Source: an uncultured Pelagibacteraceae bacterium (GTDB taxonomy: Bacteria > Pseudomonadota > Alphaproteobacteria > Pelagibacterales > Pelagibacteraceae). Taken from it: DNA of 64,000 nt. This document shows positions 1-64,000 of the stretch, in pieces. The stretch is taken from the NCBI GenBank assembly GCA_902585665.1, contig CACIEO010000004.1, positions 22,828-86,827 on the forward strand, in the 5' to 3' direction. Position numbers and translations under genes: made by a program. Position 1 is the first letter of the stretch; the number at the start of each line of letters is the position of its first letter. Below the pieces are notes generated by a model that had not been told where the DNA came from, made no database searches, and worked only from the letters and a program-made list of their open reading frames with translations.

Positions 1-444
1 ACCCCAGAAATAATTTCTAAAAATTTAGCTGAATTAAAGGCAAATAAAGTTAGCCAAAAAAATAATGATAATTTAGTGCTGGGAGCAGATAGTGTTATAG
101 ATCTTGAGGGTATGTTGATATCAAAACCAGAAAATAGAAATGAGGCTTTAGATATACTAAGAAGATTGAACGGAAAGGATCATTTCTTAATAAGTTCTGT
201 CTGCATATCAAAAAATGGATCTATGGTTTGGAACTATACAGACAAAGCAATCCTTACAATGAAAAAAATGTCTGAGGACTATTTAAAAGACTACTTATCT
301 AAAATTTCTGATGAAGATTTATATGCATATAATGTTTATCAAATTGAGGGAGAGGGAAGGAAATTATTTTCAAAGATTGAAGGAGATGAAGATACAATTA
401 TGGGGTTACCAATCAAAAAAATTAAAGAATATTTAATTACATGA
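1..444 (+). CDS. maf: Maf-family nucleoside triphosphate pyrophosphatase (5'-truncated by window edge)
   Basis: LGADS, SKP and TIMGLP motifs; frame open from base 1; maf-aroE-coaE-dnaQ synteny. Confidence 0.9.
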   Translation, partial: TPEIISKNLAELKANKVSQKNNDNLVLGADSVIDLEGMLISKPENRNEALDILRRLNGKDHFLISSVCISKNGSMVWNYTDKAILTMKKMSEDYLKDYLSKISDEDLYAYNVYQIEGEGRKLFSKIEGDEDTIMGLPIKKIKEYLIT

Positions 445-1151
445 AAAAGTTTTTAATCTCATTATTGATAATCGTTTTTTCTATATATTTTTTGGTAGAA
501 TTTATTGGAGATAGATTAATTAAAAATATATTACAAGAAAATATTTCTAGTACGTTAAATAGAGATGTGTCAATTGGAACATTAAACATTAAGTACTTAA
601 GTGGAGAAGCTAATGGAAAAGATATTAGTCTTTTAAATAAAAAATTTGATGGATATTTATTAAAAATAGATTCTATAGTGGTAGATCTAGATACATTTTC
701 AATTTTTTCTAATAATATTATTATTAATAATGTTTTATTAAAAAATATAAAAGTTAATTATTATTTTAATTTTTCTGAACAAATAATTTCTGACAATGTA
801 CGATCCTTAAAAGAAGATCTTGAAAATAAAAATACATATTCTCAATCCAATAAATATTTTAATATAAAAAATTTAGATGCAAAAAATATTTCTTTATCTG
901 CATCTTCGCCAAATTTTAATATCGAAAAAACTATAAGACTAGACGATATGAATTTTAACAATGTTGGGAATACAAGTGATAGCAGGGACTATAAAGATAT
1001 ATTAAAAGATATATTCATTGACACAACTGAAATCATAAAAGAAAGAATATTTAATGAAAATTTTTTAGAAAAAATTGAAAATTTTGATTCAAATCAGTTA
1101 GAAGATAAAGTTAAAGACAAACTAAAGAATAAACTTAAAAAATTATTTTAA
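441..1151 (+). CDS. Hypothetical protein with N-terminal membrane anchor (AsmA-like)
   Basis: Single N-terminal TM helix followed by beta-rich region; overlaps both neighbours. Confidence 0.55.
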   Translation: MKKFLISLLIIVFSIYFLVEFIGDRLIKNILQENISSTLNRDVSIGTLNIKYLSGEANGKDISLLNKKFDGYLLKIDSIVVDLDTFSIFSNNIIINNVLLKNIKVNYYFNFSEQIISDNVRSLKEDLENKNTYSQSNKYFNIKNLDAKNISLSASSPNFNIEKTIRLDDMNFNNVGNTSDSRDYKDILKDIFIDTTEIIKERIFNENFLEKIENFDSNQLEDKVKDKLKNKLKKLF

Positions 1152-1948
1152 TGAAAAAATATTTAGTTATAGGAAATCCAATAGAACATTCTTTATCCCC
1201 AAAACTCCATAATTATTGGATAAAACAAAATAATATAAATGCGTCTTATGAAAAAAAATTAATTTCAGAAAATGATATTAGAAATATTATTTCAAAAATC
1301 AAATCTGAGGAAATTGCCGGAATTAATGTAACAGTTCCATTTAAAAATAAAATTGTTCCTTTTGTTGACATTTTAACAAAGGAGGCAGATCAAACTAAAT
1401 CTATTAATACTATTTACTTTGAAAAAGGGAAAACTATTGGACATAATACTGATATTGCTGGCTTTGAGCTAGGTATAAGATCATACGGATACAATATTGA
1501 AAAAAAAAATATTTTTATACTTGGAGCAGGTGGAGTTGTTCCATCCATAATTGTTGCTTTAAAAAAAATGAAAGCTTTAAATATATTTCTTTACAACAGA
1601 ACTCTAGACAAAGCCGAAGCTCTTAAAGATAGGTTTAATTACATTAAAATTATAGAAAATAATGAAATTCCTAAACATATTGATATGATAATAAATGCAA
1701 CAAGTCTTGGAATTAATAAAGATGATAAAATTGATTTAGATTATGAAAAAATAGGATCAAATAAGTTTTATTATGATATTATATATAATCCTCCACAAAC
1801 AAATTTTTTAAAACAAGCTAAAATATTTGGAAATAATACTGAAAATGGAAAAATGATGTTTATTTACCAAGCACACCAGGCGTTTTCTATCTGGCATAAA
1901 GTTTTCCCAAAAATCGATGAAAAAGTAATTGAGTTATTAGATAAATGA
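1151..1948 (+). CDS. aroE: Shikimate dehydrogenase
   Basis: GNPIEHSLSP, NVTVPFK, NTD, GAGG, NRT motifs. Confidence 0.97.
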   Translation: MKKYLVIGNPIEHSLSPKLHNYWIKQNNINASYEKKLISENDIRNIISKIKSEEIAGINVTVPFKNKIVPFVDILTKEADQTKSINTIYFEKGKTIGHNTDIAGFELGIRSYGYNIEKKNIFILGAGGVVPSIIVALKKMKALNIFLYNRTLDKAEALKDRFNYIKIIENNEIPKHIDMIINATSLGINKDDKIDLDYEKIGSNKFYYDIIYNPPQTNFLKQAKIFGNNTENGKMMFIYQAHQAFSIWHKVFPKIDEKVIELLDK

Positions 1949-2520
1949 AAAGAATTGCAATAGTAGGTGAAATTGGATCTGGAAAAAGTTTTGCAGCAAA
2001 AGTTTTTGATCTTCCAACATTTAATGCGGATAATGAAGTTAATAAAATATATAATAAAAATAGAATAGCATATAAGAAATTAAGAAAAAAACTCCCACAA
2101 TTTATTAGTTCATTTCCCATAAGGAAAAATGAATTATCAAATGCGGTGAATAAAAATACGGAAAACTTAAAAATTATAACGAAAATTGTACATCCGCTTG
2201 TTAGGAAGAGGATGAATTTTTTTTTAAGAAAAAATAAAAAAAAAAGAGCAGTCATTCTGGATATCCCTTTATATTTTGAAAATAAAATTAATAAAAATGA
2301 TGATGTTGTAATCTTTATAGAAGCGCAAAAAAAAAAAATAAATAAAGCCCTTAAAAAAAGACAAAGATCAAATACCAGCCTTTTAAAAAAATTAGGCATC
2401 TTACAAATCTCCAAAAATATCAAAAAAAGAAGATCTGATTATGTTATTAAAAACGATTTTAATAGTGAAAATTTAAAGAAAAAAGTTAAAATTTTAAAAG
2501 AAGAAATTTTAAGAAAATGA
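1945..2520 (+). CDS. coaE: Dephospho-CoA kinase
   Basis: GEIGSGKS P-loop, IVHP, DIPLYFE; synteny. Confidence 0.93.
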   Translation: MKRIAIVGEIGSGKSFAAKVFDLPTFNADNEVNKIYNKNRIAYKKLRKKLPQFISSFPIRKNELSNAVNKNTENLKIITKIVHPLVRKRMNFFLRKNKKKRAVILDIPLYFENKINKNDDVVIFIEAQKKKINKALKKRQRSNTSLLKKLGILQISKNIKKRRSDYVIKNDFNSENLKKKVKILKEEILRK

Positions 2521-3188
2521 AAGAAATAATTCTTGACACCGAGACTACCGGTTTAGATGTAAAAGATGGACATAGAATTGTTGAAATTGGTTGCTTAGAG
2601 ATAGATGATTTCGTTTTAACATCGAAAAAGTTCCATTGCTATTTAAATCCGCAAAGAAAAGTTTCTGAGCAAGCCCTTAAAATACATGGCTATACAGATG
2701 AATTTCTTTCAAAACAAAAAAAATTTTCTGATATTGTCAATGAATTTTTGGAATTTATTAAAGACAAAAAATTGATTATTCACAACGCTGGCTTTGACCT
2801 ATCGCATTTAAATAACGAACTTGCAATTTTAGGAAAAGATAAAATTGTTAAGTCTAATGTTATTGACACTTTAGAATTAGCAAGAAATAAATATCCAGGC
2901 TCCCAAAATAGTTTAGATGCTCTTTGTAAAAGATACAAAATAGATAATTCAAAAAGAGTAAAGCATACAGCTTTAGTAGACTGTGAGCTTTTATCAAAAG
3001 TTTATATTAATTTAACTGGGCAAAAAGAACCCCTACTTAAATTTGAAAATGAGTATATAAGCACTCTAAAAAAAGAAGACTTAAAAGAAAATATTTATTG
3101 TAAAAAAGTAATCAGACCTTCGGAAAATGATTTAAAGCTTCACAAACAATTTTTAAAAAATAGTCAAAAGAAAAATTATTTTAATTAA
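2517..3188 (+). CDS. dnaQ: DNA polymerase III epsilon subunit
   Basis: DTETTG, HNAGFD, HTALVD exonuclease motifs. Confidence 0.97.
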   Translation: MKEIILDTETTGLDVKDGHRIVEIGCLEIDDFVLTSKKFHCYLNPQRKVSEQALKIHGYTDEFLSKQKKFSDIVNEFLEFIKDKKLIIHNAGFDLSHLNNELAILGKDKIVKSNVIDTLELARNKYPGSQNSLDALCKRYKIDNSKRVKHTALVDCELLSKVYINLTGQKEPLLKFENEYISTLKKEDLKENIYCKKVIRPSENDLKLHKQFLKNSQKKNYFN

Positions 3189-3612
3189 ACTTTTCATTAA
3201 ATAGTTTTGTAAAATCAACCTTTTTCTCAAACTTTACGCCAGGAAATCCTGAGTCTGTCAGAGTCCTTATCAAAATTTTCTCAAGGTTTGGAAATACTTC
3301 ATTCTGAATATCACAAAGTATAATTTTTTGTAATTCTTTTTTTTCTTTAATTTCATTTTCTATTCTTATTATAATTGCATAAACTATTTCAAAATAAGAT
3401 TTTTTTTCACTTTGTGTTTTGTCTTGAAATTTCAATGTTGTGTTTACTTCAATTAACTTATTTTTAAGTGGTCTTGAATTAATATCTATATCTAATTCAT
3501 ATTTTGAAATATTATCTTTTGTATAAAGATAACTCTCTACATTTGGAGTTTCACTTGAAAGATCTTTAATATAAGTTGAAAGAATTTTATATTTTTCAGC
3601 CATTTCTATCAT
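3181..3612 (-). CDS. secB: Protein-export chaperone SecB
   Basis: YIKDLSSETP, GFP, VDF motifs; fxsA-secB synteny. Confidence 0.85.
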   Translation of the reverse strand: MIEMAEKYKILSTYIKDLSSETPNVESYLYTKDNISKYELDIDINSRPLKNKLIEVNTTLKFQDKTQSEKKSYFEIVYAIIIRIENEIKEKKELQKIILCDIQNEVFPNLEKILIRTLTDSGFPGVKFEKKVDFTKLFNEKFN

Positions 3613-4012
3613 CTATATCTTCAGATTCTCCCTCAATAAAGTCTTCTTTTTTTTTTATTTTTGTAGAATAATTTTTAGAAAATTTGAGAAAGATTAACTT
3701 TCTGGTTGGTGGAAATATCATTAATAAACCCATTAAATCGGTTGCAAACCCTGGTATGATTAAAAGCAAGGAAGCAAATGCTAACGCTGCGCCTGAAATT
3801 ATTTCATAAATAGGTAACTCGTTTTTCATCATTTGGCTTAAACCGGATCTAAGTGTGTTGAAACCCTCGTATCTTGCATAAAATACACCAAGGAATGCAG
3901 TAACAAAAATTAGTGAGATAGTGTAAAGGGCTCCAATTTTACCCCCTATCTCTATGAATAGATATATTTCAACAACTGGGATTAAAATAATAAGTAATAA
4001 TATCGCGTTCAT
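3596..4012 (-). CDS. fxsA: FxsA family membrane protein
   Basis: PVVEI and LLIIPGFATD motifs. Confidence 0.93.
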   Translation of the reverse strand: MNAILLLIILIPVVEIYLFIEIGGKIGALYTISLIFVTAFLGVFYARYEGFNTLRSGLSQMMKNELPIYEIISGAALAFASLLLIIPGFATDLMGLLMIFPPTRKLIFLKFSKNYSTKIKKKEDFIEGESEDIDDRNG

Positions 4013-4035
4013 TTGTCTTTAATTTAATTTGCTAG

Positions 4036-4064
4036 TTGAAATTTAGCAACATAGTAAATACTAT
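4036..4064 (+). promoter_or_regulatory. Sigma70-like promoter, probably leaderless, for the Tim44 gene
   Basis: TTGAAA-17bp-TACTAT, then 6 nt to the ATG at 4071. Confidence 0.55.
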
Positions 4065-4070
4065 TATTGA

Positions 4071-4658
4071 ATGAATAATAGTTTTGAATATATAGATATA
4101 ATACTTTTAGCAATGATTGCTGGTTTTATTTTTTTAAGATTAAGAGGTATTTTAGGAAAAAAATCAGGATTTGAGGATAAAATGCCAACAAGTTTTCCTC
4201 ATGAATTTCCAAATGAAGCTCCAAAAAAACCCATAAATGAAAATACTTTCGATGAAGGTGCCCAAAAAGATTTTATAAAAGGAGCAAAAATTGCCTACGA
4301 AAATATAATTACTAGTTTTTCATCTGGAAATTTAAAAAGTGTGAAAGAACTTTTAGATAAAAAAGTATACAATCAATTTGATGAAGCAATTAAATCAAGA
4401 AATGCAAATGGGCAAATATCAGAAACTACTTTTATAGGTATTAATTCTGCAGAAATTAAAAATCATGAAAATAAAAAAGGGTTTTTAGAGGTAACAGTTA
4501 ATTTTGTCAGCGAAATAATTTCTTGCGTAAAGGATAAAAATAATAATATTTTGACAGGTGATCCTAAAAAAATCAAAAAAGTCTTTGACACTTGGAAATT
4601 TTCGAAGCAGATTAATTCAACAAATCCAAATTGGCTATTGATTGACACAGAAAATTGA
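4071..4658 (+). CDS. Tim44/TimA family protein
   Basis: FLRLRGILGK N-terminus, FIKGAKIAYE, W-x-F and PNWLL C-terminus. Confidence 0.92.
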   Translation: MNNSFEYIDIILLAMIAGFIFLRLRGILGKKSGFEDKMPTSFPHEFPNEAPKKPINENTFDEGAQKDFIKGAKIAYENIITSFSSGNLKSVKELLDKKVYNQFDEAIKSRNANGQISETTFIGINSAEIKNHENKKGFLEVTVNFVSEIISCVKDKNNNILTGDPKKIKKVFDTWKFSKQINSTNPNWLLIDTEN

Positions 4659-5065
4659 TAAAAAAAATTTCTGAAAAAGATATTAAGGATTGGCACGAAT
4701 TTATTAAAAAAGACGAAAAATTAGTAAATAAAGATAACATTCAAGACGAAACAACCACAAAAAGACATGTAGAAATTGATTTGCACGGATACACATTAGA
4801 AGGAGCTAACAAAAAAATGTCTGATTATATAAATGAATGTTATGAAAATAATATTTCAGTTATCAATGTAATTACTGGAAAAGGTTTGAGATCTAAAAAT
4901 AAAGAAAACCCTTACACTTCAACCGATCTTGGAATACTTAAGCATTCAGTGCCTAATTATATAAAAAATAATACAGAACTAATGAATAAAATAAAATTTG
5001 TTGATTTTGATGAGGAAGATAAAAATAATAAAGGAAGTTTTAATATTTTTTTAAAAAAGAAATAA
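4655..5065 (+). CDS. Smr/MutS2 domain protein
   Basis: IDLHGY, VITGKG, GILK motifs. Confidence 0.9.
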   Translation: MIKKISEKDIKDWHEFIKKDEKLVNKDNIQDETTTKRHVEIDLHGYTLEGANKKMSDYINECYENNISVINVITGKGLRSKNKENPYTSTDLGILKHSVPNYIKNNTELMNKIKFVDFDEEDKNNKGSFNIFLKKK

Positions 5066-5074
5066 CATTTTAAT

Positions 5075-5692
5075 ATGAAAAATTTTAAACCAAGAATTAA
5101 AGCCAGATTAAGAAAAGGAAAAATTGATATTAAAAAAAAATTTTCCTCTGTAAGCGAAAAAGCAAGGATTGTAAAAAGCCAAACGGATATTAAAAAAAAT
5201 ATAAAGGACTTTTTCGATTGGGTCAAAGGAGCTGAACTTGTAGAATTAGATAAATGTAATATTCAAGAGGATCCTGTAAGACCAGAACTTGATAATATTT
5301 TTAGAACAAGTTACGGAAGAAAAATATTTGGTGTTAAATTTAAGGACGAAATTCACGCAGTAATGTGCTTTGCATTCACAGATGATATACCTAAATCAGT
5401 TGAGGAACTTGATTTATTTAGTAAGGATGCCTTTTTAAAAAATGTTCAAAGAGATCCAGATAAAGTTGGCAGGATAGCAATTGCTTATACAGTTTGGTCT
5501 AAGAAAAAAGGTGGTGGAAAACTTATTGTAAAAGAAGTTTATAAAATGATAAAGAAGTCAAATCACCTTAATAGACTTGTGACTTTATCGCCTCTGACTG
5601 AAATGGCTAGAAAATTTCACCTTAGAAATGGTGCAGTTGAATTGCAAGTTAATGAAACAACTCAAAATTTTGAGTATAAAGTTATAAAATAA
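5075..5692 (+). CDS. Hypothetical GNAT-fold protein resembling a minimal malonyl-CoA decarboxylase catalytic domain
   Basis: [23 protein letters not shown] and FHLRNGA motifs in the same order as in MCD. Confidence 0.55.
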
Positions 5693-7049
5693 ACTTTGAT
5701 AAATCAGTATCTTTAACTAATTCACCTAAATTCTTCTTAATATACTCAGAGTCTACAACTATTTTTTCTCCCGATCTATCAGTAGCAGTAAAGCTTATTT
5801 CGTCTAAAACTCTTTCTATAATTGTATGAAGTCTTCTCGCACCTATATTTTCTACAGTTGAGTTTACCTCAGTAGCAATATTGGCTATTGTATCAATTCC
5901 GTCATCAGAAAATTCTAAGTCCACATTTTCCGTTTTTAATAATGCTTTATACTGTTTTATTAAACTATTATCTGGTTCCCTTAAAATTTTTTTAAAATCT
6001 TCACTTGTTAAAGCTTCAAGTTCAACTCTAATTGGTAAACGACCTTGTAATTCAGGTAAAAGATCTGAAGGTTTTGCTAATTGGAATGCACCAGAAGCAA
6101 TGAAAAGTATATGGTCAGTTTTAATAGGTCCATATTTTGTGCTTACAGTTGTTCCTTCAATTAAAGGTAACAAATCTCTTTGAACTCCTTCTCTTGAAAC
6201 GTCACCACCTACTCTGTCAGTTCTAGCTGAGATTTTATCAATCTCATCAAGGAATACTATACCGTTATTCTCAGTAGAATTCTTAGCAGATTTAATAATT
6301 TTATCTTGTTCAATTAATTTATCAGACTCCTCATTTATTAGAATTTCATGTGATTCTTTTACAGTCATTTTTTTCTTTTTTGCTTTATTTCCCATGCCTT
6401 TACCAAGCATTTCACCAATATTTATCATTCCAACATTTGCTCCAGGCATTCCAGGTATTTCAAATGATGGCATATTATTTGCTTCGTTAACTGCAATTTC
6501 AATCTCATTATCGTCCAAGTCACCATTTCTTAATCTTTTTCTAAAACTTTCTCTTGTTGCAACACTTGCTTTACTTCCAACAATTGCATCAAGTACTTTT
6601 TCTTCAGCCTGTTTTTGTGCTTGGGCGTAAACTTCTTTTCTTTTTTTAACCTTTTCCATAGCAATAGCTATTTCAAGTAAATCTCTTACTATTTGTTCAA
6701 CGTCTCTACCGACGTAACCTACTTCAGTAAATCTTGTAGCTTCGACTTTTACAAATGGCGCCTCTGCAAGTTTTGATAATCGTCTTGATATTTCAGTTTT
6801 ACCTACCCCTGTTGGCCCAATCATTAAAATATTTTTTGGCAAAACTTCATCTTTCATATCACCTTTTAAAGCCTGTCTTCTCCACCTATTTCTTAGTGCA
6901 ATAGCCACAGCCCTTTTAGCTTTGTTTTGCCCAACTACAAATCTGTCTAATTCTGATACTATTTCTCTTGGAGAAAGAGAATTTACAAAAGATTCATCCT
7001 GACTATTTTTATCTTTAGGGACTAAAGGTGTTACGTTATTTTTTTCCAT
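5682..7049 (-). CDS. hslU: ATP-dependent protease ATPase subunit HslU
   Basis: [25 protein letters not shown]. Confidence 0.98.
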
Positions 7050-7564
7050 TATATCTTTTCCATATTTATATTGTCATTTGTAAATACACATATTTCAGAA
7101 GCAACCTTAATTGCTTTTTTTGCTATCTCTTCAGCTGACATATCAGTATCCATTAATACTTTTGCTGATGCTAGAGCATAATTTCCACCTGATCCTATTC
7201 CAATTACATCACCTTCTGGCTCTAGAACATCACCTGTTCCTGAAATAATAAAACTTTTTTCTTTATCTCCAATTGCCATTAATGCTTCTAGTCTTCTTAA
7301 ATATTTGTCTGTTCTCCAATCTTTTGCAAGTTCAACAGCAGCTCTAGTTAAATTCCCAGCATGTTTTTCTAATTTAGATTCTAATCTTTCAAATAATGTT
7401 AGTGCATCTGCTGTTGATCCAGCAAATCCCGCGATCACATTTCTTTTCTCAATTTTTCTAACTTTGTTAGCTGTTCTCTTGATGACTGTATTTCCCATAC
7501 TTACCTGACCATCGCTAGCAACCACAACGTCTTTATTTTTTCTAACTAATACAATTGTTGTCAT
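7049..7564 (-). CDS. hslV: ATP-dependent protease subunit HslV
   Basis: N-terminal TTI nucleophile, DGQV, GSGG. Confidence 0.98.
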
Positions 7565-7570
7565 ACATGT

Positions 7571-7599
7571 TAGATGGACATTAATTTCTATAATTCAAG
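7571..7599 (-). promoter_or_regulatory. RpoH (sigma32)-like promoter of hslVU
   Basis: Minus strand reads CTTGAA-15bp-TCCATCTA just upstream of the ATG of a heat-shock operon. Confidence 0.6.
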
Positions 7600-7654
7600 T
7601 TCTTGATTACTTTTATTGATATAAGCAAATAATGAATATATACGTATTAAAATA

Positions 7655-8245
7655 ATGAAGAGAAAAGCTGATATTACTAGAAAAACAAAAGAAACATCAA
7701 TCAAGGTTGAACTAAATATTGATGGAAAAGGTCAATACAAAATTGACACAGGAATTGGTTTTCTCGATCATATGTTAGAGCAATTATCTAAACATTCTTC
7801 GATAGATTTAAAGGTTAAAGCCAAAGGCGATACTCATATTGATTTACATCACACAACCGAAGATACTGGAATTGCTATTGGTGAATGTTTGAAAAAAGCA
7901 TCAAAAAATTTTGTTGGAATAAAAAGATATGCACATGCACTTTTACCTATGGATGAAACACTAACTAGAGTAGCTCTAGATGTATCTAATAGGCCATATT
8001 TAATATGGAATGTAAAATTAAAAGTAGAAAAATTAGGTGAAATGGATACTGAATTATTCAAGGAATGGTTCCAAGCTTTTGCACAATCTGCCGGGATTAC
8101 TCTTCACATAGAAAATATTTACGGTGATAATAGTCACCATATTATCGAATCTTGTTATAAAGGACTTGCTAGATCACTTAGAGCAGCGCTTGAATTAGAT
8201 CCAAAAAATAAAAATACAGTGCCCTCTACAAAAGGTTCTTTATAA
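7655..8245 (+). CDS. hisB: Imidazoleglycerol-phosphate dehydratase
   Basis: FLDHML, HHTTED, HHIIE. Confidence 0.98.
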
Positions 8246-8256
8246 AAAAAGAATTA

Positions 8257-8883
8257 ATGAAAGTCACAATCGTCGATTATAGCTCAGGCAATATTAGTTC
8301 TGTAATTAATTCTTTTAAGGAAGTTGCAAAAGGAGAAGTTAATATAGATGTAACTTCAGATCTAAATAAGATTAAAACGAGTGATAAAGTAGTTTTGCCA
8401 GGGCAAGGTTCGTTTAAAAGTTGTGTTGATGCACTAAATAGTATTAATGGATTAGTTGAAACATTAAATGAATTTGCAATTACTAATAAAAAACCACTCC
8501 TTGGTATTTGTGTTGGCTTACAAATGTTTGCAGACATTGGATATGAAGAAACAGAAACAAAAGGCCTGGGTTGGATTTCAGGTAAAGTTTTAAAAATTGA
8601 TAATCAAAATGGAAAATACAAGCTTCCTCATATTGGCTGGAACCAAATTAGTATCATAAACGAAAGCAAGATTTTTAAAGATATAGAAAATAATTCTCAT
8701 ATGTATTTTGTTCATAGTTATGAATTTAAACCGAATGATAAAAATGTAATTTCAGCAACTACAGATTATTCATCAAATATAGTTTGTGCGGTAGAGAAAG
8801 AAAATATATTTGGAACACAATTTCACCCTGAAAAGAGTGATAAAATTGGATTACAAATTATAGAAAATTTTATAAAATTATAA
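8257..8883 (+). CDS. hisH: IGP synthase glutaminase subunit
   Basis: LPGQG, GICVG, PHIGWN, QFHPEKS. Confidence 0.98.
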   Translation: MKVTIVDYSSGNISSVINSFKEVAKGEVNIDVTSDLNKIKTSDKVVLPGQGSFKSCVDALNSINGLVETLNEFAITNKKPLLGICVGLQMFADIGYEETETKGLGWISGKVLKIDNQNGKYKLPHIGWNQISIINESKIFKDIENNSHMYFVHSYEFKPNDKNVISATTDYSSNIVCAVEKENIFGTQFHPEKSDKIGLQIIENFIKL

Positions 8884-8885
8884 AA

Positions 8886-9479
8886 ATGAAAACTGTATAT
8901 ATATTAATAAACGAGGCAATGCCCGGCATAATTAAAATTGGTTGGACTGATAAAAATGTTGAGGAGAGAATGAAAGAACTAGATAAGACCTCAACCCCAG
9001 TTCCTTTTACGTGTTATTTTGCTAAAAGAGTAGAAGATCCTACATTTGTTGAATCAAAATTGCATGAAGCTTTTGATGAATTTAGAATTAGAGATAATAG
9101 AGAGTTTTTTAGAATGTCACCAGATCAAGCTAAAGCAGCATTAGAAATTGCGACTGGCACTGATGTTACTCCAAAAGGTGATGTAGTTGAATCAGAAAGT
9201 GATAGAGTTGCGCTAAATAAAGAAAGAAATAGAAACAGATTTAATTTTGATGAAGCGGGGATAGATGCTGGTGAAATTTTAGAATTTAAGAAAGATCCAT
9301 CTATTACTGCAAAAGTGTTAGATAACGGACAAATAGATTTTAGAGGAACTAGAACTTCATTATCACAGTCAGCTTTAATAATCGTTCAAGAAATGGGTTA
9401 TAAATGGAATAAAATCGCAGGACCACAGTTTTGGATGTATAAAGGTAAGACTCTTTATGAAATAAGCCAAAACAAATGA
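8886..9479 (+). CDS. T5orf172/MUG113 GIY-YIG-family nuclease with RAMA-like C-terminal domain
   Basis: VYIL..KIGWT..ERMKEL..ESKLH..REFF; C-terminus AGIDAGEILEF..AKV..GQIDF..SLSQSA..GPQFW..GKTL. Confidence 0.8.
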   Translation: MKTVYILINEAMPGIIKIGWTDKNVEERMKELDKTSTPVPFTCYFAKRVEDPTFVESKLHEAFDEFRIRDNREFFRMSPDQAKAALEIATGTDVTPKGDVVESESDRVALNKERNRNRFNFDEAGIDAGEILEFKKDPSITAKVLDNGQIDFRGTRTSLSQSALIIVQEMGYKWNKIAGPQFWMYKGKTLYEISQNK

Positions 9480-10192
9480 AAATATTCCCAGCTATAGATA
9501 TTAAAGACAAAAAATGTGTAAGGTTAGTTAAAGGGAACTTCGATAACAAAACTGAATATGAAATGTCTCCTGTTGAACAAGCAGGAAAATATAAAGATCA
9601 TGGCTTCAAAAATTTACACATTGTTGATTTAGACGGGGCTTTAACTGGTGAAACAGTAAATTTAAATATTATTCAGGATATAGTTGGTAAATTTAATTTA
9701 AAGATTGAGGTAGGCGGTGGTATTCGAAATTCTGATAGTATTCAGAAATATATCGATGCTGGTGTTGAGAAAGTAATTTTAGGAAGTGCTGCTATTAAAG
9801 ATAAGAATTTTTTAAAAGAAACATGTGAAAAATTTCCAAATAAAATTGCTTTAGGTTTGGATGCTAAAGATGGTTATCTGTCGGTATCTGGATGGACAGA
9901 AAAATCTAATCAATTGACTTTAGATTATTTAAAAGAAGTTAATGATTATGGAGTTAGTAGATTGATTTATACTGATATTAATAAAGATGGCATGAAACAA
10001 AGCCCAAATTTTGAGCAAACATCAAAAGTTGCTGAAATATCAAATTGTCCTGTGATTATATCTGGCGGAGTTTCATCAATAGATGACATTAAAAAAGCGA
10101 AGAATTTAAAAAATGTTGAAGGTATAATAGTTGGTAAAGCTATTTACGATGGTGATATTAAATTAGAAGACCTTGTGAAAGAAGATGCTTAA
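9476..10192 (+). CDS. hisA: ProFAR isomerase
   Basis: IFPAID, VDLDGA, GGGIR, TDI. Confidence 0.98.
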
Positions 10193-10940
10193 AAATAGAA
10201 TAATTCCTTGTTTAGATGTAAAGAACGGTCGTGTTGTAAAAGGCATTAACTTTATTGATTTAAAAGATGCAGGAGATCCTGTTGAACAAGCTAAAATTTA
10301 TAGCGATGGAGGCGCTGATGAAATTTGTTTTTTAGATATTACAGCCTCAAATGAAAATAGAGATACTATTTATGACGTTGTAGAAAAAACTTCAAAGAAA
10401 TGTTTTGTCCCTTTAACAGTGGGTGGAGGAGTAAGAAGTGTTGAAGATATAAGTAAACTACTTAACTGTGGCGCTGATAAAGTTTCAATAAATACAGCTG
10501 CAGTAAATGATAAGCAGGTTGTTGTTAATAGCTCAAAAAAATTTGGTTCTCAATGTATCGTTGTTGCTATAGATGCAAAAAAAAATGGAGATGTATGGGA
10601 GATTTATACTCATGGTGGAAGAAATAAAACGGGTATTGATGCAATAAAATTTGCAAAACAAATGGAAATAAGTGGTGCAGGGGAATTACTCGTAACATCA
10701 ATGGATAGAGATGGTACACAGGTCGGATATGATATTGATCTCATGTCGAATATTACATCTGCTGTAAATATTCCTGTTATTGCCTCTGGTGGAGTTGGTA
10801 CTTTAGATCATTTAGTGGATGGTATTAAATTAGGTAATGCGAGTGCAGTGCTAGCAGCTTCAATCTTTCACTACGGTAAATATTCAGTAAAACAGGCAAA
10901 GGAATATTTGGATTCAAAGGGAATTCCAGTTAGAATTTAA
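10185..10940 (+). CDS. hisF: IGP synthase cyclase subunit
   Basis: [21 protein letters not shown]. Confidence 0.98.
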
Positions 10941-10941
10941 T

Positions 10942-11226
10942 ATGCTTAAAACTTTAGAAGATTTAATTAAAATAATAAGAGAGAGAAAATCCTCATCAGA
11001 TGATAACTCCTACACATCAAAATTACTTAAAGATAAATCTTTATCTTTGGGTAAGGTCAAAGAGGAGATTGGTGAACTTATAGAGGCTGTAGAAAATAAT
11101 TCAAATAAAGTTCACGAGGCAGCTGATGTTCTTTATCATTTATTAGTTTATCTAGAAGGAAATGGCGTCCGTATTGAGGATATCATGAATGAATTAGAAA
11201 AAAGGAAGAAAAAAAAAGAGTCTTAA
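10942..11226 (+). CDS. hisE: Phosphoribosyl-ATP pyrophosphatase
   Basis: SYT, KVKEE, EAADVLYH. Confidence 0.95.
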   Translation: MLKTLEDLIKIIRERKSSSDDNSYTSKLLKDKSLSLGKVKEEIGELIEAVENNSNKVHEAADVLYHLLVYLEGNGVRIEDIMNELEKRKKKKES

Positions 11227-11270
11227 AAAGACAAAATTAGTGTTAGCCTTCCAAAAAATTAAATTCATTT

Positions 11271-12209
11271 ATGAGCCACAAGTTTTATAAACCTGCAAGG
11301 TCAAGACTTCAGAGAAGTGAATTAGCAGTTCCAGGTTCGTCGCCGAAAATGTTTGAAAAGGCTTTAAATTCTGATGCAGATTATGTCTTCTTAGATTTAG
11401 AAGATGCAGTTTCTCCAAATGATAAAGTTGCAGCGAGAGCAAATGTTGTTAAAGCTTTAAATGAAATTAATTGGCGAGATAAAGGAAAAACTATTTCAGT
11501 AAGAATTAACAGTTTGGATACTCATTACATGTATAGCGATTTAGTTGAGCTTGTTGAGCAAGCAGGGAAAAATATTGATACAATACTTGTTCCAAAAGCA
11601 GGAACAGCAAGTGATGTTTACATGGTAGATTGTTTGCTAACTCAAATAGAAACAAACAAAAAAATTGAAAATAAAATTGGAATAGAGTGTTTAATTGAAA
11701 CTGCTTTAGGTATGTCCAATATAAAAGAAATTGCAAAATCAAGCGAAAGGTTAGAGGCGTTACATTTTGGTGTAGCTGACTATGCTGCAAGTCTTAGAGC
11801 AAGAACTGTTGTGATAGGCGGACTAAATCCAGATTATCCGGGAGACCAATGGCATCACGGATTATCAGAATTAGTTATGACATGCAGAGCATATGGGCTT
11901 AGAGCGATAGACGGACCTTTTGGAGATTTCAATGATCCAGATGCATATATTGCTTCAGCAAAAAGAGCTGCTGCTATCGGTATAGAAGGTAAATGGGCAA
12001 TACATCCGTCTCAAATAGATTTAGCAAATAAAGTTTTTTCACCACCAGAAGCTGAAGTTAAAAAAGCAAAAAGGATTTTAGAAGAATTAGATAAAGCAGC
12101 AAAAGAGGGAAAAGGCGCGGCACAACTAGATGGAAGAATGATAGATGCAGCATCTGCACGGATGGCAGAAAATATTGTAAATATAAATAAAAAAATAGAG
12201 GATAAATAA
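11271..12209 (+). CDS. mcl: Malyl-CoA lyase (CitE/HpcH family)
   Basis: RLQRSELAVPGS, FLDLEDAV, LHFGVADYAAS, DQWH, DGPFGDF, GKWAIHP closely match MclA of serine-cycle bacteria; adjacent to mtkAB. Confidence 0.88.
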   Translation: MSHKFYKPARSRLQRSELAVPGSSPKMFEKALNSDADYVFLDLEDAVSPNDKVAARANVVKALNEINWRDKGKTISVRINSLDTHYMYSDLVELVEQAGKNIDTILVPKAGTASDVYMVDCLLTQIETNKKIENKIGIECLIETALGMSNIKEIAKSSERLEALHFGVADYAASLRARTVVIGGLNPDYPGDQWHHGLSELVMTCRAYGLRAIDGPFGDFNDPDAYIASAKRAAAIGIEGKWAIHPSQIDLANKVFSPPEAEVKKAKRILEELDKAAKEGKGAAQLDGRMIDAASARMAENIVNINKKIEDK

Positions 12210-12210
12210 A

Positions 12211-13374
12211 ATGGATATTCATGAGTACCAAGCAAAAAAAATTCTCGCAGGATTTGGAGTTGCAGTACCAAGAGGCGGGATAGTTTACAGTCCAGAAAAT
12301 GCAGAAAATAAAGCAAGAGAACTTGGAGGATCTAAGTGGGTTGTAAAAGCACAAATTCATTCAGGAGCAAGAGGAAAAGCTGGGGGGATAATTGTCTGTA
12401 AAACAGAATTAGAAGTTGCACAAGCTACAGATAAACTTTTAGGAAAAAAACTAGTAACTAACCAAACTGGACCTGAAGGAAAAATTGTTAATAGAGTTTA
12501 TATTGAGGAAGCAACCGATATTAAAAAAGAATTATACCTTGGACTTGTTTTTGATAGAAGCTCAGAGTCTATAATGGTAGTAGCTTCCACTGAGGGAGGC
12601 ATGAGTGTTGAGGAAATTTCAAAACAAAAACCAGAAACAATTATTAGATCAAAAATTGAGGTGGCCGTTGGTATGCAACAATTTCAAGCAAGAGAAATTG
12701 CTTTTGGTCTTGGAATTGAACCAAAGCTTATCTCTAGAATGGCTGAGGCAATTACTGGTTGTTACCGAGCATTTAGCGAATTAGATGCAACTATGGTTGA
12801 GGTAAATCCACTCGTAATTTCAAACCAAGAACAAATTTTAGCTTTGGATTGTAAAATGAGCTTTGATAATAATGCGTTATTTAGAAGAAACCAAATTTCA
12901 GAATTAAGAGATAAAACTCAAGAAAATGCTAGTGAGGTTTATGCATCTGATAGAGGTCTTAACTACGTAAGTTTAGATGGGAATATAGGTAATATTATTA
13001 ATGGTGCTGGTTTAGCTATGGCTTCAATGGATATGATAAAATTAGCTGGGGGAGAACCGGCTAATTTCTTAGATGTTGGTGGAGGCGCAACACCTGAAAA
13101 GATTGTGAAGGCATTCAAGCTAATTTCAATGGATAAAAAAGTAAAAGTAATCCTGGTCAATATTTTTGCTGGAATAAATAGATGTGATTGGGTGGCAGAG
13201 GGAATAGTTCAAGCACTTCAAAAAATAGAAATAAAAGTACCATTAGTTATTCGGCTTGCAGGTACAAATGTAGAAAAGGGCAATCAAATATTAAAAGAAA
13301 GTAAAATTAATTATATCGAAGCCAATACTTTGGAGGATGCAGCAAACAAAGCGGTAAAAGCGTTAGGAAAATAG
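12211..13374 (+). CDS. mtkA: Malate--CoA ligase (malate thiokinase) beta subunit
   Basis: SucC fold with HSGARGKAGG and NIFAGINRCDWVAEG (SucC has NIFGGI.RCD). Confidence 0.88.
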   Translation: MDIHEYQAKKILAGFGVAVPRGGIVYSPENAENKARELGGSKWVVKAQIHSGARGKAGGIIVCKTELEVAQATDKLLGKKLVTNQTGPEGKIVNRVYIEEATDIKKELYLGLVFDRSSESIMVVASTEGGMSVEEISKQKPETIIRSKIEVAVGMQQFQAREIAFGLGIEPKLISRMAEAITGCYRAFSELDATMVEVNPLVISNQEQILALDCKMSFDNNALFRRNQISELRDKTQENASEVYASDRGLNYVSLDGNIGNIINGAGLAMASMDMIKLAGGEPANFLDVGGGATPEKIVKAFKLISMDKKVKVILVNIFAGINRCDWVAEGIVQALQKIEIKVPLVIRLAGTNVEKGNQILKESKINYIEANTLEDAANKAVKALGK

Positions 13375-14262
13375 ATGTCAGTATTAATTGATGAAAGTAC
13401 AAAAATATTAATTCAAGGTTTTACAGGAAAAATGGGAACATTCCATGCTGAGGAAATGATAAAGTATGGCTCGAAAGTGGTTGGTGGTGTTACTCCCGGC
13501 AAAGGAGGATCAAAACATTTAAATTTACCAGTTTTTAATACAGTAAAAGAAGCTGTAGAAACTACAGGAGCATCAGCCTCAATATTATTTGTTCCCCCAG
13601 CTTTTGCAGCGGACTCAGCCATGGAAGCAGCTGATGCTGGCATAAAAACGTGTGTTGCTATCGTTGATGGAATACCATCTCACGATATGATTAGAATTAA
13701 AAGATACATGAGGAGATATTCAAGAGTTCAAAAAATGACTTTGGTTGGACCTAACTGTGCAGGAGTAATAAGCCCAGGTAAAGCAATGCTTGGAATAATG
13801 CCAGGACATATCTACAAAGAAGGAAAGGTTGGCATTATTGGAAGATCAGGAACTCTTGGATATGAAGCAGCCCAACAAATGAAAAATTTAGGAATTGGAA
13901 TTTCAACAAGTGTTGGAATTGGAGGAGATCCAATTAACGGAAGTTCTTTTAAAGATATTTTAGAAAAATTTGAAGAAGATAAAGAAACCGACGCAGTTTT
14001 AATGATTGGTGAAATTGGTGGACCACAAGAAGTTGCAGCTGGAAAGTTTGCAAAAGAAAATATGAAAAAACCTGTGATAGCTTACATTGCTGGATTAACA
14101 GCTCCAAAAGGTAGAGTTATGGGGCATGCAGGTGCTATAGTTTCAGCATATGGAGAAAGTGCTGTCGAAAAAGTGGAACTTTTAAAAGAGTGTGGGGTTA
14201 CAATTTCTAAAAACCCCTCAGTTATGGGGGAAACTGTAAAATCAGTATTAATTAAAAAATAG
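13375..14262 (+). CDS. mtkB: Malate--CoA ligase alpha subunit (SucD-like)
   Basis: GVTPGKGG, GPNCAG, GRSGTLGYE, MGHAGA phospho-His; follows mtkA. Confidence 0.85.
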   Translation: MSVLIDESTKILIQGFTGKMGTFHAEEMIKYGSKVVGGVTPGKGGSKHLNLPVFNTVKEAVETTGASASILFVPPAFAADSAMEAADAGIKTCVAIVDGIPSHDMIRIKRYMRRYSRVQKMTLVGPNCAGVISPGKAMLGIMPGHIYKEGKVGIIGRSGTLGYEAAQQMKNLGIGISTSVGIGGDPINGSSFKDILEKFEEDKETDAVLMIGEIGGPQEVAAGKFAKENMKKPVIAYIAGLTAPKGRVMGHAGAIVSAYGESAVEKVELLKECGVTISKNPSVMGETVKSVLIKK

Positions 14263-14263
14263 A

Positions 14264-14608
14264 ATGAGCATATTTAGGATCATTACTTTTTTAGTTTTAG
14301 GTTTCATTGTTTATAAAGTTTTTGTTGCAGTTAAAGATTTTGAAGTAGGTCTCGATAAAAGGGTAGAGAAAGTTGAAGCATTGGGCTTAGGTAAAGAAGA
14401 TGAAGTAATTGGTTTAATGATGTACCTAGGAGACCCAGAAGATCTTGAATTAGTTGAACATTTATTGGTAAAAAATAGATCAAAATGTTTAGAAATGAAA
14501 AATAATGCAGAAGAGGTCTCAAATGCATACTATGAATGTGCTAGATTAAACGCTATTGTTAAAGATGGAAAAATTATTTCTGTAATAAAGGAACTTGAAG
14601 TTTTATAA
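14264..14608 (+). CDS. Hypothetical membrane-anchored protein with Cys pair
   Basis: N-terminal TM helix, soluble domain with two Cys; coupled to neighbours. Confidence 0.7.
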   Translation: MSIFRIITFLVLGFIVYKVFVAVKDFEVGLDKRVEKVEALGLGKEDEVIGLMMYLGDPEDLELVEHLLVKNRSKCLEMKNNAEEVSNAYYECARLNAIVKDGKIISVIKELEVL

Positions 14609-14973
14609 TGAGCTACGATGAAAATAATATATTTGCTAAAATTTTAAGAGGAGAAATACCTTGCAAGAAAATATATGAAGATGAGTTTGTACTATCCTTT
14701 TATGACATAAATCCACAAAAAAAAATTCATGCCTTAGTTATTCCGAAGGGAAAATATATTGATTTAGACGATTTTTGTAAAAACGCATCGTCAAATGAAA
14801 TGGTGGGTGTGTTTAAAGGTATAGAAGCAGTTGCAAAAAAACTAAGTATTTCAAATGACAAAGGCAAAGGCTATAGAGCTTTGACAAACATCGGTAGAGA
14901 TGGGGGTCAAGAGGTACCTCATCTTCATTTTCATTTGTTTGGTGGTGAAAAAATAGGTAAAATGGTCGAGTGA
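14608..14973 (+). CDS. HIT (HinT-like) nucleotide-binding protein
   Basis: NIFAKIL and QEVPHLHFH histidine triad. Confidence 0.95.
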   Translation: MSYDENNIFAKILRGEIPCKKIYEDEFVLSFYDINPQKKIHALVIPKGKYIDLDDFCKNASSNEMVGVFKGIEAVAKKLSISNDKGKGYRALTNIGRDGGQEVPHLHFHLFGGEKIGKMVE

Positions 14974-15473
14974 CTCAAACAATAGACAGATATTTTCTAG
15001 ATATAAGTTCAATTAATAATTTAAATTTAAAATCAAAACCTTCAGATAAGTATTTATTAAATAAAGAAAGTAAAAATAATTTCGATCTTAATAAATTTTT
15101 TTATAAACAAATTGGTAAAAAACACCAGTGGACCGATAGGCTGATTTGGCAAGATAAAAATTGGATTGACTATGTATCAAATGAAAAAGTAGAAACCTAT
15201 ATTTTACGAACCGAGGATGATTTAATAGGGTATTTTGAACTAATTTTTGAAGGAAATAATTGTGAGTTAGCATACCTTGGTATTCTTGAGGAATATATTG
15301 GTAAAGGTTTGGGGGGATTTTTACTTTCTGAGGCATTGAAGATTGGACTCCGAAAAAGCAAAAGAGTTTGGGTTCACACTTGTTCATTAGACCATCCAAA
15401 TGCTATTGAAAACTACAAATTACGCGGCATGAAAATATTTAAAACTGAAACACTAAGAAGAAAAGTAATCTAA
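14970..15473 (+). CDS. GNAT family N-acetyltransferase
   Basis: YIGKGLG acetyl-CoA motif, WVHTCSLDHP. Confidence 0.88.
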   Translation: MTQTIDRYFLDISSINNLNLKSKPSDKYLLNKESKNNFDLNKFFYKQIGKKHQWTDRLIWQDKNWIDYVSNEKVETYILRTEDDLIGYFELIFEGNNCELAYLGILEEYIGKGLGGFLLSEALKIGLRKSKRVWVHTCSLDHPNAIENYKLRGMKIFKTETLRRKVI

Positions 15474-15482
15474 AGGAAAAGT

Positions 15483-16325
15483 TTGATTATTTGGATAGCT
15501 TCATACCCAAAGAGTGGAAATACTTGGATTAGATCGATTATTTCATCATATTTTTTTTCAGATACTGGAAAATTCAATTTTGATTTATTAGGTAATATTC
15601 CTCAATATCCAAGCTCAAAGTATTTTAAATTTCCTATAAAAAAACCTGGAGAAGTAAGTCTATATTGGAAAAGTACACAAGATGAATTAAGCAAAAACAA
15701 TAAGAATGTTTTTTTAAAAACACATAATGCAATGGTGGCTCTTAACGGAAGAGATTTCACATCTTCGACAAATACTCTTGGCTCCATTTATATAGTTAGA
15801 GATCCAAGAAATATAATTTCTTCAATGAAAAACCATTATGATTTCGATGATTATTCTGAAACGTTTGATTTTATGGTTAATAAAAGAAAATTTATATGGG
15901 ATGAAAGAGAAAACAATAATTATTCGAGCTTTCAGTTTTTAGGATCCTGGTCTGATCACTACAAATCTTGGTTAAAAAATTCTTCGTTTAAAACATTGCT
16001 TGTTAAGTATGAGGATTTAGAAAAAGATTGTTATTCAACATCTCTAAAAATTATTGAATTTATAAATTTTTTAAAAGGTGAAAATGTGAAGGTTGATGAA
16101 AAGAAACTATTTAATTGTATACAAACAACAAATTTTGATATTTTAAAAAAAAAAGAGATCGAAAATGGTTTTCAAGAAAGTATAAAGTATAAAGATAAAA
16201 AAAAAGATTTTTTTTATTTAGGCCCCAAAAATAAATGGCAAGAAAAATTACCTAAAGATATTTTATCAAGGGTAAAAAAAGAGTTTATCGATGATTTAAA
16301 GTATTTTAATTATAGTCTTGACTAG
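15483..16325 (+). CDS. PAPS-dependent sulfotransferase
   Basis: SYPKSGNTW (5'-PSB loop), KTH, YIVRDPRN..SS (3'-PB), KYEDL. Confidence 0.92.
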   Translation: MIIWIASYPKSGNTWIRSIISSYFFSDTGKFNFDLLGNIPQYPSSKYFKFPIKKPGEVSLYWKSTQDELSKNNKNVFLKTHNAMVALNGRDFTSSTNTLGSIYIVRDPRNIISSMKNHYDFDDYSETFDFMVNKRKFIWDERENNNYSSFQFLGSWSDHYKSWLKNSSFKTLLVKYEDLEKDCYSTSLKIIEFINFLKGENVKVDEKKLFNCIQTTNFDILKKKEIENGFQESIKYKDKKKDFFYLGPKNKWQEKLPKDILSRVKKEFIDDLKYFNYSLD

Positions 16326-16872
16326 GAAGTCTAAATTTATTTTTTTCTATATTAACATTTTTCTGTAAATTAAATAAATATGTGATTACTAAATTTTGAT
16401 AAATATCAACATTTTGCCAACCTATGATATCGTAAGTAACTTTATCGAAAAAAATATTTATTTGGTAGTCTCCTTCTAAAAATTTGAAACGAAAGTATTT
16501 TGAATCTATCATTTCACCTTTGTTTTTCCTCATTTTTTCTATCAAAAACTCTTTATCTAATATCAAATTAAATGCAGTTTTTTCTATGGGATATATATAA
16601 TATTGATTATTAGTAAGGTTTTTAATTACTAATTTTTTTCCGTTTGATACCAATATTTTCCTTTTAAAATTTTTGTACTCGCAAAAAATCTTTTTTGGAT
16701 ATTCTATTACACACTGTCCTTGTTCTATTTCTTCGTTAATGTTTTGTTTAAATTCAAATGAAAGATTATTAGTATCTTCAAAGTTTTGAATAATTTTACT
16801 TTTAATTGATGCTAATAAATAATTAGGATGAATAAGATAAATAATGAATAAGATGAATTTTATATATTTCAT
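16306..16872 (-). CDS. lolA: Outer-membrane lipoprotein carrier LolA
   Basis: Signal peptide, FKQ, YPKKIFCEY, LVSNG; follows ftsK. Confidence 0.8.
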   Translation of the reverse strand: MKYIKFILFIIYLIHPNYLLASIKSKIIQNFEDTNNLSFEFKQNINEEIEQGQCVIEYPKKIFCEYKNFKRKILVSNGKKLVIKNLTNNQYYIYPIEKTAFNLILDKEFLIEKMRKNKGEMIDSKYFRFKFLEGDYQINIFFDKVTYDIIGWQNVDIYQNLVITYLFNLQKNVNIEKNKFRLPSQDYN

Positions 16873-18944
16873 TATTTAAGAACATCCCTTTTTCCTACAT
16901 GATTTGCTTTACTTACTATTCCTTCTTCTTCCATCAGATCTATTATTCTCGCTGCTCTGTTATAGCCAATTTGAAGTTTCCTTTGCAAAAAAGATGTTGA
17001 GGCTTTACCCTCAGTCCTAATAATCTCAACTGCATTATTATATAATTCATCTTTGTCATCATTTTTAGTTGAATTATCTGTATTTTTTTCATCTCCAAAA
17101 CTCAATATTTCATCAAAATATTCGGCTTTACCTTGAGATCTTAAAAAATTATTCACTTTCTCTATTTCTTTTTCAGAAACGAATGGGCCATGAATTCTGA
17201 TAATTCTGTTTGCCGAAGTCATATAAAGCATATCACCCTTGCCAAGAAGTTGTTCAGCTCCTTGTTCTCCAAGAATTGTTCTACTATCAATTTTTGAAGT
17301 TACTTGAAAAGATATTCTTGTAGGAAAATTAGCCTTAATTGTTCCTGTTATTACATCTACGCTCGGTCTTTGAGTAGCCATTATAATATGTATTCCTGCT
17401 GCTCGAGCCATTTGAGATAATTTTTGAATATAATTCTCTATTTCCTTGCCAGCAACAAGCATTAAATCTGACATTTCGTCGACTATCACTACAATATAGG
17501 GCATGGGTAAATTATGTTTTTGATTATATCCATCGATATTTCTTACACCCTCTTTAGTCATTAGCCTGTAACGATTTTCCATTTCTTTTACTACCCAACC
17601 CAGAACAGATGCTGCTCTTTTAGGCTCAGTTATAACAGGACACAACAAATGAGGGATGCCTTCATAAGTTGACAGCTCTAACATTTTAGGATCTATCAAT
17701 ATAAACTTACATTTATCTGGCGAATGTTTGTATAATAAAGATAGAATTATTGTATTAATACAAACTGATTTACCTGATCCTGTGGTCCCCGCTACTAAAA
17801 GATGTGGCATGGATGTTAATTCACCAACAATTGGAGATCCTGATATAGATTTACCCAAAGCTATTGGTAACTTAAATTCTTTCTTTTTAAACTCTTTACT
17901 TGAAATTATTTCACTTAAAAAAACATTTTCTCTACTTGAGTTAGGCAACTCTATACCAATAGTGCTACTACCAGGTATCGTTGAAATTCTGGCTGACTCA
18001 GAACTCGTATTTCTTGCAATATCCTCGGACAGGTTGATTATTTTAGATACTTTAATTCCAGCAGCTGGTTCGAACTCATTTAAAGTAACCACTGGTCCGT
18101 GGCTAACTTTTGTAATTTTACCCTCTACTCCAAAATCTAAAAGAATTTTTTCTAAACTTTTTTCATTATAACTGCTTGAAGAGGAAGACTTTTCATTTTT
18201 TGTGTTACTTGGAGTATCTAAAAAATCAATTTGTGGTAACTTAATTTTTATATTATAGGCATCCGAAGGTTTAGAAAAATTTTCAAATGAGAAATTTTCT
18301 TGTTTTAATGGTGATTGGATAAAATTATCGTCTTGTTCATTCTTCTCAGAATTAATAATATGTTGTGTTTTTTGATCTCTCTTCTTTAAGAAATATAAAA
18401 AAATATTATTTAAATTTAATTTAAGGCTGAAAAAAAATAAGCAACTAATAATAAAAATAAATATGTAAAAAAATAATTTTTCATTTAATTTTATAAAACC
18501 TTCGAAGAAAAGATCTAATAAAAAATTTCCTACATAACCACCGTTTCCATTAATACTGAGCCAAAATGAATTAACGTAAAAATATGAAAGAAACACTGAC
18601 CCAACCAAAGAATACAAAATTACTAAAAAAAAACATTCGATAATTACTGTAATTTTTTTTTGAGAAAAAATATTAATACCTACAAATATAAACGTTAATG
18701 GGATCAAAACAGAAACAAGCCCAATACTTTGAAAGAAAAAATCTGATAAAATACTTCCCTTTATACCGATTAGATTGTTAATTTCTTTTTCGTTTGGAAA
18801 AATAAAATTTGGATCATTTGGTGAATATGAAATAAGAGACAACATGAATATTATGCTAAAAACTATTATAATAATTCCAAAAATTTGGATTGCTTTATTA
18901 ATGGTAAAATTAACAATATTGGATAGTTGAATTTTAAATTCCAT
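16872..18944 (-). CDS. ftsK: DNA translocase FtsK
   Basis: N-terminal TMs, PHLLVAGTTGSGKS, ATQRPS, gamma-domain LQRKLQIGYNRAAR. Confidence 0.98.
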   Translation of the reverse strand: MEFKIQLSNIVNFTINKAIQIFGIIIIVFSIIFMLSLISYSPNDPNFIFPNEKEINNLIGIKGSILSDFFFQSIGLVSVLIPLTFIFVGINIFSQKKITVIIECFFLVILYSLVGSVFLSYFYVNSFWLSINGNGGYVGNFLLDLFFEGFIKLNEKLFFYIFIFIISCLFFFSLKLNLNNIFLYFLKKRDQKTQHIINSEKNEQDDNFIQSPLKQENFSFENFSKPSDAYNIKIKLPQIDFLDTPSNTKNEKSSSSSSYNEKSLEKILLDFGVEGKITKVSHGPVVTLNEFEPAAGIKVSKIINLSEDIARNTSSESARISTIPGSSTIGIELPNSSRENVFLSEIISSKEFKKKEFKLPIALGKSISGSPIVGELTSMPHLLVAGTTGSGKSVCINTIILSLLYKHSPDKCKFILIDPKMLELSTYEGIPHLLCPVITEPKRAASVLGWVVKEMENRYRLMTKEGVRNIDGYNQKHNLPMPYIVVIVDEMSDLMLVAGKEIENYIQKLSQMARAAGIHIIMATQRPSVDVITGTIKANFPTRISFQVTSKIDSRTILGEQGAEQLLGKGDMLYMTSANRIIRIHGPFVSEKEIEKVNNFLRSQGKAEYFDEILSFGDEKNTDNSTKNDDKDELYNNAVEIIRTEGKASTSFLQRKLQIGYNRAARIIDLMEEEGIVSKANHVGKRDVLK

Positions 18945-19010
18945 AATATTTTAAACGCCTATTTATCACTTTGTATCATTTAATAATTGTTGTTAAAATT
19001 AAAAAAAAAA

Positions 19011-20096
19011 ATGAATATTTGTTTAATAGGAAATAATCTAACAAGTCTTATTGTATCTAAAATATTAATAAATAACGGTGCAAAAATTGATTTTTTGTCA
19101 TTAAAAGATATGAAATACCGTTTATCAAATAGAACTATTGGTATTTCAAAAAGTAATATTGATTTTATAAATAAAAATATTTGTTCTCTTAATAATTTAA
19201 ACTTTGAAAAAATAAATAGAATAAAAATTTATTCTGATAAAAAGAAGGAGATATTGGACTTTCAAGATAATCAATTTTTATTTTCTATGTTTGAAAGTAA
19301 AAGTTTATACAAATTACTTATTAATTCTTTAAAAAAAAATAGGAAATTCAGATTTAAGTTTATAAATAAAGATTTTTTAGAAAAATGTCTAAATGAAAAG
19401 TCCAAATACGATTTAATAATTAACTGTGAAAAAAATAATTTATTTAATAAAAAATATTTTAACATTAATTTAAAAAAAAATTATGCTAATTCTGCGTATA
19501 CTTTTTTGCTACATCACAACAAAGTGAAAAATTTTATTGCAAGACAAATTTTTACTAATATTGGACCTTTGGCATTTCTTCCTCTAACTAGAACAAGCAC
19601 TTCAGTAGTATTCTCGTATTATGGGTCAGATTCTTTAAAAGAAACATACCTTAAAAATTTAATTGGTAAGTATAATTTTGAATTAAATATTAAAAAATTT
19701 TCAAATTTTGAAAAAGCAAATTTGAAATTTTTTTCAGCAAGAAAATACTACGATAATAACATTCTTATTTTTGGAGACTCTCTTCATCAAATACATCCAT
19801 TAGCTGGACAAGGTTTTAATATGACACTAAGAGATTTAAAAGTACTTTCTTCTCTTATTAAAAGAAATATCAGTTTAGGTTTACCTGTCGATCAATTTGT
19901 ATTAAACGAATTTGAGAAATCTGTTAAATCAAAAAATACATTATTTTCTTTTAGCATAGATGCTATACATAATTTTTTTAAAATTAAAAAATATTTAAAG
20001 AATGATAAATTAGATAATCTTATAAAATTAATAGGAAATAATGAAATTATTAAAAAGAGAATGATTAAAATTGCCGATAAGGGTTTTTTGTCTTGA
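19011..20096 (+). CDS. UbiH/UbiL-like FAD-dependent ubiquinone hydroxylase
   Basis: GPLAFLP, GDSLHQIHPLAGQGFN; start moved to the ATG at 19011. Confidence 0.8.
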   Translation: MNICLIGNNLTSLIVSKILINNGAKIDFLSLKDMKYRLSNRTIGISKSNIDFINKNICSLNNLNFEKINRIKIYSDKKKEILDFQDNQFLFSMFESKSLYKLLINSLKKNRKFRFKFINKDFLEKCLNEKSKYDLIINCEKNNLFNKKYFNINLKKNYANSAYTFLLHHNKVKNFIARQIFTNIGPLAFLPLTRTSTSVVFSYYGSDSLKETYLKNLIGKYNFELNIKKFSNFEKANLKFFSARKYYDNNILIFGDSLHQIHPLAGQGFNMTLRDLKVLSSLIKRNISLGLPVDQFVLNEFEKSVKSKNTLFSFSIDAIHNFFKIKKYLKNDKLDNLIKLIGNNEIIKKRMIKIADKGFLS

Positions 20097-20103
20097 AAAT
20101 TGC

Positions 20104-20748
20104 TTATTGCAAAGTTTTATTTTGGAAATTGTCATGAATATAAGTTTTTATTATTTCTTCTAATCGCAACCTCCTTGTATGTAAATCTTTTGTTTCAAGC
20201 AAAATTTGTTTCTCTTCCAAAGAAAACGGAGAAGCCATTGATAAAGTATTTAATGTACTTGCTAAATCATTTTTTTTTAAATCAGACCAATCTACCATAT
20301 AACCTTGCTTTTCAAATAAATTTTTCAAATCTGAAAAAATTTTGTCTAAATCTTTATTGATTAAAGTTTCGTCTCTGTTAGCTTGATCATATAAATAATC
20401 TTGGTAACTTACCTTACACAATCTATAAAGTTTTTCTGAATTTATCTCCTCTTTTATGTTGAACCTAGTTACACCATTAATTATTATCAAATATCTGCCA
20501 TCCTCAGTTTCATTAAAGCTAGTAATTTTACCAATACATCCAACTTGATATAAATCAGGTTTTTTTAATTCGCCACTTCTTTTAGGCTGTATCATTCCAA
20601 TTAATCTGTGTGATTTCATACTATCGTCAATCATTTGAATATATCTTGGTTCGAATATATTTAGAGGAACTGTAGTTTTTGGAAAAATAATAAAATTTGA
20701 TAGCGGAAATATAGGGATAATTTCAGGAAGATTGTTATCTTTTTTCAT
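20104..20748 (-). CDS. LON peptidase substrate-binding domain protein
   Basis: PIFPL, LNIFEPRY, DGRY, EKQ.LLE. Confidence 0.92.
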   Translation of the reverse strand: MKKDNNLPEIIPIFPLSNFIIFPKTTVPLNIFEPRYIQMIDDSMKSHRLIGMIQPKRSGELKKPDLYQVGCIGKITSFNETEDGRYLIIINGVTRFNIKEEINSEKLYRLCKVSYQDYLYDQANRDETLINKDLDKIFSDLKNLFEKQGYMVDWSDLKKNDLASTLNTLSMASPFSLEEKQILLETKDLHTRRLRLEEIIKTYIHDNFQNKTLQ

Positions 20749-20834
20749 TTTAAAATATAATTTAACAAATTATAATTTTAAACTCCATTTATATTTTGTA
20801 AAATTATTTTGAATCTTTATGTTTTTATTACCTC

Positions 20835-20863
20835 TTGCATTTATAAAATGCTCTTACTATAAT
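20835..20863 (+). promoter_or_regulatory. Sigma70 promoter of tRNA-Gly
   Basis: TTGCAT-17bp-TATAAT ending 10 nt upstream of the tRNA. Confidence 0.75.
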
Positions 20864-20873
20864 ATTTTATTAT

Positions 20874-20948
20874 GCGGGCATAGCTCAGTGGTAGAGCGTC
20901 TCGTTGCCAACGAGAAGGTCGTGGGTTCAAGTCCCATTGCCCGCTCCA
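20874..20948 (+). tRNA. tRNA-Gly (GCC)
   Basis: GCGGGCA/TGCCCGC acceptor stem, TCTCG-TTGCCAA-CGAGA anticodon arm, GTTCAAG T-loop, encoded CCA. Confidence 0.98.
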
Positions 20949-20964
20949 ATTAAAGGATGATATT

Positions 20965-21303
20965 ATGACAAATTTAGCAGATAAAAAATGTATACCCTGT
21001 GAAGGAGGAATACCAAGTTTCGATTTAACTGAAATTCACAAATATTTAAAAAAGGTCGATGGTTGGGATGTAAAATCCGATGATAATAAAACATATTATT
21101 TAATAAAAGAATTTAAATTTGAAAATTTTTTAGGAAGTCAAGAGTTTGTAAATAAGGTTGCAAAAATTGCTGAGGAAGAGGGCCATCATCCAGATATAAT
21201 GTTTGGTTGGGGCTACTCTAAAATCAAAATTTTTACTCATGCCATTAACGGTCTACATGAGAGTGATTTTATATTGGCTGCAAAAATTGATAAAATTGAC
21301 TAA
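20965..21303 (+). CDS. phhB: Pterin-4-alpha-carbinolamine dehydratase
   Basis: CIPCEGG, EEEGHHPDI, THAI.GL..SDFILAAK. Confidence 0.93.
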   Translation: MTNLADKKCIPCEGGIPSFDLTEIHKYLKKVDGWDVKSDDNKTYYLIKEFKFENFLGSQEFVNKVAKIAEEEGHHPDIMFGWGYSKIKIFTHAINGLHESDFILAAKIDKID

Positions 21304-22838
21304 TGGTTGAAATGTCTTGTTTTTGAAAAAACTAAAACAGTTTTAGTTTTATTTGCAAAATCAATTATTTCTTTATCTCGAATTGAACCATATGGTTGAA
21401 TAATACCTGTCACACCTGCTTGAACAAGTTTTTCGATACCATCAACGAATGGAAAAAAAGCATCTGATGCAGCAAGTATTTCCTCATTTTTCAATTTATG
21501 AAATTTATTCATTTTGTTAATTGCCAATTCACAACTATCCAAACGACTCGGCTGTCCCGATCCAATTCCTATAGTAGTCTCTTTTTGAGTAATTACTATG
21601 GCGTTAGATTTTACAAATCTACAAACGTTAAACGCAAAAATAAGGTTTTTCAAAGTCTTTGAATTTGGTTTGGTTTTTGAAACGACTTTAAAATTTTGAG
21701 TTTCAAATTTATTTTCATCAGCTGTCTGGAGTAAAACTGCCTCCCCATTAGAGAAAAATTTGAGATCATTAAATTTTTGTACTTTACTTGAGTCTATTAT
21801 TCGTAAATTCTTCTTCTTTTTCAAAATTTTAAGTGCTTTTTTTTCAAATCCATTTCCAATAATTACCTCAAAAAATATTTTATTTATTTCTTTAGCAATT
21901 TTTTCGTTGATTTTAAAATTACATGAAACTATTCCTCCAAATGCGCTTGTAGGATCAGAATTAAATGCTAACTTAAAGCTCTTAACTTTCTCTTTATGTA
22001 TAGATACTCCACATGGATTTCCATGTTTGACTATTACTGTTCCAATATTTCCGGGCAATGATCTGGAAATCTTTAAAGCAGAAAAAATATCGCTGTAATT
22101 ATTATAACTAAGATCTTTACCACCTAGTTTTTCTAAATTAAAATTTTTTAAAAACTTGTAAACCGTGGCTTTTTGATGAGGATTTTCCCCATATCTCAAT
22201 TTTTCTAAACGTTTAAGTCCAATAACCTTTTTTTTTGGAAACTTTTCATTCGATATATTACAAAAATAATTTGAAATTAGGGAATCGTAGTAACTTGTCT
22301 CGGAAAATGCCTCTAAAGACATTTTTTTTCTAAATTCAAGAGATGTTTTTCCTTTATTAAATTTTATATTTTCAATTAATTCGTCATACTGAGTATCGGA
22401 AGTTATAACAGTAACGTCCTTGTAATTCTTAGCTGCTGCTCTAACCATTGTTGGACCTCCAATGTCTATATTTTCGATAATTTTTTTCTGGTCACTTGTA
22501 TTACTCAAAATTTCTTCAAATGGATAAAAATTAACAATTACCAGATCTATGTTGTCATACTTATTTATTTTCATTTCTTTATTATGTTTTTTCGAATTTC
22601 TTTTGTTTAAAATACCAGCATAAATTTTAGGGTGAAGTGTTTTGACTCTTCCTTCTAATATTTCAAAATTATTTGTGTATTGCGATACCTCAATACATGA
22701 AAAACCTAATTTTTTTATTTCTCTAAAGGTGCCCCCAGAACTTATAATCTCAATATTGAATTTTTTTAAACAAATTAAAAGTTTTTTCAAATTTTTTTTA
22801 TTGTACACCGAAACAATAGCTCTTTTTATTTTGTTCAT
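21300..22838 (-). CDS. purH: Bifunctional AICAR transformylase/IMP cyclohydrolase
   Basis: GRVKTLHP, IDIGGP, YGENPHQ, SDAFFPF, RHFNH. Confidence 0.98.
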   Translation of the reverse strand: MNKIKRAIVSVYNKKNLKKLLICLKKFNIEIISSGGTFREIKKLGFSCIEVSQYTNNFEILEGRVKTLHPKIYAGILNKRNSKKHNKEMKINKYDNIDLVIVNFYPFEEILSNTSDQKKIIENIDIGGPTMVRAAAKNYKDVTVITSDTQYDELIENIKFNKGKTSLEFRKKMSLEAFSETSYYDSLISNYFCNISNEKFPKKKVIGLKRLEKLRYGENPHQKATVYKFLKNFNLEKLGGKDLSYNNYSDIFSALKISRSLPGNIGTVIVKHGNPCGVSIHKEKVKSFKLAFNSDPTSAFGGIVSCNFKINEKIAKEINKIFFEVIIGNGFEKKALKILKKKKNLRIIDSSKVQKFNDLKFFSNGEAVLLQTADENKFETQNFKVVSKTKPNSKTLKNLIFAFNVCRFVKSNAIVITQKETTIGIGSGQPSRLDSCELAINKMNKFHKLKNEEILAASDAFFPFVDGIEKLVQAGVTGIIQPYGSIRDKEIIDFANKTKTVLVFSKTRHFNH

Positions 22839-24466
22839 TGAACCCTTTCAATTTCCCATTTGATTGAGGTGTCTTGTTCACTAATCATATCAGAAATAAA
22901 AATATTCTGGTTTTCAATAAAACTATTTTTATAACCAAAATATAATCCAGTCTCAAAATCAATTTTATGCGTTGAGGATGTAAATTTCCAACCTTCTTTT
23001 TCGACTTCGATAAATATGGATTTACCATCTTGTGTTTTCATCACTCTTGCACTTGGTATTAAATGAAATCTTATTTCAAAATTTGTTGATTTAAAGTTTT
23101 TTCTTTTAATAATATTATCTGTTCCCGAAAGTTTTAAATTTGTATGATTAAATTCAACTTTTCTTTGATGATTAATACCATATCTCTTTGCATAACCATC
23201 ATGAGATGCTTGAAATGACCATAAATTTTTATTTGAACTAATATTTTTATCAAAGATTCTAAGAGAATTATTTATTACATTTTTCCCATCAGATGATTTC
23301 AGAAAATTAACAGAGGAAGAATTTCCAACACTTAGAGTGGTTTGACTTGCTGTAAATTTAGAGATCAGGTTAAGTTGGTGTTTTGAATTTTGAAAGTAAC
23401 CAGAGTTTGTAATAATTTTATTTTTATTGCTAATAAATTCAAATGATAACGCACCAGATTGGTAATCTTTAGAATATTTTCTTTCAGGTGAGGGTCCGAG
23501 ATCAGCAGCTAATACAAAATTTTTATTTTTTAATAGTAAATATCCACCCACCTCATCTAAATCATTTTTGAAATTATATCCTAATTTTTTTATCTGAATT
23601 TCAAGATTTGCATCTTTAAAATTATGATTTCCATTAAATAAAAAATTATTACTAATATTTTTATTTGTTAAGGTAAATGCTTGACCCAAATAATAAATAA
23701 TTTCGTCTAAATAATCACTAATTTCATTTTGTGACTCTTTAAGCCATTCTCTTATTAAAATAAAATACTTTAGATAAAAATTTAATTGCCTCAAATTTCT
23801 GGTTTTAGGAAATCCATCTTTATCAAAAGAAACTTTAATAATCTTTTTTAATAAATCAAATCCGTAATCCAAAAAATATTTTTCATTATAAGCGATACCA
23901 GTTAATATTATTGCAGAACAACCAATCATTTTATTATCAATCCATTGAGACTGTTTTATTTCATTAATTAAGTGATTAACTTGTTTTTTAATAATCCAAT
24001 CAAATTTCTCTTTGTAATTATCATCGGAGTCCTCGTAGGTAATTTTTGCGTTTGAAATCCACGAGATAATTCTTTTAGATAATATATCTACTTCCCAAGT
24101 TAAATTATTATAATTATGATTTTTATTGATCCATTCAGCAATTGTGGATTGAACATCCTTTTTTGGAGAATTTAAATCAAGTGTAAATAGCCAAAAAAAA
24201 CTATTTAAGTTAATAAAATCTTTGTTATTTATATTCTTTCTTAACCAGATTTTATCAAGTGAAAGATCACTAATATTATTTTTTTCCTTTTTAACTTTTA
24301 CAATACACTCCAATAGGCTTGGGCTTGGTTTGTATTTAAGATTATTTTTTTTTACCCTAGAAATTTTCTTATTATATATTTTTGAATTTAAATAAAATTC
24401 TCTTAATTTGTTATAAATAAAAAAGAAAAATTGATTTACGTAAATCAATGAATTTTTCAAAATCAT
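22835..24466 (-). CDS. Heparinase II/III family protein
   Basis: GALSFEF, ITNSG, ASHDGY, RFHL; usual neighbour of purH in Alphaproteobacteria. Confidence 0.82.
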   Translation of the reverse strand: MILKNSLIYVNQFFFFIYNKLREFYLNSKIYNKKISRVKKNNLKYKPSPSLLECIVKVKKEKNNISDLSLDKIWLRKNINNKDFINLNSFFWLFTLDLNSPKKDVQSTIAEWINKNHNYNNLTWEVDILSKRIISWISNAKITYEDSDDNYKEKFDWIIKKQVNHLINEIKQSQWIDNKMIGCSAIILTGIAYNEKYFLDYGFDLLKKIIKVSFDKDGFPKTRNLRQLNFYLKYFILIREWLKESQNEISDYLDEIIYYLGQAFTLTNKNISNNFLFNGNHNFKDANLEIQIKKLGYNFKNDLDEVGGYLLLKNKNFVLAADLGPSPERKYSKDYQSGALSFEFISNKNKIITNSGYFQNSKHQLNLISKFTASQTTLSVGNSSSVNFLKSSDGKNVINNSLRIFDKNISSNKNLWSFQASHDGYAKRYGINHQRKVEFNHTNLKLSGTDNIIKRKNFKSTNFEIRFHLIPSARVMKTQDGKSIFIEVEKEGWKFTSSTHKIDFETGLYFGYKNSFIENQNIFISDMISEQDTSIKWEIERVQ

Positions 24467-25125
24467 TTTAAGTTTTTTAACAAATCTATATTTTTTTTTA
24501 TATCACCTTGATTATCTTTAAAAATTGTTGTTCCAGAGACCAAAATATCCGCACCAGCATCTATTACACTTTTTGAATTCTCAAAGTTTATTCCTCCATC
24601 AACTTCGATTTGAAAATTATAACTATTCTCTATTTTAATTTTATTAAGGTTTTTAATTTTATCTAACACCTCTGGAATAAATTTTTGACCTCCAAACCCT
24701 GGAAATACAGACATGACCAGAACAAGATCTATATCGGGTAAAAAATTATTTATTGTCTTTAAAGGTACGTCAGGATTAATTGATAAACCTACTTTGTTAT
24801 TCAGGCTTTTGATGAGTTTTATAGAATCTTTTACGTTATCAGTGGTCTCTGGATGAATAGTTATAATATCTGAACCTGCTTCCGCGAAATTTTTAATATA
24901 TTTGTGCACAGGAGATATCATTAAGTGAACATCAAATGGAAGCTTAGTATAGTTTCTCAGGGTTTTAATTACCGGGGGTCCGATAGTCAAGTTAGGAACA
25001 AAATGACCATCCATAACATCTACATGTATCATATCTGCACCACCCTTCTCTAAGCGGCTAATTTCCTCTCCAAGTTGGCTAAAATCAGCTGCGAGAATAG
25101 ATGGTGAAATTTGAATTTTTTTCAT
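24463..25125 (-). CDS. rpe: Ribulose-phosphate 3-epimerase
   Basis: SPSIL, HVDVMDGHFVPN, PGFGGQ, VDGG. Confidence 0.98.
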   Translation of the reverse strand: MKKIQISPSILAADFSQLGEEISRLEKGGADMIHVDVMDGHFVPNLTIGPPVIKTLRNYTKLPFDVHLMISPVHKYIKNFAEAGSDIITIHPETTDNVKDSIKLIKSLNNKVGLSINPDVPLKTINNFLPDIDLVLVMSVFPGFGGQKFIPEVLDKIKNLNKIKIENSYNFQIEVDGGINFENSKSVIDAGADILVSGTTIFKDNQGDIKKNIDLLKNLK

Positions 25126-25170
25126 TAAATACTTTAAGATACTACTATCAATAAAGTTTTTTAATTTGAA

Positions 25171-25521
25171 TTAATTTTTTCCAAAAATTTGGTAAATCTG
25201 TATTGCAATTTCACTTTCTAATGGAAAAGATAGCATACCCATGACAGAATAACCCATCAGATAAGGCATAAGATAAAACCTAAACATATAAAAAAACCAG
25301 GCGACATATAGTGGAACAAGAGGTTTTATAATAAAAGATGGTGTAATTACTCTAAATGAATTTATTAAAGGATCAGTTAACTTAACAAAGACTTTCATAA
25401 AGAAAAAATTCGAATCTTCTCTTTGAAAAATATTCATTGCAACTCTTCCAATCAAAGTCCACATAATCATACCCATTATGTAGTCAACTAGATAAACAAG
25501 TGGATGAAAATTCGCAGACAT
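25171..25521 (-). CDS. Small membrane protein (YggT-like) downstream of the symporter
   Basis: Hydrophobic; LTDP motif like YggT. Confidence 0.6.
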   Translation of the reverse strand: MSANFHPLVYLVDYIMGMIMWTLIGRVAMNIFQREDSNFFFMKVFVKLTDPLINSFRVITPSFIIKPLVPLYVAWFFYMFRFYLMPYLMGYSVMGMLSFPLESEIAIQIYQIFGKN

Positions 25522-25534
25522 TTTTTTGATTAGA

Positions 25535-25562
25535 TCGAGGGGCGAAAAATTTCGCCCCTTGA
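25535..25562. terminator. GC-rich stem-loop downstream of the actP-like gene (terminator or mRNA stabiliser)
   Basis: TCGAGGGGCGAAA-AA-TTTCGCCCCTTGA; no U-tract follows on the minus (sense) strand. Confidence 0.6.
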
Positions 25563-25573
25563 GAAAAAATTAT

Positions 25574-27394
25574 TTAGTGTTGTTTACCAAGTACTGTTTT
25601 ACCACTAGGTACACGCACTTCATCAACCATTTTTTGTGTAGCTGAGTCAGGCGCTTTAGTAATTAAGCTCACTACTATCATTGAGACTAAACTTACTAAT
25701 GATCCAACAATACCAAATGTTAACTGAGTTATACCCCAGAATCCTGCTCCACCAGTACGTACCCAAATTAGATACGCAGTTCCTGAAGCCAGACCTAGAA
25801 GCATCCCTGCCACTGCACCTTGTGCATTTGCTCTCTTCCACCATACACCAAGTACAAGTGGGAAGAACAACCCTGACATTGCAAAGTCAAAAGCCCATAT
25901 GACCGAACCTAAGATACCTTGAATTTCAAGTGCAGCAATTGTTGCTCCAGCAAAACCGATTACTACAAGAAGTACCCTTGCAACAATCAATCTTTTAGCA
26001 GTTTCTGCTTTAGGGTCTATGATTTTGTAATATAAATCATGAGACAAAGCATTTGCGATTGCTAAAACAAGACCGTCAGCTGTTGACATGGCAGCCGCCA
26101 TACCACCTGCTGCAACCAATCCTGAAATTACATAAGGCAATCCTGCTATCTCTGGAGTTGCTAATACAACGGCTTTACCACCCATGAAAAACTCGTTTAA
26201 CTCGAGAGTTCCATTTCCATTAAAGTCGCTTATAAACATTAAGTTTGCTTGGTTCCAGTTTTGATACCAATCTATAGCTTGCACTTCTGCGATTGATTTA
26301 CCTATAATTCCAGTTGGAAGTGTAGGATCCATCAAAGACAGTTTTGATAATGTAGCTAACATCGGTGCAGAACAATACAGTAGGAATATAAAGAATAATG
26401 ACCAACCTACAGATCTTCTCGCTGCTTTTACGCTCGGCGTAGTAAAGTATCTCATCATTACGTGAGGTAATGAAGCAGTTCCGGCCATCATACAAACTGC
26501 TAATGAGATAAACTTCCAAGGCGTTGTGTTAACTTCAGAGTGTGCTTTTGTGATACCAGCTAAACCTTTTGGCACTGTAGCTAAATCAGCAGCAGAATTT
26601 TTGACAGTTCCAAGTCCGAATTGAGACTCTAACTCTGCAATCCTTGCTACTTCATCTGCTAACATTAGGTGTGGGAATACCCCTGCACCCATTTTGTTGC
26701 TTATCCAGAAAACAGGTAACAAGTAAGCTATAATCAATACAATGTACTGAGCTACTTGCGTCCATGTAACTGCTCTCATTCCACCTAGCATTGAGCAAAG
26801 TAAAATACTTGCTAAACCAACATAAACAGCAATTCCAAATGGAATATCTAATGCTACTGATGCAATAGTACCGGTCGCATTAATTTGTGCTGTAACGTAA
26901 GTGAATGAAGCAACTGTTAAAACTAGAACAGCACAAAGTCTTGCGACGTTACCACCGTATCTAGTACCAATAAAGTCTGGAACAGTGTAGCATCCAAACT
27001 TTCTCAAGTATGGTGCTAGTAGTGATGCAACTAAAACGTAACCACCAGTCCAACCAACTAGTAATGCCATGTAGCCATAACCTTTGAAATATATTCCTCC
27101 AGCCATAGCAACAAACGATGCACCTGACATCCAGTCAGCCGCAGTCGCCATTCCATTAAATACAGTTGGTACTTGTCGACCTGCTACATAGTATGCGTCA
27201 ACTTGAATTGTTCGAGACAGGTAACCAATTATAGCATAGATCGCCACTGTAAATGATACGAAAAATATTCCAATCATTTTAGCAGTCATTCCAGCTTGTT
27301 CAGCTATTGCCATCAAAATTATAAATACTAGAAATCCTCCAGTATATATTCCATAAACTTTGGGCAAGTTATCTATAAATTTACCTTTAATCAT
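25574..27394 (-). CDS. actP: Sodium:solute symporter, ActP/VC_2705 family (acetate/monocarboxylate)
   Basis: NGMATAADWMSGASF, GTASLPHV.MRY; paired with a DUF4212 gene; near acs. Confidence 0.85.
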   Translation of the reverse strand: MIKGKFIDNLPKVYGIYTGGFLVFIILMAIAEQAGMTAKMIGIFFVSFTVAIYAIIGYLSRTIQVDAYYVAGRQVPTVFNGMATAADWMSGASFVAMAGGIYFKGYGYMALLVGWTGGYVLVASLLAPYLRKFGCYTVPDFIGTRYGGNVARLCAVLVLTVASFTYVTAQINATGTIASVALDIPFGIAVYVGLASILLCSMLGGMRAVTWTQVAQYIVLIIAYLLPVFWISNKMGAGVFPHLMLADEVARIAELESQFGLGTVKNSAADLATVPKGLAGITKAHSEVNTTPWKFISLAVCMMAGTASLPHVMMRYFTTPSVKAARRSVGWSLFFIFLLYCSAPMLATLSKLSLMDPTLPTGIIGKSIAEVQAIDWYQNWNQANLMFISDFNGNGTLELNEFFMGGKAVVLATPEIAGLPYVISGLVAAGGMAAAMSTADGLVLAIANALSHDLYYKIIDPKAETAKRLIVARVLLVVIGFAGATIAALEIQGILGSVIWAFDFAMSGLFFPLVLGVWWKRANAQGAVAGMLLGLASGTAYLIWVRTGGAGFWGITQLTFGIVGSLVSLVSMIVVSLITKAPDSATQKMVDEVRVPSGKTVLGKQH

Positions 27395-27657
27395 TAGTCA
27401 TCCTCTCTTTCAGTAAAGCCGAACTCTTCATCAATCTTTTCTTGTCTTCCAGCAAACCAAAAAATTAATATTACAAAGATTCCTAAAGAACCTTGACATG
27501 TCATGTAATAAGATAATGGATATCCAAAAGGTCTAATTGATGATGCTTCCATTTCGGCACCGAAGAAAAAGATGCCAATTGAGAATACAAACCATATTGC
27601 TAAAGTAATAAACAGCAAATTTCTGGTCTTTTCCCAATGTTGTTGTTGTTTTGACAT
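27394..27657 (-). CDS. DUF4212 small subunit of solute symporter
   Basis: HW..T, FGYPLSYY..QGS, IDEEFG; strong SD GGGAGGG. Confidence 0.85.
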   Translation of the reverse strand: MSKQQQHWEKTRNLLFITLAIWFVFSIGIFFFGAEMEASSIRPFGYPLSYYMTCQGSLGIFVILIFWFAGRQEKIDEEFGFTEREDD

Positions 27658-27776
27658 TTTTTTCCCTCCCTATAGGTTAAAAAAAACAATGATTACCCAT
27701 AATGATGAATATTGGAACCCCTAAAATTGTCGAAAATCGGCAATTTTTGTACTATATTACAACTTTTGGTATATAA

Positions 27777-28403
27777 ATGGTGCTCAAATACAAATTCAAT
27801 CTAAAAGATATATCTCTAGAAGATTTTAGGGTTTACTTCTTTGCTTTATTTAAGGCCTTAATTCCAAAAAAAAAAATAAAAAATATTAGTGATCTAGAAA
27901 AGTTTATTCAAAAAAAATCTGCATGGGTAACACAAGTAACATTGTACAGTTACCTCAAAACAAGAATGGGTACTAAATATGTACTTCATTTTGATAATGA
28001 AATACTTTTATCATCAATTAATAAAGCAAAGTGGAATATTTATATTGTTGCACTTCAAGATTTAACTTTTTATAGTTTTTCTTACATCAGAAATTTTTTT
28101 AATTACCAAGATGTTGAGAAATCAAAAGATATTTTTTTTTCTATATTGGAAAATGAAAAAAAAAATGGAATGCCAGAAGAAATTATAATTGAGGCAAAAA
28201 AAACATTTGCTGAAAGATTTTCAAAAATTAGTTGGGATCAACACTATAATTCACTTCCATTTAATGATAGCGCATTAGCATTATACAAGTGGGCCCCTAT
28301 TGCAGATGAGTTAAAAAAATTAGATAGAAAGATTGTTTTAAATTCCATGATTTTAAAATGGGATAATATTAAGGAAGAGTTTCAAAAGCTAATTGACTTT
28401 TAA
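27777..28403 (+). CDS. Conserved hypothetical protein
   Basis: 208-aa ORF between the symporter operon and acs; no motif I can assign. Confidence 0.7.
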
Positions 28404-30460
28404 GTATTTTTTCTCTCACTTACCAAGTTCTTTACTACACTAGGGTCTGCAAGAGTAGTTGTATCACCCAACTGATCGTATTCATTAGCTGCAATTTTTC
28501 TTAAAATTCTTCTCATAATTTTACCAGATCTAGTTTTTGGAAGTGCTGGTGCAAATTGTATAAAGTCTGGGTAAGCATGCTTCCCAACTGTACTTTTTAC
28601 ATGAAGTTTTAAATCTCTCTCGAGATCCATGTTTGGGCTCTCTCCAGAATTTAAAGTTACATAACAATATAAACCATTTCCTTTTATGTCATGTGGATAT
28701 CCAACAACTGCAGCCTCAGCAACTTTTGGGTGTTTAACGAAAGCGCTTTCAATTTCAGCAGTCCCTAGATTATGTCCTGATACAATTATTACATCATCTA
28801 CTCGTCCAGTAATCCAATAGTAACCATCTTTATCTCTTCTGCACCCATCTCCGGTAAAATACTTTCCATCAAATTGAGAAAAATATGTATCTATAAACCT
28901 TTGGTGATCTCCATAAACTGTTCTCATTTGACCCGGCCATGATTGTGCAATACATAATCTTCCCTGTCCTTGTCCCTTAATAACTGATCCGTTTTTATCG
29001 ACTATTACTGGTTTAATTCCATAAAAAGGTTTGGTCGCAGAGCCAGGTTTCAAATCAATTGCACCAGTTTGAGGACTTATTAAAATACCTCCAGTTTCAG
29101 TTTGCCACCATGTATCAACAATTGGACATCTAGAATCACCTACTGTTTTATAATACCACTCCCATGCCTGAGGATTTATTGGTTCACCAACTGTACCAAG
29201 CAGTTTCAGAGATTTACGGGATGTTTTTTTGACCAGTTTATCACCCTCTTTCATCAATGCTCTTATTGCAGTTGGGGCAGTATAAAAAATATTTACTTTA
29301 TATTTATCGATGATCTGCCACCATCTGGAAGCATCTGGATACGTCGGCACACCTTCAAACATAACTGTTGTGGCACAATTAGAAAGTGGTCCATAAATTA
29401 TGTAACTGTGTCCTGTAATCCATCCTATGTCAGCGCTACAAAAATAAATATCTTTTGGTTTATAATTAAATATATATTGATGTGTCATTGAAGCATAAAC
29501 CATATAACCACCCGTAGTATGAAGTACACCTTTTGGTTTTCCAGTCGAACCAGATGTGTAGAGAATAAATAGAGGATCTTCAGCATTCATTTCCTCTGGT
29601 TCACAGTTAGCCGAAACATTTTTAATCATTTCGTGGTACCAAACATCTCTGCTTTCATCCCAATTTATTCTGTTTCCAGTTCTTTTAACCACAATACATT
29701 TTTTTACCCTAGGGCATTCGACTAAAGCTTCATCTGTAATTGATTTAAGATGTATTATTTTTCCAGATCTTACCCCTTCATCTGCAGTTATGACATAATC
29801 TGACTCACAATCATTTATTCTTGTTGCAATACTATCAGGAGAAAATCCACCAAATATTATTGAATGTATTGCACCAATCCTAGCACAAGCCAACATTGTG
29901 TAAGCAAGTTCAGGTATCATTGTTAAATAAATTGTAACTCTATCACCTTTTTTAACACCAAGTTCCTTAAGTCCATTGGCAGCTTTTGAAACTTCATTAT
30001 GTAATTGTTTATAAGAAATTTTTTTTTGAATTTTAGGATCATCGCCGACCCAAATTATTGCGGTCTTATCCTTATTTTTCTTCAAATGTCTATCAATACA
30101 ATTGGCAGAAGCATTAAGGGTTCCATCATAATACCATTTTATATGAACATCTGATTTGCTATATTTTACGTCCTTTATTTTCGAATAAGGTTTAATCCAA
30201 GTAATTCTTTTGCCCTCTTTTTTCCAAAAACTTTCGTTATCTTTTAATGACTGTTTATATTTTTTTTCATATTCTGATTTACTTATTGAAGATTTTTTGA
30301 CCCAATCAGTTTTTACTTTATAAATAGTCTCTTTAAGATCATCGGCTTTTTGAATCTTACTAGAACTGGCTTTTTTTTTTGTTTTAGAAATTATTTTTCT
30401 TTTACTTTTTTTCTTTTTATTTGATTTTGACTTTTTCTTTTTCTTCTTTTTTTTTGGCAT
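28400..30460 (-). CDS. acs: Acetyl-CoA synthetase with Lys-rich N-terminal extension
   Basis: [37 protein letters not shown]. Confidence 0.97.
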
Positions 30461-30470
30461 AATATTTTTA

Positions 30471-30887
30471 TTAGTTAATTCTACCCATCTTCAAAATAAT
30501 TTTCCAGCTTTTAGTATTAATAGGCATGACTGATAATCTGCTCTGTTTAATCAAAGCTAGGTCTTTAAGATCCTTGTTTTTCTTAATGTTTTCAAGACTG
30601 ACAGGATATTTAAATTTCTTTTCAAATTTTACTTGAATAGCAACAAATCGTTTCCCTTTATCAGTTGGATCTAAAAAAGCTTCTTTTATTACTTTTACAA
30701 TTCCAACAATTTCCTTCCCAATATTAGAATGATAAAAAAAACACATATCACCCAATTTCATTTGCTTTAAGTTATTACAAGCTTGATAATTTCTTACTCC
30801 ATCCCACATAGCTCCTTTGAAACCAACTTTTTTTTGTTGATCAATCGACCAAACATCTGGCTCGGATTTTAGTAACCAATATTTCAT
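30471..30887 (-). CDS. EVE domain protein
   Basis: [27 protein letters not shown]; start set at MKYW. Confidence 0.93.
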
Positions 30888-30934
30888 AATTTTAAAATAT
30901 ATAAAATGGAATTTTATTTGTATATTATAAATTA

Positions 30935-32332
30935 ATGAAATCAAAAATAAGAGATTTACAAATATTATTACAAAAAGAAGATTTATTTGGTGCAAAAAAT
31001 TTTTGCGAAGATTTTTTAAGAAATCAGAATATTGATGACGCTAAATTTTATAATTTATATGCTTTGATTTTATATAAATTAAATAATTATGAACATGCAA
31101 TAGATAATTGGAAAAAGTCATTAGAAATAGACCCTAACGTAATTGAATCTTACAATGGACTTGCAAACAGTTTTTTAAAATTAGAAAAATTTGATGAAGC
31201 AATTAAAAATTTTGATCAAATAATAAAAATTAAACCTAGTATAGGAGAAATATACCACGGCAAAGCATTTGCTTTAATGAACCTATGTAAATTTGATGAT
31301 GCTATAATTAATTTTAAAATTGCCTTAAAAAAAAACCCAAATAGTCCAGATATTTATAACATGTTAGGCTCTACATTTTTTAAACAAAAAAAATGGGAGG
31401 AAGCTTGCGAAAATTTTGTTAAAGCTTTGGAATTAAAGCATGATCATAGTCTCGCATCAAAAAATTTGATAAATTTATTAACATTTTATCAACCCAAAAA
31501 AAATTTAGATAATTCAATAATAGAAATAAATAATTTGTTAAAAGAAAAAAAATTCGAATTTCAATTAAAGAATGAAATCACAGATGACCAAATCATAAAT
31601 TATTTCTCAAAAATTTACAAATTATTGACTAAAAATTTGCAAAATTACTTTTTAGATGATGAGCAAATATTTAGAAGAAATAAATTAAATTTAGACTGCG
31701 AAAGACATTTTGAAGTATTTAATAATTATAAAGTCATACCTAAGTATTGTTTTAGTTGCTATAAAATTCAAATTGAACCAAAAAATATTATAGATTTATT
31801 TAAACTTTATATTTTTTTTGATCATCTTGAACTTAAAAATAATAATATTAGAAAATGTATTATAGAATCCAGACCAAAAGTCTCGGGAACTTATAAGGGA
31901 TTAATATACTGCACTGGAGTAGAGGAGTTAAAAACTATTTTTCATAAAGTATCATTACTTTTAAAAAAAAGCTTTGGGTATGATATGCCTATCTTTATGA
32001 AGAGAGGATGTACTGAATTTTCTATTCCTTATCCAAAGTTTAAAGAAATTGACGAGTCAATGAAATATGATGATGACTGGTCTAAATTTGAAAATAAAAT
32101 TGATAAAAATAATAATTATAAAGAAAAAAAAAGCTCAGAAAATACTCTTAATGGAACTAGTATAAGCGACGTTTTGATTATGAGAAATTGGCTAATCTTC
32201 GCAAAAAAAATTAATGATAGCTGTTATAAGAAATTTAATATTGACTTACCTGAAATTAACTATTTTGATAAAAAACTAAATGGACAAATTGAATTTCGAA
32301 AAAAACAATTTCAAAATAATAATAATATTTAA
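30935..32332 (+). CDS. TPR-repeat protein with Cys-containing C-terminal domain
   Basis: About 4 TPR motifs in the first ~170 aa; C-terminal CERH, YCFSCY, RKC, IYC, RGC. Confidence 0.8.
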   Translation: MKSKIRDLQILLQKEDLFGAKNFCEDFLRNQNIDDAKFYNLYALILYKLNNYEHAIDNWKKSLEIDPNVIESYNGLANSFLKLEKFDEAIKNFDQIIKIKPSIGEIYHGKAFALMNLCKFDDAIINFKIALKKNPNSPDIYNMLGSTFFKQKKWEEACENFVKALELKHDHSLASKNLINLLTFYQPKKNLDNSIIEINNLLKEKKFEFQLKNEITDDQIINYFSKIYKLLTKNLQNYFLDDEQIFRRNKLNLDCERHFEVFNNYKVIPKYCFSCYKIQIEPKNIIDLFKLYIFFDHLELKNNNIRKCIIESRPKVSGTYKGLIYCTGVEELKTIFHKVSLLLKKSFGYDMPIFMKRGCTEFSIPYPKFKEIDESMKYDDDWSKFENKIDKNNNYKEKKSSENTLNGTSISDVLIMRNWLIFAKKINDSCYKKFNIDLPEINYFDKKLNGQIEFRKKQFQNNNNI

Positions 32333-32349
32333 GATTTATATATTATATT

Positions 32350-33423
32350 TTATAATTTTACTCCAGACCCTTTCAAAAAAGTAGCTTTTTCATCTAGCTG
32401 CCATCTAGGTAAAGCAGGATGATTTAATTTACTAAATTTTTTTAACTTAAATTTTTCTAAACCCACCATCGCAATCATAGCTGCGTTATCACCACATAAA
32501 TTATGTGGGGGAAAAATAGGTATGAAATTTTCGTTTAAGCTTAATTTTTCCAAATTATTTCTTATATTGCTATTCGCGGCAACTCCACCCGCTATAACAA
32601 AAAAATTTTTTTTTTTATTAGATATTTTTTTAAATTGATCAAAAGCTATTTTAGTTTTTTTAACTAAAATTTCTTCAATTGTTTTTTGAAACGAAGCTGC
32701 CAAATCATATCTATCTTGATCATTTTTAATTGTTTTTGAAATTTTAAGAATAGCTGTTTTAAGACCAGCAAATGATAAATTACAACCACCTTTATTTATA
32801 ATTGGTTTCGGAAGATCATATTTATTTTTATTTCCTTTTGCTGCTAATTTTTCAATGAATGGTCCCCCAGGAAATTTTATTCCTAACAATTTAGCTGTTT
32901 TGTCAAAAGTTTCACCTAAAGCGTCATCGATTGTTGTTCCAAGTCTTTTATATTTCCCCAAATTTTTAACAGCCAAATATTGAGAATGACCACCAGAAAT
33001 TAATAAAAGTAAATATGGAAATTTTAAATCAGTTACAAGTTTTGGACTTAAAGCATGACCCTCTAAATGATTTACAACAATTAGTGGTTTTTTTAAAGTC
33101 ATTGCCAAAGTTTTAGCAAAATTTAAACCTACTGATAAACAAACTATTAAACCTGGCCCACCAGTTACTGCTATAGCATCAATATCACTTAATTTTTTTC
33201 CACTTTTTTTTAAAGCTTTATCTACAATTAAATCAATTTTATCAATATGAGATCTAGCTGCCAATTCAGGAACAACACCACCAAATTTTTTATGAATTTC
33301 TTCTTGGCTTGAAACGATGTTTGACAGTAAATTAGGTACACTTTCATTGCTTTCTTCCAAGATAGAAGCAGCAGTTTCATCGCAGCTCGACTCAATTCCC
33401 AGTATTAATGCTTTTTTTTTCAT
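32350..33423 (-). CDS. tsaD: tRNA N6-threonylcarbamoyltransferase
   Basis: GIESSCDET, HLEGH, SGGHS, DNAAMIA. Confidence 0.98.
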   Translation of the reverse strand: MKKKALILGIESSCDETAASILEESNESVPNLLSNIVSSQEEIHKKFGGVVPELAARSHIDKIDLIVDKALKKSGKKLSDIDAIAVTGGPGLIVCLSVGLNFAKTLAMTLKKPLIVVNHLEGHALSPKLVTDLKFPYLLLLISGGHSQYLAVKNLGKYKRLGTTIDDALGETFDKTAKLLGIKFPGGPFIEKLAAKGNKNKYDLPKPIINKGGCNLSFAGLKTAILKISKTIKNDQDRYDLAASFQKTIEEILVKKTKIAFDQFKKISNKKKNFFVIAGGVAANSNIRNNLEKLSLNENFIPIFPPHNLCGDNAAMIAMVGLEKFKLKKFSKLNHPALPRWQLDEKATFLKGSGVKL

Positions 33424-33482
33424 TAAATTTCTTTTTATAAATTATAAAATTCAAATATAAAAATTAATTATAAATTAATTCT

Positions 33483-34409
33483 ATGAAAAAAAAAATTACT
33501 ATAGGAACAAGAGGAAGTAAATTGGCTTTAATCTATGCTAAAATTGCAGAAAAAAATATTAATAAATTCAAACCAAATTATGGAATAAAATTTGTAAGTA
33601 TAAAAAAATTAACTACAAAAGGGGACAAAGTTCAAAATAAAAGACTTTCTGATGTTGGTGGAAAGGGATTATTTACCAAAAAAATTGAAAATGAACTTTT
33701 AAACAAAAAAATTGATATTGCCGTACATGCATTAAAAGATATTCCGTCAAAAGAAAATAAAAACTTATTTACAAATTGTTTTCTTAAAAGAAATGATGCT
33801 AGAGATGTTTTGATAACTAGAAAAAAACAGAAATTTAAAAATCTTCCAAAAAACTCCATAGTAGGCACCTCATCTTTTAGAAGAGAGTTTCAGCTTAAAA
33901 AAATTAGAAAAGATTTAATTTATAAATTAATTAGAGGGAATGTTGATACAAGAATTAGTAAATTAAAAAATAAAATTTACGATGCAATAATACTATCGTA
34001 TGCAGGCTTAAAAAGTTTGAAAATGGAAAATAATATTTCTCAAGTTTTTTCTCTTTCAGAAATAATACCAAGCGCAGGCCAAGGTACCATTGCTTTACAA
34101 TGCAGAAAAAATGATATTAAAATGGTGAAATTACTAAAAGCTATTAATCATATACCAACTAACATATGTGTAAACGTTGAAAGAGATGTCCTTAAAGTTT
34201 TAGATGGGGATTGTGAAACACCTGTCGGAGTAAATACAAAAATACAAAATAATAAATTAAATATTGTTATTGAATTATTTTCTTTAGATGGAAAGAAAAG
34301 ATTCTTCCTTAAATCATCAAAAGATATAAAATTAGCCCCTTTGGTTGGAAAAGAACTTGGTGAAAAAATAAAAAAAAGATCTAAAAATCTTTATAAAAAA
34401 AATAAATAA
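33483..34409 (+). CDS. hemC: Hydroxymethylbilane synthase
   Basis: GTRGSKLA, GGKGLF, VHALKD, RGNVDTR, GDC. Confidence 0.96.
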   Translation: MKKKITIGTRGSKLALIYAKIAEKNINKFKPNYGIKFVSIKKLTTKGDKVQNKRLSDVGGKGLFTKKIENELLNKKIDIAVHALKDIPSKENKNLFTNCFLKRNDARDVLITRKKQKFKNLPKNSIVGTSSFRREFQLKKIRKDLIYKLIRGNVDTRISKLKNKIYDAIILSYAGLKSLKMENNISQVFSLSEIIPSAGQGTIALQCRKNDIKMVKLLKAINHIPTNICVNVERDVLKVLDGDCETPVGVNTKIQNNKLNIVIELFSLDGKKRFFLKSSKDIKLAPLVGKELGEKIKKRSKNLYKKNK

Positions 34410-35108
34410 ATGCATATTTTGCTTACAAGACCATTTGATGATTGTCGTGAACTTATGTTAAGATTTAAATCATTAGGACACATTGTTTCGCATGTACCTG
34501 TGATTAGTATACAAAAGATTACATATGAAATTCCAGATTTTCCCCAATTTAAAGGAATTATATTTACAAGTGCTAACGCTATTAAATTTTTAGATACAAA
34601 AAAAATTGACAAAAAAATAAAATGTTTTTGTGTTGGAAACGCTACGGAAAAAGTAGCTAAGATGAAAGGATTTCAAAATATATATGTAGCAAGTGGTAAT
34701 GTTGAAAATCTTAAGGAAATAATCCTACAGAACTTTTCGACCACTGAAGGAAAATTAATTTATGTTACCGGGCAAATAATATCTTCAGATCTAGATAAAA
34801 AATTAAATACTGAGGGTTATAATTTAAAAAGAATAATTAATTATAAAGCTATTGAGCAAGAAAAATTTAATAGTGATGAAATTGAAAAGCTTAAAGAAAA
34901 AACACCGGATGTCGTTTACGTTTACTCACAAAATAGTGCAATTAGTTTTTTAAATATGATTAAAAATTATAATCTTCAAAGTTTTTGGATAAATACTAAT
35001 TTAATGTGTATAAGTGAAAAAACTTCTTCTATTTTAAATGAAATAAAGTGGAAAAAAATATTTCTTTTTAGTTCTGGAGAAGAAGAATTTTTGCTGTATA
35101 AAATTTGA
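34410..35108 (+). CDS. hemD: Uroporphyrinogen-III synthase
   Basis: LLTRP, FTSANA, VG.AT; follows hemC. Confidence 0.9.
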   Translation: MHILLTRPFDDCRELMLRFKSLGHIVSHVPVISIQKITYEIPDFPQFKGIIFTSANAIKFLDTKKIDKKIKCFCVGNATEKVAKMKGFQNIYVASGNVENLKEIILQNFSTTEGKLIYVTGQIISSDLDKKLNTEGYNLKRIINYKAIEQEKFNSDEIEKLKEKTPDVVYVYSQNSAISFLNMIKNYNLQSFWINTNLMCISEKTSSILNEIKWKKIFLFSSGEEEFLLYKI

Positions 35109-36196
35109 TTATGGAAATATTTGATAATTTTAAAGATTTATTTTTGTCTGTTTGGAACAGAGGAATTTTGGGCATTGATATTTTTGAGATTTTGATTGGA
35201 TTAGGTATATTTTTAATATTTTTAATTTTTAGAGGTTTAATAAGCAAACTTATAATTAAAAAATTAGAGATCATTTCACAAAGAACCTCAAACAAATTAG
35301 ATGATACCTTTGTTAAAGCAATGGTGGGTCCAGCAAGATTTTTACCTCTTGTTTTAGGATTTTTTATTGCTAGTTACTACATGTCCTTTTCAGATGACAC
35401 CAGATCATTTGTGGACAATATTAACAGAACTCTGATAACGATCTTACTATTTTGGATCATTCATCAAATTATTGAACCTATTTCATACATTCTCAGTGGA
35501 TTAGGAAAAATTCTAACTAGAGAGTTAATTGGGTGGATTATCAAATCGTTAAAAATTTTAATTTTCATTCTAGGAGCAGCTGCAGTTTTAGAATTATGGG
35601 GAATTAAAATAGGTCCGATAATTGCTGGTCTTGGTCTATTTGGTGTTGCAGTTGCTTTAGGTGCACAAGATTTATTTAAAAACTTAATATCAGGTATTTT
35701 GGTTTTGGTTGAAAAACGTTTTAAAATGGGAGACTGGATTTTAGTTGAGGGTATCATTGAGGGGATAGTTGAAAAAATTGGATTTAGATCAACAACAATT
35801 AGGAAATTCGACAAATCTTTAGCTATAATTCCAAATTTCCAATTTGCTGAAAATGCTGTGATTAATGTAAGTCAAACCACTAATTGGATAATTAGTTGGA
35901 TTATTAATCTTCAATACGACACAACTGTTGATCAGCTAAAAAAAATTAGAGATGAAATAGAAGATTATGTAAAAACGCACGAAGACTTTAATACAGAAGT
36001 TGGTTATGCGGTAAGAATAGATAAATTTGCGGAAAGTTCTATAGATATGTATGTACGATGTTTCACAAAAACTAATGAATGGGAGAAGTGGTTATCAGTA
36101 AAAGAGAGATTGGCAATACAGATTAAACAAATTGTTGAAAAAAATGGCGCTGCTTTTGCATTTCCAAGTCAATCAATTTATGTAGAAAAAAAATGA
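35105..36196 (+). CDS. Small-conductance mechanosensitive channel family protein
   Basis: GLGLFGVAVALGAQD, FKMGDWI, IPN, AFPSQ. Confidence 0.93.
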   Translation: MIMEIFDNFKDLFLSVWNRGILGIDIFEILIGLGIFLIFLIFRGLISKLIIKKLEIISQRTSNKLDDTFVKAMVGPARFLPLVLGFFIASYYMSFSDDTRSFVDNINRTLITILLFWIIHQIIEPISYILSGLGKILTRELIGWIIKSLKILIFILGAAAVLELWGIKIGPIIAGLGLFGVAVALGAQDLFKNLISGILVLVEKRFKMGDWILVEGIIEGIVEKIGFRSTTIRKFDKSLAIIPNFQFAENAVINVSQTTNWIISWIINLQYDTTVDQLKKIRDEIEDYVKTHEDFNTEVGYAVRIDKFAESSIDMYVRCFTKTNEWEKWLSVKERLAIQIKQIVEKNGAAFAFPSQSIYVEKK

Positions 36197-36486
36197 TTGC
36201 ATTATTTTATTTAGTGCTTCAGGTTTTGAAACTTTACACCTATGTAGTTATTGCTAATGTAGTAATAAGTTGGCTTGTGGCTTTCAATGTATTAAATACA
36301 TCAAATAGATTTGTTTATTTAGTTTTAGATTTTACTTACAGATTAACAGAACCATTATTATGGCGTATAAGAAGGTTTTTACCTAATCTTGGAGCTTTTG
36401 ATATTTCTCCAATCATTCTTCTTTTGTTGATATGGTTTGTAGAAGTGTGTATGAAGCTTTACCTAGCACCAGTTTTATTTAACTAA
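36193..36486 (+). CDS. yggT: YggT family protein
   Basis: ISWL, LTEPLL..IRR, DISP. Confidence 0.93.
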   Translation: MIALFYLVLQVLKLYTYVVIANVVISWLVAFNVLNTSNRFVYLVLDFTYRLTEPLLWRIRRFLPNLGAFDISPIILLLLIWFVEVCMKLYLAPVLFN

Positions 36487-36488
36487 TT

Positions 36489-37334
36489 ATGATTTTGATT
36501 GATGGAAAAAAAGAAGCAGCAAACTTAAGAGAGGAATTAAAAAAAGAAGTTTCTCAGCTTAAAACGAAATATAATAAGGTTCCCGGTCTTACAGTTATTT
36601 TAATTGGAGATCTTGCACCAAGCCAAATTTATGTGAGAAATAAAGAAAAATCCGCAAAAGAGGTCGGACTAAAATCTGAAGTAATTAAATATCCAGACAG
36701 TGTTGAAGAAATTACAATATTAAAAAAAATTTATGAATTAAATAGAGACGAGACAGTATCTGGTATTTTAGTTCAATTACCATTGCCAAAGCATATTAAT
36801 AAAAAAAAAGTTATAGAGGCAATAATTCCTGAAAAGGATGTTGACGGATTTCATCCTATGAATGTTGGAAATCTTTCATCAGGATACGAAAGTTCGATTC
36901 CTTGCACACCTTTAGGCTGTTACTTGTTAATTAAAAAGATTGAGCCTAATTTGTCTGGAAAAAAAGCTGTAGTAATTGGTAGGTCAAATTTGAATGGTAA
37001 ACCGATGACACAACTACTTTTGAAAGAGAATTGTACAGTAACAATAACCCATTCAAAAACTAAGGACCTAAAAGGTGAGTGTTTAAAAGGCGATATAGTT
37101 GTAGCGGCTGTTGGTATACCAGAGCTAGTTAAAGGTGACTGGATTAAAAAAGATTCAATTGTAATAGACGTAGGAATTAATAAAACCGAAAAAGGTATTG
37201 TTGGGGATGTTGCTTTTGATGAAGTTTCAAAGATTGCAAAAGCTATCACACCAGTTCCAGGTGGGGTAGGACCAATGACTATTGCTTGTTTATTAAAGAA
37301 TACTATTGAGTGCTTTAAAAGATCACAAAGTTAA
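36489..37334 (+). CDS. folD: Methylene-THF dehydrogenase/cyclohydrolase
   Basis: YVRNK, KDVDG, PCTP, TPVPGGVGPMT. Confidence 0.98.
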   Translation: MILIDGKKEAANLREELKKEVSQLKTKYNKVPGLTVILIGDLAPSQIYVRNKEKSAKEVGLKSEVIKYPDSVEEITILKKIYELNRDETVSGILVQLPLPKHINKKKVIEAIIPEKDVDGFHPMNVGNLSSGYESSIPCTPLGCYLLIKKIEPNLSGKKAVVIGRSNLNGKPMTQLLLKENCTVTITHSKTKDLKGECLKGDIVVAAVGIPELVKGDWIKKDSIVIDVGINKTEKGIVGDVAFDEVSKIAKAITPVPGGVGPMTIACLLKNTIECFKRSQS

Positions 37335-38546
37335 TTATCTCAACTTTTTTTTGTGGAAATTAATAAATCGTTCAACATTTTTTTTATTAAAACTTTTATT
37401 TTCTTCAAAAGAAACATTTTTAAGGGAATAAGCTTTACTATTAGTAACTCTGGAAACAATTGTTGTATTTCCTTTATAAAGTTTTAGTTTAATTGAGCCA
37501 TTAACTTTATTTCTTTTTAAATCTATAATTTTTTGTAATTTAAATCTTTCTTTTGAAAACCAATAACCATTGTAAATTAACTCAGCGTATCTTGGCATAA
37601 TATTTTCTTTTATATGCATTGTTGATTTATCTAATGAAACCGACTCAATTGCACGATGTGCAATCATTAGCAACGTTCCACCTGGAGTTTCATAAACACC
37701 TCGAGATTTTATTCCCAAAAATCTATTTTCAACTAAATCCACTCGTCCTATACCATTAGTTCCAGCTAGATGATTTAGTCTCTTTAATAATATTGCGGGA
37801 GATAATTTTTTTCCGTTCAAACCTACCGGATCGCCTTTTTTAAAATTTATAGTTACATAAGTTGCTTTGTTTGGAGCCTTCTCAGGTGAGACAGTTCTTT
37901 GAAAAATAAATTCTGGTGCTTGATTTTTTGGATTTTCTAAGACTTTTCCTTCAGTTGATGTATGAAATAAATTATCATCAATAGAAAAAGGTGGTTCACC
38001 TTTTTTGTCTTTTGGTATTGGAATTTTATTTTTTTTAGCATATTTGATGAGATCAGTTCTAGACTTTAAATTCCAAATACGCCACGGAGCAATTACTTTT
38101 ATTTTTGGGTTAAAAAAATAGTAACCAAGTTCAAATCTTACTTGATCGTTACCTTTTCCTGTTGATCCATGTGATACAGCGTAAGCATTAAATTTTTTAG
38201 CAACCTTGATTTGTGCTTTTGCTATCAATGGCCTGGCTATAGACGTCCCTAATAAATATACACCTTCATAAACAGCGTGACCTCTTATCATTGGGAAAAC
38301 ATATTCTTTAACAAACTCCTCTTGTAAATCTTCAATTATCAGATTTTTAACACCCAAATTTTTAGCGTTATATATAATTTTTTTTTTATTAATTTCTTGT
38401 CCGATATCAGCCGTGTAAGCGATTACATCGGCGTTAAAATTTTCTTGAAGCCATTTTAAAATAATGGATGTATCAAGGCCACCAGAATAGGCTAAAACAA
38501 TTTTTTTTTTATGCTTTTTTTTAGCCGCAGCTTTTTTTTGCTTCAT
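37335..38546 (-). CDS. argG: Argininosuccinate synthase
   Basis: AYSGGLDTS, TGKGNDQVRF, SRGVYETP; start uncertain. Confidence 0.97.
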   Translation of the reverse strand: MKQKKAAAKKKHKKKIVLAYSGGLDTSIILKWLQENFNADVIAYTADIGQEINKKKIIYNAKNLGVKNLIIEDLQEEFVKEYVFPMIRGHAVYEGVYLLGTSIARPLIAKAQIKVAKKFNAYAVSHGSTGKGNDQVRFELGYYFFNPKIKVIAPWRIWNLKSRTDLIKYAKKNKIPIPKDKKGEPPFSIDDNLFHTSTEGKVLENPKNQAPEFIFQRTVSPEKAPNKATYVTINFKKGDPVGLNGKKLSPAILLKRLNHLAGTNGIGRVDLVENRFLGIKSRGVYETPGGTLLMIAHRAIESVSLDKSTMHIKENIMPRYAELIYNGYWFSKERFKLQKIIDLKRNKVNGSIKLKLYKGNTTIVSRVTNSKAYSLKNVSFEENKSFNKKNVERFINFHKKKLR

Positions 38547-39027
38547 TATAAGCTTTTGTAAAACCTAGTAATGAATAATGATCAATTGTTTGTGAGCCTG
38601 AAGAGTTATATCCTGAAACCATTATTCTAGATCCTTTTTTCATTGTTCTAATCATTTTTTTTTCAACCTTATTATCAGCTATCCATGCAAAATTTTCTTG
38701 CGAAATATCAAATTTGTATTTGAACTTACCTGACTTTGCAGTTATTGAATTTTGTTTATTGAATTCATATCCTGCAGTAAGACTAATTTCATCTACAATT
38801 TTTTCGTTAGGCCTGAAAGTAACAAATAATCTCGAATCCCGCTTATTTGTTTTTGGCGACTGAAGCACTGGTTTTGATTGAGCAAAGCAAACAATGCCAT
38901 CAGATTTTGTTAAAACCATAGTTTCCCAGTCTTTAAACTTGCCAACTTTCTTAACTTCTTCAGCTATTAAGCTGAAAGGAAATAATATTAAAATTGTGCT
39001 TGTAATAATTTTGTTAATTATGGGCAT
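38521..39027 (-). CDS. Invasion-associated locus B (IalB)-like exported protein
   Basis: Signal peptide, FKDW, CF, DHYSLLGFTKAY, terminal Cys. Confidence 0.8.
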   Translation of the reverse strand: MPIINKIITSTILILFPFSLIAEEVKKVGKFKDWETMVLTKSDGIVCFAQSKPVLQSPKTNKRDSRLFVTFRPNEKIVDEISLTAGYEFNKQNSITAKSGKFKYKFDISQENFAWIADNKVEKKMIRTMKKGSRIMVSGYNSSGSQTIDHYSLLGFTKAYNEAKKSCG

Positions 39028-40055
39028 GGATTTGGATATAATTTTTGAACATTGTTTATATTTTTTAAAATTTCCTCAGAAAGATTAACATTTACACTTT
39101 CTATGTTAGTTTTCAACTGCTGCATAGTCGTTGCTCCAATTATTACGCTAGTTACAAATGGTTGAATTTCGCAAAATTTAAGTGACATTTGAGCCATATC
39201 TAAATTATATTTTTTAGAAATTTGATAGTATTCCTCCACAGCATTTTCTCGATTTGGTTTATTGTATCTTGTCCAAAAATTATCATCATGGTCTAGTCTA
39301 GATTTTTTCGGTTTTTCGTTATTTCTGTATTTTCCTGTTAAATGACCAATAGCTAATGGGGAATAAGCTAAAAGTCCTATTTTATCTCTAACAGAAATTT
39401 CAGCTAGCCCAACTTCGTATGATCTATTGAGCAGGTTGTAAGGGTTCTGAATTGACATCATTCTAGGAAGTTTTTTTTCCTTTGATATTTCAAGAAATTT
39501 ATTTACACCCCAAGGAGTTTCGTTTGATAGACCGATGTATCTTATTTTTCCAGCTTCAATAAATTTTTGTAAACTTTCTAAAATTTCTTCAAATTTATTC
39601 CAATTCTCATCGTCAGTATGCTGATAACCAAGTGTCCCAAACATATTAGTATTTCTTTCAGGCCAGTGTAATTGATATAAGTCTATGTAATCGGTTTGAA
39701 GTCTTTTTAGACTTCCTTCAATTGCATCTGTTAAGTTTTTCTTACCATATTGATTTCCACCACCACGGACATAAGATCTCATCGGACCACAAACTTTTGT
39801 AGCTAGAATTACCTCTTTTCTTTTTTTAGATTTTTTAAACCAGTTACCTATAATAATTTCGGTATGCCCAAAAGTCTCTTCTTTAGGAGGTATTGAATAT
39901 AATTCTGCTGTATCCCAAAAATTAACTCCTTGATCAATTGCATAATCCATTTGTTGGAATCCCTCTTCTTGTGAATTTTGCTCACCCCAAGTCATCGTGC
40001 CGAGACATATTGTGCTAACTTTTAAGTCAGTATTTCCTAGTTTTTTATAGTTCAT
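39018..40055 (-). CDS. Aldo/keto reductase (Tas-like)
   Basis: LGTMTWG, DTAELY, DLYQLHWP, GLSNET, YSPLA. Confidence 0.93.
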   Translation of the reverse strand: MNYKKLGNTDLKVSTICLGTMTWGEQNSQEEGFQQMDYAIDQGVNFWDTAELYSIPPKEETFGHTEIIIGNWFKKSKKRKEVILATKVCGPMRSYVRGGGNQYGKKNLTDAIEGSLKRLQTDYIDLYQLHWPERNTNMFGTLGYQHTDDENWNKFEEILESLQKFIEAGKIRYIGLSNETPWGVNKFLEISKEKKLPRMMSIQNPYNLLNRSYEVGLAEISVRDKIGLLAYSPLAIGHLTGKYRNNEKPKKSRLDHDDNFWTRYNKPNRENAVEEYYQISKKYNLDMAQMSLKFCEIQPFVTSVIIGATTMQQLKTNIESVNVNLSEEILKNINNVQKLYPNPCP

Positions 40056-40069
40056 TACTAATAAGACTT

Positions 40070-40098
40070 CTTGAAAACATTTTAAAAAATTACTATAT
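40070..40098 (+). promoter_or_regulatory. RpoH-like promoter of the Bax inhibitor-1 gene
   Basis: CTTGAA-17bp-CTATAT. Confidence 0.5.
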
Positions 40099-40108
40099 AT
40101 ACATCAAC

Positions 40109-40864
40109 ATGAACTTTAATAGACAAAACATTTTTCAAGCAACGGAAGCAAAAAAAACAGTAGTTTGGGATGCTGGGCTAAGATCCTACATGCTCAAAAT
40201 ATACAACTATATGGCAACTGGTGTTTTGTTGACGGGTATAATCGCTTTATTATCTTTTAAACTTTCAGTAGAGACCGGTCCAAACGGAGCTATCATAGGA
40301 TTTACACCAATGGGTGAAGCTTTATTTTTTTCAGGATTAAAGTGGGTGGTTATGTTAGCACCTCTCGGAGTAGTATTTTATATGAGTTTTGGCATAAATA
40401 AAATGAGTTCAGCAAAAGCGCAAACAGTGTTTTGGATTTTTGCTGCATTAATGGGATTATCTTTGTCTTGGATATTACTTGTTTATACAGGAGTAAGTGT
40501 TGCAAGAGTTTTCTTTATTACTTCAGCAACTTTCGGTGCAATGAGTATTTACGGTTACACAACTAAAAGAGATCTTACAAAGCTTGGTTCGTTTTTAATG
40601 ATGGGTTTAATTGGAATAATAATTGCATCACTAGTAAATATCTTTCTAAAATCAGCAATGATGTATTTTATAGTTTCAATATTGGGCGTATTGATATTTG
40701 TAGGGTTAACGGCTTACGATACGCAAAAAATAAAAAATATGTATTCAGCGTCTGACAGTGGTGAGGTGATAGGTAAAAAGGCTGTAATGGGTGCATTGAC
40801 GTTATATTTAGATTTTATAAACTTATTTATAATGTTATTGAGATTATTCGGACAAAGAAGATAA
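40109..40864 (+). CDS. Bax inhibitor-1/YccA family membrane protein
   Basis: DAGLRSYM, YGYTTKRDL, AYDTQKIK, ALTLYLDFINLF. Confidence 0.95.
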   Translation: MNFNRQNIFQATEAKKTVVWDAGLRSYMLKIYNYMATGVLLTGIIALLSFKLSVETGPNGAIIGFTPMGEALFFSGLKWVVMLAPLGVVFYMSFGINKMSSAKAQTVFWIFAALMGLSLSWILLVYTGVSVARVFFITSATFGAMSIYGYTTKRDLTKLGSFLMMGLIGIIIASLVNIFLKSAMMYFIVSILGVLIFVGLTAYDTQKIKNMYSASDSGEVIGKKAVMGALTLYLDFINLFIMLLRLFGQRR

Positions 40865-40869
40865 TTTTC

Positions 40870-41208
40870 TTACTTAATTTTTTTCCAATTTGTTCTCAAA
40901 ATTAAATTTTCTAAACTTGAAGAATTATTTATAATTTTCCCATTAGAGTCTGTAATTGAGTATTTCAAGTTTTGATTTATTGGTTTAAAAGTTTTACAAA
41001 TTTTGTAAACAGCGTTTTCGGCTGCATTCTTAAAAACGCTAAACGTAACTTTTTTACTGGAAATAGCTAAGCCATAGTCTTTCCAAGATCCATTTGAAAC
41101 CATTTTTGCATATAAATTTAAAATAGATTTAAGCTCATCTTTTTCAAAAAAATAATTCTTATCTTTTTTGAATGTATTATTTACAACTAATTTTAAATTT
41201 CTATTCAT
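40870..41208 (-). CDS. DUF2794 family protein
   Basis: ELKSILNLYAKMVSNGSWKDY. Confidence 0.85.
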   Translation of the reverse strand: MNRNLKLVVNNTFKKDKNYFFEKDELKSILNLYAKMVSNGSWKDYGLAISSKKVTFSVFKNAAENAVYKICKTFKPINQNLKYSITDSNGKIINNSSSLENLILRTNWKKIK

Positions 41209-41752
41209 CTAATTTATACTTATTAATTATATTGAATTGAAAAGCAGTGAAAATAAAAGTTATTGGAAGCATACCCCACACTTTAAAATTCACCCAAAAC
41301 TCTTCTGATTGAGTCCTCCATATAATTTCATTTAAAATTGCCAAACCAATGAAAAATAACGCCCATCTTTTATTTAAAATTTTCCATCCTTCATCTTGAA
41401 TCTTTAATGCATTTCCTAGAAGTTTTTTTAGAACTGGCTCACGTGTAAAAAATTTTCCAAATATTAGTCCTAAAGCAAACAAAATATTAATTATTGTAGG
41501 TTTAATATATATAAAAATCGGATTTTTAAAATAGATCGTTAAGCCGCCGAAAAGTGTGATCAGAATTCCACCAAGCAAAGGCACAGTTGGAATTTTTTTC
41601 TCTATTTTCCAAACAATAGCTAGAGCAATCAATGTTGCTAAAATAAAAGGGGGGATTGCAATTTCTAAATTTTTTTCATTTCTATAATAAAATGTAAAGA
41701 ATACTAGTAGAGGGCCAAAATCTGTGACAAATTTGTAAAAAGATTTATTCAC
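41201..41752 (-). CDS. ispZ: Intracellular septation protein A (YciB)
   Basis: DFGPL, FGGLT, IKPT, FWVNFKVWG. Confidence 0.92.
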   Translation of the reverse strand: MNKSFYKFVTDFGPLLVFFTFYYRNEKNLEIAIPPFILATLIALAIVWKIEKKIPTVPLLGGILITLFGGLTIYFKNPIFIYIKPTIINILFALGLIFGKFFTREPVLKKLLGNALKIQDEGWKILNKRWALFFIGLAILNEIIWRTQSEEFWVNFKVWGMLPITFIFTAFQFNIINKYKLDE

Positions 41753-41795
41753 ACAAAGATATTAACAGATTTGAAAATTAATAATATTTTTTTTA

Positions 41796-41822
41796 TTGAT
41801 TTTCTTATTTAAATACCCATAT
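41796..41822 (+). promoter_or_regulatory. RpoH-like promoter of hspQ
   Basis: TTGATT-14bp-CCCATAT, 8 nt before the ATG. Confidence 0.55.
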
Positions 41823-41830
41823 TTATAATT

Positions 41831-42151
41831 ATGACAATCCAAAAAGCAAAATTTTCAATAGGTGATGTAGTCAAACATAAGCACTTTGACTTTCGAGGTG
41901 TAATATATGATGTTGATTTTAAATTTAACAATTCTGAGGAATGGTACCAATCTATTCCAAAAAACGTAAGGCCAAGAAAAGACCAACCTTTTTATCATCT
42001 CTTAGCCGAAAATGATGATCTTACTTATGAAGCTTACGTGTCTGAGCAAAATTTGTTATTTGATGACTCAGAGGAGCCAATAAAACACCCTCTAATAAAT
42101 GAGATTTTTTCTGGAAAAAGAGGATCTAGCTACTTTAAACAATCTAATTAA
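41831..42151 (+). CDS. hspQ: Heat shock protein HspQ (YccV-like)
   Basis: AKFSIG, FRGVIYDVD, DQPFYHLLAEN, AYVSEQNL. Confidence 0.95.
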   Translation: MTIQKAKFSIGDVVKHKHFDFRGVIYDVDFKFNNSEEWYQSIPKNVRPRKDQPFYHLLAENDDLTYEAYVSEQNLLFDDSEEPIKHPLINEIFSGKRGSSYFKQSN

Positions 42152-42155
42152 CATC

Positions 42156-42301
42156 TTTTTTCAAACACATTTGGTTCAAATGTTTGTCACACATAGTGTG
42201 TAGATTTTTACCATATTCTGATCAAGAGTGTAAACGTTTCCCTTAAGATTATCTCCCTCGCATTCTTGATCAGAAAAGACCCTTTATCTCACTTTGAAAA
42301 A
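42156..42301 (+). ncRNA. Candidate structured RNA between hspQ and ccmC
   Basis: 16-bp stem 42216-42231/42260-42275 with two G-U pairs favouring + strand, two smaller hairpins, possible end-to-end pairing; no ORF. Confidence 0.45.
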
Positions 42302-42327
42302 TTAAATTTTCAAATATAAATACTTCA

Positions 42328-43029
42328 ATGAAATTTATTAAAAACTATCAATTTAGCTTAGTACAAAAATCTCAAAAAATTGTTTTGTACTTGTTTTTAA
42401 TTATCTTAACTCTTGGTTTATTTGAGGCCTTGATATTATCTCCGCAAGATTACTTACAAGGTGACTCTGTACGAATAATGTATGTTCATGTTCCTTCGGC
42501 ATGGATTTCACTTGGTATATTTTCCTTAATGGCGTCTCTCTCAGTTATGGTAATCATTTTTAAAAACAAAGTATTTTTTTTAGTTGCAAAAAGTTTAGCA
42601 CCATCTGGATTTATATTTAGCCTTGTTGCTTTGGTAACGGGTTCGATATGGGGTAAACCGACATGGGGAACTTGGTGGGCTTGGGACGCTAGAATCACTT
42701 CAATGTTAATACTATGTATTTTCTATTTAATGTACTTAATTGCATGGAGAATTTTTGAAAATAAAGATTATGTAACCAAAATAACTTCATTTATAGCAAT
42801 TCTTGGATTTATAAATATTCCAATTATAAAATTTTCTGTTGATTGGTGGTCAACTTTACATCAACCGTCATCTGTAAACATATTCTCTGAAACCACTATA
42901 CATTCCTCAATGCTAATACCTCTGGGCATCATGACTGCGGCATTTGCCCTATTTTCATTGCTTATTTTTTTAATGAAATATAATACAGAATTGATAAAAA
43001 TTAAAAATAAAGGCTTAGATAGATTATGA
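42328..43029 (+). CDS. ccmC: Heme exporter CcmC
   Basis: YVHVP, WGKPTWGTWWAWDAR, TLHQ. Confidence 0.97.
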   Translation: MKFIKNYQFSLVQKSQKIVLYLFLIILTLGLFEALILSPQDYLQGDSVRIMYVHVPSAWISLGIFSLMASLSVMVIIFKNKVFFLVAKSLAPSGFIFSLVALVTGSIWGKPTWGTWWAWDARITSMLILCIFYLMYLIAWRIFENKDYVTKITSFIAILGFINIPIIKFSVDWWSTLHQPSSVNIFSETTIHSSMLIPLGIMTAAFALFSLLIFLMKYNTELIKIKNKGLDRL

Positions 43030-43259
43030 TTTCAGAATTTTTTTATATGAACGGTTATGGCTATTATGTTCTCTCGTCATTCTTATTCACACTTGTTTGT
43101 TTTCTTGGACTTTACATAATAACAAAATCACAACTTGCAAAAGAACAAAATAAATTTAATGTTAAATTTGGTGAATTAAACTCTGAACAAGTAAAAGAGG
43201 CTAAAAAACAAAAAATCTACAAAGAAATAATAGCGGCAGAGATATATTCTAAAATTTAA
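43026..43259 (+). CDS. ccmD: Heme exporter CcmD
   Basis: MNGYGYYV, single TM, located between ccmC and ccmE. Confidence 0.8.
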   Translation: MISEFFYMNGYGYYVLSSFLFTLVCFLGLYIITKSQLAKEQNKFNVKFGELNSEQVKEAKKQKIYKEIIAAEIYSKI

Positions 43260-43262
43260 CTT

Positions 43263-43688
43263 TTGAATATGTATAATAAAAAAGTTAAGTTAAGAGCTTT
43301 ATTTCTATTTCTTTCCATAGCGTCAATAATATTAGTCATTTTTTTAGTACTCAAAGCTTTAGAGGACAATGTAGTTTATTTTCTTTCTCCTACAGAAATT
43401 AAAAATTTAAATGAAACAACTACAGAAAAAATTAGAGTAGGTGGAATGGTCAAAGACAATTCTGTGCAAATTAATTCTGAAAAAATAAATTTTATCATTA
43501 CTGATTTTAAAAATGAAATTAATGTTATTTACTCAGGAATAGTTCCAAATCTTTTTCAAGAGGGCAAAGGTGTTGTAGCTGAGGGTATTCTTAGAGATAA
43601 AAATTTCTTTAAAGCAGAAAAGATACTGGCTAAACATGATGAGAATTACATACCCCCAGAGGTAAAAGCCAGCATGGGAGATAAGTAA
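43263..43688 (+). CDS. ccmE: Heme chaperone CcmE
   Basis: [21 protein letters not shown]. Confidence 0.97.
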
Positions 43689-43689
43689 A

Positions 43690-45582
43690 TTGATTTTAAA
43701 TTACATAGGAAACTTTGCTCTTTTGTTTTGTTTAATAATTTCATTAGTAATATTTATTACTTCCATATCAAGTTTAAATAATAAATATTTTCTTTTAAAA
43801 AAAAATTTAAATGAATTACTATTTTTTAAATTTTTCTTCGCTTTGTTAAGTTTTTTCAGCCTTATAGTTTTATTTATTAACTCTGAGTTTAGTAATGAAA
43901 CAGTTTTAAATAACTCACATATTTCAAAACCTTTGTTTTATAAAATATCAGGCACTTGGGGTAATCATGAGGGTAGTTTACTTCTATGGCTTTTAATATT
44001 GACTTTTTTTGCTTTTTTTTATTTTCTAAAATCTAAAAATAGACCCACAGATGAAAGATTATTAACAATAATGTTTCAAGAGGTAATAATTTTAGGATTT
44101 CTATTTTTCTTATTAAAAGCTTCTAACCCTTTCAATATTATTTATCCTGTACCAAAAGAAGGATTAGGGCTGAATCCAATTTTGCAAGATCCATTGCTGG
44201 CTATTCACCCTCCTGTTCTTTATTTAGGATACGTCACTACGTCAATTGTATTTTCTTCTTCATTAGCTGGATTAATAAAAGGAAACATAAATAATTTGTG
44301 GGCGAAAGATATTAGAAAGTGGGTTTTTATATCCTGGACATTTCTAACCTTAGGAATTCTTCTTGGATCTATTTGGGCTTACTATGAATTAGGCTGGGGA
44401 GGTTTTTGGTTTTGGGATCCAGTTGAAAACATCTCTTTAATGCCTTGGCTAAGTCTTACCGCACTTGTTCATTGTGTATTAGTATTAGAAAAAAGATCAA
44501 TTTTACATTCATGGACCGTAATACTATCAATAATAACTTTTACATTAGGTATTTGTGGAACCTTTTTAGTTCGATCTGGAATATTAAATTCAGTCCACAC
44601 ATTTGCAAATGATCCGGAAAGAGGATTATATATATTATTCTTTTTATTTTTTCTAATTTTTTTGTCAGTTTTAATTTACTTTATATATGAGGATAAATTC
44701 GAGCTAAATAATAAAAATTTAAATGTTTACACAAAAGAAACTTCAATAATTTTAAACAACTGGTTTGTAATGTATTTTTTATCTGTTATTTTGATCGGCA
44801 CAGTTTATCCAATATTTTTAGAAGTTATATCAAATGAAAAGATTTCAGTAGGTCCACCATTTTTTAACAAATTGATTATCCCATTTTTGATTCCATTCTT
44901 AATATTTATGTCAGTCGGTCCAAATCTAAAATGGATAAAAAATGACAATTTTTCAAACAAAATAAAATTAATAATTATATTTATTTTGAGTATTGTTTCG
45001 TCAATATTAGTCTCGAAATTTTTTGGAAATACCACATTAAATATAACAATTTTATTAGCTGCTTGCTTTTATCTTTTCTTTACTACCATCAAAGACTTTA
45101 TGAAGAAGAATTTTAAAAATTATGCACAAACAATTTCTCATTTTGGTTTCAGTCTCTTAGTTTTAAGTATACTGATGAACAGTATTTTCTCAAAGGAGAT
45201 TACTTCAAATATGCGTGTTGGGGATGAAATCAAGTTCACAGACAAAATTATAAAATTACAAAAACTTGAAAACACTACTGAGTCAAATTTTTTAAAGTTG
45301 ATTGCCTATTTTAAGATCGTGGAAAAAAATAAAATAGATCTAGTTTTAGAACCAGAAATTCGGATTTACGATAAACCAGAAACTATAACAAGTGAGGCAG
45401 CTATTAAGACAGATATTTTTAAAGATAGATTTATAGTTGTTAATCTAGTCAAAGAAAATGAGTATTTAAATGTAAGATATCAAGAAAAACCATTTATGCT
45501 TTGGATTTGGATTTCTGCGATTTTGATTTCTTTGGGCGGTGTTATTAATATTTTTAAAAACAATGAAAAACAAATATTATAA
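43690..45582 (+). CDS. ccmF: Cytochrome c biogenesis heme lyase CcmF
   Basis: WGNHEGS, HPP, WAYYELGWGGFWFWDPVEN, SVHTF. Confidence 0.97.
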   Translation: MILNYIGNFALLFCLIISLVIFITSISSLNNKYFLLKKNLNELLFFKFFFALLSFFSLIVLFINSEFSNETVLNNSHISKPLFYKISGTWGNHEGSLLLWLLILTFFAFFYFLKSKNRPTDERLLTIMFQEVIILGFLFFLLKASNPFNIIYPVPKEGLGLNPILQDPLLAIHPPVLYLGYVTTSIVFSSSLAGLIKGNINNLWAKDIRKWVFISWTFLTLGILLGSIWAYYELGWGGFWFWDPVENISLMPWLSLTALVHCVLVLEKRSILHSWTVILSIITFTLGICGTFLVRSGILNSVHTFANDPERGLYILFFLFFLIFLSVLIYFIYEDKFELNNKNLNVYTKETSIILNNWFVMYFLSVILIGTVYPIFLEVISNEKISVGPPFFNKLIIPFLIPFLIFMSVGPNLKWIKNDNFSNKIKLIIIFILSIVSSILVSKFFGNTTLNITILLAACFYLFFTTIKDFMKKNFKNYAQTISHFGFSLLVLSILMNSIFSKEITSNMRVGDEIKFTDKIIKLQKLENTTESNFLKLIAYFKIVEKNKIDLVLEPEIRIYDKPETITSEAAIKTDIFKDRFIVVNLVKENEYLNVRYQEKPFMLWIWISAILISLGGVINIFKNNEKQIL

Positions 45583-46093
45583 ATTTTCTATCGTAGTTTT
45601 TTTTATATTTACATTTTTAATTTTTTATTACGGATTAAAACAAAAAAATTTTTACACACCAGAGAATATAAGTATTAAAACATTACCAAATTTATTTTTA
45701 AAAGATTTTTATACTAACAACGAAACCTCTTTTAACGATATCTTAATAGATAGTAATTATTATCTTATAAATATTTGGGCCTCATGGTGTTTACCATGTA
45801 GAGAGGAACATCCGTATTTACTAAAACTAAAAAAAAATTCATCTATTAAAATAATTGGCATTAACTACAAAGATAAAAAAGATAATGCATTAAAATTTCT
45901 TGATAAATTTGAAAATCCATATTTTACTATATTAAATGATAGAAATGGAACAGCTTCAATCGAAATTGGAGCATATGGAGTCCCCGAGAGTTTAATTTTA
46001 AATAAAGAAAAAAAAATTATAAAAAAAATTATTGGTCCAATTGATAATAAAAAATTTAACGAAATAAAAAAATTATTAAAAAATGAAAATTAA
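45563..46093 (+). CDS. ccmG: Thiol:disulfide oxidoreductase CcmG/DsbE
   Basis: WASWCLPCREEH, YGVPE; start set at MKNK. Confidence 0.95.
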   Translation: MKNKYYKFSIVVFFIFTFLIFYYGLKQKNFYTPENISIKTLPNLFLKDFYTNNETSFNDILIDSNYYLINIWASWCLPCREEHPYLLKLKKNSSIKIIGINYKDKKDNALKFLDKFENPYFTILNDRNGTASIEIGAYGVPESLILNKEKKIIKKIIGPIDNKKFNEIKKLLKNEN

Positions 46094-46454
46094 ATTAATA
46101 TTATCTATAATTTTTTTATTTTTTACTTTTTTCAATTCCTCAATTTCTGATGAATTAGAATTAGAAAATAAAATTAATAAAAATTTAAGATGTTTAATTT
46201 GTCAAGGACAATCTATTTATGACTCACAATCTGACTTTGCTGAAAGCATGAAGCTAGTCGTAAAACAAAAAATAGATGCTGGAATGAGTGAGGAGGAAAT
46301 TTACTCATTTTTTAAAATGCAATATGGCGAGTGGATTTTGTACGATCCTCAATTTAACACTAAAAATTTTGCCCTTTGGTTGCTTCCAATTGTTATATTT
46401 TTGGTCGGAGGAATAATAATAATAGCCAAATTTGGAGTTTTAAAGAAAAGATAA
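46083..46454 (+). CDS. ccmH: Cytochrome c biogenesis CcmH
   Basis: LRCLICQ, YGEWILYDP. Confidence 0.95.
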   Translation: MKIKLILSIIFLFFTFFNSSISDELELENKINKNLRCLICQGQSIYDSQSDFAESMKLVVKQKIDAGMSEEEIYSFFKMQYGEWILYDPQFNTKNFALWLLPIVIFLVGGIIIIAKFGVLKKR

Positions 46455-46479
46455 TAAGCTATATTATAATTATAAAATT

Positions 46480-47001
46480 ATGAAAAATATATTTCAATTT
46501 TTTTTTTACACTGTTTTGGTTATTTCTTTTAATGCAACATTTCTTAAAAGTGATGAGGTAAAAGATTTAATTGATCCTCATGAGTATAATTTTTATACAG
46601 GTATATTTGACTTCAGCGATGAGGGAAAAAAATCTACTCTTGTAGGAATTCAACATCAAAATGAAGATTTATATAAAGATACTTTTTTAGGAACTATATC
46701 ACCTGTAACAGGTTTTTTAGTAACAGGAGACACTGCCACATATTTATATACTGGTGTTCAGGCAGAGTACAACTTAGGTAAAATAAATCTCACACCAAGT
46801 TTTACACCTGGATTATATGGTCAAGGTGATGGTAAAGATTTAGGTCATATTGTTGAGTTTAAAAGTGAATTACAATTTTCGTTAGATTTGTTTAAGAATT
46901 CCGAATTAGGTTTTTCATACAATCATATTTCTAATGCTAGTCTTGGAGAAAAGAATCCTGGGGCAAATAGTTATATGTTTAATTTCATGAAAAAATTTTA
47001 A
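46480..47001 (+). CDS. PagL-like acyloxyacyl hydrolase (outer-membrane beta barrel)
   Basis: Signal peptide, HISNA..NPG catalytic motif, terminal Phe. Confidence 0.85.
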   Translation: MKNIFQFFFYTVLVISFNATFLKSDEVKDLIDPHEYNFYTGIFDFSDEGKKSTLVGIQHQNEDLYKDTFLGTISPVTGFLVTGDTATYLYTGVQAEYNLGKINLTPSFTPGLYGQGDGKDLGHIVEFKSELQFSLDLFKNSELGFSYNHISNASLGEKNPGANSYMFNFMKKF

Positions 47002-47010
47002 ATTTTACCC

Positions 47011-48162
47011 ATGAGATTAAAAGATTGTCATAACTTTCAAGATTTTAGAAAATTAGCTGAAAAAAAACTCCCAAGTCCTATATTTCACTACATCGATGGT
47101 GCTGCTGATGATGAAATTACTTATAGTCGAAACACTTCAGCTTTTAATGATGTAGACCTTGTACCAAATGTTTTACGTGGGGTAGAAAATGTCGATTTAT
47201 CAACCACAATTTTCGGAAAAAAAATTGATCTACCATTCTATTGTTCCCCTACAGCTTTGCAGAGACTGTTTCACTATGATGGTGAAAGAGCAGTTGGTAA
47301 AGCGGCAAAAAAATTTAATACTATGTTTGGAGTTTCAGCTCTCGCAACAGTTAGTGTAGAGGAAATTTCCTCTATGATTGATACACCTAAAATGTTTCAA
47401 TTTTATTTTCACAAAGACAGAGGTTTAAACGACTCTTGCCTAGAACGTGCTAAAGCAGCAAAGTTTGATGTTATGGCTTTAACAGTAGACACAATTACTG
47501 GAGGAAATAGAGAGAGAGATCTTAGAACAGGTTTTACTTCTCCACCAAAATTAACATTAGCAAGTTTATTTAGTTTTGCTACAAAACCAATGTGGGGAAT
47601 AAACTATCTTACAAAAGGCAAATTTGAGTTACCTCATTTACAAGATTACGTAAAAGAAGGTACAAGCACAAACACTTCTATTGGTAATTATTTTTCTACA
47701 ATGTTAGATCAGTCAATGAATTGGAAAGATGCAGAAAAATTATGTGCTCAATGGGATGGCCATTTTGCTCTTAAAGGAGTAATGAGTGTCGAAGACGCAA
47801 AAAAAGCAGTTGATATTGGTTGTACTGGTATAATGGTTTCAAATCATGGAGGAAGACAACTTGATGGCTCTAGATCCCCTTTCGATCAGTTGGCTGAAAT
47901 TGTAGATGCTGTTGGTGATAAAATTGATGTTATTTGCGAAGGTGGATTTCAAAGAGGTACACACATGTTGAAAGCTTTGTCACTTGGTGCAAAAGCATGT
48001 GCAGGTGGAAGATTATATTTGTATGCATTAGCAGCAGCTGGACAAGCAGGTGTCGAAAGAGCTTTAGGTCAATACAAAGCTGAATTAGAAAGAGATATGA
48101 AACTTATGGGATGCACTAAAATAAGTGATCTCAGTAGAAAAAATTTAAGATTTAGAATTTAA
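47011..48162 (+). CDS. FMN-dependent alpha-hydroxy acid dehydrogenase (LldD/glycolate oxidase family), paralog 1
   Basis: YIDG, LTVD, LKG, SNHGGRQLD. Confidence 0.93.
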   Translation: MRLKDCHNFQDFRKLAEKKLPSPIFHYIDGAADDEITYSRNTSAFNDVDLVPNVLRGVENVDLSTTIFGKKIDLPFYCSPTALQRLFHYDGERAVGKAAKKFNTMFGVSALATVSVEEISSMIDTPKMFQFYFHKDRGLNDSCLERAKAAKFDVMALTVDTITGGNRERDLRTGFTSPPKLTLASLFSFATKPMWGINYLTKGKFELPHLQDYVKEGTSTNTSIGNYFSTMLDQSMNWKDAEKLCAQWDGHFALKGVMSVEDAKKAVDIGCTGIMVSNHGGRQLDGSRSPFDQLAEIVDAVGDKIDVICEGGFQRGTHMLKALSLGAKACAGGRLYLYALAAAGQAGVERALGQYKAELERDMKLMGCTKISDLSRKNLRFRI

Positions 48163-49313
48163 TGAAAATTTCTGATTGCAGAAATTTCAACGATTTTAGA
48201 ATACTTGCAAAAAAAAAACTTCCTGCACCTATTTTTCATTATATAGATGGTGGTGCTGACGATGAAGTTACATTAAGAAGAAATACTAGTGCCTTTGATG
48301 ATTGTGATTTAATCCCAAATATTCTAACGAGCGTTGGTAAACCAGATTTATCAACAACAATTTTTGGCAGGAAAATAGACATGCCTATTTTTCTTTCTCC
48401 AACTGCAATGCAAAGATTATACCACCCGGATGGGGATAAGGCCTCAGCAAGAGCAGCAGAGAAATTTGGTACTTTCTACAGCATGTCGACAATGGCAAAT
48501 AATTCTATTGAGGAAATATCAAATATCTCAAGTGGTCCAAAATTATTCCAGCTTTATGTTCACAAAGATAAATCAATCACTGACGACTTATTGGATAGAT
48601 GTAAAAGGTCAGGTTTTGATGGTATGTGCCTTACTGTAGATACTTTGGTTGCAGGAAACAGAGAGAAGGATCATAAAACTGGATTTACAACTCCTCCTAA
48701 ACTTACTTTAAACAGTTTGCTAAGTTTTGCATTAAGACCGTCATGGGTATTGAAATATTTAACAAATAAAAAATTTGAATTATCTAATGTTAAAAAAAAA
48801 ACCGATAAAGGAACTAATATCGCAAAATCAGTAATAGATTATATCAATGAACAATATGACCCCAAGATGAACTGGGAAGATGCAGAGTATTGTGTAAAAA
48901 GATGGAATGGACCATTCGCATTAAAAGGAGTTATGTCCGTAGAGGATGCAAAGCGTGCAATTGATATAGGATGTACAGCTATAATGGTATCCAACCATGG
49001 AGGAAGACAATTGGATGGTTCTCGATCTCCTTTTGATCAAATAAAATCTATCTCAGATGCAGTCGGTGATAAATTAGAAATAATACTTGATGGAGGTGTC
49101 AGGAGAGGAACGCATGTTCTTAAAGCCTTAGCAGCTGGTGCAAAAGCATGTAGTTTTGGCAAAATGTTTCTGTTTTCTTTGAGCGCAGGTGGTCAACAAG
49201 GCGTTGAACATTTATTAAAAATGATGCATGATGAAATAAATAGAAATATGATTTTGATGGGATGTAAAAACTTATCAGAGTTAAATAGTTCAAAAATAAT
49301 TTATAGAAAGTAG
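48162..49313 (+). CDS. FMN-dependent alpha-hydroxy acid dehydrogenase, paralog 2
   Basis: YIDGG, FQLY, SNHGGRQLD, DGGVRRG. Confidence 0.93.
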   Translation: MKISDCRNFNDFRILAKKKLPAPIFHYIDGGADDEVTLRRNTSAFDDCDLIPNILTSVGKPDLSTTIFGRKIDMPIFLSPTAMQRLYHPDGDKASARAAEKFGTFYSMSTMANNSIEEISNISSGPKLFQLYVHKDKSITDDLLDRCKRSGFDGMCLTVDTLVAGNREKDHKTGFTTPPKLTLNSLLSFALRPSWVLKYLTNKKFELSNVKKKTDKGTNIAKSVIDYINEQYDPKMNWEDAEYCVKRWNGPFALKGVMSVEDAKRAIDIGCTAIMVSNHGGRQLDGSRSPFDQIKSISDAVGDKLEIILDGGVRRGTHVLKALAAGAKACSFGKMFLFSLSAGGQQGVEHLLKMMHDEINRNMILMGCKNLSELNSSKIIYRK

Positions 49314-49327
49314 ATTGGAGATTTAGA

Positions 49328-50491
49328 ATGAAGTTAGCAAAAAGTTTAGACAGATTAGGAACAGAAACTGCTTTCAGTGTCCTAGCTGAGGCGAAGAAAT
49401 TAGAAGCACAAGGCAAACCCATGATTCACTTAGGATTGGGTCAGCCAGATTTTAAAACTCCAAAGCATGTTGTAGATGCTGCTAAGAAAGCTTTGGACGA
49501 TGGTCATCATGGATATGTGATGTCAAATGGAATTCCTGAATGTAGACAAGCTGTAACTAGATGGATTAAAAAACGTTATAATGCAGATGTCAGTGCAGAA
49601 AGAATACTAATTATGCCGGGTGGAAAACCTACCATGACATATGCAATCCAATGTTTTGGTGAGCCAGGAGCAGAAATCATCAATCCAACTCCAGCTTTTC
49701 CAATATACGAGTCTATGATAAATTATACAGGAGCAACTTCAGTCAAATATGATTTAACTGAAGATAAAGATCTTAAGTTTAGTGCTGAGAAGATACTTTC
49801 TTTGATTACTGATAAAACGAGACTGTTGGTTTTAATAAATCCTAATAATCCAACAGGAAGTTTTGTTGAAAAACAAGAAATTGATAAATTAGCAGAGGGC
49901 TTAAAAAAACATCCACATGTAACAATCTTGAGTGATGAGATTTATAGTCGACAAATATTTGATGGAAAAGAAATGCCTTCTTTTTTCAACTATCCAGAAT
50001 TGAGAGATAGATTAATAGTTCTAGAGGGATGGAGTAAAGCTTACTCTATGACCGGTTGGAGATTGGGTTGGAGTTTTTGGCCAGAACATTTAGTTGAGCA
50101 TGTAAATAAATTATTAATCAACAGTGTTTCATGCGTAAATGCTGCTGCTCAGTTTGCTGGTATTGCTGCCCTTGATGGACCAGATGACTCCATTCATGAA
50201 ATGATGGAAAAATTTACTGCTAGGCGAAAACTTATTCATGAAGGATTAAATAGCTTGCCTGGTGTTGAGTGTAGTTTGCCTGGTGGAGCCTTTTATGCTT
50301 TTCCAAAAGTAAGTGGAACAGGCATGAGCGGAGCTGAATTCTGCAAAAAAGCTATGCATGAAGCAGGAGTCGCAATTGTACCTGGAACTGCGTTTGGAAA
50401 AAGCTGCAATGATTACGTAAGATTTAGTTTTGCAGCATCAAGAGATAATATTTCTCAAGCTCTTGAAAATGTTAAAAAAATGCTAGGATAA
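49328..50491 (+). CDS. PLP-dependent aminotransferase class I/II
   Basis: GQPDF, NPNNPTG, DEIY, SKAYSMTGWRLG. Confidence 0.95.
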   Translation: MKLAKSLDRLGTETAFSVLAEAKKLEAQGKPMIHLGLGQPDFKTPKHVVDAAKKALDDGHHGYVMSNGIPECRQAVTRWIKKRYNADVSAERILIMPGGKPTMTYAIQCFGEPGAEIINPTPAFPIYESMINYTGATSVKYDLTEDKDLKFSAEKILSLITDKTRLLVLINPNNPTGSFVEKQEIDKLAEGLKKHPHVTILSDEIYSRQIFDGKEMPSFFNYPELRDRLIVLEGWSKAYSMTGWRLGWSFWPEHLVEHVNKLLINSVSCVNAAAQFAGIAALDGPDDSIHEMMEKFTARRKLIHEGLNSLPGVECSLPGGAFYAFPKVSGTGMSGAEFCKKAMHEAGVAIVPGTAFGKSCNDYVRFSFAASRDNISQALENVKKMLG

Positions 50492-50511
50492 GCTTATTTT
50501 ATTAATCGGAT

Positions 50512-50520
50512 TGTTATACT
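50512..50520 (+). promoter_or_regulatory. Extended -10 promoter (leaderless) for the FAD-linked oxidase
   Basis: TGTTATACT followed by 6 nt and the ATG at 50527. Confidence 0.55.
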
Positions 50521-50526
50521 AATTCA

Positions 50527-51903
50527 ATGAACAACCCTTCTTTAAAACAAGAACTTACAAATTTATTAAAAGATAGATTTTCTTTATCTCAATCAACTAG
50601 AGCAAATTATGCTAGAGGAGAAGACACATACGATCCTATTCTCTCACAAGCAGTAGTATTCCCAGAGACAAACGAAGAAGTTTCTGGAATTTTAAAACTT
50701 TGTAATGATCACAAAGTTCCAGTGGTGCCTTTTGGAACAGGAACTTCTTTAGAGGGTAACGTGGTTGGTAACGATAAAGGAATAACAGTTTCTTTGGAAA
50801 AAATGGATAAAATTTTAAATGTTAATGCAGCAGATTTTGATTGTAGGGTTCAAGCAAATGTAACAAGAGAAAAACTAAATGAATATTTAAGAGAGGATGG
50901 AGTTTTTTTCCCTATAGATCCAGGTGCTAATGCTGCAATAGGTGGGATGGCATCGACATCAGCCTCAGGAACTATGGCTGTAAAATATGGAACAATGAAA
51001 ACAGTAATTACTGGTTTGACTGTAGTTTTACCAAGTGGAGAAATAATAAAAACAGGAACCAGGACAAAAAAAACTTCAGCGGGATATAATCTTACGAATT
51101 TATTTATTGGTTCAGAGGGTACACTTGGGATTATAACTGAAGTTCAACTTAGATTATCGCCAATACCAGAAAGCATGATGAGCGCCATTTGCCATTTTAA
51201 TACGTTGGAGGAAGCTGTTCATACAGCTCAAGAAACAATCCAGTATGGTGTTCCAATCGCAAGGATTGAAATGCTTAATAAAGATCAAATGGATATAAGT
51301 ATCAACTACTCAAAACTTAAAGATATTAAAACTTTACCTACATTGTTTTTTGAATTTCATGGAACTGAGATTTCTAATAAGGAGTCAATTAAAATTGTAG
51401 AGGAAATTTCAAAGAATAATAATGGTAGTGCTTTTAAATGGGCTGATACGTTAGAGGAAAGAAACCATCTTTGGCGAGCAAGATGGGATGTTTATTATTC
51501 CGTTAAAGCATTAGTTGATAACGGTAGAGTTTATTCAACAGATGTATGTGTGCCAATATCAAAAATAACAGAATGCGTTAAATTTGCTGAAAAAGAGGTT
51601 AAAAAGTTTGGTCTAAGAGCACCAATGGTTGGCCATCTAGGAGATGGAAACTTCCACGTTCTATTCCCTTATGATCCTAAAAATAAAACAGTTTATAAAA
51701 AAATAAGAGAATTTAGTGATTTATTAATAGATAAAACTTTAGAACTTGAAGGTACAATAACTGGAGAACATGGAGTAGGTCTTCATAAAAAAAGTTACTT
51801 GTTAAAAGAGCATCCAGACAATATACCTGTGATGAAAACTATTAAAAGAAGCTTGGATCCTAACAACATAATGAATCCTGGAAAAATTTTCGATATTAAT
51901 TAA
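50527..51903 (+). CDS. FAD-linked oxidase (D-lactate dehydrogenase/GlcD family)
   Basis: GTGTSLEG, PIDPG, GSEGTLG, HLGDGNFH, GEHGVG, MNPGK. Confidence 0.93.
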   Translation: MNNPSLKQELTNLLKDRFSLSQSTRANYARGEDTYDPILSQAVVFPETNEEVSGILKLCNDHKVPVVPFGTGTSLEGNVVGNDKGITVSLEKMDKILNVNAADFDCRVQANVTREKLNEYLREDGVFFPIDPGANAAIGGMASTSASGTMAVKYGTMKTVITGLTVVLPSGEIIKTGTRTKKTSAGYNLTNLFIGSEGTLGIITEVQLRLSPIPESMMSAICHFNTLEEAVHTAQETIQYGVPIARIEMLNKDQMDISINYSKLKDIKTLPTLFFEFHGTEISNKESIKIVEEISKNNNGSAFKWADTLEERNHLWRARWDVYYSVKALVDNGRVYSTDVCVPISKITECVKFAEKEVKKFGLRAPMVGHLGDGNFHVLFPYDPKNKTVYKKIREFSDLLIDKTLELEGTITGEHGVGLHKKSYLLKEHPDNIPVMKTIKRSLDPNNIMNPGKIFDIN

Positions 51904-51906
51904 ACT

Positions 51907-52860
51907 ATGAAAAAAATTCTTGTTACACGAAGACTTTTAAGATCTAACGAAGATAGGATTAAAGAGATTTACGATGCGAACTTAAATTTAAATGATGAAC
52001 TTTACTCTCAGGACAAGCTAATAGAATTGAGTCAGGGATGTGATGGCGTATTATCAGCTTTAACAGATAAGTTAGACGAGAAAACAATTAATCGCCTACC
52101 TGACAGTGTAAAAATTTTATCTAATTTTGCTGTAGGCTTTGGAAATATCGACTTAGAGGCAGCAAAGAAAAGAAATATAATTGTTACAAATACACCAGAA
52201 GTTTTAACTGATGCTACAGCTGAAATTGGTGTTCTTTTAATACTTGGAGCCTGTAGAAGAGCATCTGAGGGTATTCAGGGCGCAAGAGATGCGAACTGGA
52301 AATGGTCAGCAGATTATCTGATTGGAAAACAATTAACTGGTGCGAGACTTGGAATTCTGGGCATGGGAAGAATTGGGCAAAAGATAGCAAAAATTGCGAA
52401 GTCTTTAGGAATGATAGTTCATTATCATAATCGATCTAAACTTAGTTCTGATAAAGAAAATGGATCAATTTATCATGACAATCTTAAAAGTTTAATGGAG
52501 GTATCAGATGTACTCTCAGTTTGTTGTCCTGCATCAAAAGAAACTATAAATTTAATTAATAAAGAGACATTAGAATATTTACCAAAAGGCGCAGTAGTAA
52601 CTAATGTTGCAAGAGGAGATATTGTAGACGACGAGGCTCTTATTGATGCTCTTGATAGAAGAAAAGTTTATGCAGTTGGTTTAGATGTTTATAAAGGAGA
52701 GCCAAATTTAAACCCTGGATATTTAAAACATAAGAGTGCTTTTATTTTACCTCACTTAGGTAGCGCAACAAAAGAGACTAGAACAGCGATGGCGAACCTT
52801 GCCATAGACAATTTAGAAGAATTCTTCAAATCAGGAAGCTGTAAAAATAAAGTTAATTAA
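51907..52860 (+). CDS. D-2-hydroxyacid dehydrogenase (glyoxylate/hydroxypyruvate reductase-like)
   Basis: NTPEVLTDATAE, GMGRIG, NVARG, PHLGSAT. Confidence 0.92.
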   Translation: MKKILVTRRLLRSNEDRIKEIYDANLNLNDELYSQDKLIELSQGCDGVLSALTDKLDEKTINRLPDSVKILSNFAVGFGNIDLEAAKKRNIIVTNTPEVLTDATAEIGVLLILGACRRASEGIQGARDANWKWSADYLIGKQLTGARLGILGMGRIGQKIAKIAKSLGMIVHYHNRSKLSSDKENGSIYHDNLKSLMEVSDVLSVCCPASKETINLINKETLEYLPKGAVVTNVARGDIVDDEALIDALDRRKVYAVGLDVYKGEPNLNPGYLKHKSAFILPHLGSATKETRTAMANLAIDNLEEFFKSGSCKNKVN

Positions 52861-52977
52861 AAGTATAAAATTCTACTCAAAGTTGTAAATAATTTTGAAT
52901 AGGTCTATTTAGCAAAAGACTCTTACAACCATTTATGCTTAAATTATTACAAGTTAATTAACTAAAGAGGAGAAATA

Positions 52978-54123
52978 ATGATTAAAGAAAAAAAATCATT
53001 GAAGGGAAAAACGCCTTCAAGACGTAAGTTCTTTAAGACTGCGGCTATGGCCGGAGCAGCTGCTGTTGCAATGCCTTATGTTAACTTAGGCGCTGCACAA
53101 ACTTTAAAAATGCAAGCTGCATGGCCAAGTGGAGCTAACATCTTTTTTGAAATGGCAGGAGATTACTGCAAGATGGTAAGCGACATGTCTGGTGGATCTT
53201 TAAAAATTGATCTTCAACCAGTTGGAGCAGTTGTTAAGACTAGTGAGATTGGTCAAGCAGTTAGCTCAGGTGCCGTTGATATGGGTCACTGGGTAACAGC
53301 TTACTGGTATGGTAAAAATGCTGCGGCATCTTTATTCGGAACAGGACCTTCATATGGTATGTCATCTCAAGAAGTAATGGGATGGATGGAATACGGTGGA
53401 GGAAGAGCACTTTATGAAGAAACTATAAAAAAAGTAGGTTTCGACTACACGGGTGTTTTTCATATGCCTATGCCAGCACAACCGTTTGGATGGTTTAAGA
53501 AAAATGTAACTAAAGTATCTGATGTTAAAGGTATGAAGTATAGAACAGTTGGTCTTGCTACTAACGTTCTTACTGCTATGGGAATGGTCGTTAGACAATT
53601 ACCAGGTGGTGAAATTCAACCAGCTATGAAAACTGGATTGATTGAAGCCGCTGAGTTTAACAACCCAACTTCAGACTCACAGTTTGGTATGCAAGACGTT
53701 TCTAAGCACTATCACTTAGGAAGTTTTCACCAATCTCAAGAGATGTTTGAAATACCTATCAACAACAAAACATTTAACGGTCTGTCACCAGCTAACCAAG
53801 CAATATTAAAAAATGCTGCGTACGCTGCGAACACAGATAACTATTTCAAAGCATTAGTTAGATATTCAGCTGATTTATCTAAATTAATGAATGAACATAA
53901 AGTTAATGTTTACCAAACGTCTGATGAGATTTTAGCTCAACAATTAAAAGGTTGGGATAAAGTTATCGGTGATTTCAATAAGAAAGATCCTTTCTTTAAG
54001 AAAATCGTTGATTCTCAAAAAGCATACGCTAAGAGAGTAATGAAGTACTTGCTGATGAACCAGCCTAATTACAAATTAGCATATGAAAATGAGTTCGGAC
54101 CTATTGGAAAAGTTAAGATATAA
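52978..54123 (+). CDS. TRAP substrate-binding protein (TakP-like) with Tat signal
   Basis: SRRKFFK twin-Arg, YWYGK, GWF, KYRT.G, AAEF; strong SD GAGGAG. Confidence 0.93.
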   Translation: MIKEKKSLKGKTPSRRKFFKTAAMAGAAAVAMPYVNLGAAQTLKMQAAWPSGANIFFEMAGDYCKMVSDMSGGSLKIDLQPVGAVVKTSEIGQAVSSGAVDMGHWVTAYWYGKNAAASLFGTGPSYGMSSQEVMGWMEYGGGRALYEETIKKVGFDYTGVFHMPMPAQPFGWFKKNVTKVSDVKGMKYRTVGLATNVLTAMGMVVRQLPGGEIQPAMKTGLIEAAEFNNPTSDSQFGMQDVSKHYHLGSFHQSQEMFEIPINNKTFNGLSPANQAILKNAAYAANTDNYFKALVRYSADLSKLMNEHKVNVYQTSDEILAQQLKGWDKVIGDFNKKDPFFKKIVDSQKAYAKRVMKYLLMNQPNYKLAYENEFGPIGKVKI

Positions 54124-54140
54124 TTATTAACTTCAATATT

Positions 54141-54172
54141 TAAAAAGGGGACCAAATGGTCCCCTTTTTTTT
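54141..54172 (+). terminator. Rho-independent terminator after the TRAP SBP gene
   Basis: AAAAAGGGGACCA-AA-TGGTCCCC followed by a T-run. Confidence 0.9.
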
Positions 54173-54210
54173 GTTTGCTTTAATTATATATTTTAACATA
54201 AGGTACGGAA

Positions 54211-54798
54211 ATGAAATCTTTCATAAAATTCGCCGACACACTAAGTGCCTCAATGGGCAAAGCATTTTCTTGGTGTATTGTCATTCTTATGGGGGGTACT
54301 TGCTATGAAGTTATCATGGCATATGCATTTAACAGCCCTACATTATGGAACTTTGATTTTAGTTTACAAATGTACGGAGCTATTTTTATGATGGCTGGAG
54401 CATACACTTTATCTACAGAGGCCCATGTAAGAGGTGATGTTATTTATAGATTATTCCCAACCAGAGTACAGGGCTGGATTGATCTAATTTTATATTTTAT
54501 ATTTTTCTTCCCTGGAATTTTAGCTTTAGCATTTTATGGCTATGAATACGCTGCTTTAGCTTGGAAAATAAAAGAAACAAGTTGGAATAGTCCAGCACAA
54601 ATACAGATTTATATGGCTAAATCTTTAATACCATTGTCTGGAATATTACTAACCATACAGGGTGTTAGCGAAGTATGCAGAGCAATTATTTGCATTAAAA
54701 CTGGTCATTGGCCTGTTAGAGCATCAGCAGATGCTGAGGAAACTGAAAAAGTATTAATGAGAACTTCACAAAAGGACGATCAAGCAGATGTTATTTGA
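54211..54798 (+). CDS. dctQ: TRAP small permease DctQ
   Basis: 4 TMs, AYTL...HVRGD. Confidence 0.92.
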   Translation: MKSFIKFADTLSASMGKAFSWCIVILMGGTCYEVIMAYAFNSPTLWNFDFSLQMYGAIFMMAGAYTLSTEAHVRGDVIYRLFPTRVQGWIDLILYFIFFFPGILALAFYGYEYAALAWKIKETSWNSPAQIQIYMAKSLIPLSGILLTIQGVSEVCRAIICIKTGHWPVRASADAEETEKVLMRTSQKDDQADVI

Positions 54799-56149
54799 AC
54801 TAACAAATCCTGAAATCGCAATTTTAATGATGAGTTTGTTTCTGTTCGCAGTCTTATTAGGTTTTCCAATTGCATTTACTTTACTAGCTATGGGTGTTGG
54901 CTTTGGTTATTATGCTTATTTTGATCCAACTAGAATGGATCATTTATTTGACAACCGGATATTTTCTTTATTGGTATCTAATACTTATACAATAATGGAT
55001 AATACTGTATTGACCGCCGTCCCGTTATTTTTATTTATGGGTTATTTAGTTGAAAGGGCAGGTATTGTAGCAAAACTATTCTTTGCCATACGACTAGCAT
55101 CGCACAGACTTCCTGCATCAATGGCTGTTGCAGCACTTGTTACATGTGCATTATTTTCGACAGCAACTGGAATTATTGGTGCCGTGGTTACACTTATGGG
55201 TCTTCTTGCCTGGCCAGCGATGATAAGAGCTGGATATGATAAAAAATTTGCATCAGGTGTAATTTGCTCTGGTGGATGTTTAGGGATTCTTATCCCGCCA
55301 AGTATTATGCTTATTGTTTATGCTGTAATAGCTCAGCTATCACCATTAAGGCTTTTTGCTGCAGCTATATTTCCTGGATTAATGTTAGCCGGACTCTACA
55401 TACTTTATGTAATTATAAGAGCATACTTTAATCCATCTTTAGCTCCAAAACCTGCTGCAGAGGAAATTCCTCCACGTTCAGAAATTTTAAAAGAAGTTTT
55501 GGTTTCGTTTGTTCCATTATTTTCACTCATTATTTTAGTACTTGGAACAATTCTAGCTGGTTTGGCCACACCAGCTGAGGCAGCTGCAGTTGGAGCCTTT
55601 GGTGCTTTAGTTCTCTCTTATTTTTATAAATCTCTAAAATGGAAAAATTTTAAAGAATCTGTATTTTTGACTGCAAAAACAAGTGCTATGATTATGTGGT
55701 TATTTGTAGGCTCATGGACCTTTGCATCTGTATTTTCGTACTTAGGTGGACATGAGGTATTTGAGCACTTTTTTAAATCAATGGATATTCAGCCGTGGCA
55801 ATTTTTAGTTATAACACAAATAATTATTTTTCTTTTAGGTTGGCCACTTGAGTGGACTGAAATCTTGATTATTTTTGTTCCAATCTTTTTACCACTTGTA
55901 GAATTTTTCGGAGTAAACCCTTATTTCTTTGCAATGTTAATAGCATTAAATTTACAAACGTCTTTTTTGACACCACCAATGGCAATGTCAGCATATTATT
56001 TGAAAGGAGTTCAAAGTAGAAATGTTCAATTAATGGAAATATTTAGAGGAATTATGCCTTTCCTTGGAATTGTGATACTTGCAATGGTTTTAATGTATAT
56101 ATTTCCAGGTATAGCACTATGGTTACCTGATACATTGTTTGCAGACTAA
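54788..56149 (+). CDS. dctM: TRAP large permease DctM
   Basis: AVPLFLFMG, GCLGILIPPS, ATPAEAA, SFLTPP. Confidence 0.95.
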   Translation: MLFELTNPEIAILMMSLFLFAVLLGFPIAFTLLAMGVGFGYYAYFDPTRMDHLFDNRIFSLLVSNTYTIMDNTVLTAVPLFLFMGYLVERAGIVAKLFFAIRLASHRLPASMAVAALVTCALFSTATGIIGAVVTLMGLLAWPAMIRAGYDKKFASGVICSGGCLGILIPPSIMLIVYAVIAQLSPLRLFAAAIFPGLMLAGLYILYVIIRAYFNPSLAPKPAAEEIPPRSEILKEVLVSFVPLFSLIILVLGTILAGLATPAEAAAVGAFGALVLSYFYKSLKWKNFKESVFLTAKTSAMIMWLFVGSWTFASVFSYLGGHEVFEHFFKSMDIQPWQFLVITQIIIFLLGWPLEWTEILIIFVPIFLPLVEFFGVNPYFFAMLIALNLQTSFLTPPMAMSAYYLKGVQSRNVQLMEIFRGIMPFLGIVILAMVLMYIFPGIALWLPDTLFAD

Positions 56150-56156
56150 TTTTTAA

Positions 56157-57494
56157 ATGACGAATGTCTTTTCATTACCGATATCTCAAATAGCAGAAAA
56201 AATAAAAAATTCCGAAATCACTTGTTTAGAACTTTGTCAAAATTATATTGCACAAATAGAAAAACATGAAAAAGATGTTAAAGCTTGGGCATTTTTTGAT
56301 AAAAAACTTTTAATACAAAAAGCTGAAGAGGCTGACACATATAGGAAATCTGGAAAACCCATGGGTCTTTTGCATGGAATTCCTGTAGCATTAAAAGATA
56401 TAATTGGAACTTATGATATGCCGACGGAATGTGGCACGGTATTGAGAAAAGGTAAAACACAATCTCAAAACTCTGAAATTGTAGATCTTCTTAAATCAGA
56501 GGGAGCAATTATAATGGGAAAAACAGCAACATCAGAATTGGCTTATCTTGGTCCACCAGAAACAAGAAATCCTCATGATTATTCAAGAACCCCTGGAGGA
56601 TCCTCAAGTGGGTCAGCTGCTGTTATTGCGACTCATATGGCTCCCCTATCTATTGGGTCTCAAACCGGAGGTTCAGTTATAAGACCAGCATCTTATTGTG
56701 GAGTAGTTGGATATAAACCTAGCTACGGACTAATATCAAGAAATGGGGTTTTAAGAACATCTTATCATCTAGATCATATGGGAGTTTTTGGAAAAACAGT
56801 TGAGGACGTGGCCTTGCTTGCGAAAGTTTTGATCAAAAAAGATCAATATGATGAAGCAACTATACATTATTCCTCAGAATTTATGGTGGATGAATGTTTA
56901 AAAGGACCAATGTTTGAACCTAAGTTTATATTTTACAAAACAGATAGTTGGAAAAAAATAGACAAAAAATCCCAAGAGTCGTTCGAGTTTTTTATAAAAT
57001 CTTTTAAAAAAAATATTGAAGTATTTGATACTCCATCTTACTTCAAAGATATAGACAAGTACCATAAAGTAATTCATGAAACAGACTTAGCTAATAATTT
57101 TCAGACATATTATAAGAAATCTAAAAATAAACTTTCAAAAGAGATGCAGTCTGCAATAAGTAGAGGAATGAAATATTCTGCAAAGGAGTATTTAGATGCC
57201 GTAGATTTTATGAAAAGAAGTTATGAGTCTTACAGAGAAGTATTTGAAGATTATCATGGTGTTCTAAGTCCATGCTCCACAGGAGTTGCAGATAAAGGAC
57301 TAAAAAGTACTGGAAGTGCAGATTTTAATCGAGTTTGGTCTTATATGCATACACCAGCAATTTCTCTACCTTTACTTCAAGGTGAAAATAATTTACCTTT
57401 AGGCATCCAATTAATTGGTGATAAGTATGATGATCATAGATTTCTTGGGGTTGCTAGATGGTTAGAACAAAAAAGTAAAAAATATAATGAATAA
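56157..57494 (+). CDS. Amidase-signature family enzyme
   Basis: VALKD, PGGSSSGS, GSQTGGSVIRPAS. Confidence 0.93.
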   Translation: MTNVFSLPISQIAEKIKNSEITCLELCQNYIAQIEKHEKDVKAWAFFDKKLLIQKAEEADTYRKSGKPMGLLHGIPVALKDIIGTYDMPTECGTVLRKGKTQSQNSEIVDLLKSEGAIIMGKTATSELAYLGPPETRNPHDYSRTPGGSSSGSAAVIATHMAPLSIGSQTGGSVIRPASYCGVVGYKPSYGLISRNGVLRTSYHLDHMGVFGKTVEDVALLAKVLIKKDQYDEATIHYSSEFMVDECLKGPMFEPKFIFYKTDSWKKIDKKSQESFEFFIKSFKKNIEVFDTPSYFKDIDKYHKVIHETDLANNFQTYYKKSKNKLSKEMQSAISRGMKYSAKEYLDAVDFMKRSYESYREVFEDYHGVLSPCSTGVADKGLKSTGSADFNRVWSYMHTPAISLPLLQGENNLPLGIQLIGDKYDDHRFLGVARWLEQKSKKYNE

Positions 57495-57663
57495 ATTTGC
57501 TACAATAGTCGGATTATCTTTTTGTCTTTTCTTCTTAATTGGACTTGCAACAACTCTTACAAGATCAATGATGATAGGTTTCTTTGATGTTTTGCCAGTC
57601 TATATTTTTATGGGAATCGCAATTGTCATGATGATTTACGAAGCTTTTTTCGATAAAAAATAG
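57487..57663 (+). CDS. Small two-TM membrane protein (58 aa; below the ORF-track cutoff)
   Basis: Manual translation MNKFATIVGLSFCLFFLIGLATTLTRSMMIGFFDVLPVYIFMGIAIVMMIYEAFFDKK*; overlaps the amidase stop and fills the gap. Confidence 0.75.
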   Translation: MNKFATIVGLSFCLFFLIGLATTLTRSMMIGFFDVLPVYIFMGIAIVMMIYEAFFDKK

Positions 57664-57677
57664 TAAATTTCTAATTA

Positions 57678-58486
57678 ATGAAAATCGGAAGCATCGTATT
57701 AAATTCCTTTTTAATTTTATTACTTGTTTACATTTCTATAGTAGTTTTTCTATTTTTTATCAAAGAAAATTGCTCTACCATCCTAGCGAAAATAATTATT
57801 TGGATGAAACGCAATTAAATCACGAGATAGAAAAAACATTTATCCAATCAAATGATAAACTTGTTTCGTGGTATTTTAAAAAAAATTCAAAATTTAAAAC
57901 CATATTATTCTTTCATGGAAATGCAGGAAAACTTGATAATAGAGTTTATAAACTCAACGAATTATCAAAACTAGATATAAATTATTTGATAATTGCATAC
58001 AGAGGTTTTAGTGGAAATACAGGTAGCCCATCAGAAAATGGTTTATATGAGGATGCAAATTCTGCAAAAGTTTGGTTAAATAAAAATGGAGTTAAAGATA
58101 AAGATATCATCATTTACGGAGAGTCTCTTGGGACAGCAGTTGCGGTTGATCTAGCAAGCAGATATAAATTTTCAGGGATTATTTTAGAGTCTCCTTTTAC
58201 TTCAATGTTAGAGCTTGCACAAAAGTATTACCCCATAATTCCTGTTAAGCTAATTCTTAAAGACAGGTACGAAAGTAAAAAAAAACTTAATGACATTAAA
58301 TCTCCAGTATTAGTAATGCACGGCAGAAAAGATAATATTGTCCCCTTTTATATGGGTCAGCAAATATATGAGGCTTTATCATCAGTACCAAAGTTTGCTT
58401 ATTTTAATGACCAAGACGATCATATGATGGAATATAATAAGGAATTAATAGCTTCTATAAAAAAGTTTTTAGAGCAAATCAATTAA
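57678..58486 (+). pseudogene. Alpha/beta hydrolase (ABHD13/Bem46-like) with apparent 1-nt frameshift near the 5' end
   Basis: FHGNAG, YRG, GESLG, HG.KD; the N-terminal TM from ATG 57678 is out of frame at the T6 run 57753-57758. Confidence 0.7.
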
Positions 58487-59396
58487 TATTTACAAATGAA
58501 TTGGCAAATTTTTCTGCTTCAAAAATCTGCAAATCATCTTCTTTCTCACCAAGACCTAATGCGATAATTGGTAATTTATATTTTTTAGCCAAAGCTATTA
58601 AAATGCCGCCTTTTGCAGTTCCATCAAGTTTAGTCATTATTAATCCTGTAATTGGAATAATTTTATTAAATTCCTCGACTTGATTAATTATATTTTGGCC
58701 AGAAGTGGCATCCAAAACTAACAATACCTCGTGAGGAGCTTTTGGGTCAATTTTTTTTGTTACATTTGCTATTTTTTTATACTCTTCCATTAAATTCTTT
58801 TTATTTTGTAATCTTCCAGCAGTATCTATTAAAACATGGGTAAAATTTTTACCTATCGCTTCTTCAATAGCTTTATATGCAACAGAAGCTGGGTCAGAGC
58901 CTTGAGAAGATTTAATGATATCGACATCAATTTTTTTTGCCCAATTTTCTAACTGTTCAATTGCTGCAGCTCTAAATGTATCTGAAGCTGAAAAAATTAC
59001 TTTATTACCATTATTTTTTAAAATTTTTCCAATTTTTCCTATTGTAGTTGTCTTACCTACACCATTAACACCAGAGACAAGTACAGCATTCAAATCAGTT
59101 TTATTGGAGAAAAAATTTCTATTTTCGAGAGGTGACATTAAGCTAATAATGTAATTCTTAAGAATTAAATTAATTTCTTCTAATTTATCTTTATTTGGAT
59201 CAATCTTTTTTTCTGCAATTATTTTTTTTATTTCCTCTGAAGCAGTAACACCCACATCCGATTGTATTAAAAATTCTTCTATTTCATCTAAAGTTTTATC
59301 ATCAATCTCTTTTTTAATAATTATTTCCTTTAGCCCAGAAGAAAAACTAGAGGCAGTTTTTTGTAAGCCTAGTTTGAATTTTTCAAAAATACCCAT
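58479..59396 (-). CDS. ftsY: SRP receptor FtsY
   Basis: GVNGVGKTTT, DTFRAAA, DTAGR, TKLDGTAKGG. Confidence 0.98.
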   Translation of the reverse strand: MGIFEKFKLGLQKTASSFSSGLKEIIIKKEIDDKTLDEIEEFLIQSDVGVTASEEIKKIIAEKKIDPNKDKLEEINLILKNYIISLMSPLENRNFFSNKTDLNAVLVSGVNGVGKTTTIGKIGKILKNNGNKVIFSASDTFRAAAIEQLENWAKKIDVDIIKSSQGSDPASVAYKAIEEAIGKNFTHVLIDTAGRLQNKKNLMEEYKKIANVTKKIDPKAPHEVLLVLDATSGQNIINQVEEFNKIIPITGLIMTKLDGTAKGGILIALAKKYKLPIIALGLGEKEDDLQIFEAEKFANSFVNIN

Positions 59397-59397
59397 T

Positions 59398-60213
59398 TTA
59401 TAATTTTAAATTTATATTTTTCACCTCTGAAACTGGTCCAGTCATAAAAATATTATTATATTTATCTACCTCAATATTCAAAACACCTTTTTTAAAATTT
59501 ATGTTAACTTTATTATTAACTAAATTTTTTTCTATAGCAGCAACAGCAGATGCGCACGCTGCCGTACCACAGGCTTTAGTAAGTCCCGCTCCTCTTTCCC
59601 ATACATTCACAGTTATATTATTTTTATCTGTGACTTCAGCAAATGTTACATTTATTTTTTCGGGAAACAGATCATGGTTTTCAATTTTAGGACCTATTAT
59701 TTTTAAATCATAATCAAAACAATTTTTTACAAAAAAAATTATGTGTGGGTTCCCTACATTGACACAAAATCCATTAGAAAATGTTTTATCATTTATTTTT
59801 AAAGTTACATCAGCAGGATTTATTGTCTTTGATAATGGAATTTCCTCAAAACTAAACAAAGGTTGCCCCATTTCAAGTTCAACTTGTAAATCTCCAACTA
59901 TTTTTGCATTAAGTACTCTATTGTTTGTTTTTAACTTTATTTGTTTGGTATTTAATTTTTCACCCAAAAGATAAGCTACGCACCTTGACCCGTTTCCACA
60001 AGCGCTTACCTCACCTCCATCAGAGTTAAATATTTTTATAGGAAAAGAACTTTCTTGTTTTTTATCTATGAAGATAATTTGATCAAATCCAATATTAGAT
60101 CTGTCTCCTAATTCAATAATTTTTTCCTTTGTCAAATTAATTGAATTTTCTCTTCTATCTATGATGATAAAATCGTTTCCTAAACCATCCATTTTGTACG
60201 CATTAAATTCCAT
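59398..60213 (-). CDS. dapF: Diaminopimelate epimerase
   Basis: GLGNDF, CGNG, GNPH, ERGAG.T.ACGT. Confidence 0.98.
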   Translation of the reverse strand: MEFNAYKMDGLGNDFIIIDRRENSINLTKEKIIELGDRSNIGFDQIIFIDKKQESSFPIKIFNSDGGEVSACGNGSRCVAYLLGEKLNTKQIKLKTNNRVLNAKIVGDLQVELEMGQPLFSFEEIPLSKTINPADVTLKINDKTFSNGFCVNVGNPHIIFFVKNCFDYDLKIIGPKIENHDLFPEKINVTFAEVTDKNNITVNVWERGAGLTKACGTAACASAVAAIEKNLVNNKVNINFKKGVLNIEVDKYNNIFMTGPVSEVKNINLKL

Positions 60214-60269
60214 ATATTTATACTTAACTTATTTATTGACTTTTTGAACCTCTATTATAGTTTATCGCT

Positions 60270-60365
60270 ACTTCCGCAAAGTAAGCAATTTGCGGTGTCT
60301 TTGGAAACAAAGAGATCGACACCAGTCAGCGAGGGTTCGCCCACTGGTGCGATTGCTGCTGTGTA
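60270..60365 (+). ncRNA. Structured 5' leader of ffh (ffh RNA motif)
   Basis: GC-rich stretch with hairpins CCGCAAA/TTTGCGG, TCTTTG-GAAA-CAAAGA and ATCG-A-CACCAGT/ACTGGTG-CGAT; an ffh leader motif is known in Alphaproteobacteria. Confidence 0.75.
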
Positions 60366-60370
60366 AAATT

Positions 60371-61729
60371 ATGTTTGAAAATTTGACAAATAAATTTGAG
60401 GAAATTTTTTCTTCTTTAAAAAAAGCCCCATCACTTGATGAAAAACAAGTGGATGAAGGATTAAGGTCTGTTCGGCTAGCTCTTCTTGAAGCAGATGTAT
60501 CCTTAGATGTTGCAAAGCAGTTTATAGAAAATGTTAAACCAAAGGCATTAGGAAAAGAAATTGTTAGGTCAACTTCACCTGGTCAAATGGTTGTTAAAAT
60601 TGTCTACGATGAATTAGTCAATTTTCTAGGAAGCAAATCTGAAAAAATAAATCTTAATGCAGTTCCACCAGTTTCAATGATGCTAGTGGGTTTACAAGGA
60701 TCAGGTAAAACCACCTCTGCTGCAAAAATCGCAAAGTATATTGAGAAAGTAAATAAAAAAAAAATTATGATGGTGAGCTTAGATGTTTACAGGCCAGCTG
60801 CTCAAGAACAATTAAAATTGCTAGGTGAACAAAATAATATTTTAACATTACCTATAGTCGAAGGACAACAACCTTTGGATATTTGCAGACGTGCTCTTAG
60901 CGCTGCAAATTTAAACGGATCAGAGGTAATAATTTTCGATACAGCAGGTAGAACGCAAATAGATCTGCAAATGATGAGTGAAGTTAAACAAATTGAGCAA
61001 ACAATTAATCCCTCTGAAACTTTACTTGTTGCTGACTCTCTTACTGGGCAAGTAGCAGCAAATGTCGCTAAAGAGTTTAACAGCACTGTCAATTTAACAG
61101 GAATAATTCTTACAAGATCTGATGGTGACGCAAGAGGCGGTGCTGCTTTAAGTATGAAATATGTATCGCAAGTTCCAATTAAATTTTTAGGGGTGGGTGA
61201 AAAAATCGATAACTTAGAAGAATTTCATCCTGACAGAATTGCTAACAGAATCCTTGGTATGGGAGACATAGTTTCCCTAGTTGAAAAGGCCACTCAAGAC
61301 TTAGATGAAGAGAATTTAAAAAAAACTGAGGAGAAATTGAAGAAAGGTCAGTTTTCATTAGATGATTACCTTTCTCAATTGCGACAGATGAAAAAGATGG
61401 GAGGAATTGAGGGTATTATGTCTTTTTTACCTGGTGTGTCAAAAATAAAAAATCAAATGGATCAAGCTGGAGTTGATGAAAAAATTGTAAGTAAAAATGA
61501 GGCTGTAATTTTATCTATGACAAAAAAAGAGAGATCAAATCCAAAAATAATAGATGGATCAAGAAAAAAAAGAATTGCTAATGGCTCAGGTACTGACATT
61601 GCCACTATCAATAAATTGTTAAAACAATTTAAAATGATGTCTGAAATGATGAAGAAGATGTCTAAAGGAAATATGAAAGGTTTGGAGGATAAAGGAATTC
61701 CACCAGAACTTTTTAATCAACTAAAATAA
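60371..61729 (+). CDS. ffh: Signal recognition particle protein Ffh
   Basis: MFENL start, [14 protein letters not shown], Met-rich M domain. Confidence 0.98.
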
Positions 61730-61742
61730 TAAAAGGAGAAAA

Positions 61743-62174
61743 ATGTTAAAGTTAAGATTATCAATGGGTGGAACAAAAAAAAGACCTGTTTATAAAATTG
61801 TGGTTGCAGATAGCAGATTCCCAAGAGATGGAAGATTTATAGAGAAACTTGGTTTTTTCAATCCACTTTTACCAAAGGAGAAAAAGGAAAGAGTTGGTTT
61901 ACAATCTGAGAGAATTAAATATTGGTTAAGTCAAGGTGCTAAACCAACAATGCGTGTAGCAAGAATTCTCGGAGAAAATCAATTAATGGAAATGCCGGCG
62001 AAGGGTAATAATCCTTTAAAAGCAGTTCCAAAAAAAGACAGAAAAAAAGAAGCTAAGGATGATGCTCCTAAAGATGGAGAAAAAAAAGCTGAGGCTCCAA
62101 AGGAAGCTCCTAAACAAGAAGAGAAAAAAGCTGAGGCTCCAAAGGAAGCTCCTAAACAAGAAGAGAAAAAATAA
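61743..62174 (+). CDS. rpsP: 30S ribosomal protein S16 with C-terminal extension
   Basis: LRL, RPVY.IVVADSR.PRDG, WLSQGA. Confidence 0.97.
62082..62165 (+). repeat. Perfect 42-bp tandem duplication in the rpsP tail
   Basis: AAAAAAGCTGAGGCTCCAAAGGAAGCTCCTAAACAAGAAGAG x2 ([14 protein letters not shown]). Confidence 0.95.
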
Positions 62175-62176
62175 AA

Positions 62177-62866
62177 ATGTTTATTGCCAAAGTATTTACT
62201 CTTTATCCAGATTATTTTCCTGGACCACTTAACAAAGGTCTTTACGGAAAAGCTATGGAAAAAAAAATTTGGGGTTTAAAAACTGTAGATATTAGAGAAT
62301 ACGCATTGGATAAGCACAAAACAGTTGATGACACACCTTATGGAGGTGGATCAGGAATGCTTCTTAAACCAGATGTTATTGCAAAATCAATAGATGCAAA
62401 TACTAAAAATGGAGAAAAAATTTATTACCTTTCTCCAAGGGGCAAAGTATTTAATCAAAATATTGCAAAAGAAATATCTAAAGAAAATAAAGTAAATATA
62501 ATTTGCGGACATTTTGAAGGTATCGATCAAAGAGTTTTAGATAATAGAAAAATAGAGGAAATAAGCATTGGTGACTTCATTTTATCTGGAGGCGAAACTG
62601 CTTCGTATGTTTTTTTAGACTCCATTTTGAGATTGATACCAGGCGTTATTGGCAACGAAGATTCCAAAAACGAGGAAAGCTTTGAAAATGGCTTACTAGA
62701 GTATCCTCAGTATACAAAGCCACAGATTTGGGAGGAAAAAAGCGTTCCAAATGTACTTTTATCAGGTGATCATGCGAAAATTAAAGACTGGCGTTTAACG
62801 CAATCAAAGGCTATAACACGCGACCGAAGACCAGATTTATGGCAAAAATATAATAAAAAGAATTAA
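62177..62866 (+). CDS. trmD: tRNA (guanine-N1)-methyltransferase
   Basis: [37 protein letters not shown]. Confidence 0.98.
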
Positions 62867-62882
62867 ATTGATTAATTTAAAC

Positions 62883-63425
62883 ATGAAAAATATTGAAGAA
62901 ATTAACCAAGCAAATGTAAAAAAAATTGCTGCTGAGAAGAAACTCCCAGAGTTTTTTACAGGTGACATAGTCAAGGTTGGAGTAAGAATAACTGAGGGAA
63001 AAAGAGATAGAATTCAGTATTTCGAAGGAGTTTGTATCGCAAAAAAAAATAGAGATATTAATTCTTCGTTTACGGTTAGAAAAATATCTTTTGGCGAAGG
63101 TGTAGAGAGAACTTTTGCATTATATAGCCCAATAGTTGATTCAATTAAAGTTGTTAGATCTGGTAAAGTAAGAAGAGCAAAATTATATTATCTTAGAGAC
63201 AGAACTGGTAAATCAGCAAGAATTGCTGAGAAAATTAGAAAAAAAATAGGTATAGATGTTGATACAAAACCAGAAACTGTAACCGAAGAAAATGTTGTAG
63301 TTTCTAAAGATGAAAAATCAGCAGATAAAGAAACTTCTTCAACTGAGACAACTAAAAAAGATGAAAAAAAAACCGAGTCTCTAAAAGTAGAGAGTAAAAA
63401 AGAAAATCTAGAAGACAAAAAATAA
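62883..63425 (+). CDS. rplS: 50S ribosomal protein L19 with charged C-terminal tail
   Basis: [23 protein letters not shown]; start set at the ATG at 62883. Confidence 0.97.
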
Positions 63426-63437
63426 TTTTTTTTCTAA

Positions 63438-64000
63438 ATGTCTAAAACTTTATACGATAAAATCTGGGATGATCATCTTGTTCATGCACAAGAAGACGGA
63501 ACATCATTACTCTATGTAGATAGACATTTAGTTCATGAAGTTACGAGCCCTCAAGCATTTGAAGGATTAAGAAACTCAAATAGAAAAGTTAGACAACCAA
63601 ATCTGACACTAGCCGTTGCAGATCACAACGTGCCAACATCTGATAGATCAAAAGGCATCTCAGATGAAGAGTCTAGACTTCAAGTAGAAACTTTAGAAAA
63701 AAACTGTGAAGAGTTTGGAATAAAGCTTTTTGGAATGGATGATAAAAGACAAGGCATAGTTCATATAATTGGACCTGAGCAAGGTTTCACACAGCCAGGG
63801 AGTATAATAGTCTGTGGAGACAGTCACACAGCAACCCATGGAGCTTTTGGATCTTTAGCTTTTGGAATAGGAACTTCCGAAGTAGAGCACGTATTAGCCA
63901 CGCAAACCTTAGTTCAAAAAAAATCAAAGAACTTTCGAATTAAAGTCGATGGAAAGTTATCCATAGGTGTAACATCTAAAGATGTTATTTTACAAATTAT
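63438..64000 (+). CDS. leuC: 3-isopropylmalate dehydratase large subunit (3'-truncated by window edge)
   Basis: [41 protein letters not shown]. Confidence 0.97.

Follow-up and report, generated by a model that had tools for sequence, protein, structure and literature searches.

A malyl-CoA lyase–malate thiokinase cassette inserted in a SAR11 genome: a possible source of glyoxylate for glycine and serine

SAR11 bacteria are the ocean's most abundant heterotrophs, and models of marine carbon flow and phytoplankton cross-feeding depend centrally on both their need for glycine and serine and their handling of C1 compounds, which they are described as oxidising but not assimilating. The DNA examined here (a window of 64,000 nucleotides) comes from G000, an 86% complete single-cell assembly of a member of the Pelagibacteraceae (SAR11), and it carries genes resembling those of malyl-CoA lyase (Mcl) and malate thiokinase (MtkAB), whose reactions are both reversible. 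The question raised by this locus is what two serine-cycle enzymes do in such a cell, and in which direction they run.

The cassette consists of three same-strand ORFs at window positions 11271–14262. A reading made from the sequence alone had described them as tightly packed, and this is correct, with intergenic gaps of 1 nt and then 0 nt. The locus is laid out as follows.

10942–11226, plus strand: hisE, phosphoribosyl-ATP diphosphatase (PRA-PH and TIGR03188 matches), left border of the insertion
11271–12209, plus strand: mcl, predicted L-malyl-CoA/beta-methylmalyl-CoA lyase (CitE-like, MCLR type), 312 aa
12211–13374, plus strand: mtkA, predicted malate–CoA ligase (malate thiokinase) beta subunit, 387 aa
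13375–14262, plus strand: mtkB, predicted malate–CoA ligase alpha subunit, 295 aa, with CoA_binding and Ligase_CoA domains
14264–14608, plus strand: family-less ORF of 114 aa, a variable neighbour outside the cassette
14608–14973, plus strand: HIT-family (HinT-like) gene (NCBIfam NF007965 and NF045834 matches), right border of the insertion site

The position between hisE and the HIT gene given in the sequence-only reading is right as regards the flanks and incomplete in detail, as a 44-nt spacer separates hisE from mcl and the 114-aa ORF precedes the HIT gene. This ORF gave no match to the Pfam and NCBIfam profiles; it is counted as lying outside the cassette because it is kept between hisE and the HIT gene in the cassette-free genome G008 and is missing from the cassette-bearing G004 and G005. 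The HIT gene is the conserved right flank of every his-context cassette locus. Moreover, because hisE directly adjoins the HIT gene in the cassette-free congeners G013, G024 and G018, mcl-mtkAB is an accessory three-gene insert in this genome. An Rfam scan of the window returned only tRNA and the ffh sRNA, with no riboswitch beside the cassette, and a scan of positions 7000–16500 found fewer promoter-like sites than in shuffled sequence and, from hisB to the HIT gene, no terminator on the plus strand, a result uninformative as to regulation. The cassette sits in the his operon of G000 with no recognisable promoter or riboswitch of its own, and nothing seen here ties its regulation to glycine.

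The product of the first ORF has the HpcH_HpaI fold (PF03328, E 5e-41). Its best solved relative is the malyl-CoA lyase of Methylobacterium extorquens (5ugr; E 2e-113, 382 bits), followed by Mcl of Rhodobacter sphaeroides (4l9y, 283 bits), and relatives of the CitE and RipC types score far lower. The catalytic and Mg-binding residues of the MCLR enzymes are Arg76, Glu141, Asp168 and Asp299, together with Asp42, Glu44 and Asp45 (PMC3832036); R78, E143, D170 and D292 of the SAR11 protein align with the first set, and D42, E44 and D45 with the second. At position 299 an Asp is characteristic of lyases and a Glu of the Mcl2 thioesterases (PMC3832036), and the G000 protein carries Asp at the equivalent position, not the thioesterase-type Glu. 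It shares the Arg/Glu/Asp/Asp set and malyl-CoA chemistry of its family with R. sphaeroides Mcl1, and differs from the M. extorquens enzyme in lacking a loop of ∼ 14 residues. This analysis points to a malyl-CoA lyase of the MCLR/MclA type. Compared with other SAR11 copies the G000 gene has a dN/dS of 0.02–0.05, and SAR11 copies compared among themselves give 0.02–0.08, which shows the cassette to be under purifying selection in SAR11.

The identity of the ligase is the more delicate point, since MtkAB shares with succinyl-CoA synthetase (SucCD) its fold, its two-subunit build and the combination of an ATP-grasp beta subunit with a phosphohistidine alpha subunit. MtkA passes the NCBIfam equivalog NF010647 ‘malate–CoA ligase subunit beta’ with 640.7 bits (cut-off 604) and scores lower, at 526 bits, on the SucC model PRK00696. 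MtkB is of the SucD alpha-subunit type, and its residues 249–254 form the phosphohistidine motif MGHAGA. In ∼ 60 loci from many phyla mtkB always follows mtkA, and the order mcl-mtkA-mtkB is conserved. The phylogeny of MtkAB versus SucCD, proposed earlier as a check, sets MtkA and SAR11 SucC in separate clades with support of 100/100, the two being only ∼ 48–50% identical. Within this tree G000 MtkA groups with mcl-adjacent MtkA genes, several of them from serine-cycle clusters, and two marine gammaproteobacterial MAGs are sister to the SAR11 MtkA clade. A sequence search of the PDB with the ligase brought up no solved Mtk structure.

A second sucCD was not found in the 86% complete G000 assembly, so that the ligase is the only SucCD-like enzyme there, a circumstance that the sequence-only reading had named as fatal to its proposal. 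It is true of the assembly only. In G010, a 99%-identical relative, the distance from mtkA downstream to sucC is 67 kb; contig C4 of G000 ends just before the corresponding point, and contig C19 fills up to there. Because synteny with G010 places sucC past the end of C4/C19, the missing sucCD of G000 is best regarded as an assembly artefact, falling in a gap. Indeed, SucC and MtkA occur together, with a mutual identity of ∼ 50%, in seven of the eight cassette genomes tested, all five with a single contig among them, and the eighth (83% complete) showed MtkA only. The ligase is consequently assigned on sequence grounds as a malate thiokinase (EC 6.2.1.9) additional to the SucCD of the TCA cycle, with a predicted preference for malate. 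The opposing explanation, that it is really a succinyl-CoA synthetase or an enzyme for another dicarboxylate and that the lyase serves beta-methylmalyl-CoA or citramalyl-CoA, draws on the lack of another sucCD in the assembly, on the promiscuity of Mcl enzymes toward their substrates (PMC3832036) and on the fact that sequence does not reveal substrate preference. Against it stand the assembly gap, the presence of both ligases in closed genomes, the equivalog match and clustering with serine-cycle MtkA, and the gene order kept across phyla; furthermore, the ethylmalonyl-CoA pathway was rejected, as no ccr was found (top score 70 bits with TIGR01751, cut-off 379). We regard this explanation as very improbable.

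The cassette enzymes are orthologous to MtkAB and MclA of the Methylorubrum (Methylobacterium) extorquens AM1 serine cycle, with all catalytic residues conserved. The AM1 cluster has the linkage mtkA-mtkB-ppc with a neighbouring sga, and this is repeated in SAR11 island variants described below, whereas the order of the cassette is mcl-mtkA-mtkB. In Gammaproteobacteria, Gemmatimonadales and Roseovarius the same mcl-mtkAB order lies inside fuller clusters with sga, ppc, a MOFRL glycerate kinase, FTR and folD. Together with the oxidation of methyl groups via THF by SAR11 (PMC3160333), these clusters could be taken to indicate a complete serine cycle and a SAR11 cell growing methylotrophically on C1 units. 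The gene content of G000 says otherwise. The cassette lies outside any serine-cycle cluster and has no ppc, sga or gck alongside, as had been noted at the outset; the sole ppc is on another contig (C2:161189–163828) and is of the core, not the island, type, and no match to sga was obtained by tblastn and a search of the 86% complete assembly. Glycerate kinase was likewise not found, the MOFRL type (PF05161) having no match in ∼ 16 SAR11 genomes, including six cassette bearers at least 97% complete, and the GlxK type (PF02595) none in G000, G004, G013, G041 and G042. Candidates for a hydroxypyruvate reductase are generic D-2-hydroxyacid dehydrogenases (window 51907–52860 and C2:94470–95639). 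Because sga, glycerate kinase and an island ppc in the his context are absent, the cycle cannot close in G000. A ‘modified serine cycle’ via serine dehydratase was rejected, as a search of five genomes found no Fe-S enzyme (SDH_alpha). With ccr also not found, and given that the streamlined host is not a methylotroph but a ‘methylovore’ and that SAR11 Ia oxidises C1 compounds without net assimilation (PMC3160333), a complete methylotrophic cycle is scarcely credible as an explanation of the cassette.

Other SAR11 genomes place the cassette in more telling surroundings. It is present in 21 of 301 genomes of the family (∼ 7%, a count that includes the unpublished genome G267) and in 15% of the genus of G000, occupies three or more distinct genomic sites, and is spreading horizontally in wild SAR11. 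Single-contig genomes are among its bearers. The commonest site across genera is the methylamine locus, between tdm (DUF1989+GCV_T) and the DAO/gmaS genes, which yield C1-THF units. At this locus it often has two further companions, an aminotransferase of the serine-glyoxylate type and a second PEP carboxylase dedicated to it. A class-V aminotransferase of the Sga type and an island-type Ppc accompany the cassette in L032, G307, G054 and G130 and, in the sister family, in G026, with sga adjoining the cassette in L032, G307 and G054. The island-type Ppc is ∼ 51% identical to the core enzyme and 61–93% identical among islands, and its linkage to mtkAB extends across two families. In the closed genome G307 the core ppc is fragmented, and the island ppc is intact.

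Ppc, Mtk, Mcl and Sga of these islands are exactly the steps from PEP to glycine, and for this reason we favour, by a modest balance of probability, the first of two functions suggested in the sequence-only reading, namely that the module runs from malate to acetyl-CoA and glyoxylate and so feeds glycine and serine. Malate would be supplied from PEP or pyruvate and CO2 via Ppc and Mdh, or by uptake of C4 acids; MtkAB would convert malate and ATP to malyl-CoA, which Mcl would cleave to acetyl-CoA and glyoxylate. Glyoxylate would then be transaminated to glycine, from which GlyA could form serine with methylene-THF derived from the abundant methyl-group oxidation of SAR11. Such a route would lead linearly from PEP to glycine and serine, as the ‘front half’ of a serine cycle and with no methylotrophic cycle being completed, and would lessen the dependence of the cell on external glycine and serine. 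As background, no serC gene came to light in G000 or in four congeners assembled as single contigs, of which three carry the cassette, and cultured SAR11 are reported to be auxotrophic for glycine/serine and to be relieved by glycolate via glyoxylate (PMC6775983; PMC12636525). There is also an experimental precedent, as mtkAB and mcl alone rescue an E. coli auxotroph for glycine and C1 units by producing glyoxylate (PMC11880463). In such synthetic modules, as proposed here, the enzymes stand alone in a heterotroph and turn malate into acetyl-CoA and glyoxylate; the difference is that the SAR11 cassette is natural, spreads horizontally and is under purifying selection.

Several observations weigh against the glyoxylate-forming direction. 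Both steps are reversible and the sequence gives no direction; the direction favoured here is one that we infer, with support from the island aminotransferase and Ppc and from the E. coli precedent. G000 has no linked sga or island ppc. Searches of the 86% complete G000 assembly and of the closed cassette genomes G186 and G271 revealed no Sga/AGXT homologue, and therefore some other aminotransferase must be assumed; for G000 we infer both its action and the fate of the glyoxylate. Because isocitrate lyase (aceA, present in G000) is already another source of glyoxylate, the added value of the cassette is not obvious. Finally, closed congeners carry a gene of the threonine-aldolase family, so that strict glycine auxotrophy in this lineage is an assumption from the literature.

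The second function suggested earlier runs the module in reverse, from acetyl-CoA and glyoxylate through malyl-CoA to malate and ATP, in parallel with malate synthase G, regaining one ATP for each glyoxylate to which glycolate, glycine or glycine betaine gives rise. Malate synthase interconnects the same net metabolites (acetyl-CoA and glyoxylate to malate), but its reaction cannot be reversed and saves no ATP. A distant relationship connects its catalytic core to the CitE-like fold, and the Mcl reaction is reversible (PMC3832036). The window could furnish both substrates, since the acs gene (28400–30460) and the SSF/ActP-like transporter gene (25574–27394) reported earlier are indeed there, both on the minus strand, as is a 2-hydroxyacid oxidation cluster; the tdm/gmaS neighbourhood would also suit a catabolism that yields glycine. 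In the sister SAR11 family glcB and aceA occur in none of 16 sampled genomes, an Mcl homologue in all 16 and mtkAB in two, so that malate formation by Mcl is plausible there. The unlinked Mcl homologue of that family has accA, xerD-like, secA and aro genes as neighbours, which are uninformative. As a substitute for malate synthase, however, the module is not supported in G000. This enzyme is core in its genus (glcB in 22 of 24 genomes), whereas the cassette is accessory; G000 keeps aceA and glcB (C6:25335–26051), and every cassette bearer checked, five closed genomes included, keeps glcB, so that the loss of glcB expected to accompany the cassette is not seen. Mcl1 (malyl-CoA lyase) and Mcl2 (malyl-CoA thioesterase) do take the place of malate synthase in R. 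sphaeroides, within its ethylmalonyl-CoA pathway; the SAR11 lyase is instead partnered by an ATP-coupled ligase, in a genome with malate synthase G and no ccr found. The recurrence of a dedicated Ppc beside mtkAB suits the feeding of malate into the module and not its production, and to our knowledge all natural Mtk systems with a characterised physiology run toward malyl-CoA. ATP-conserving assimilation of glyoxylate is accordingly an unlikely role. A reversible valve, yielding glyoxylate under glycine shortage and malate under a plentiful supply of C2 compounds, would involve identical chemistry and is in keeping with the cassette's three or more genomic sites and with the finding of no dedicated regulatory element in G000. 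Simultaneous malate synthase activity would turn it into a futile, ATP-burning cycle, and the linkage to Ppc and Sga indicates one preferred direction; we consider a valve with no fixed direction more doubtful still.

To call this an undescribed system, as had been suggested, overstates the case. Both enzymes are well known from textbooks, the genes already bear these labels in databases, and engineered MtkAB-Mcl has been put to use in the reverse glyoxylate shunt, the malyl-CoA-glycerate pathway, a modified serine cycle and E. coli glyoxylate sensor strains. Only the role of the cassette in SAR11 appears to be undiscussed: a literature search on SAR11 or Pelagibacter with malyl-CoA lyase, malate thiokinase or the serine cycle found no paper treating it. 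If the module makes glyoxylate, and from it glycine and serine out of C4 acids or PEP and CO2, part of the population escapes its dependence, carbon from methyl groups and CO2 enters biomass, and a pangenome difference is linked to a testable phenotype.

A broader proposal, which we put forward tentatively as a possibility that may well prove wrong, is that a sizeable minority of SAR11 operates an ‘open serine pathway’. The island at the tdm/gmaS locus (sga, mcl, mtkAB and a dedicated ppc) would fix CO2 via Ppc and split malate to acetyl-CoA and glyoxylate, and glycine made from the latter would capture methyl-derived C1 units as serine. Cells of this kind would build C1 and CO2 carbon into biomass and be prototrophic for glycine and serine, and the three-gene copy in the window would derive from the island by reduction and relocation, with the part that makes glyoxylate preserved. 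Supposedly ‘methylovorous’ glycine auxotrophs would in that case be assimilating both forms of carbon.

Three co-directional open reading frames of 312, 387 and 295 residues, spaced by 1 nt and 0 nt, form the mcl-mtkA-mtkB trio, just as the sequence-only reading had described. The tight packing that it reported between hisE and the HIT gene holds in outline, except that a 44-nt spacer lies 5' of mcl and an extra ORF precedes the HIT gene. The features in and around the cassette are as follows.

Left flank: hisB-hisH-(T5orf172 ORF)-hisA-hisF-hisE
8886-9479, + strand: T5orf172/MUG113-domain ORF, 197 residues (GIY-YIG-like nuclease family), between hisH and hisA
11271-14262: mcl-mtkA-mtkB cassette
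14264-14608, + strand: 114-residue ORF between mtkB and the HIT gene, with no Pfam or NCBIfam match
Right flank: the 114-residue ORF, then the HIT gene

The first ORF encodes a CitE-like lyase whose top solved relative is the Methylobacterium extorquens malyl-CoA lyase (5ugr, 382 bits); it scores 283 bits against the Rhodobacter sphaeroides malyl-CoA lyase (4l9y), and far lower against citrate-lyase-like proteins. The Mg2+-binding and catalytic residues of the R. sphaeroides enzyme are Arg76, Glu141, Asp168, Asp299, Asp42, Glu44 and Asp45 (PMC3832036), and alignment shows that the cassette Mcl keeps this set as R78, E143, D170 and D292 together with D42, E44 and D45. Position 292 thus carries the lyase-type Asp, whereas the Mcl2 thioesterase has Glu there. 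The second ORF scores 640.7 bits on the NCBI equivalog model for malate--CoA ligase beta (cut-off 604) and less on SucC models, and the third, which bears the phosphohistidine loop MGHAGA, encodes the alpha subunit that pairs with it. As judged from sequence comparison the cassette is under selection, dN/dS among SAR11 copies being 0.02–0.08 with dS close to or past saturation.

The concern that the ligase might be the genome's only SucCD is literally borne out in the assembly under study (1.10 Mb, 24 contigs, 86% complete, ∼ 30% G+C), in which tblastn gave no second sucC or sucD, yet this is because of an assembly gap. In G010, a relative with a 99% identical cassette, 67 kb separate mtkA from the downstream sucC; contig C4 of our assembly stops at G010-equivalent position 160678, contig C19 spans 161242–165880, and by synteny the sequence beyond that span, sucCD included, is unassembled. 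Both SucC and MtkA are present in all five single-contig cassette genomes of the genus and in two further drafts, the two proteins sharing 49–51% identity within each of these seven genomes; in one 83%-complete cassette genome MtkA was seen and SucC was not. Moreover, in a maximum-likelihood phylogeny, MtkA sequences, including copies from Methylococcaceae, Gemmatimonadales, Thioglobus and Arenicellales, form a clade separate from SAR11 SucC with 100/100 support.

The cassette is an accessory, mobile insert. In three cassette-free congeners (G013, G024 and G018) hisE directly adjoins the HIT gene, and mtkA and mcl occur together in 5 of the 25 genomes of the genus within a 41-genome set of relatives. 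An even draw of the family gave mtkA in 21 of 301 genomes: 13 of the other 86 in this genus carry it, as do 7 from three additional genera, and a completeness floor of 90% leaves 13 of 123. The unpublished G267 enters into this tally alone. Metagenomes hold many near-identical copies under the JGI label 'malate-CoA ligase subunit beta', and a locus in the Pelagibacteraceae single-cell genome AG-915-K22 encodes proteins 99–100% (mcl) and 100% (mtkAB) identical to those of the window. Thirteen of 20 public SAR11 cassette loci have the his context, one adjoins an fdh-like gene, and six lie in a methylated-amine oxidation locus, between a DAO-family flavoprotein gene beside gmaS and a 115-residue ORF followed by tdm (DUF1989+GCV_T). 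This methylamine site exists in our assembly, empty of the cassette. His-site and methylamine-site copies intermingle in the tree, and the cassette has therefore moved between sites.

Bare trios, for which sga, ppc and gck are all absent within 6 kb, recur in several other streamlined marine lineages: marine gammaproteobacterial MAGs of ∼ 32% G+C (L045, L064), Thioglobus-like loci (L060, L065) and 'uncultured Alphaproteobacteria' SAGs of 26% G+C (L047–L059 and L098), the MtkA of the last branching within the SAR11 clade. Oligotrophic bacterioplankton seem to exchange the cassette.

Fuller SAR11 islands bear on the direction of flux. At the methylamine site of L032, the closed genome G307 and G054, sga is divergent from mcl-mtkAB-ppc; G130 has mcl-mtkAB-ppc there, and G026, of the sister family, has mtkAB-ppc. 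The Ppc encoded in these islands is a type of its own (island-type Ppc), its members sharing 61–93% identity with one another and ∼ 51% with core SAR11 Ppc. The core-type ppc of G307 (C1:447677–450222) is matched in four pieces in different frames and appears pseudogenised; its island-type ppc (C1:925105–927774), adjoining mtkB, is intact, which suggests that the island gene functionally replaces the core one. Outside SAR11 the order mcl-mtkA-mtkB is kept in ∼ 60 loci, often as part of a full serine-cycle cluster that also contains sga, ppc, glycerate kinase, FTR and folD. The route from PEP + CO2 to glycine + acetyl-CoA takes exactly Ppc, core Mdh, MtkAB, Mcl and an Sga/AGXT-type aminotransferase; the serine-to-PEP return steps are missing, and the island sits among genes generating C1-THF units. 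An Escherichia coli glycine/C1 auxotroph is rescued by mtkAB and mcl alone, via glyoxylate (PMC11880463). Together, the serine-cycle clusters, the linked sga and island-type Ppc, the PEP-to-glycine step set, the missing return steps, the C1-THF neighbours and the E. coli rescue lead us to infer, and to favour, the cleavage direction. Malate made from PEP and CO2 by Ppc and core Mdh would be converted to malyl-CoA by MtkAB and split by Mcl into acetyl-CoA and glyoxylate, which an aminotransferase would convert to glycine, feeding glycine and serine supply. The island would then be a linear front half of the serine cycle serving as a glyoxylate source, and the three-gene copy in the window its reduced core. 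In the tree the L032 copy, with sga and ppc, is basal among the Pelagibacteraceae copies, a position consistent with, though no proof of, reduction from a fuller island.

ATP-conserving condensation of acetyl-CoA and glyoxylate to malate, parallel to glcB, is a real rival, and several points weaken the case for cleavage. Both the Mtk and the Mcl steps are reversible, and our genome has neither a linked sga nor an island ppc. Indeed, sga was not found in it or in its closest cassette-bearing relatives, and two closed cassette genomes hold no Sga homologue, so that another aminotransferase must act; a glyoxylate-aminotransferase-type activity is implied because glycolate replaces glycine in strain HTCC1062 (PMC6775983). 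Isocitrate lyase already yields glyoxylate, congeners carry a threonine-aldolase-family gene (serC was not found), and no regulatory element tying the cassette to glycine was seen at the cassette in the window. The earlier proposal that condensation substitutes for malate synthase finds no support in our genome, which has aceA and glcB; glcB is also kept in 22 of 24 congeners, and these include every cassette bearer and five closed genomes. A complete canonical serine cycle is likewise disfavoured: besides sga, neither Fe-S serine dehydratase nor ccr was found, and searches for glycerate kinase gave no MOFRL type in ∼ 16 SAR11 genomes, closed ones included, and no GlxK type in five. The result is in line with the literature, where SAR11 Ia is described as oxidising C1 compounds without having assimilation pathways (PMC3160333).

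Condensation may predominate in the sister family, likely subclade III (PMC5029164), where glcB and aceA are absent from all 16 sampled genomes (G025–G040) and Mcl may replace malate synthase. All 16 carry an unlinked Mcl homologue (50–57% identical; for example L019:6958–7899 and L021:6514–7452) that has an extra 14-residue loop relative to the cassette Mcl; its neighbours, accA and an xerD-like gene, give no functional clue. Most of these genomes also have a ∼ 650-residue ORF with a CitE-like domain.

The cassette had been put forward as an undescribed system. The enzymes are already known and the genes are auto-annotated in databases, but we found no paper discussing mcl-mtkAB in SAR11. A recent pangenome study points to agxt, present in offshore genera, as a potential bypass of glycine/serine auxotrophy (PMC12636525); neither it nor its supplements mention Mcl or Mtk.

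The closed, cassette-free G013 has a second class-V aminotransferase (C1:1108645–1109715; 387-residue frame, 246 bits on PF00266), which is not an Sga homologue, as it gave no match in that search, and was not found in our genome, G004, G005 or G010. The 114-residue ORF is independent of the cassette: G008 reads hisE-orf-HIT, and the ORF is missing beside the cassette in G004 and G005. The AG-915-K22 locus (L025), with its 99–100% identical cassette, lacks the T5orf172 ORF, and there hisH identity drops to 83%, against 94–98% for the flanking his genes. Other SAR11 loci (L027, L037, L039, L041 and L043) hold 0.9–2.8 kb inserts at the hisH-hisA junction, giving the appearance of a small hypervariable spot or homing-type insertion. 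Elsewhere in the window, a co-directional cluster (47011–57494, + strand) encodes two FMN-dependent L-2-hydroxyacid dehydrogenases, a class I/II aminotransferase, a GlcD-like FAD oxidase, a D-2-hydroxyacid dehydrogenase, a TRAP transporter (DctPQM) and an amidase. By converting glycolate to glyoxylate and transaminating the latter, this cluster could act as a partner to the cassette whichever way the cassette runs.
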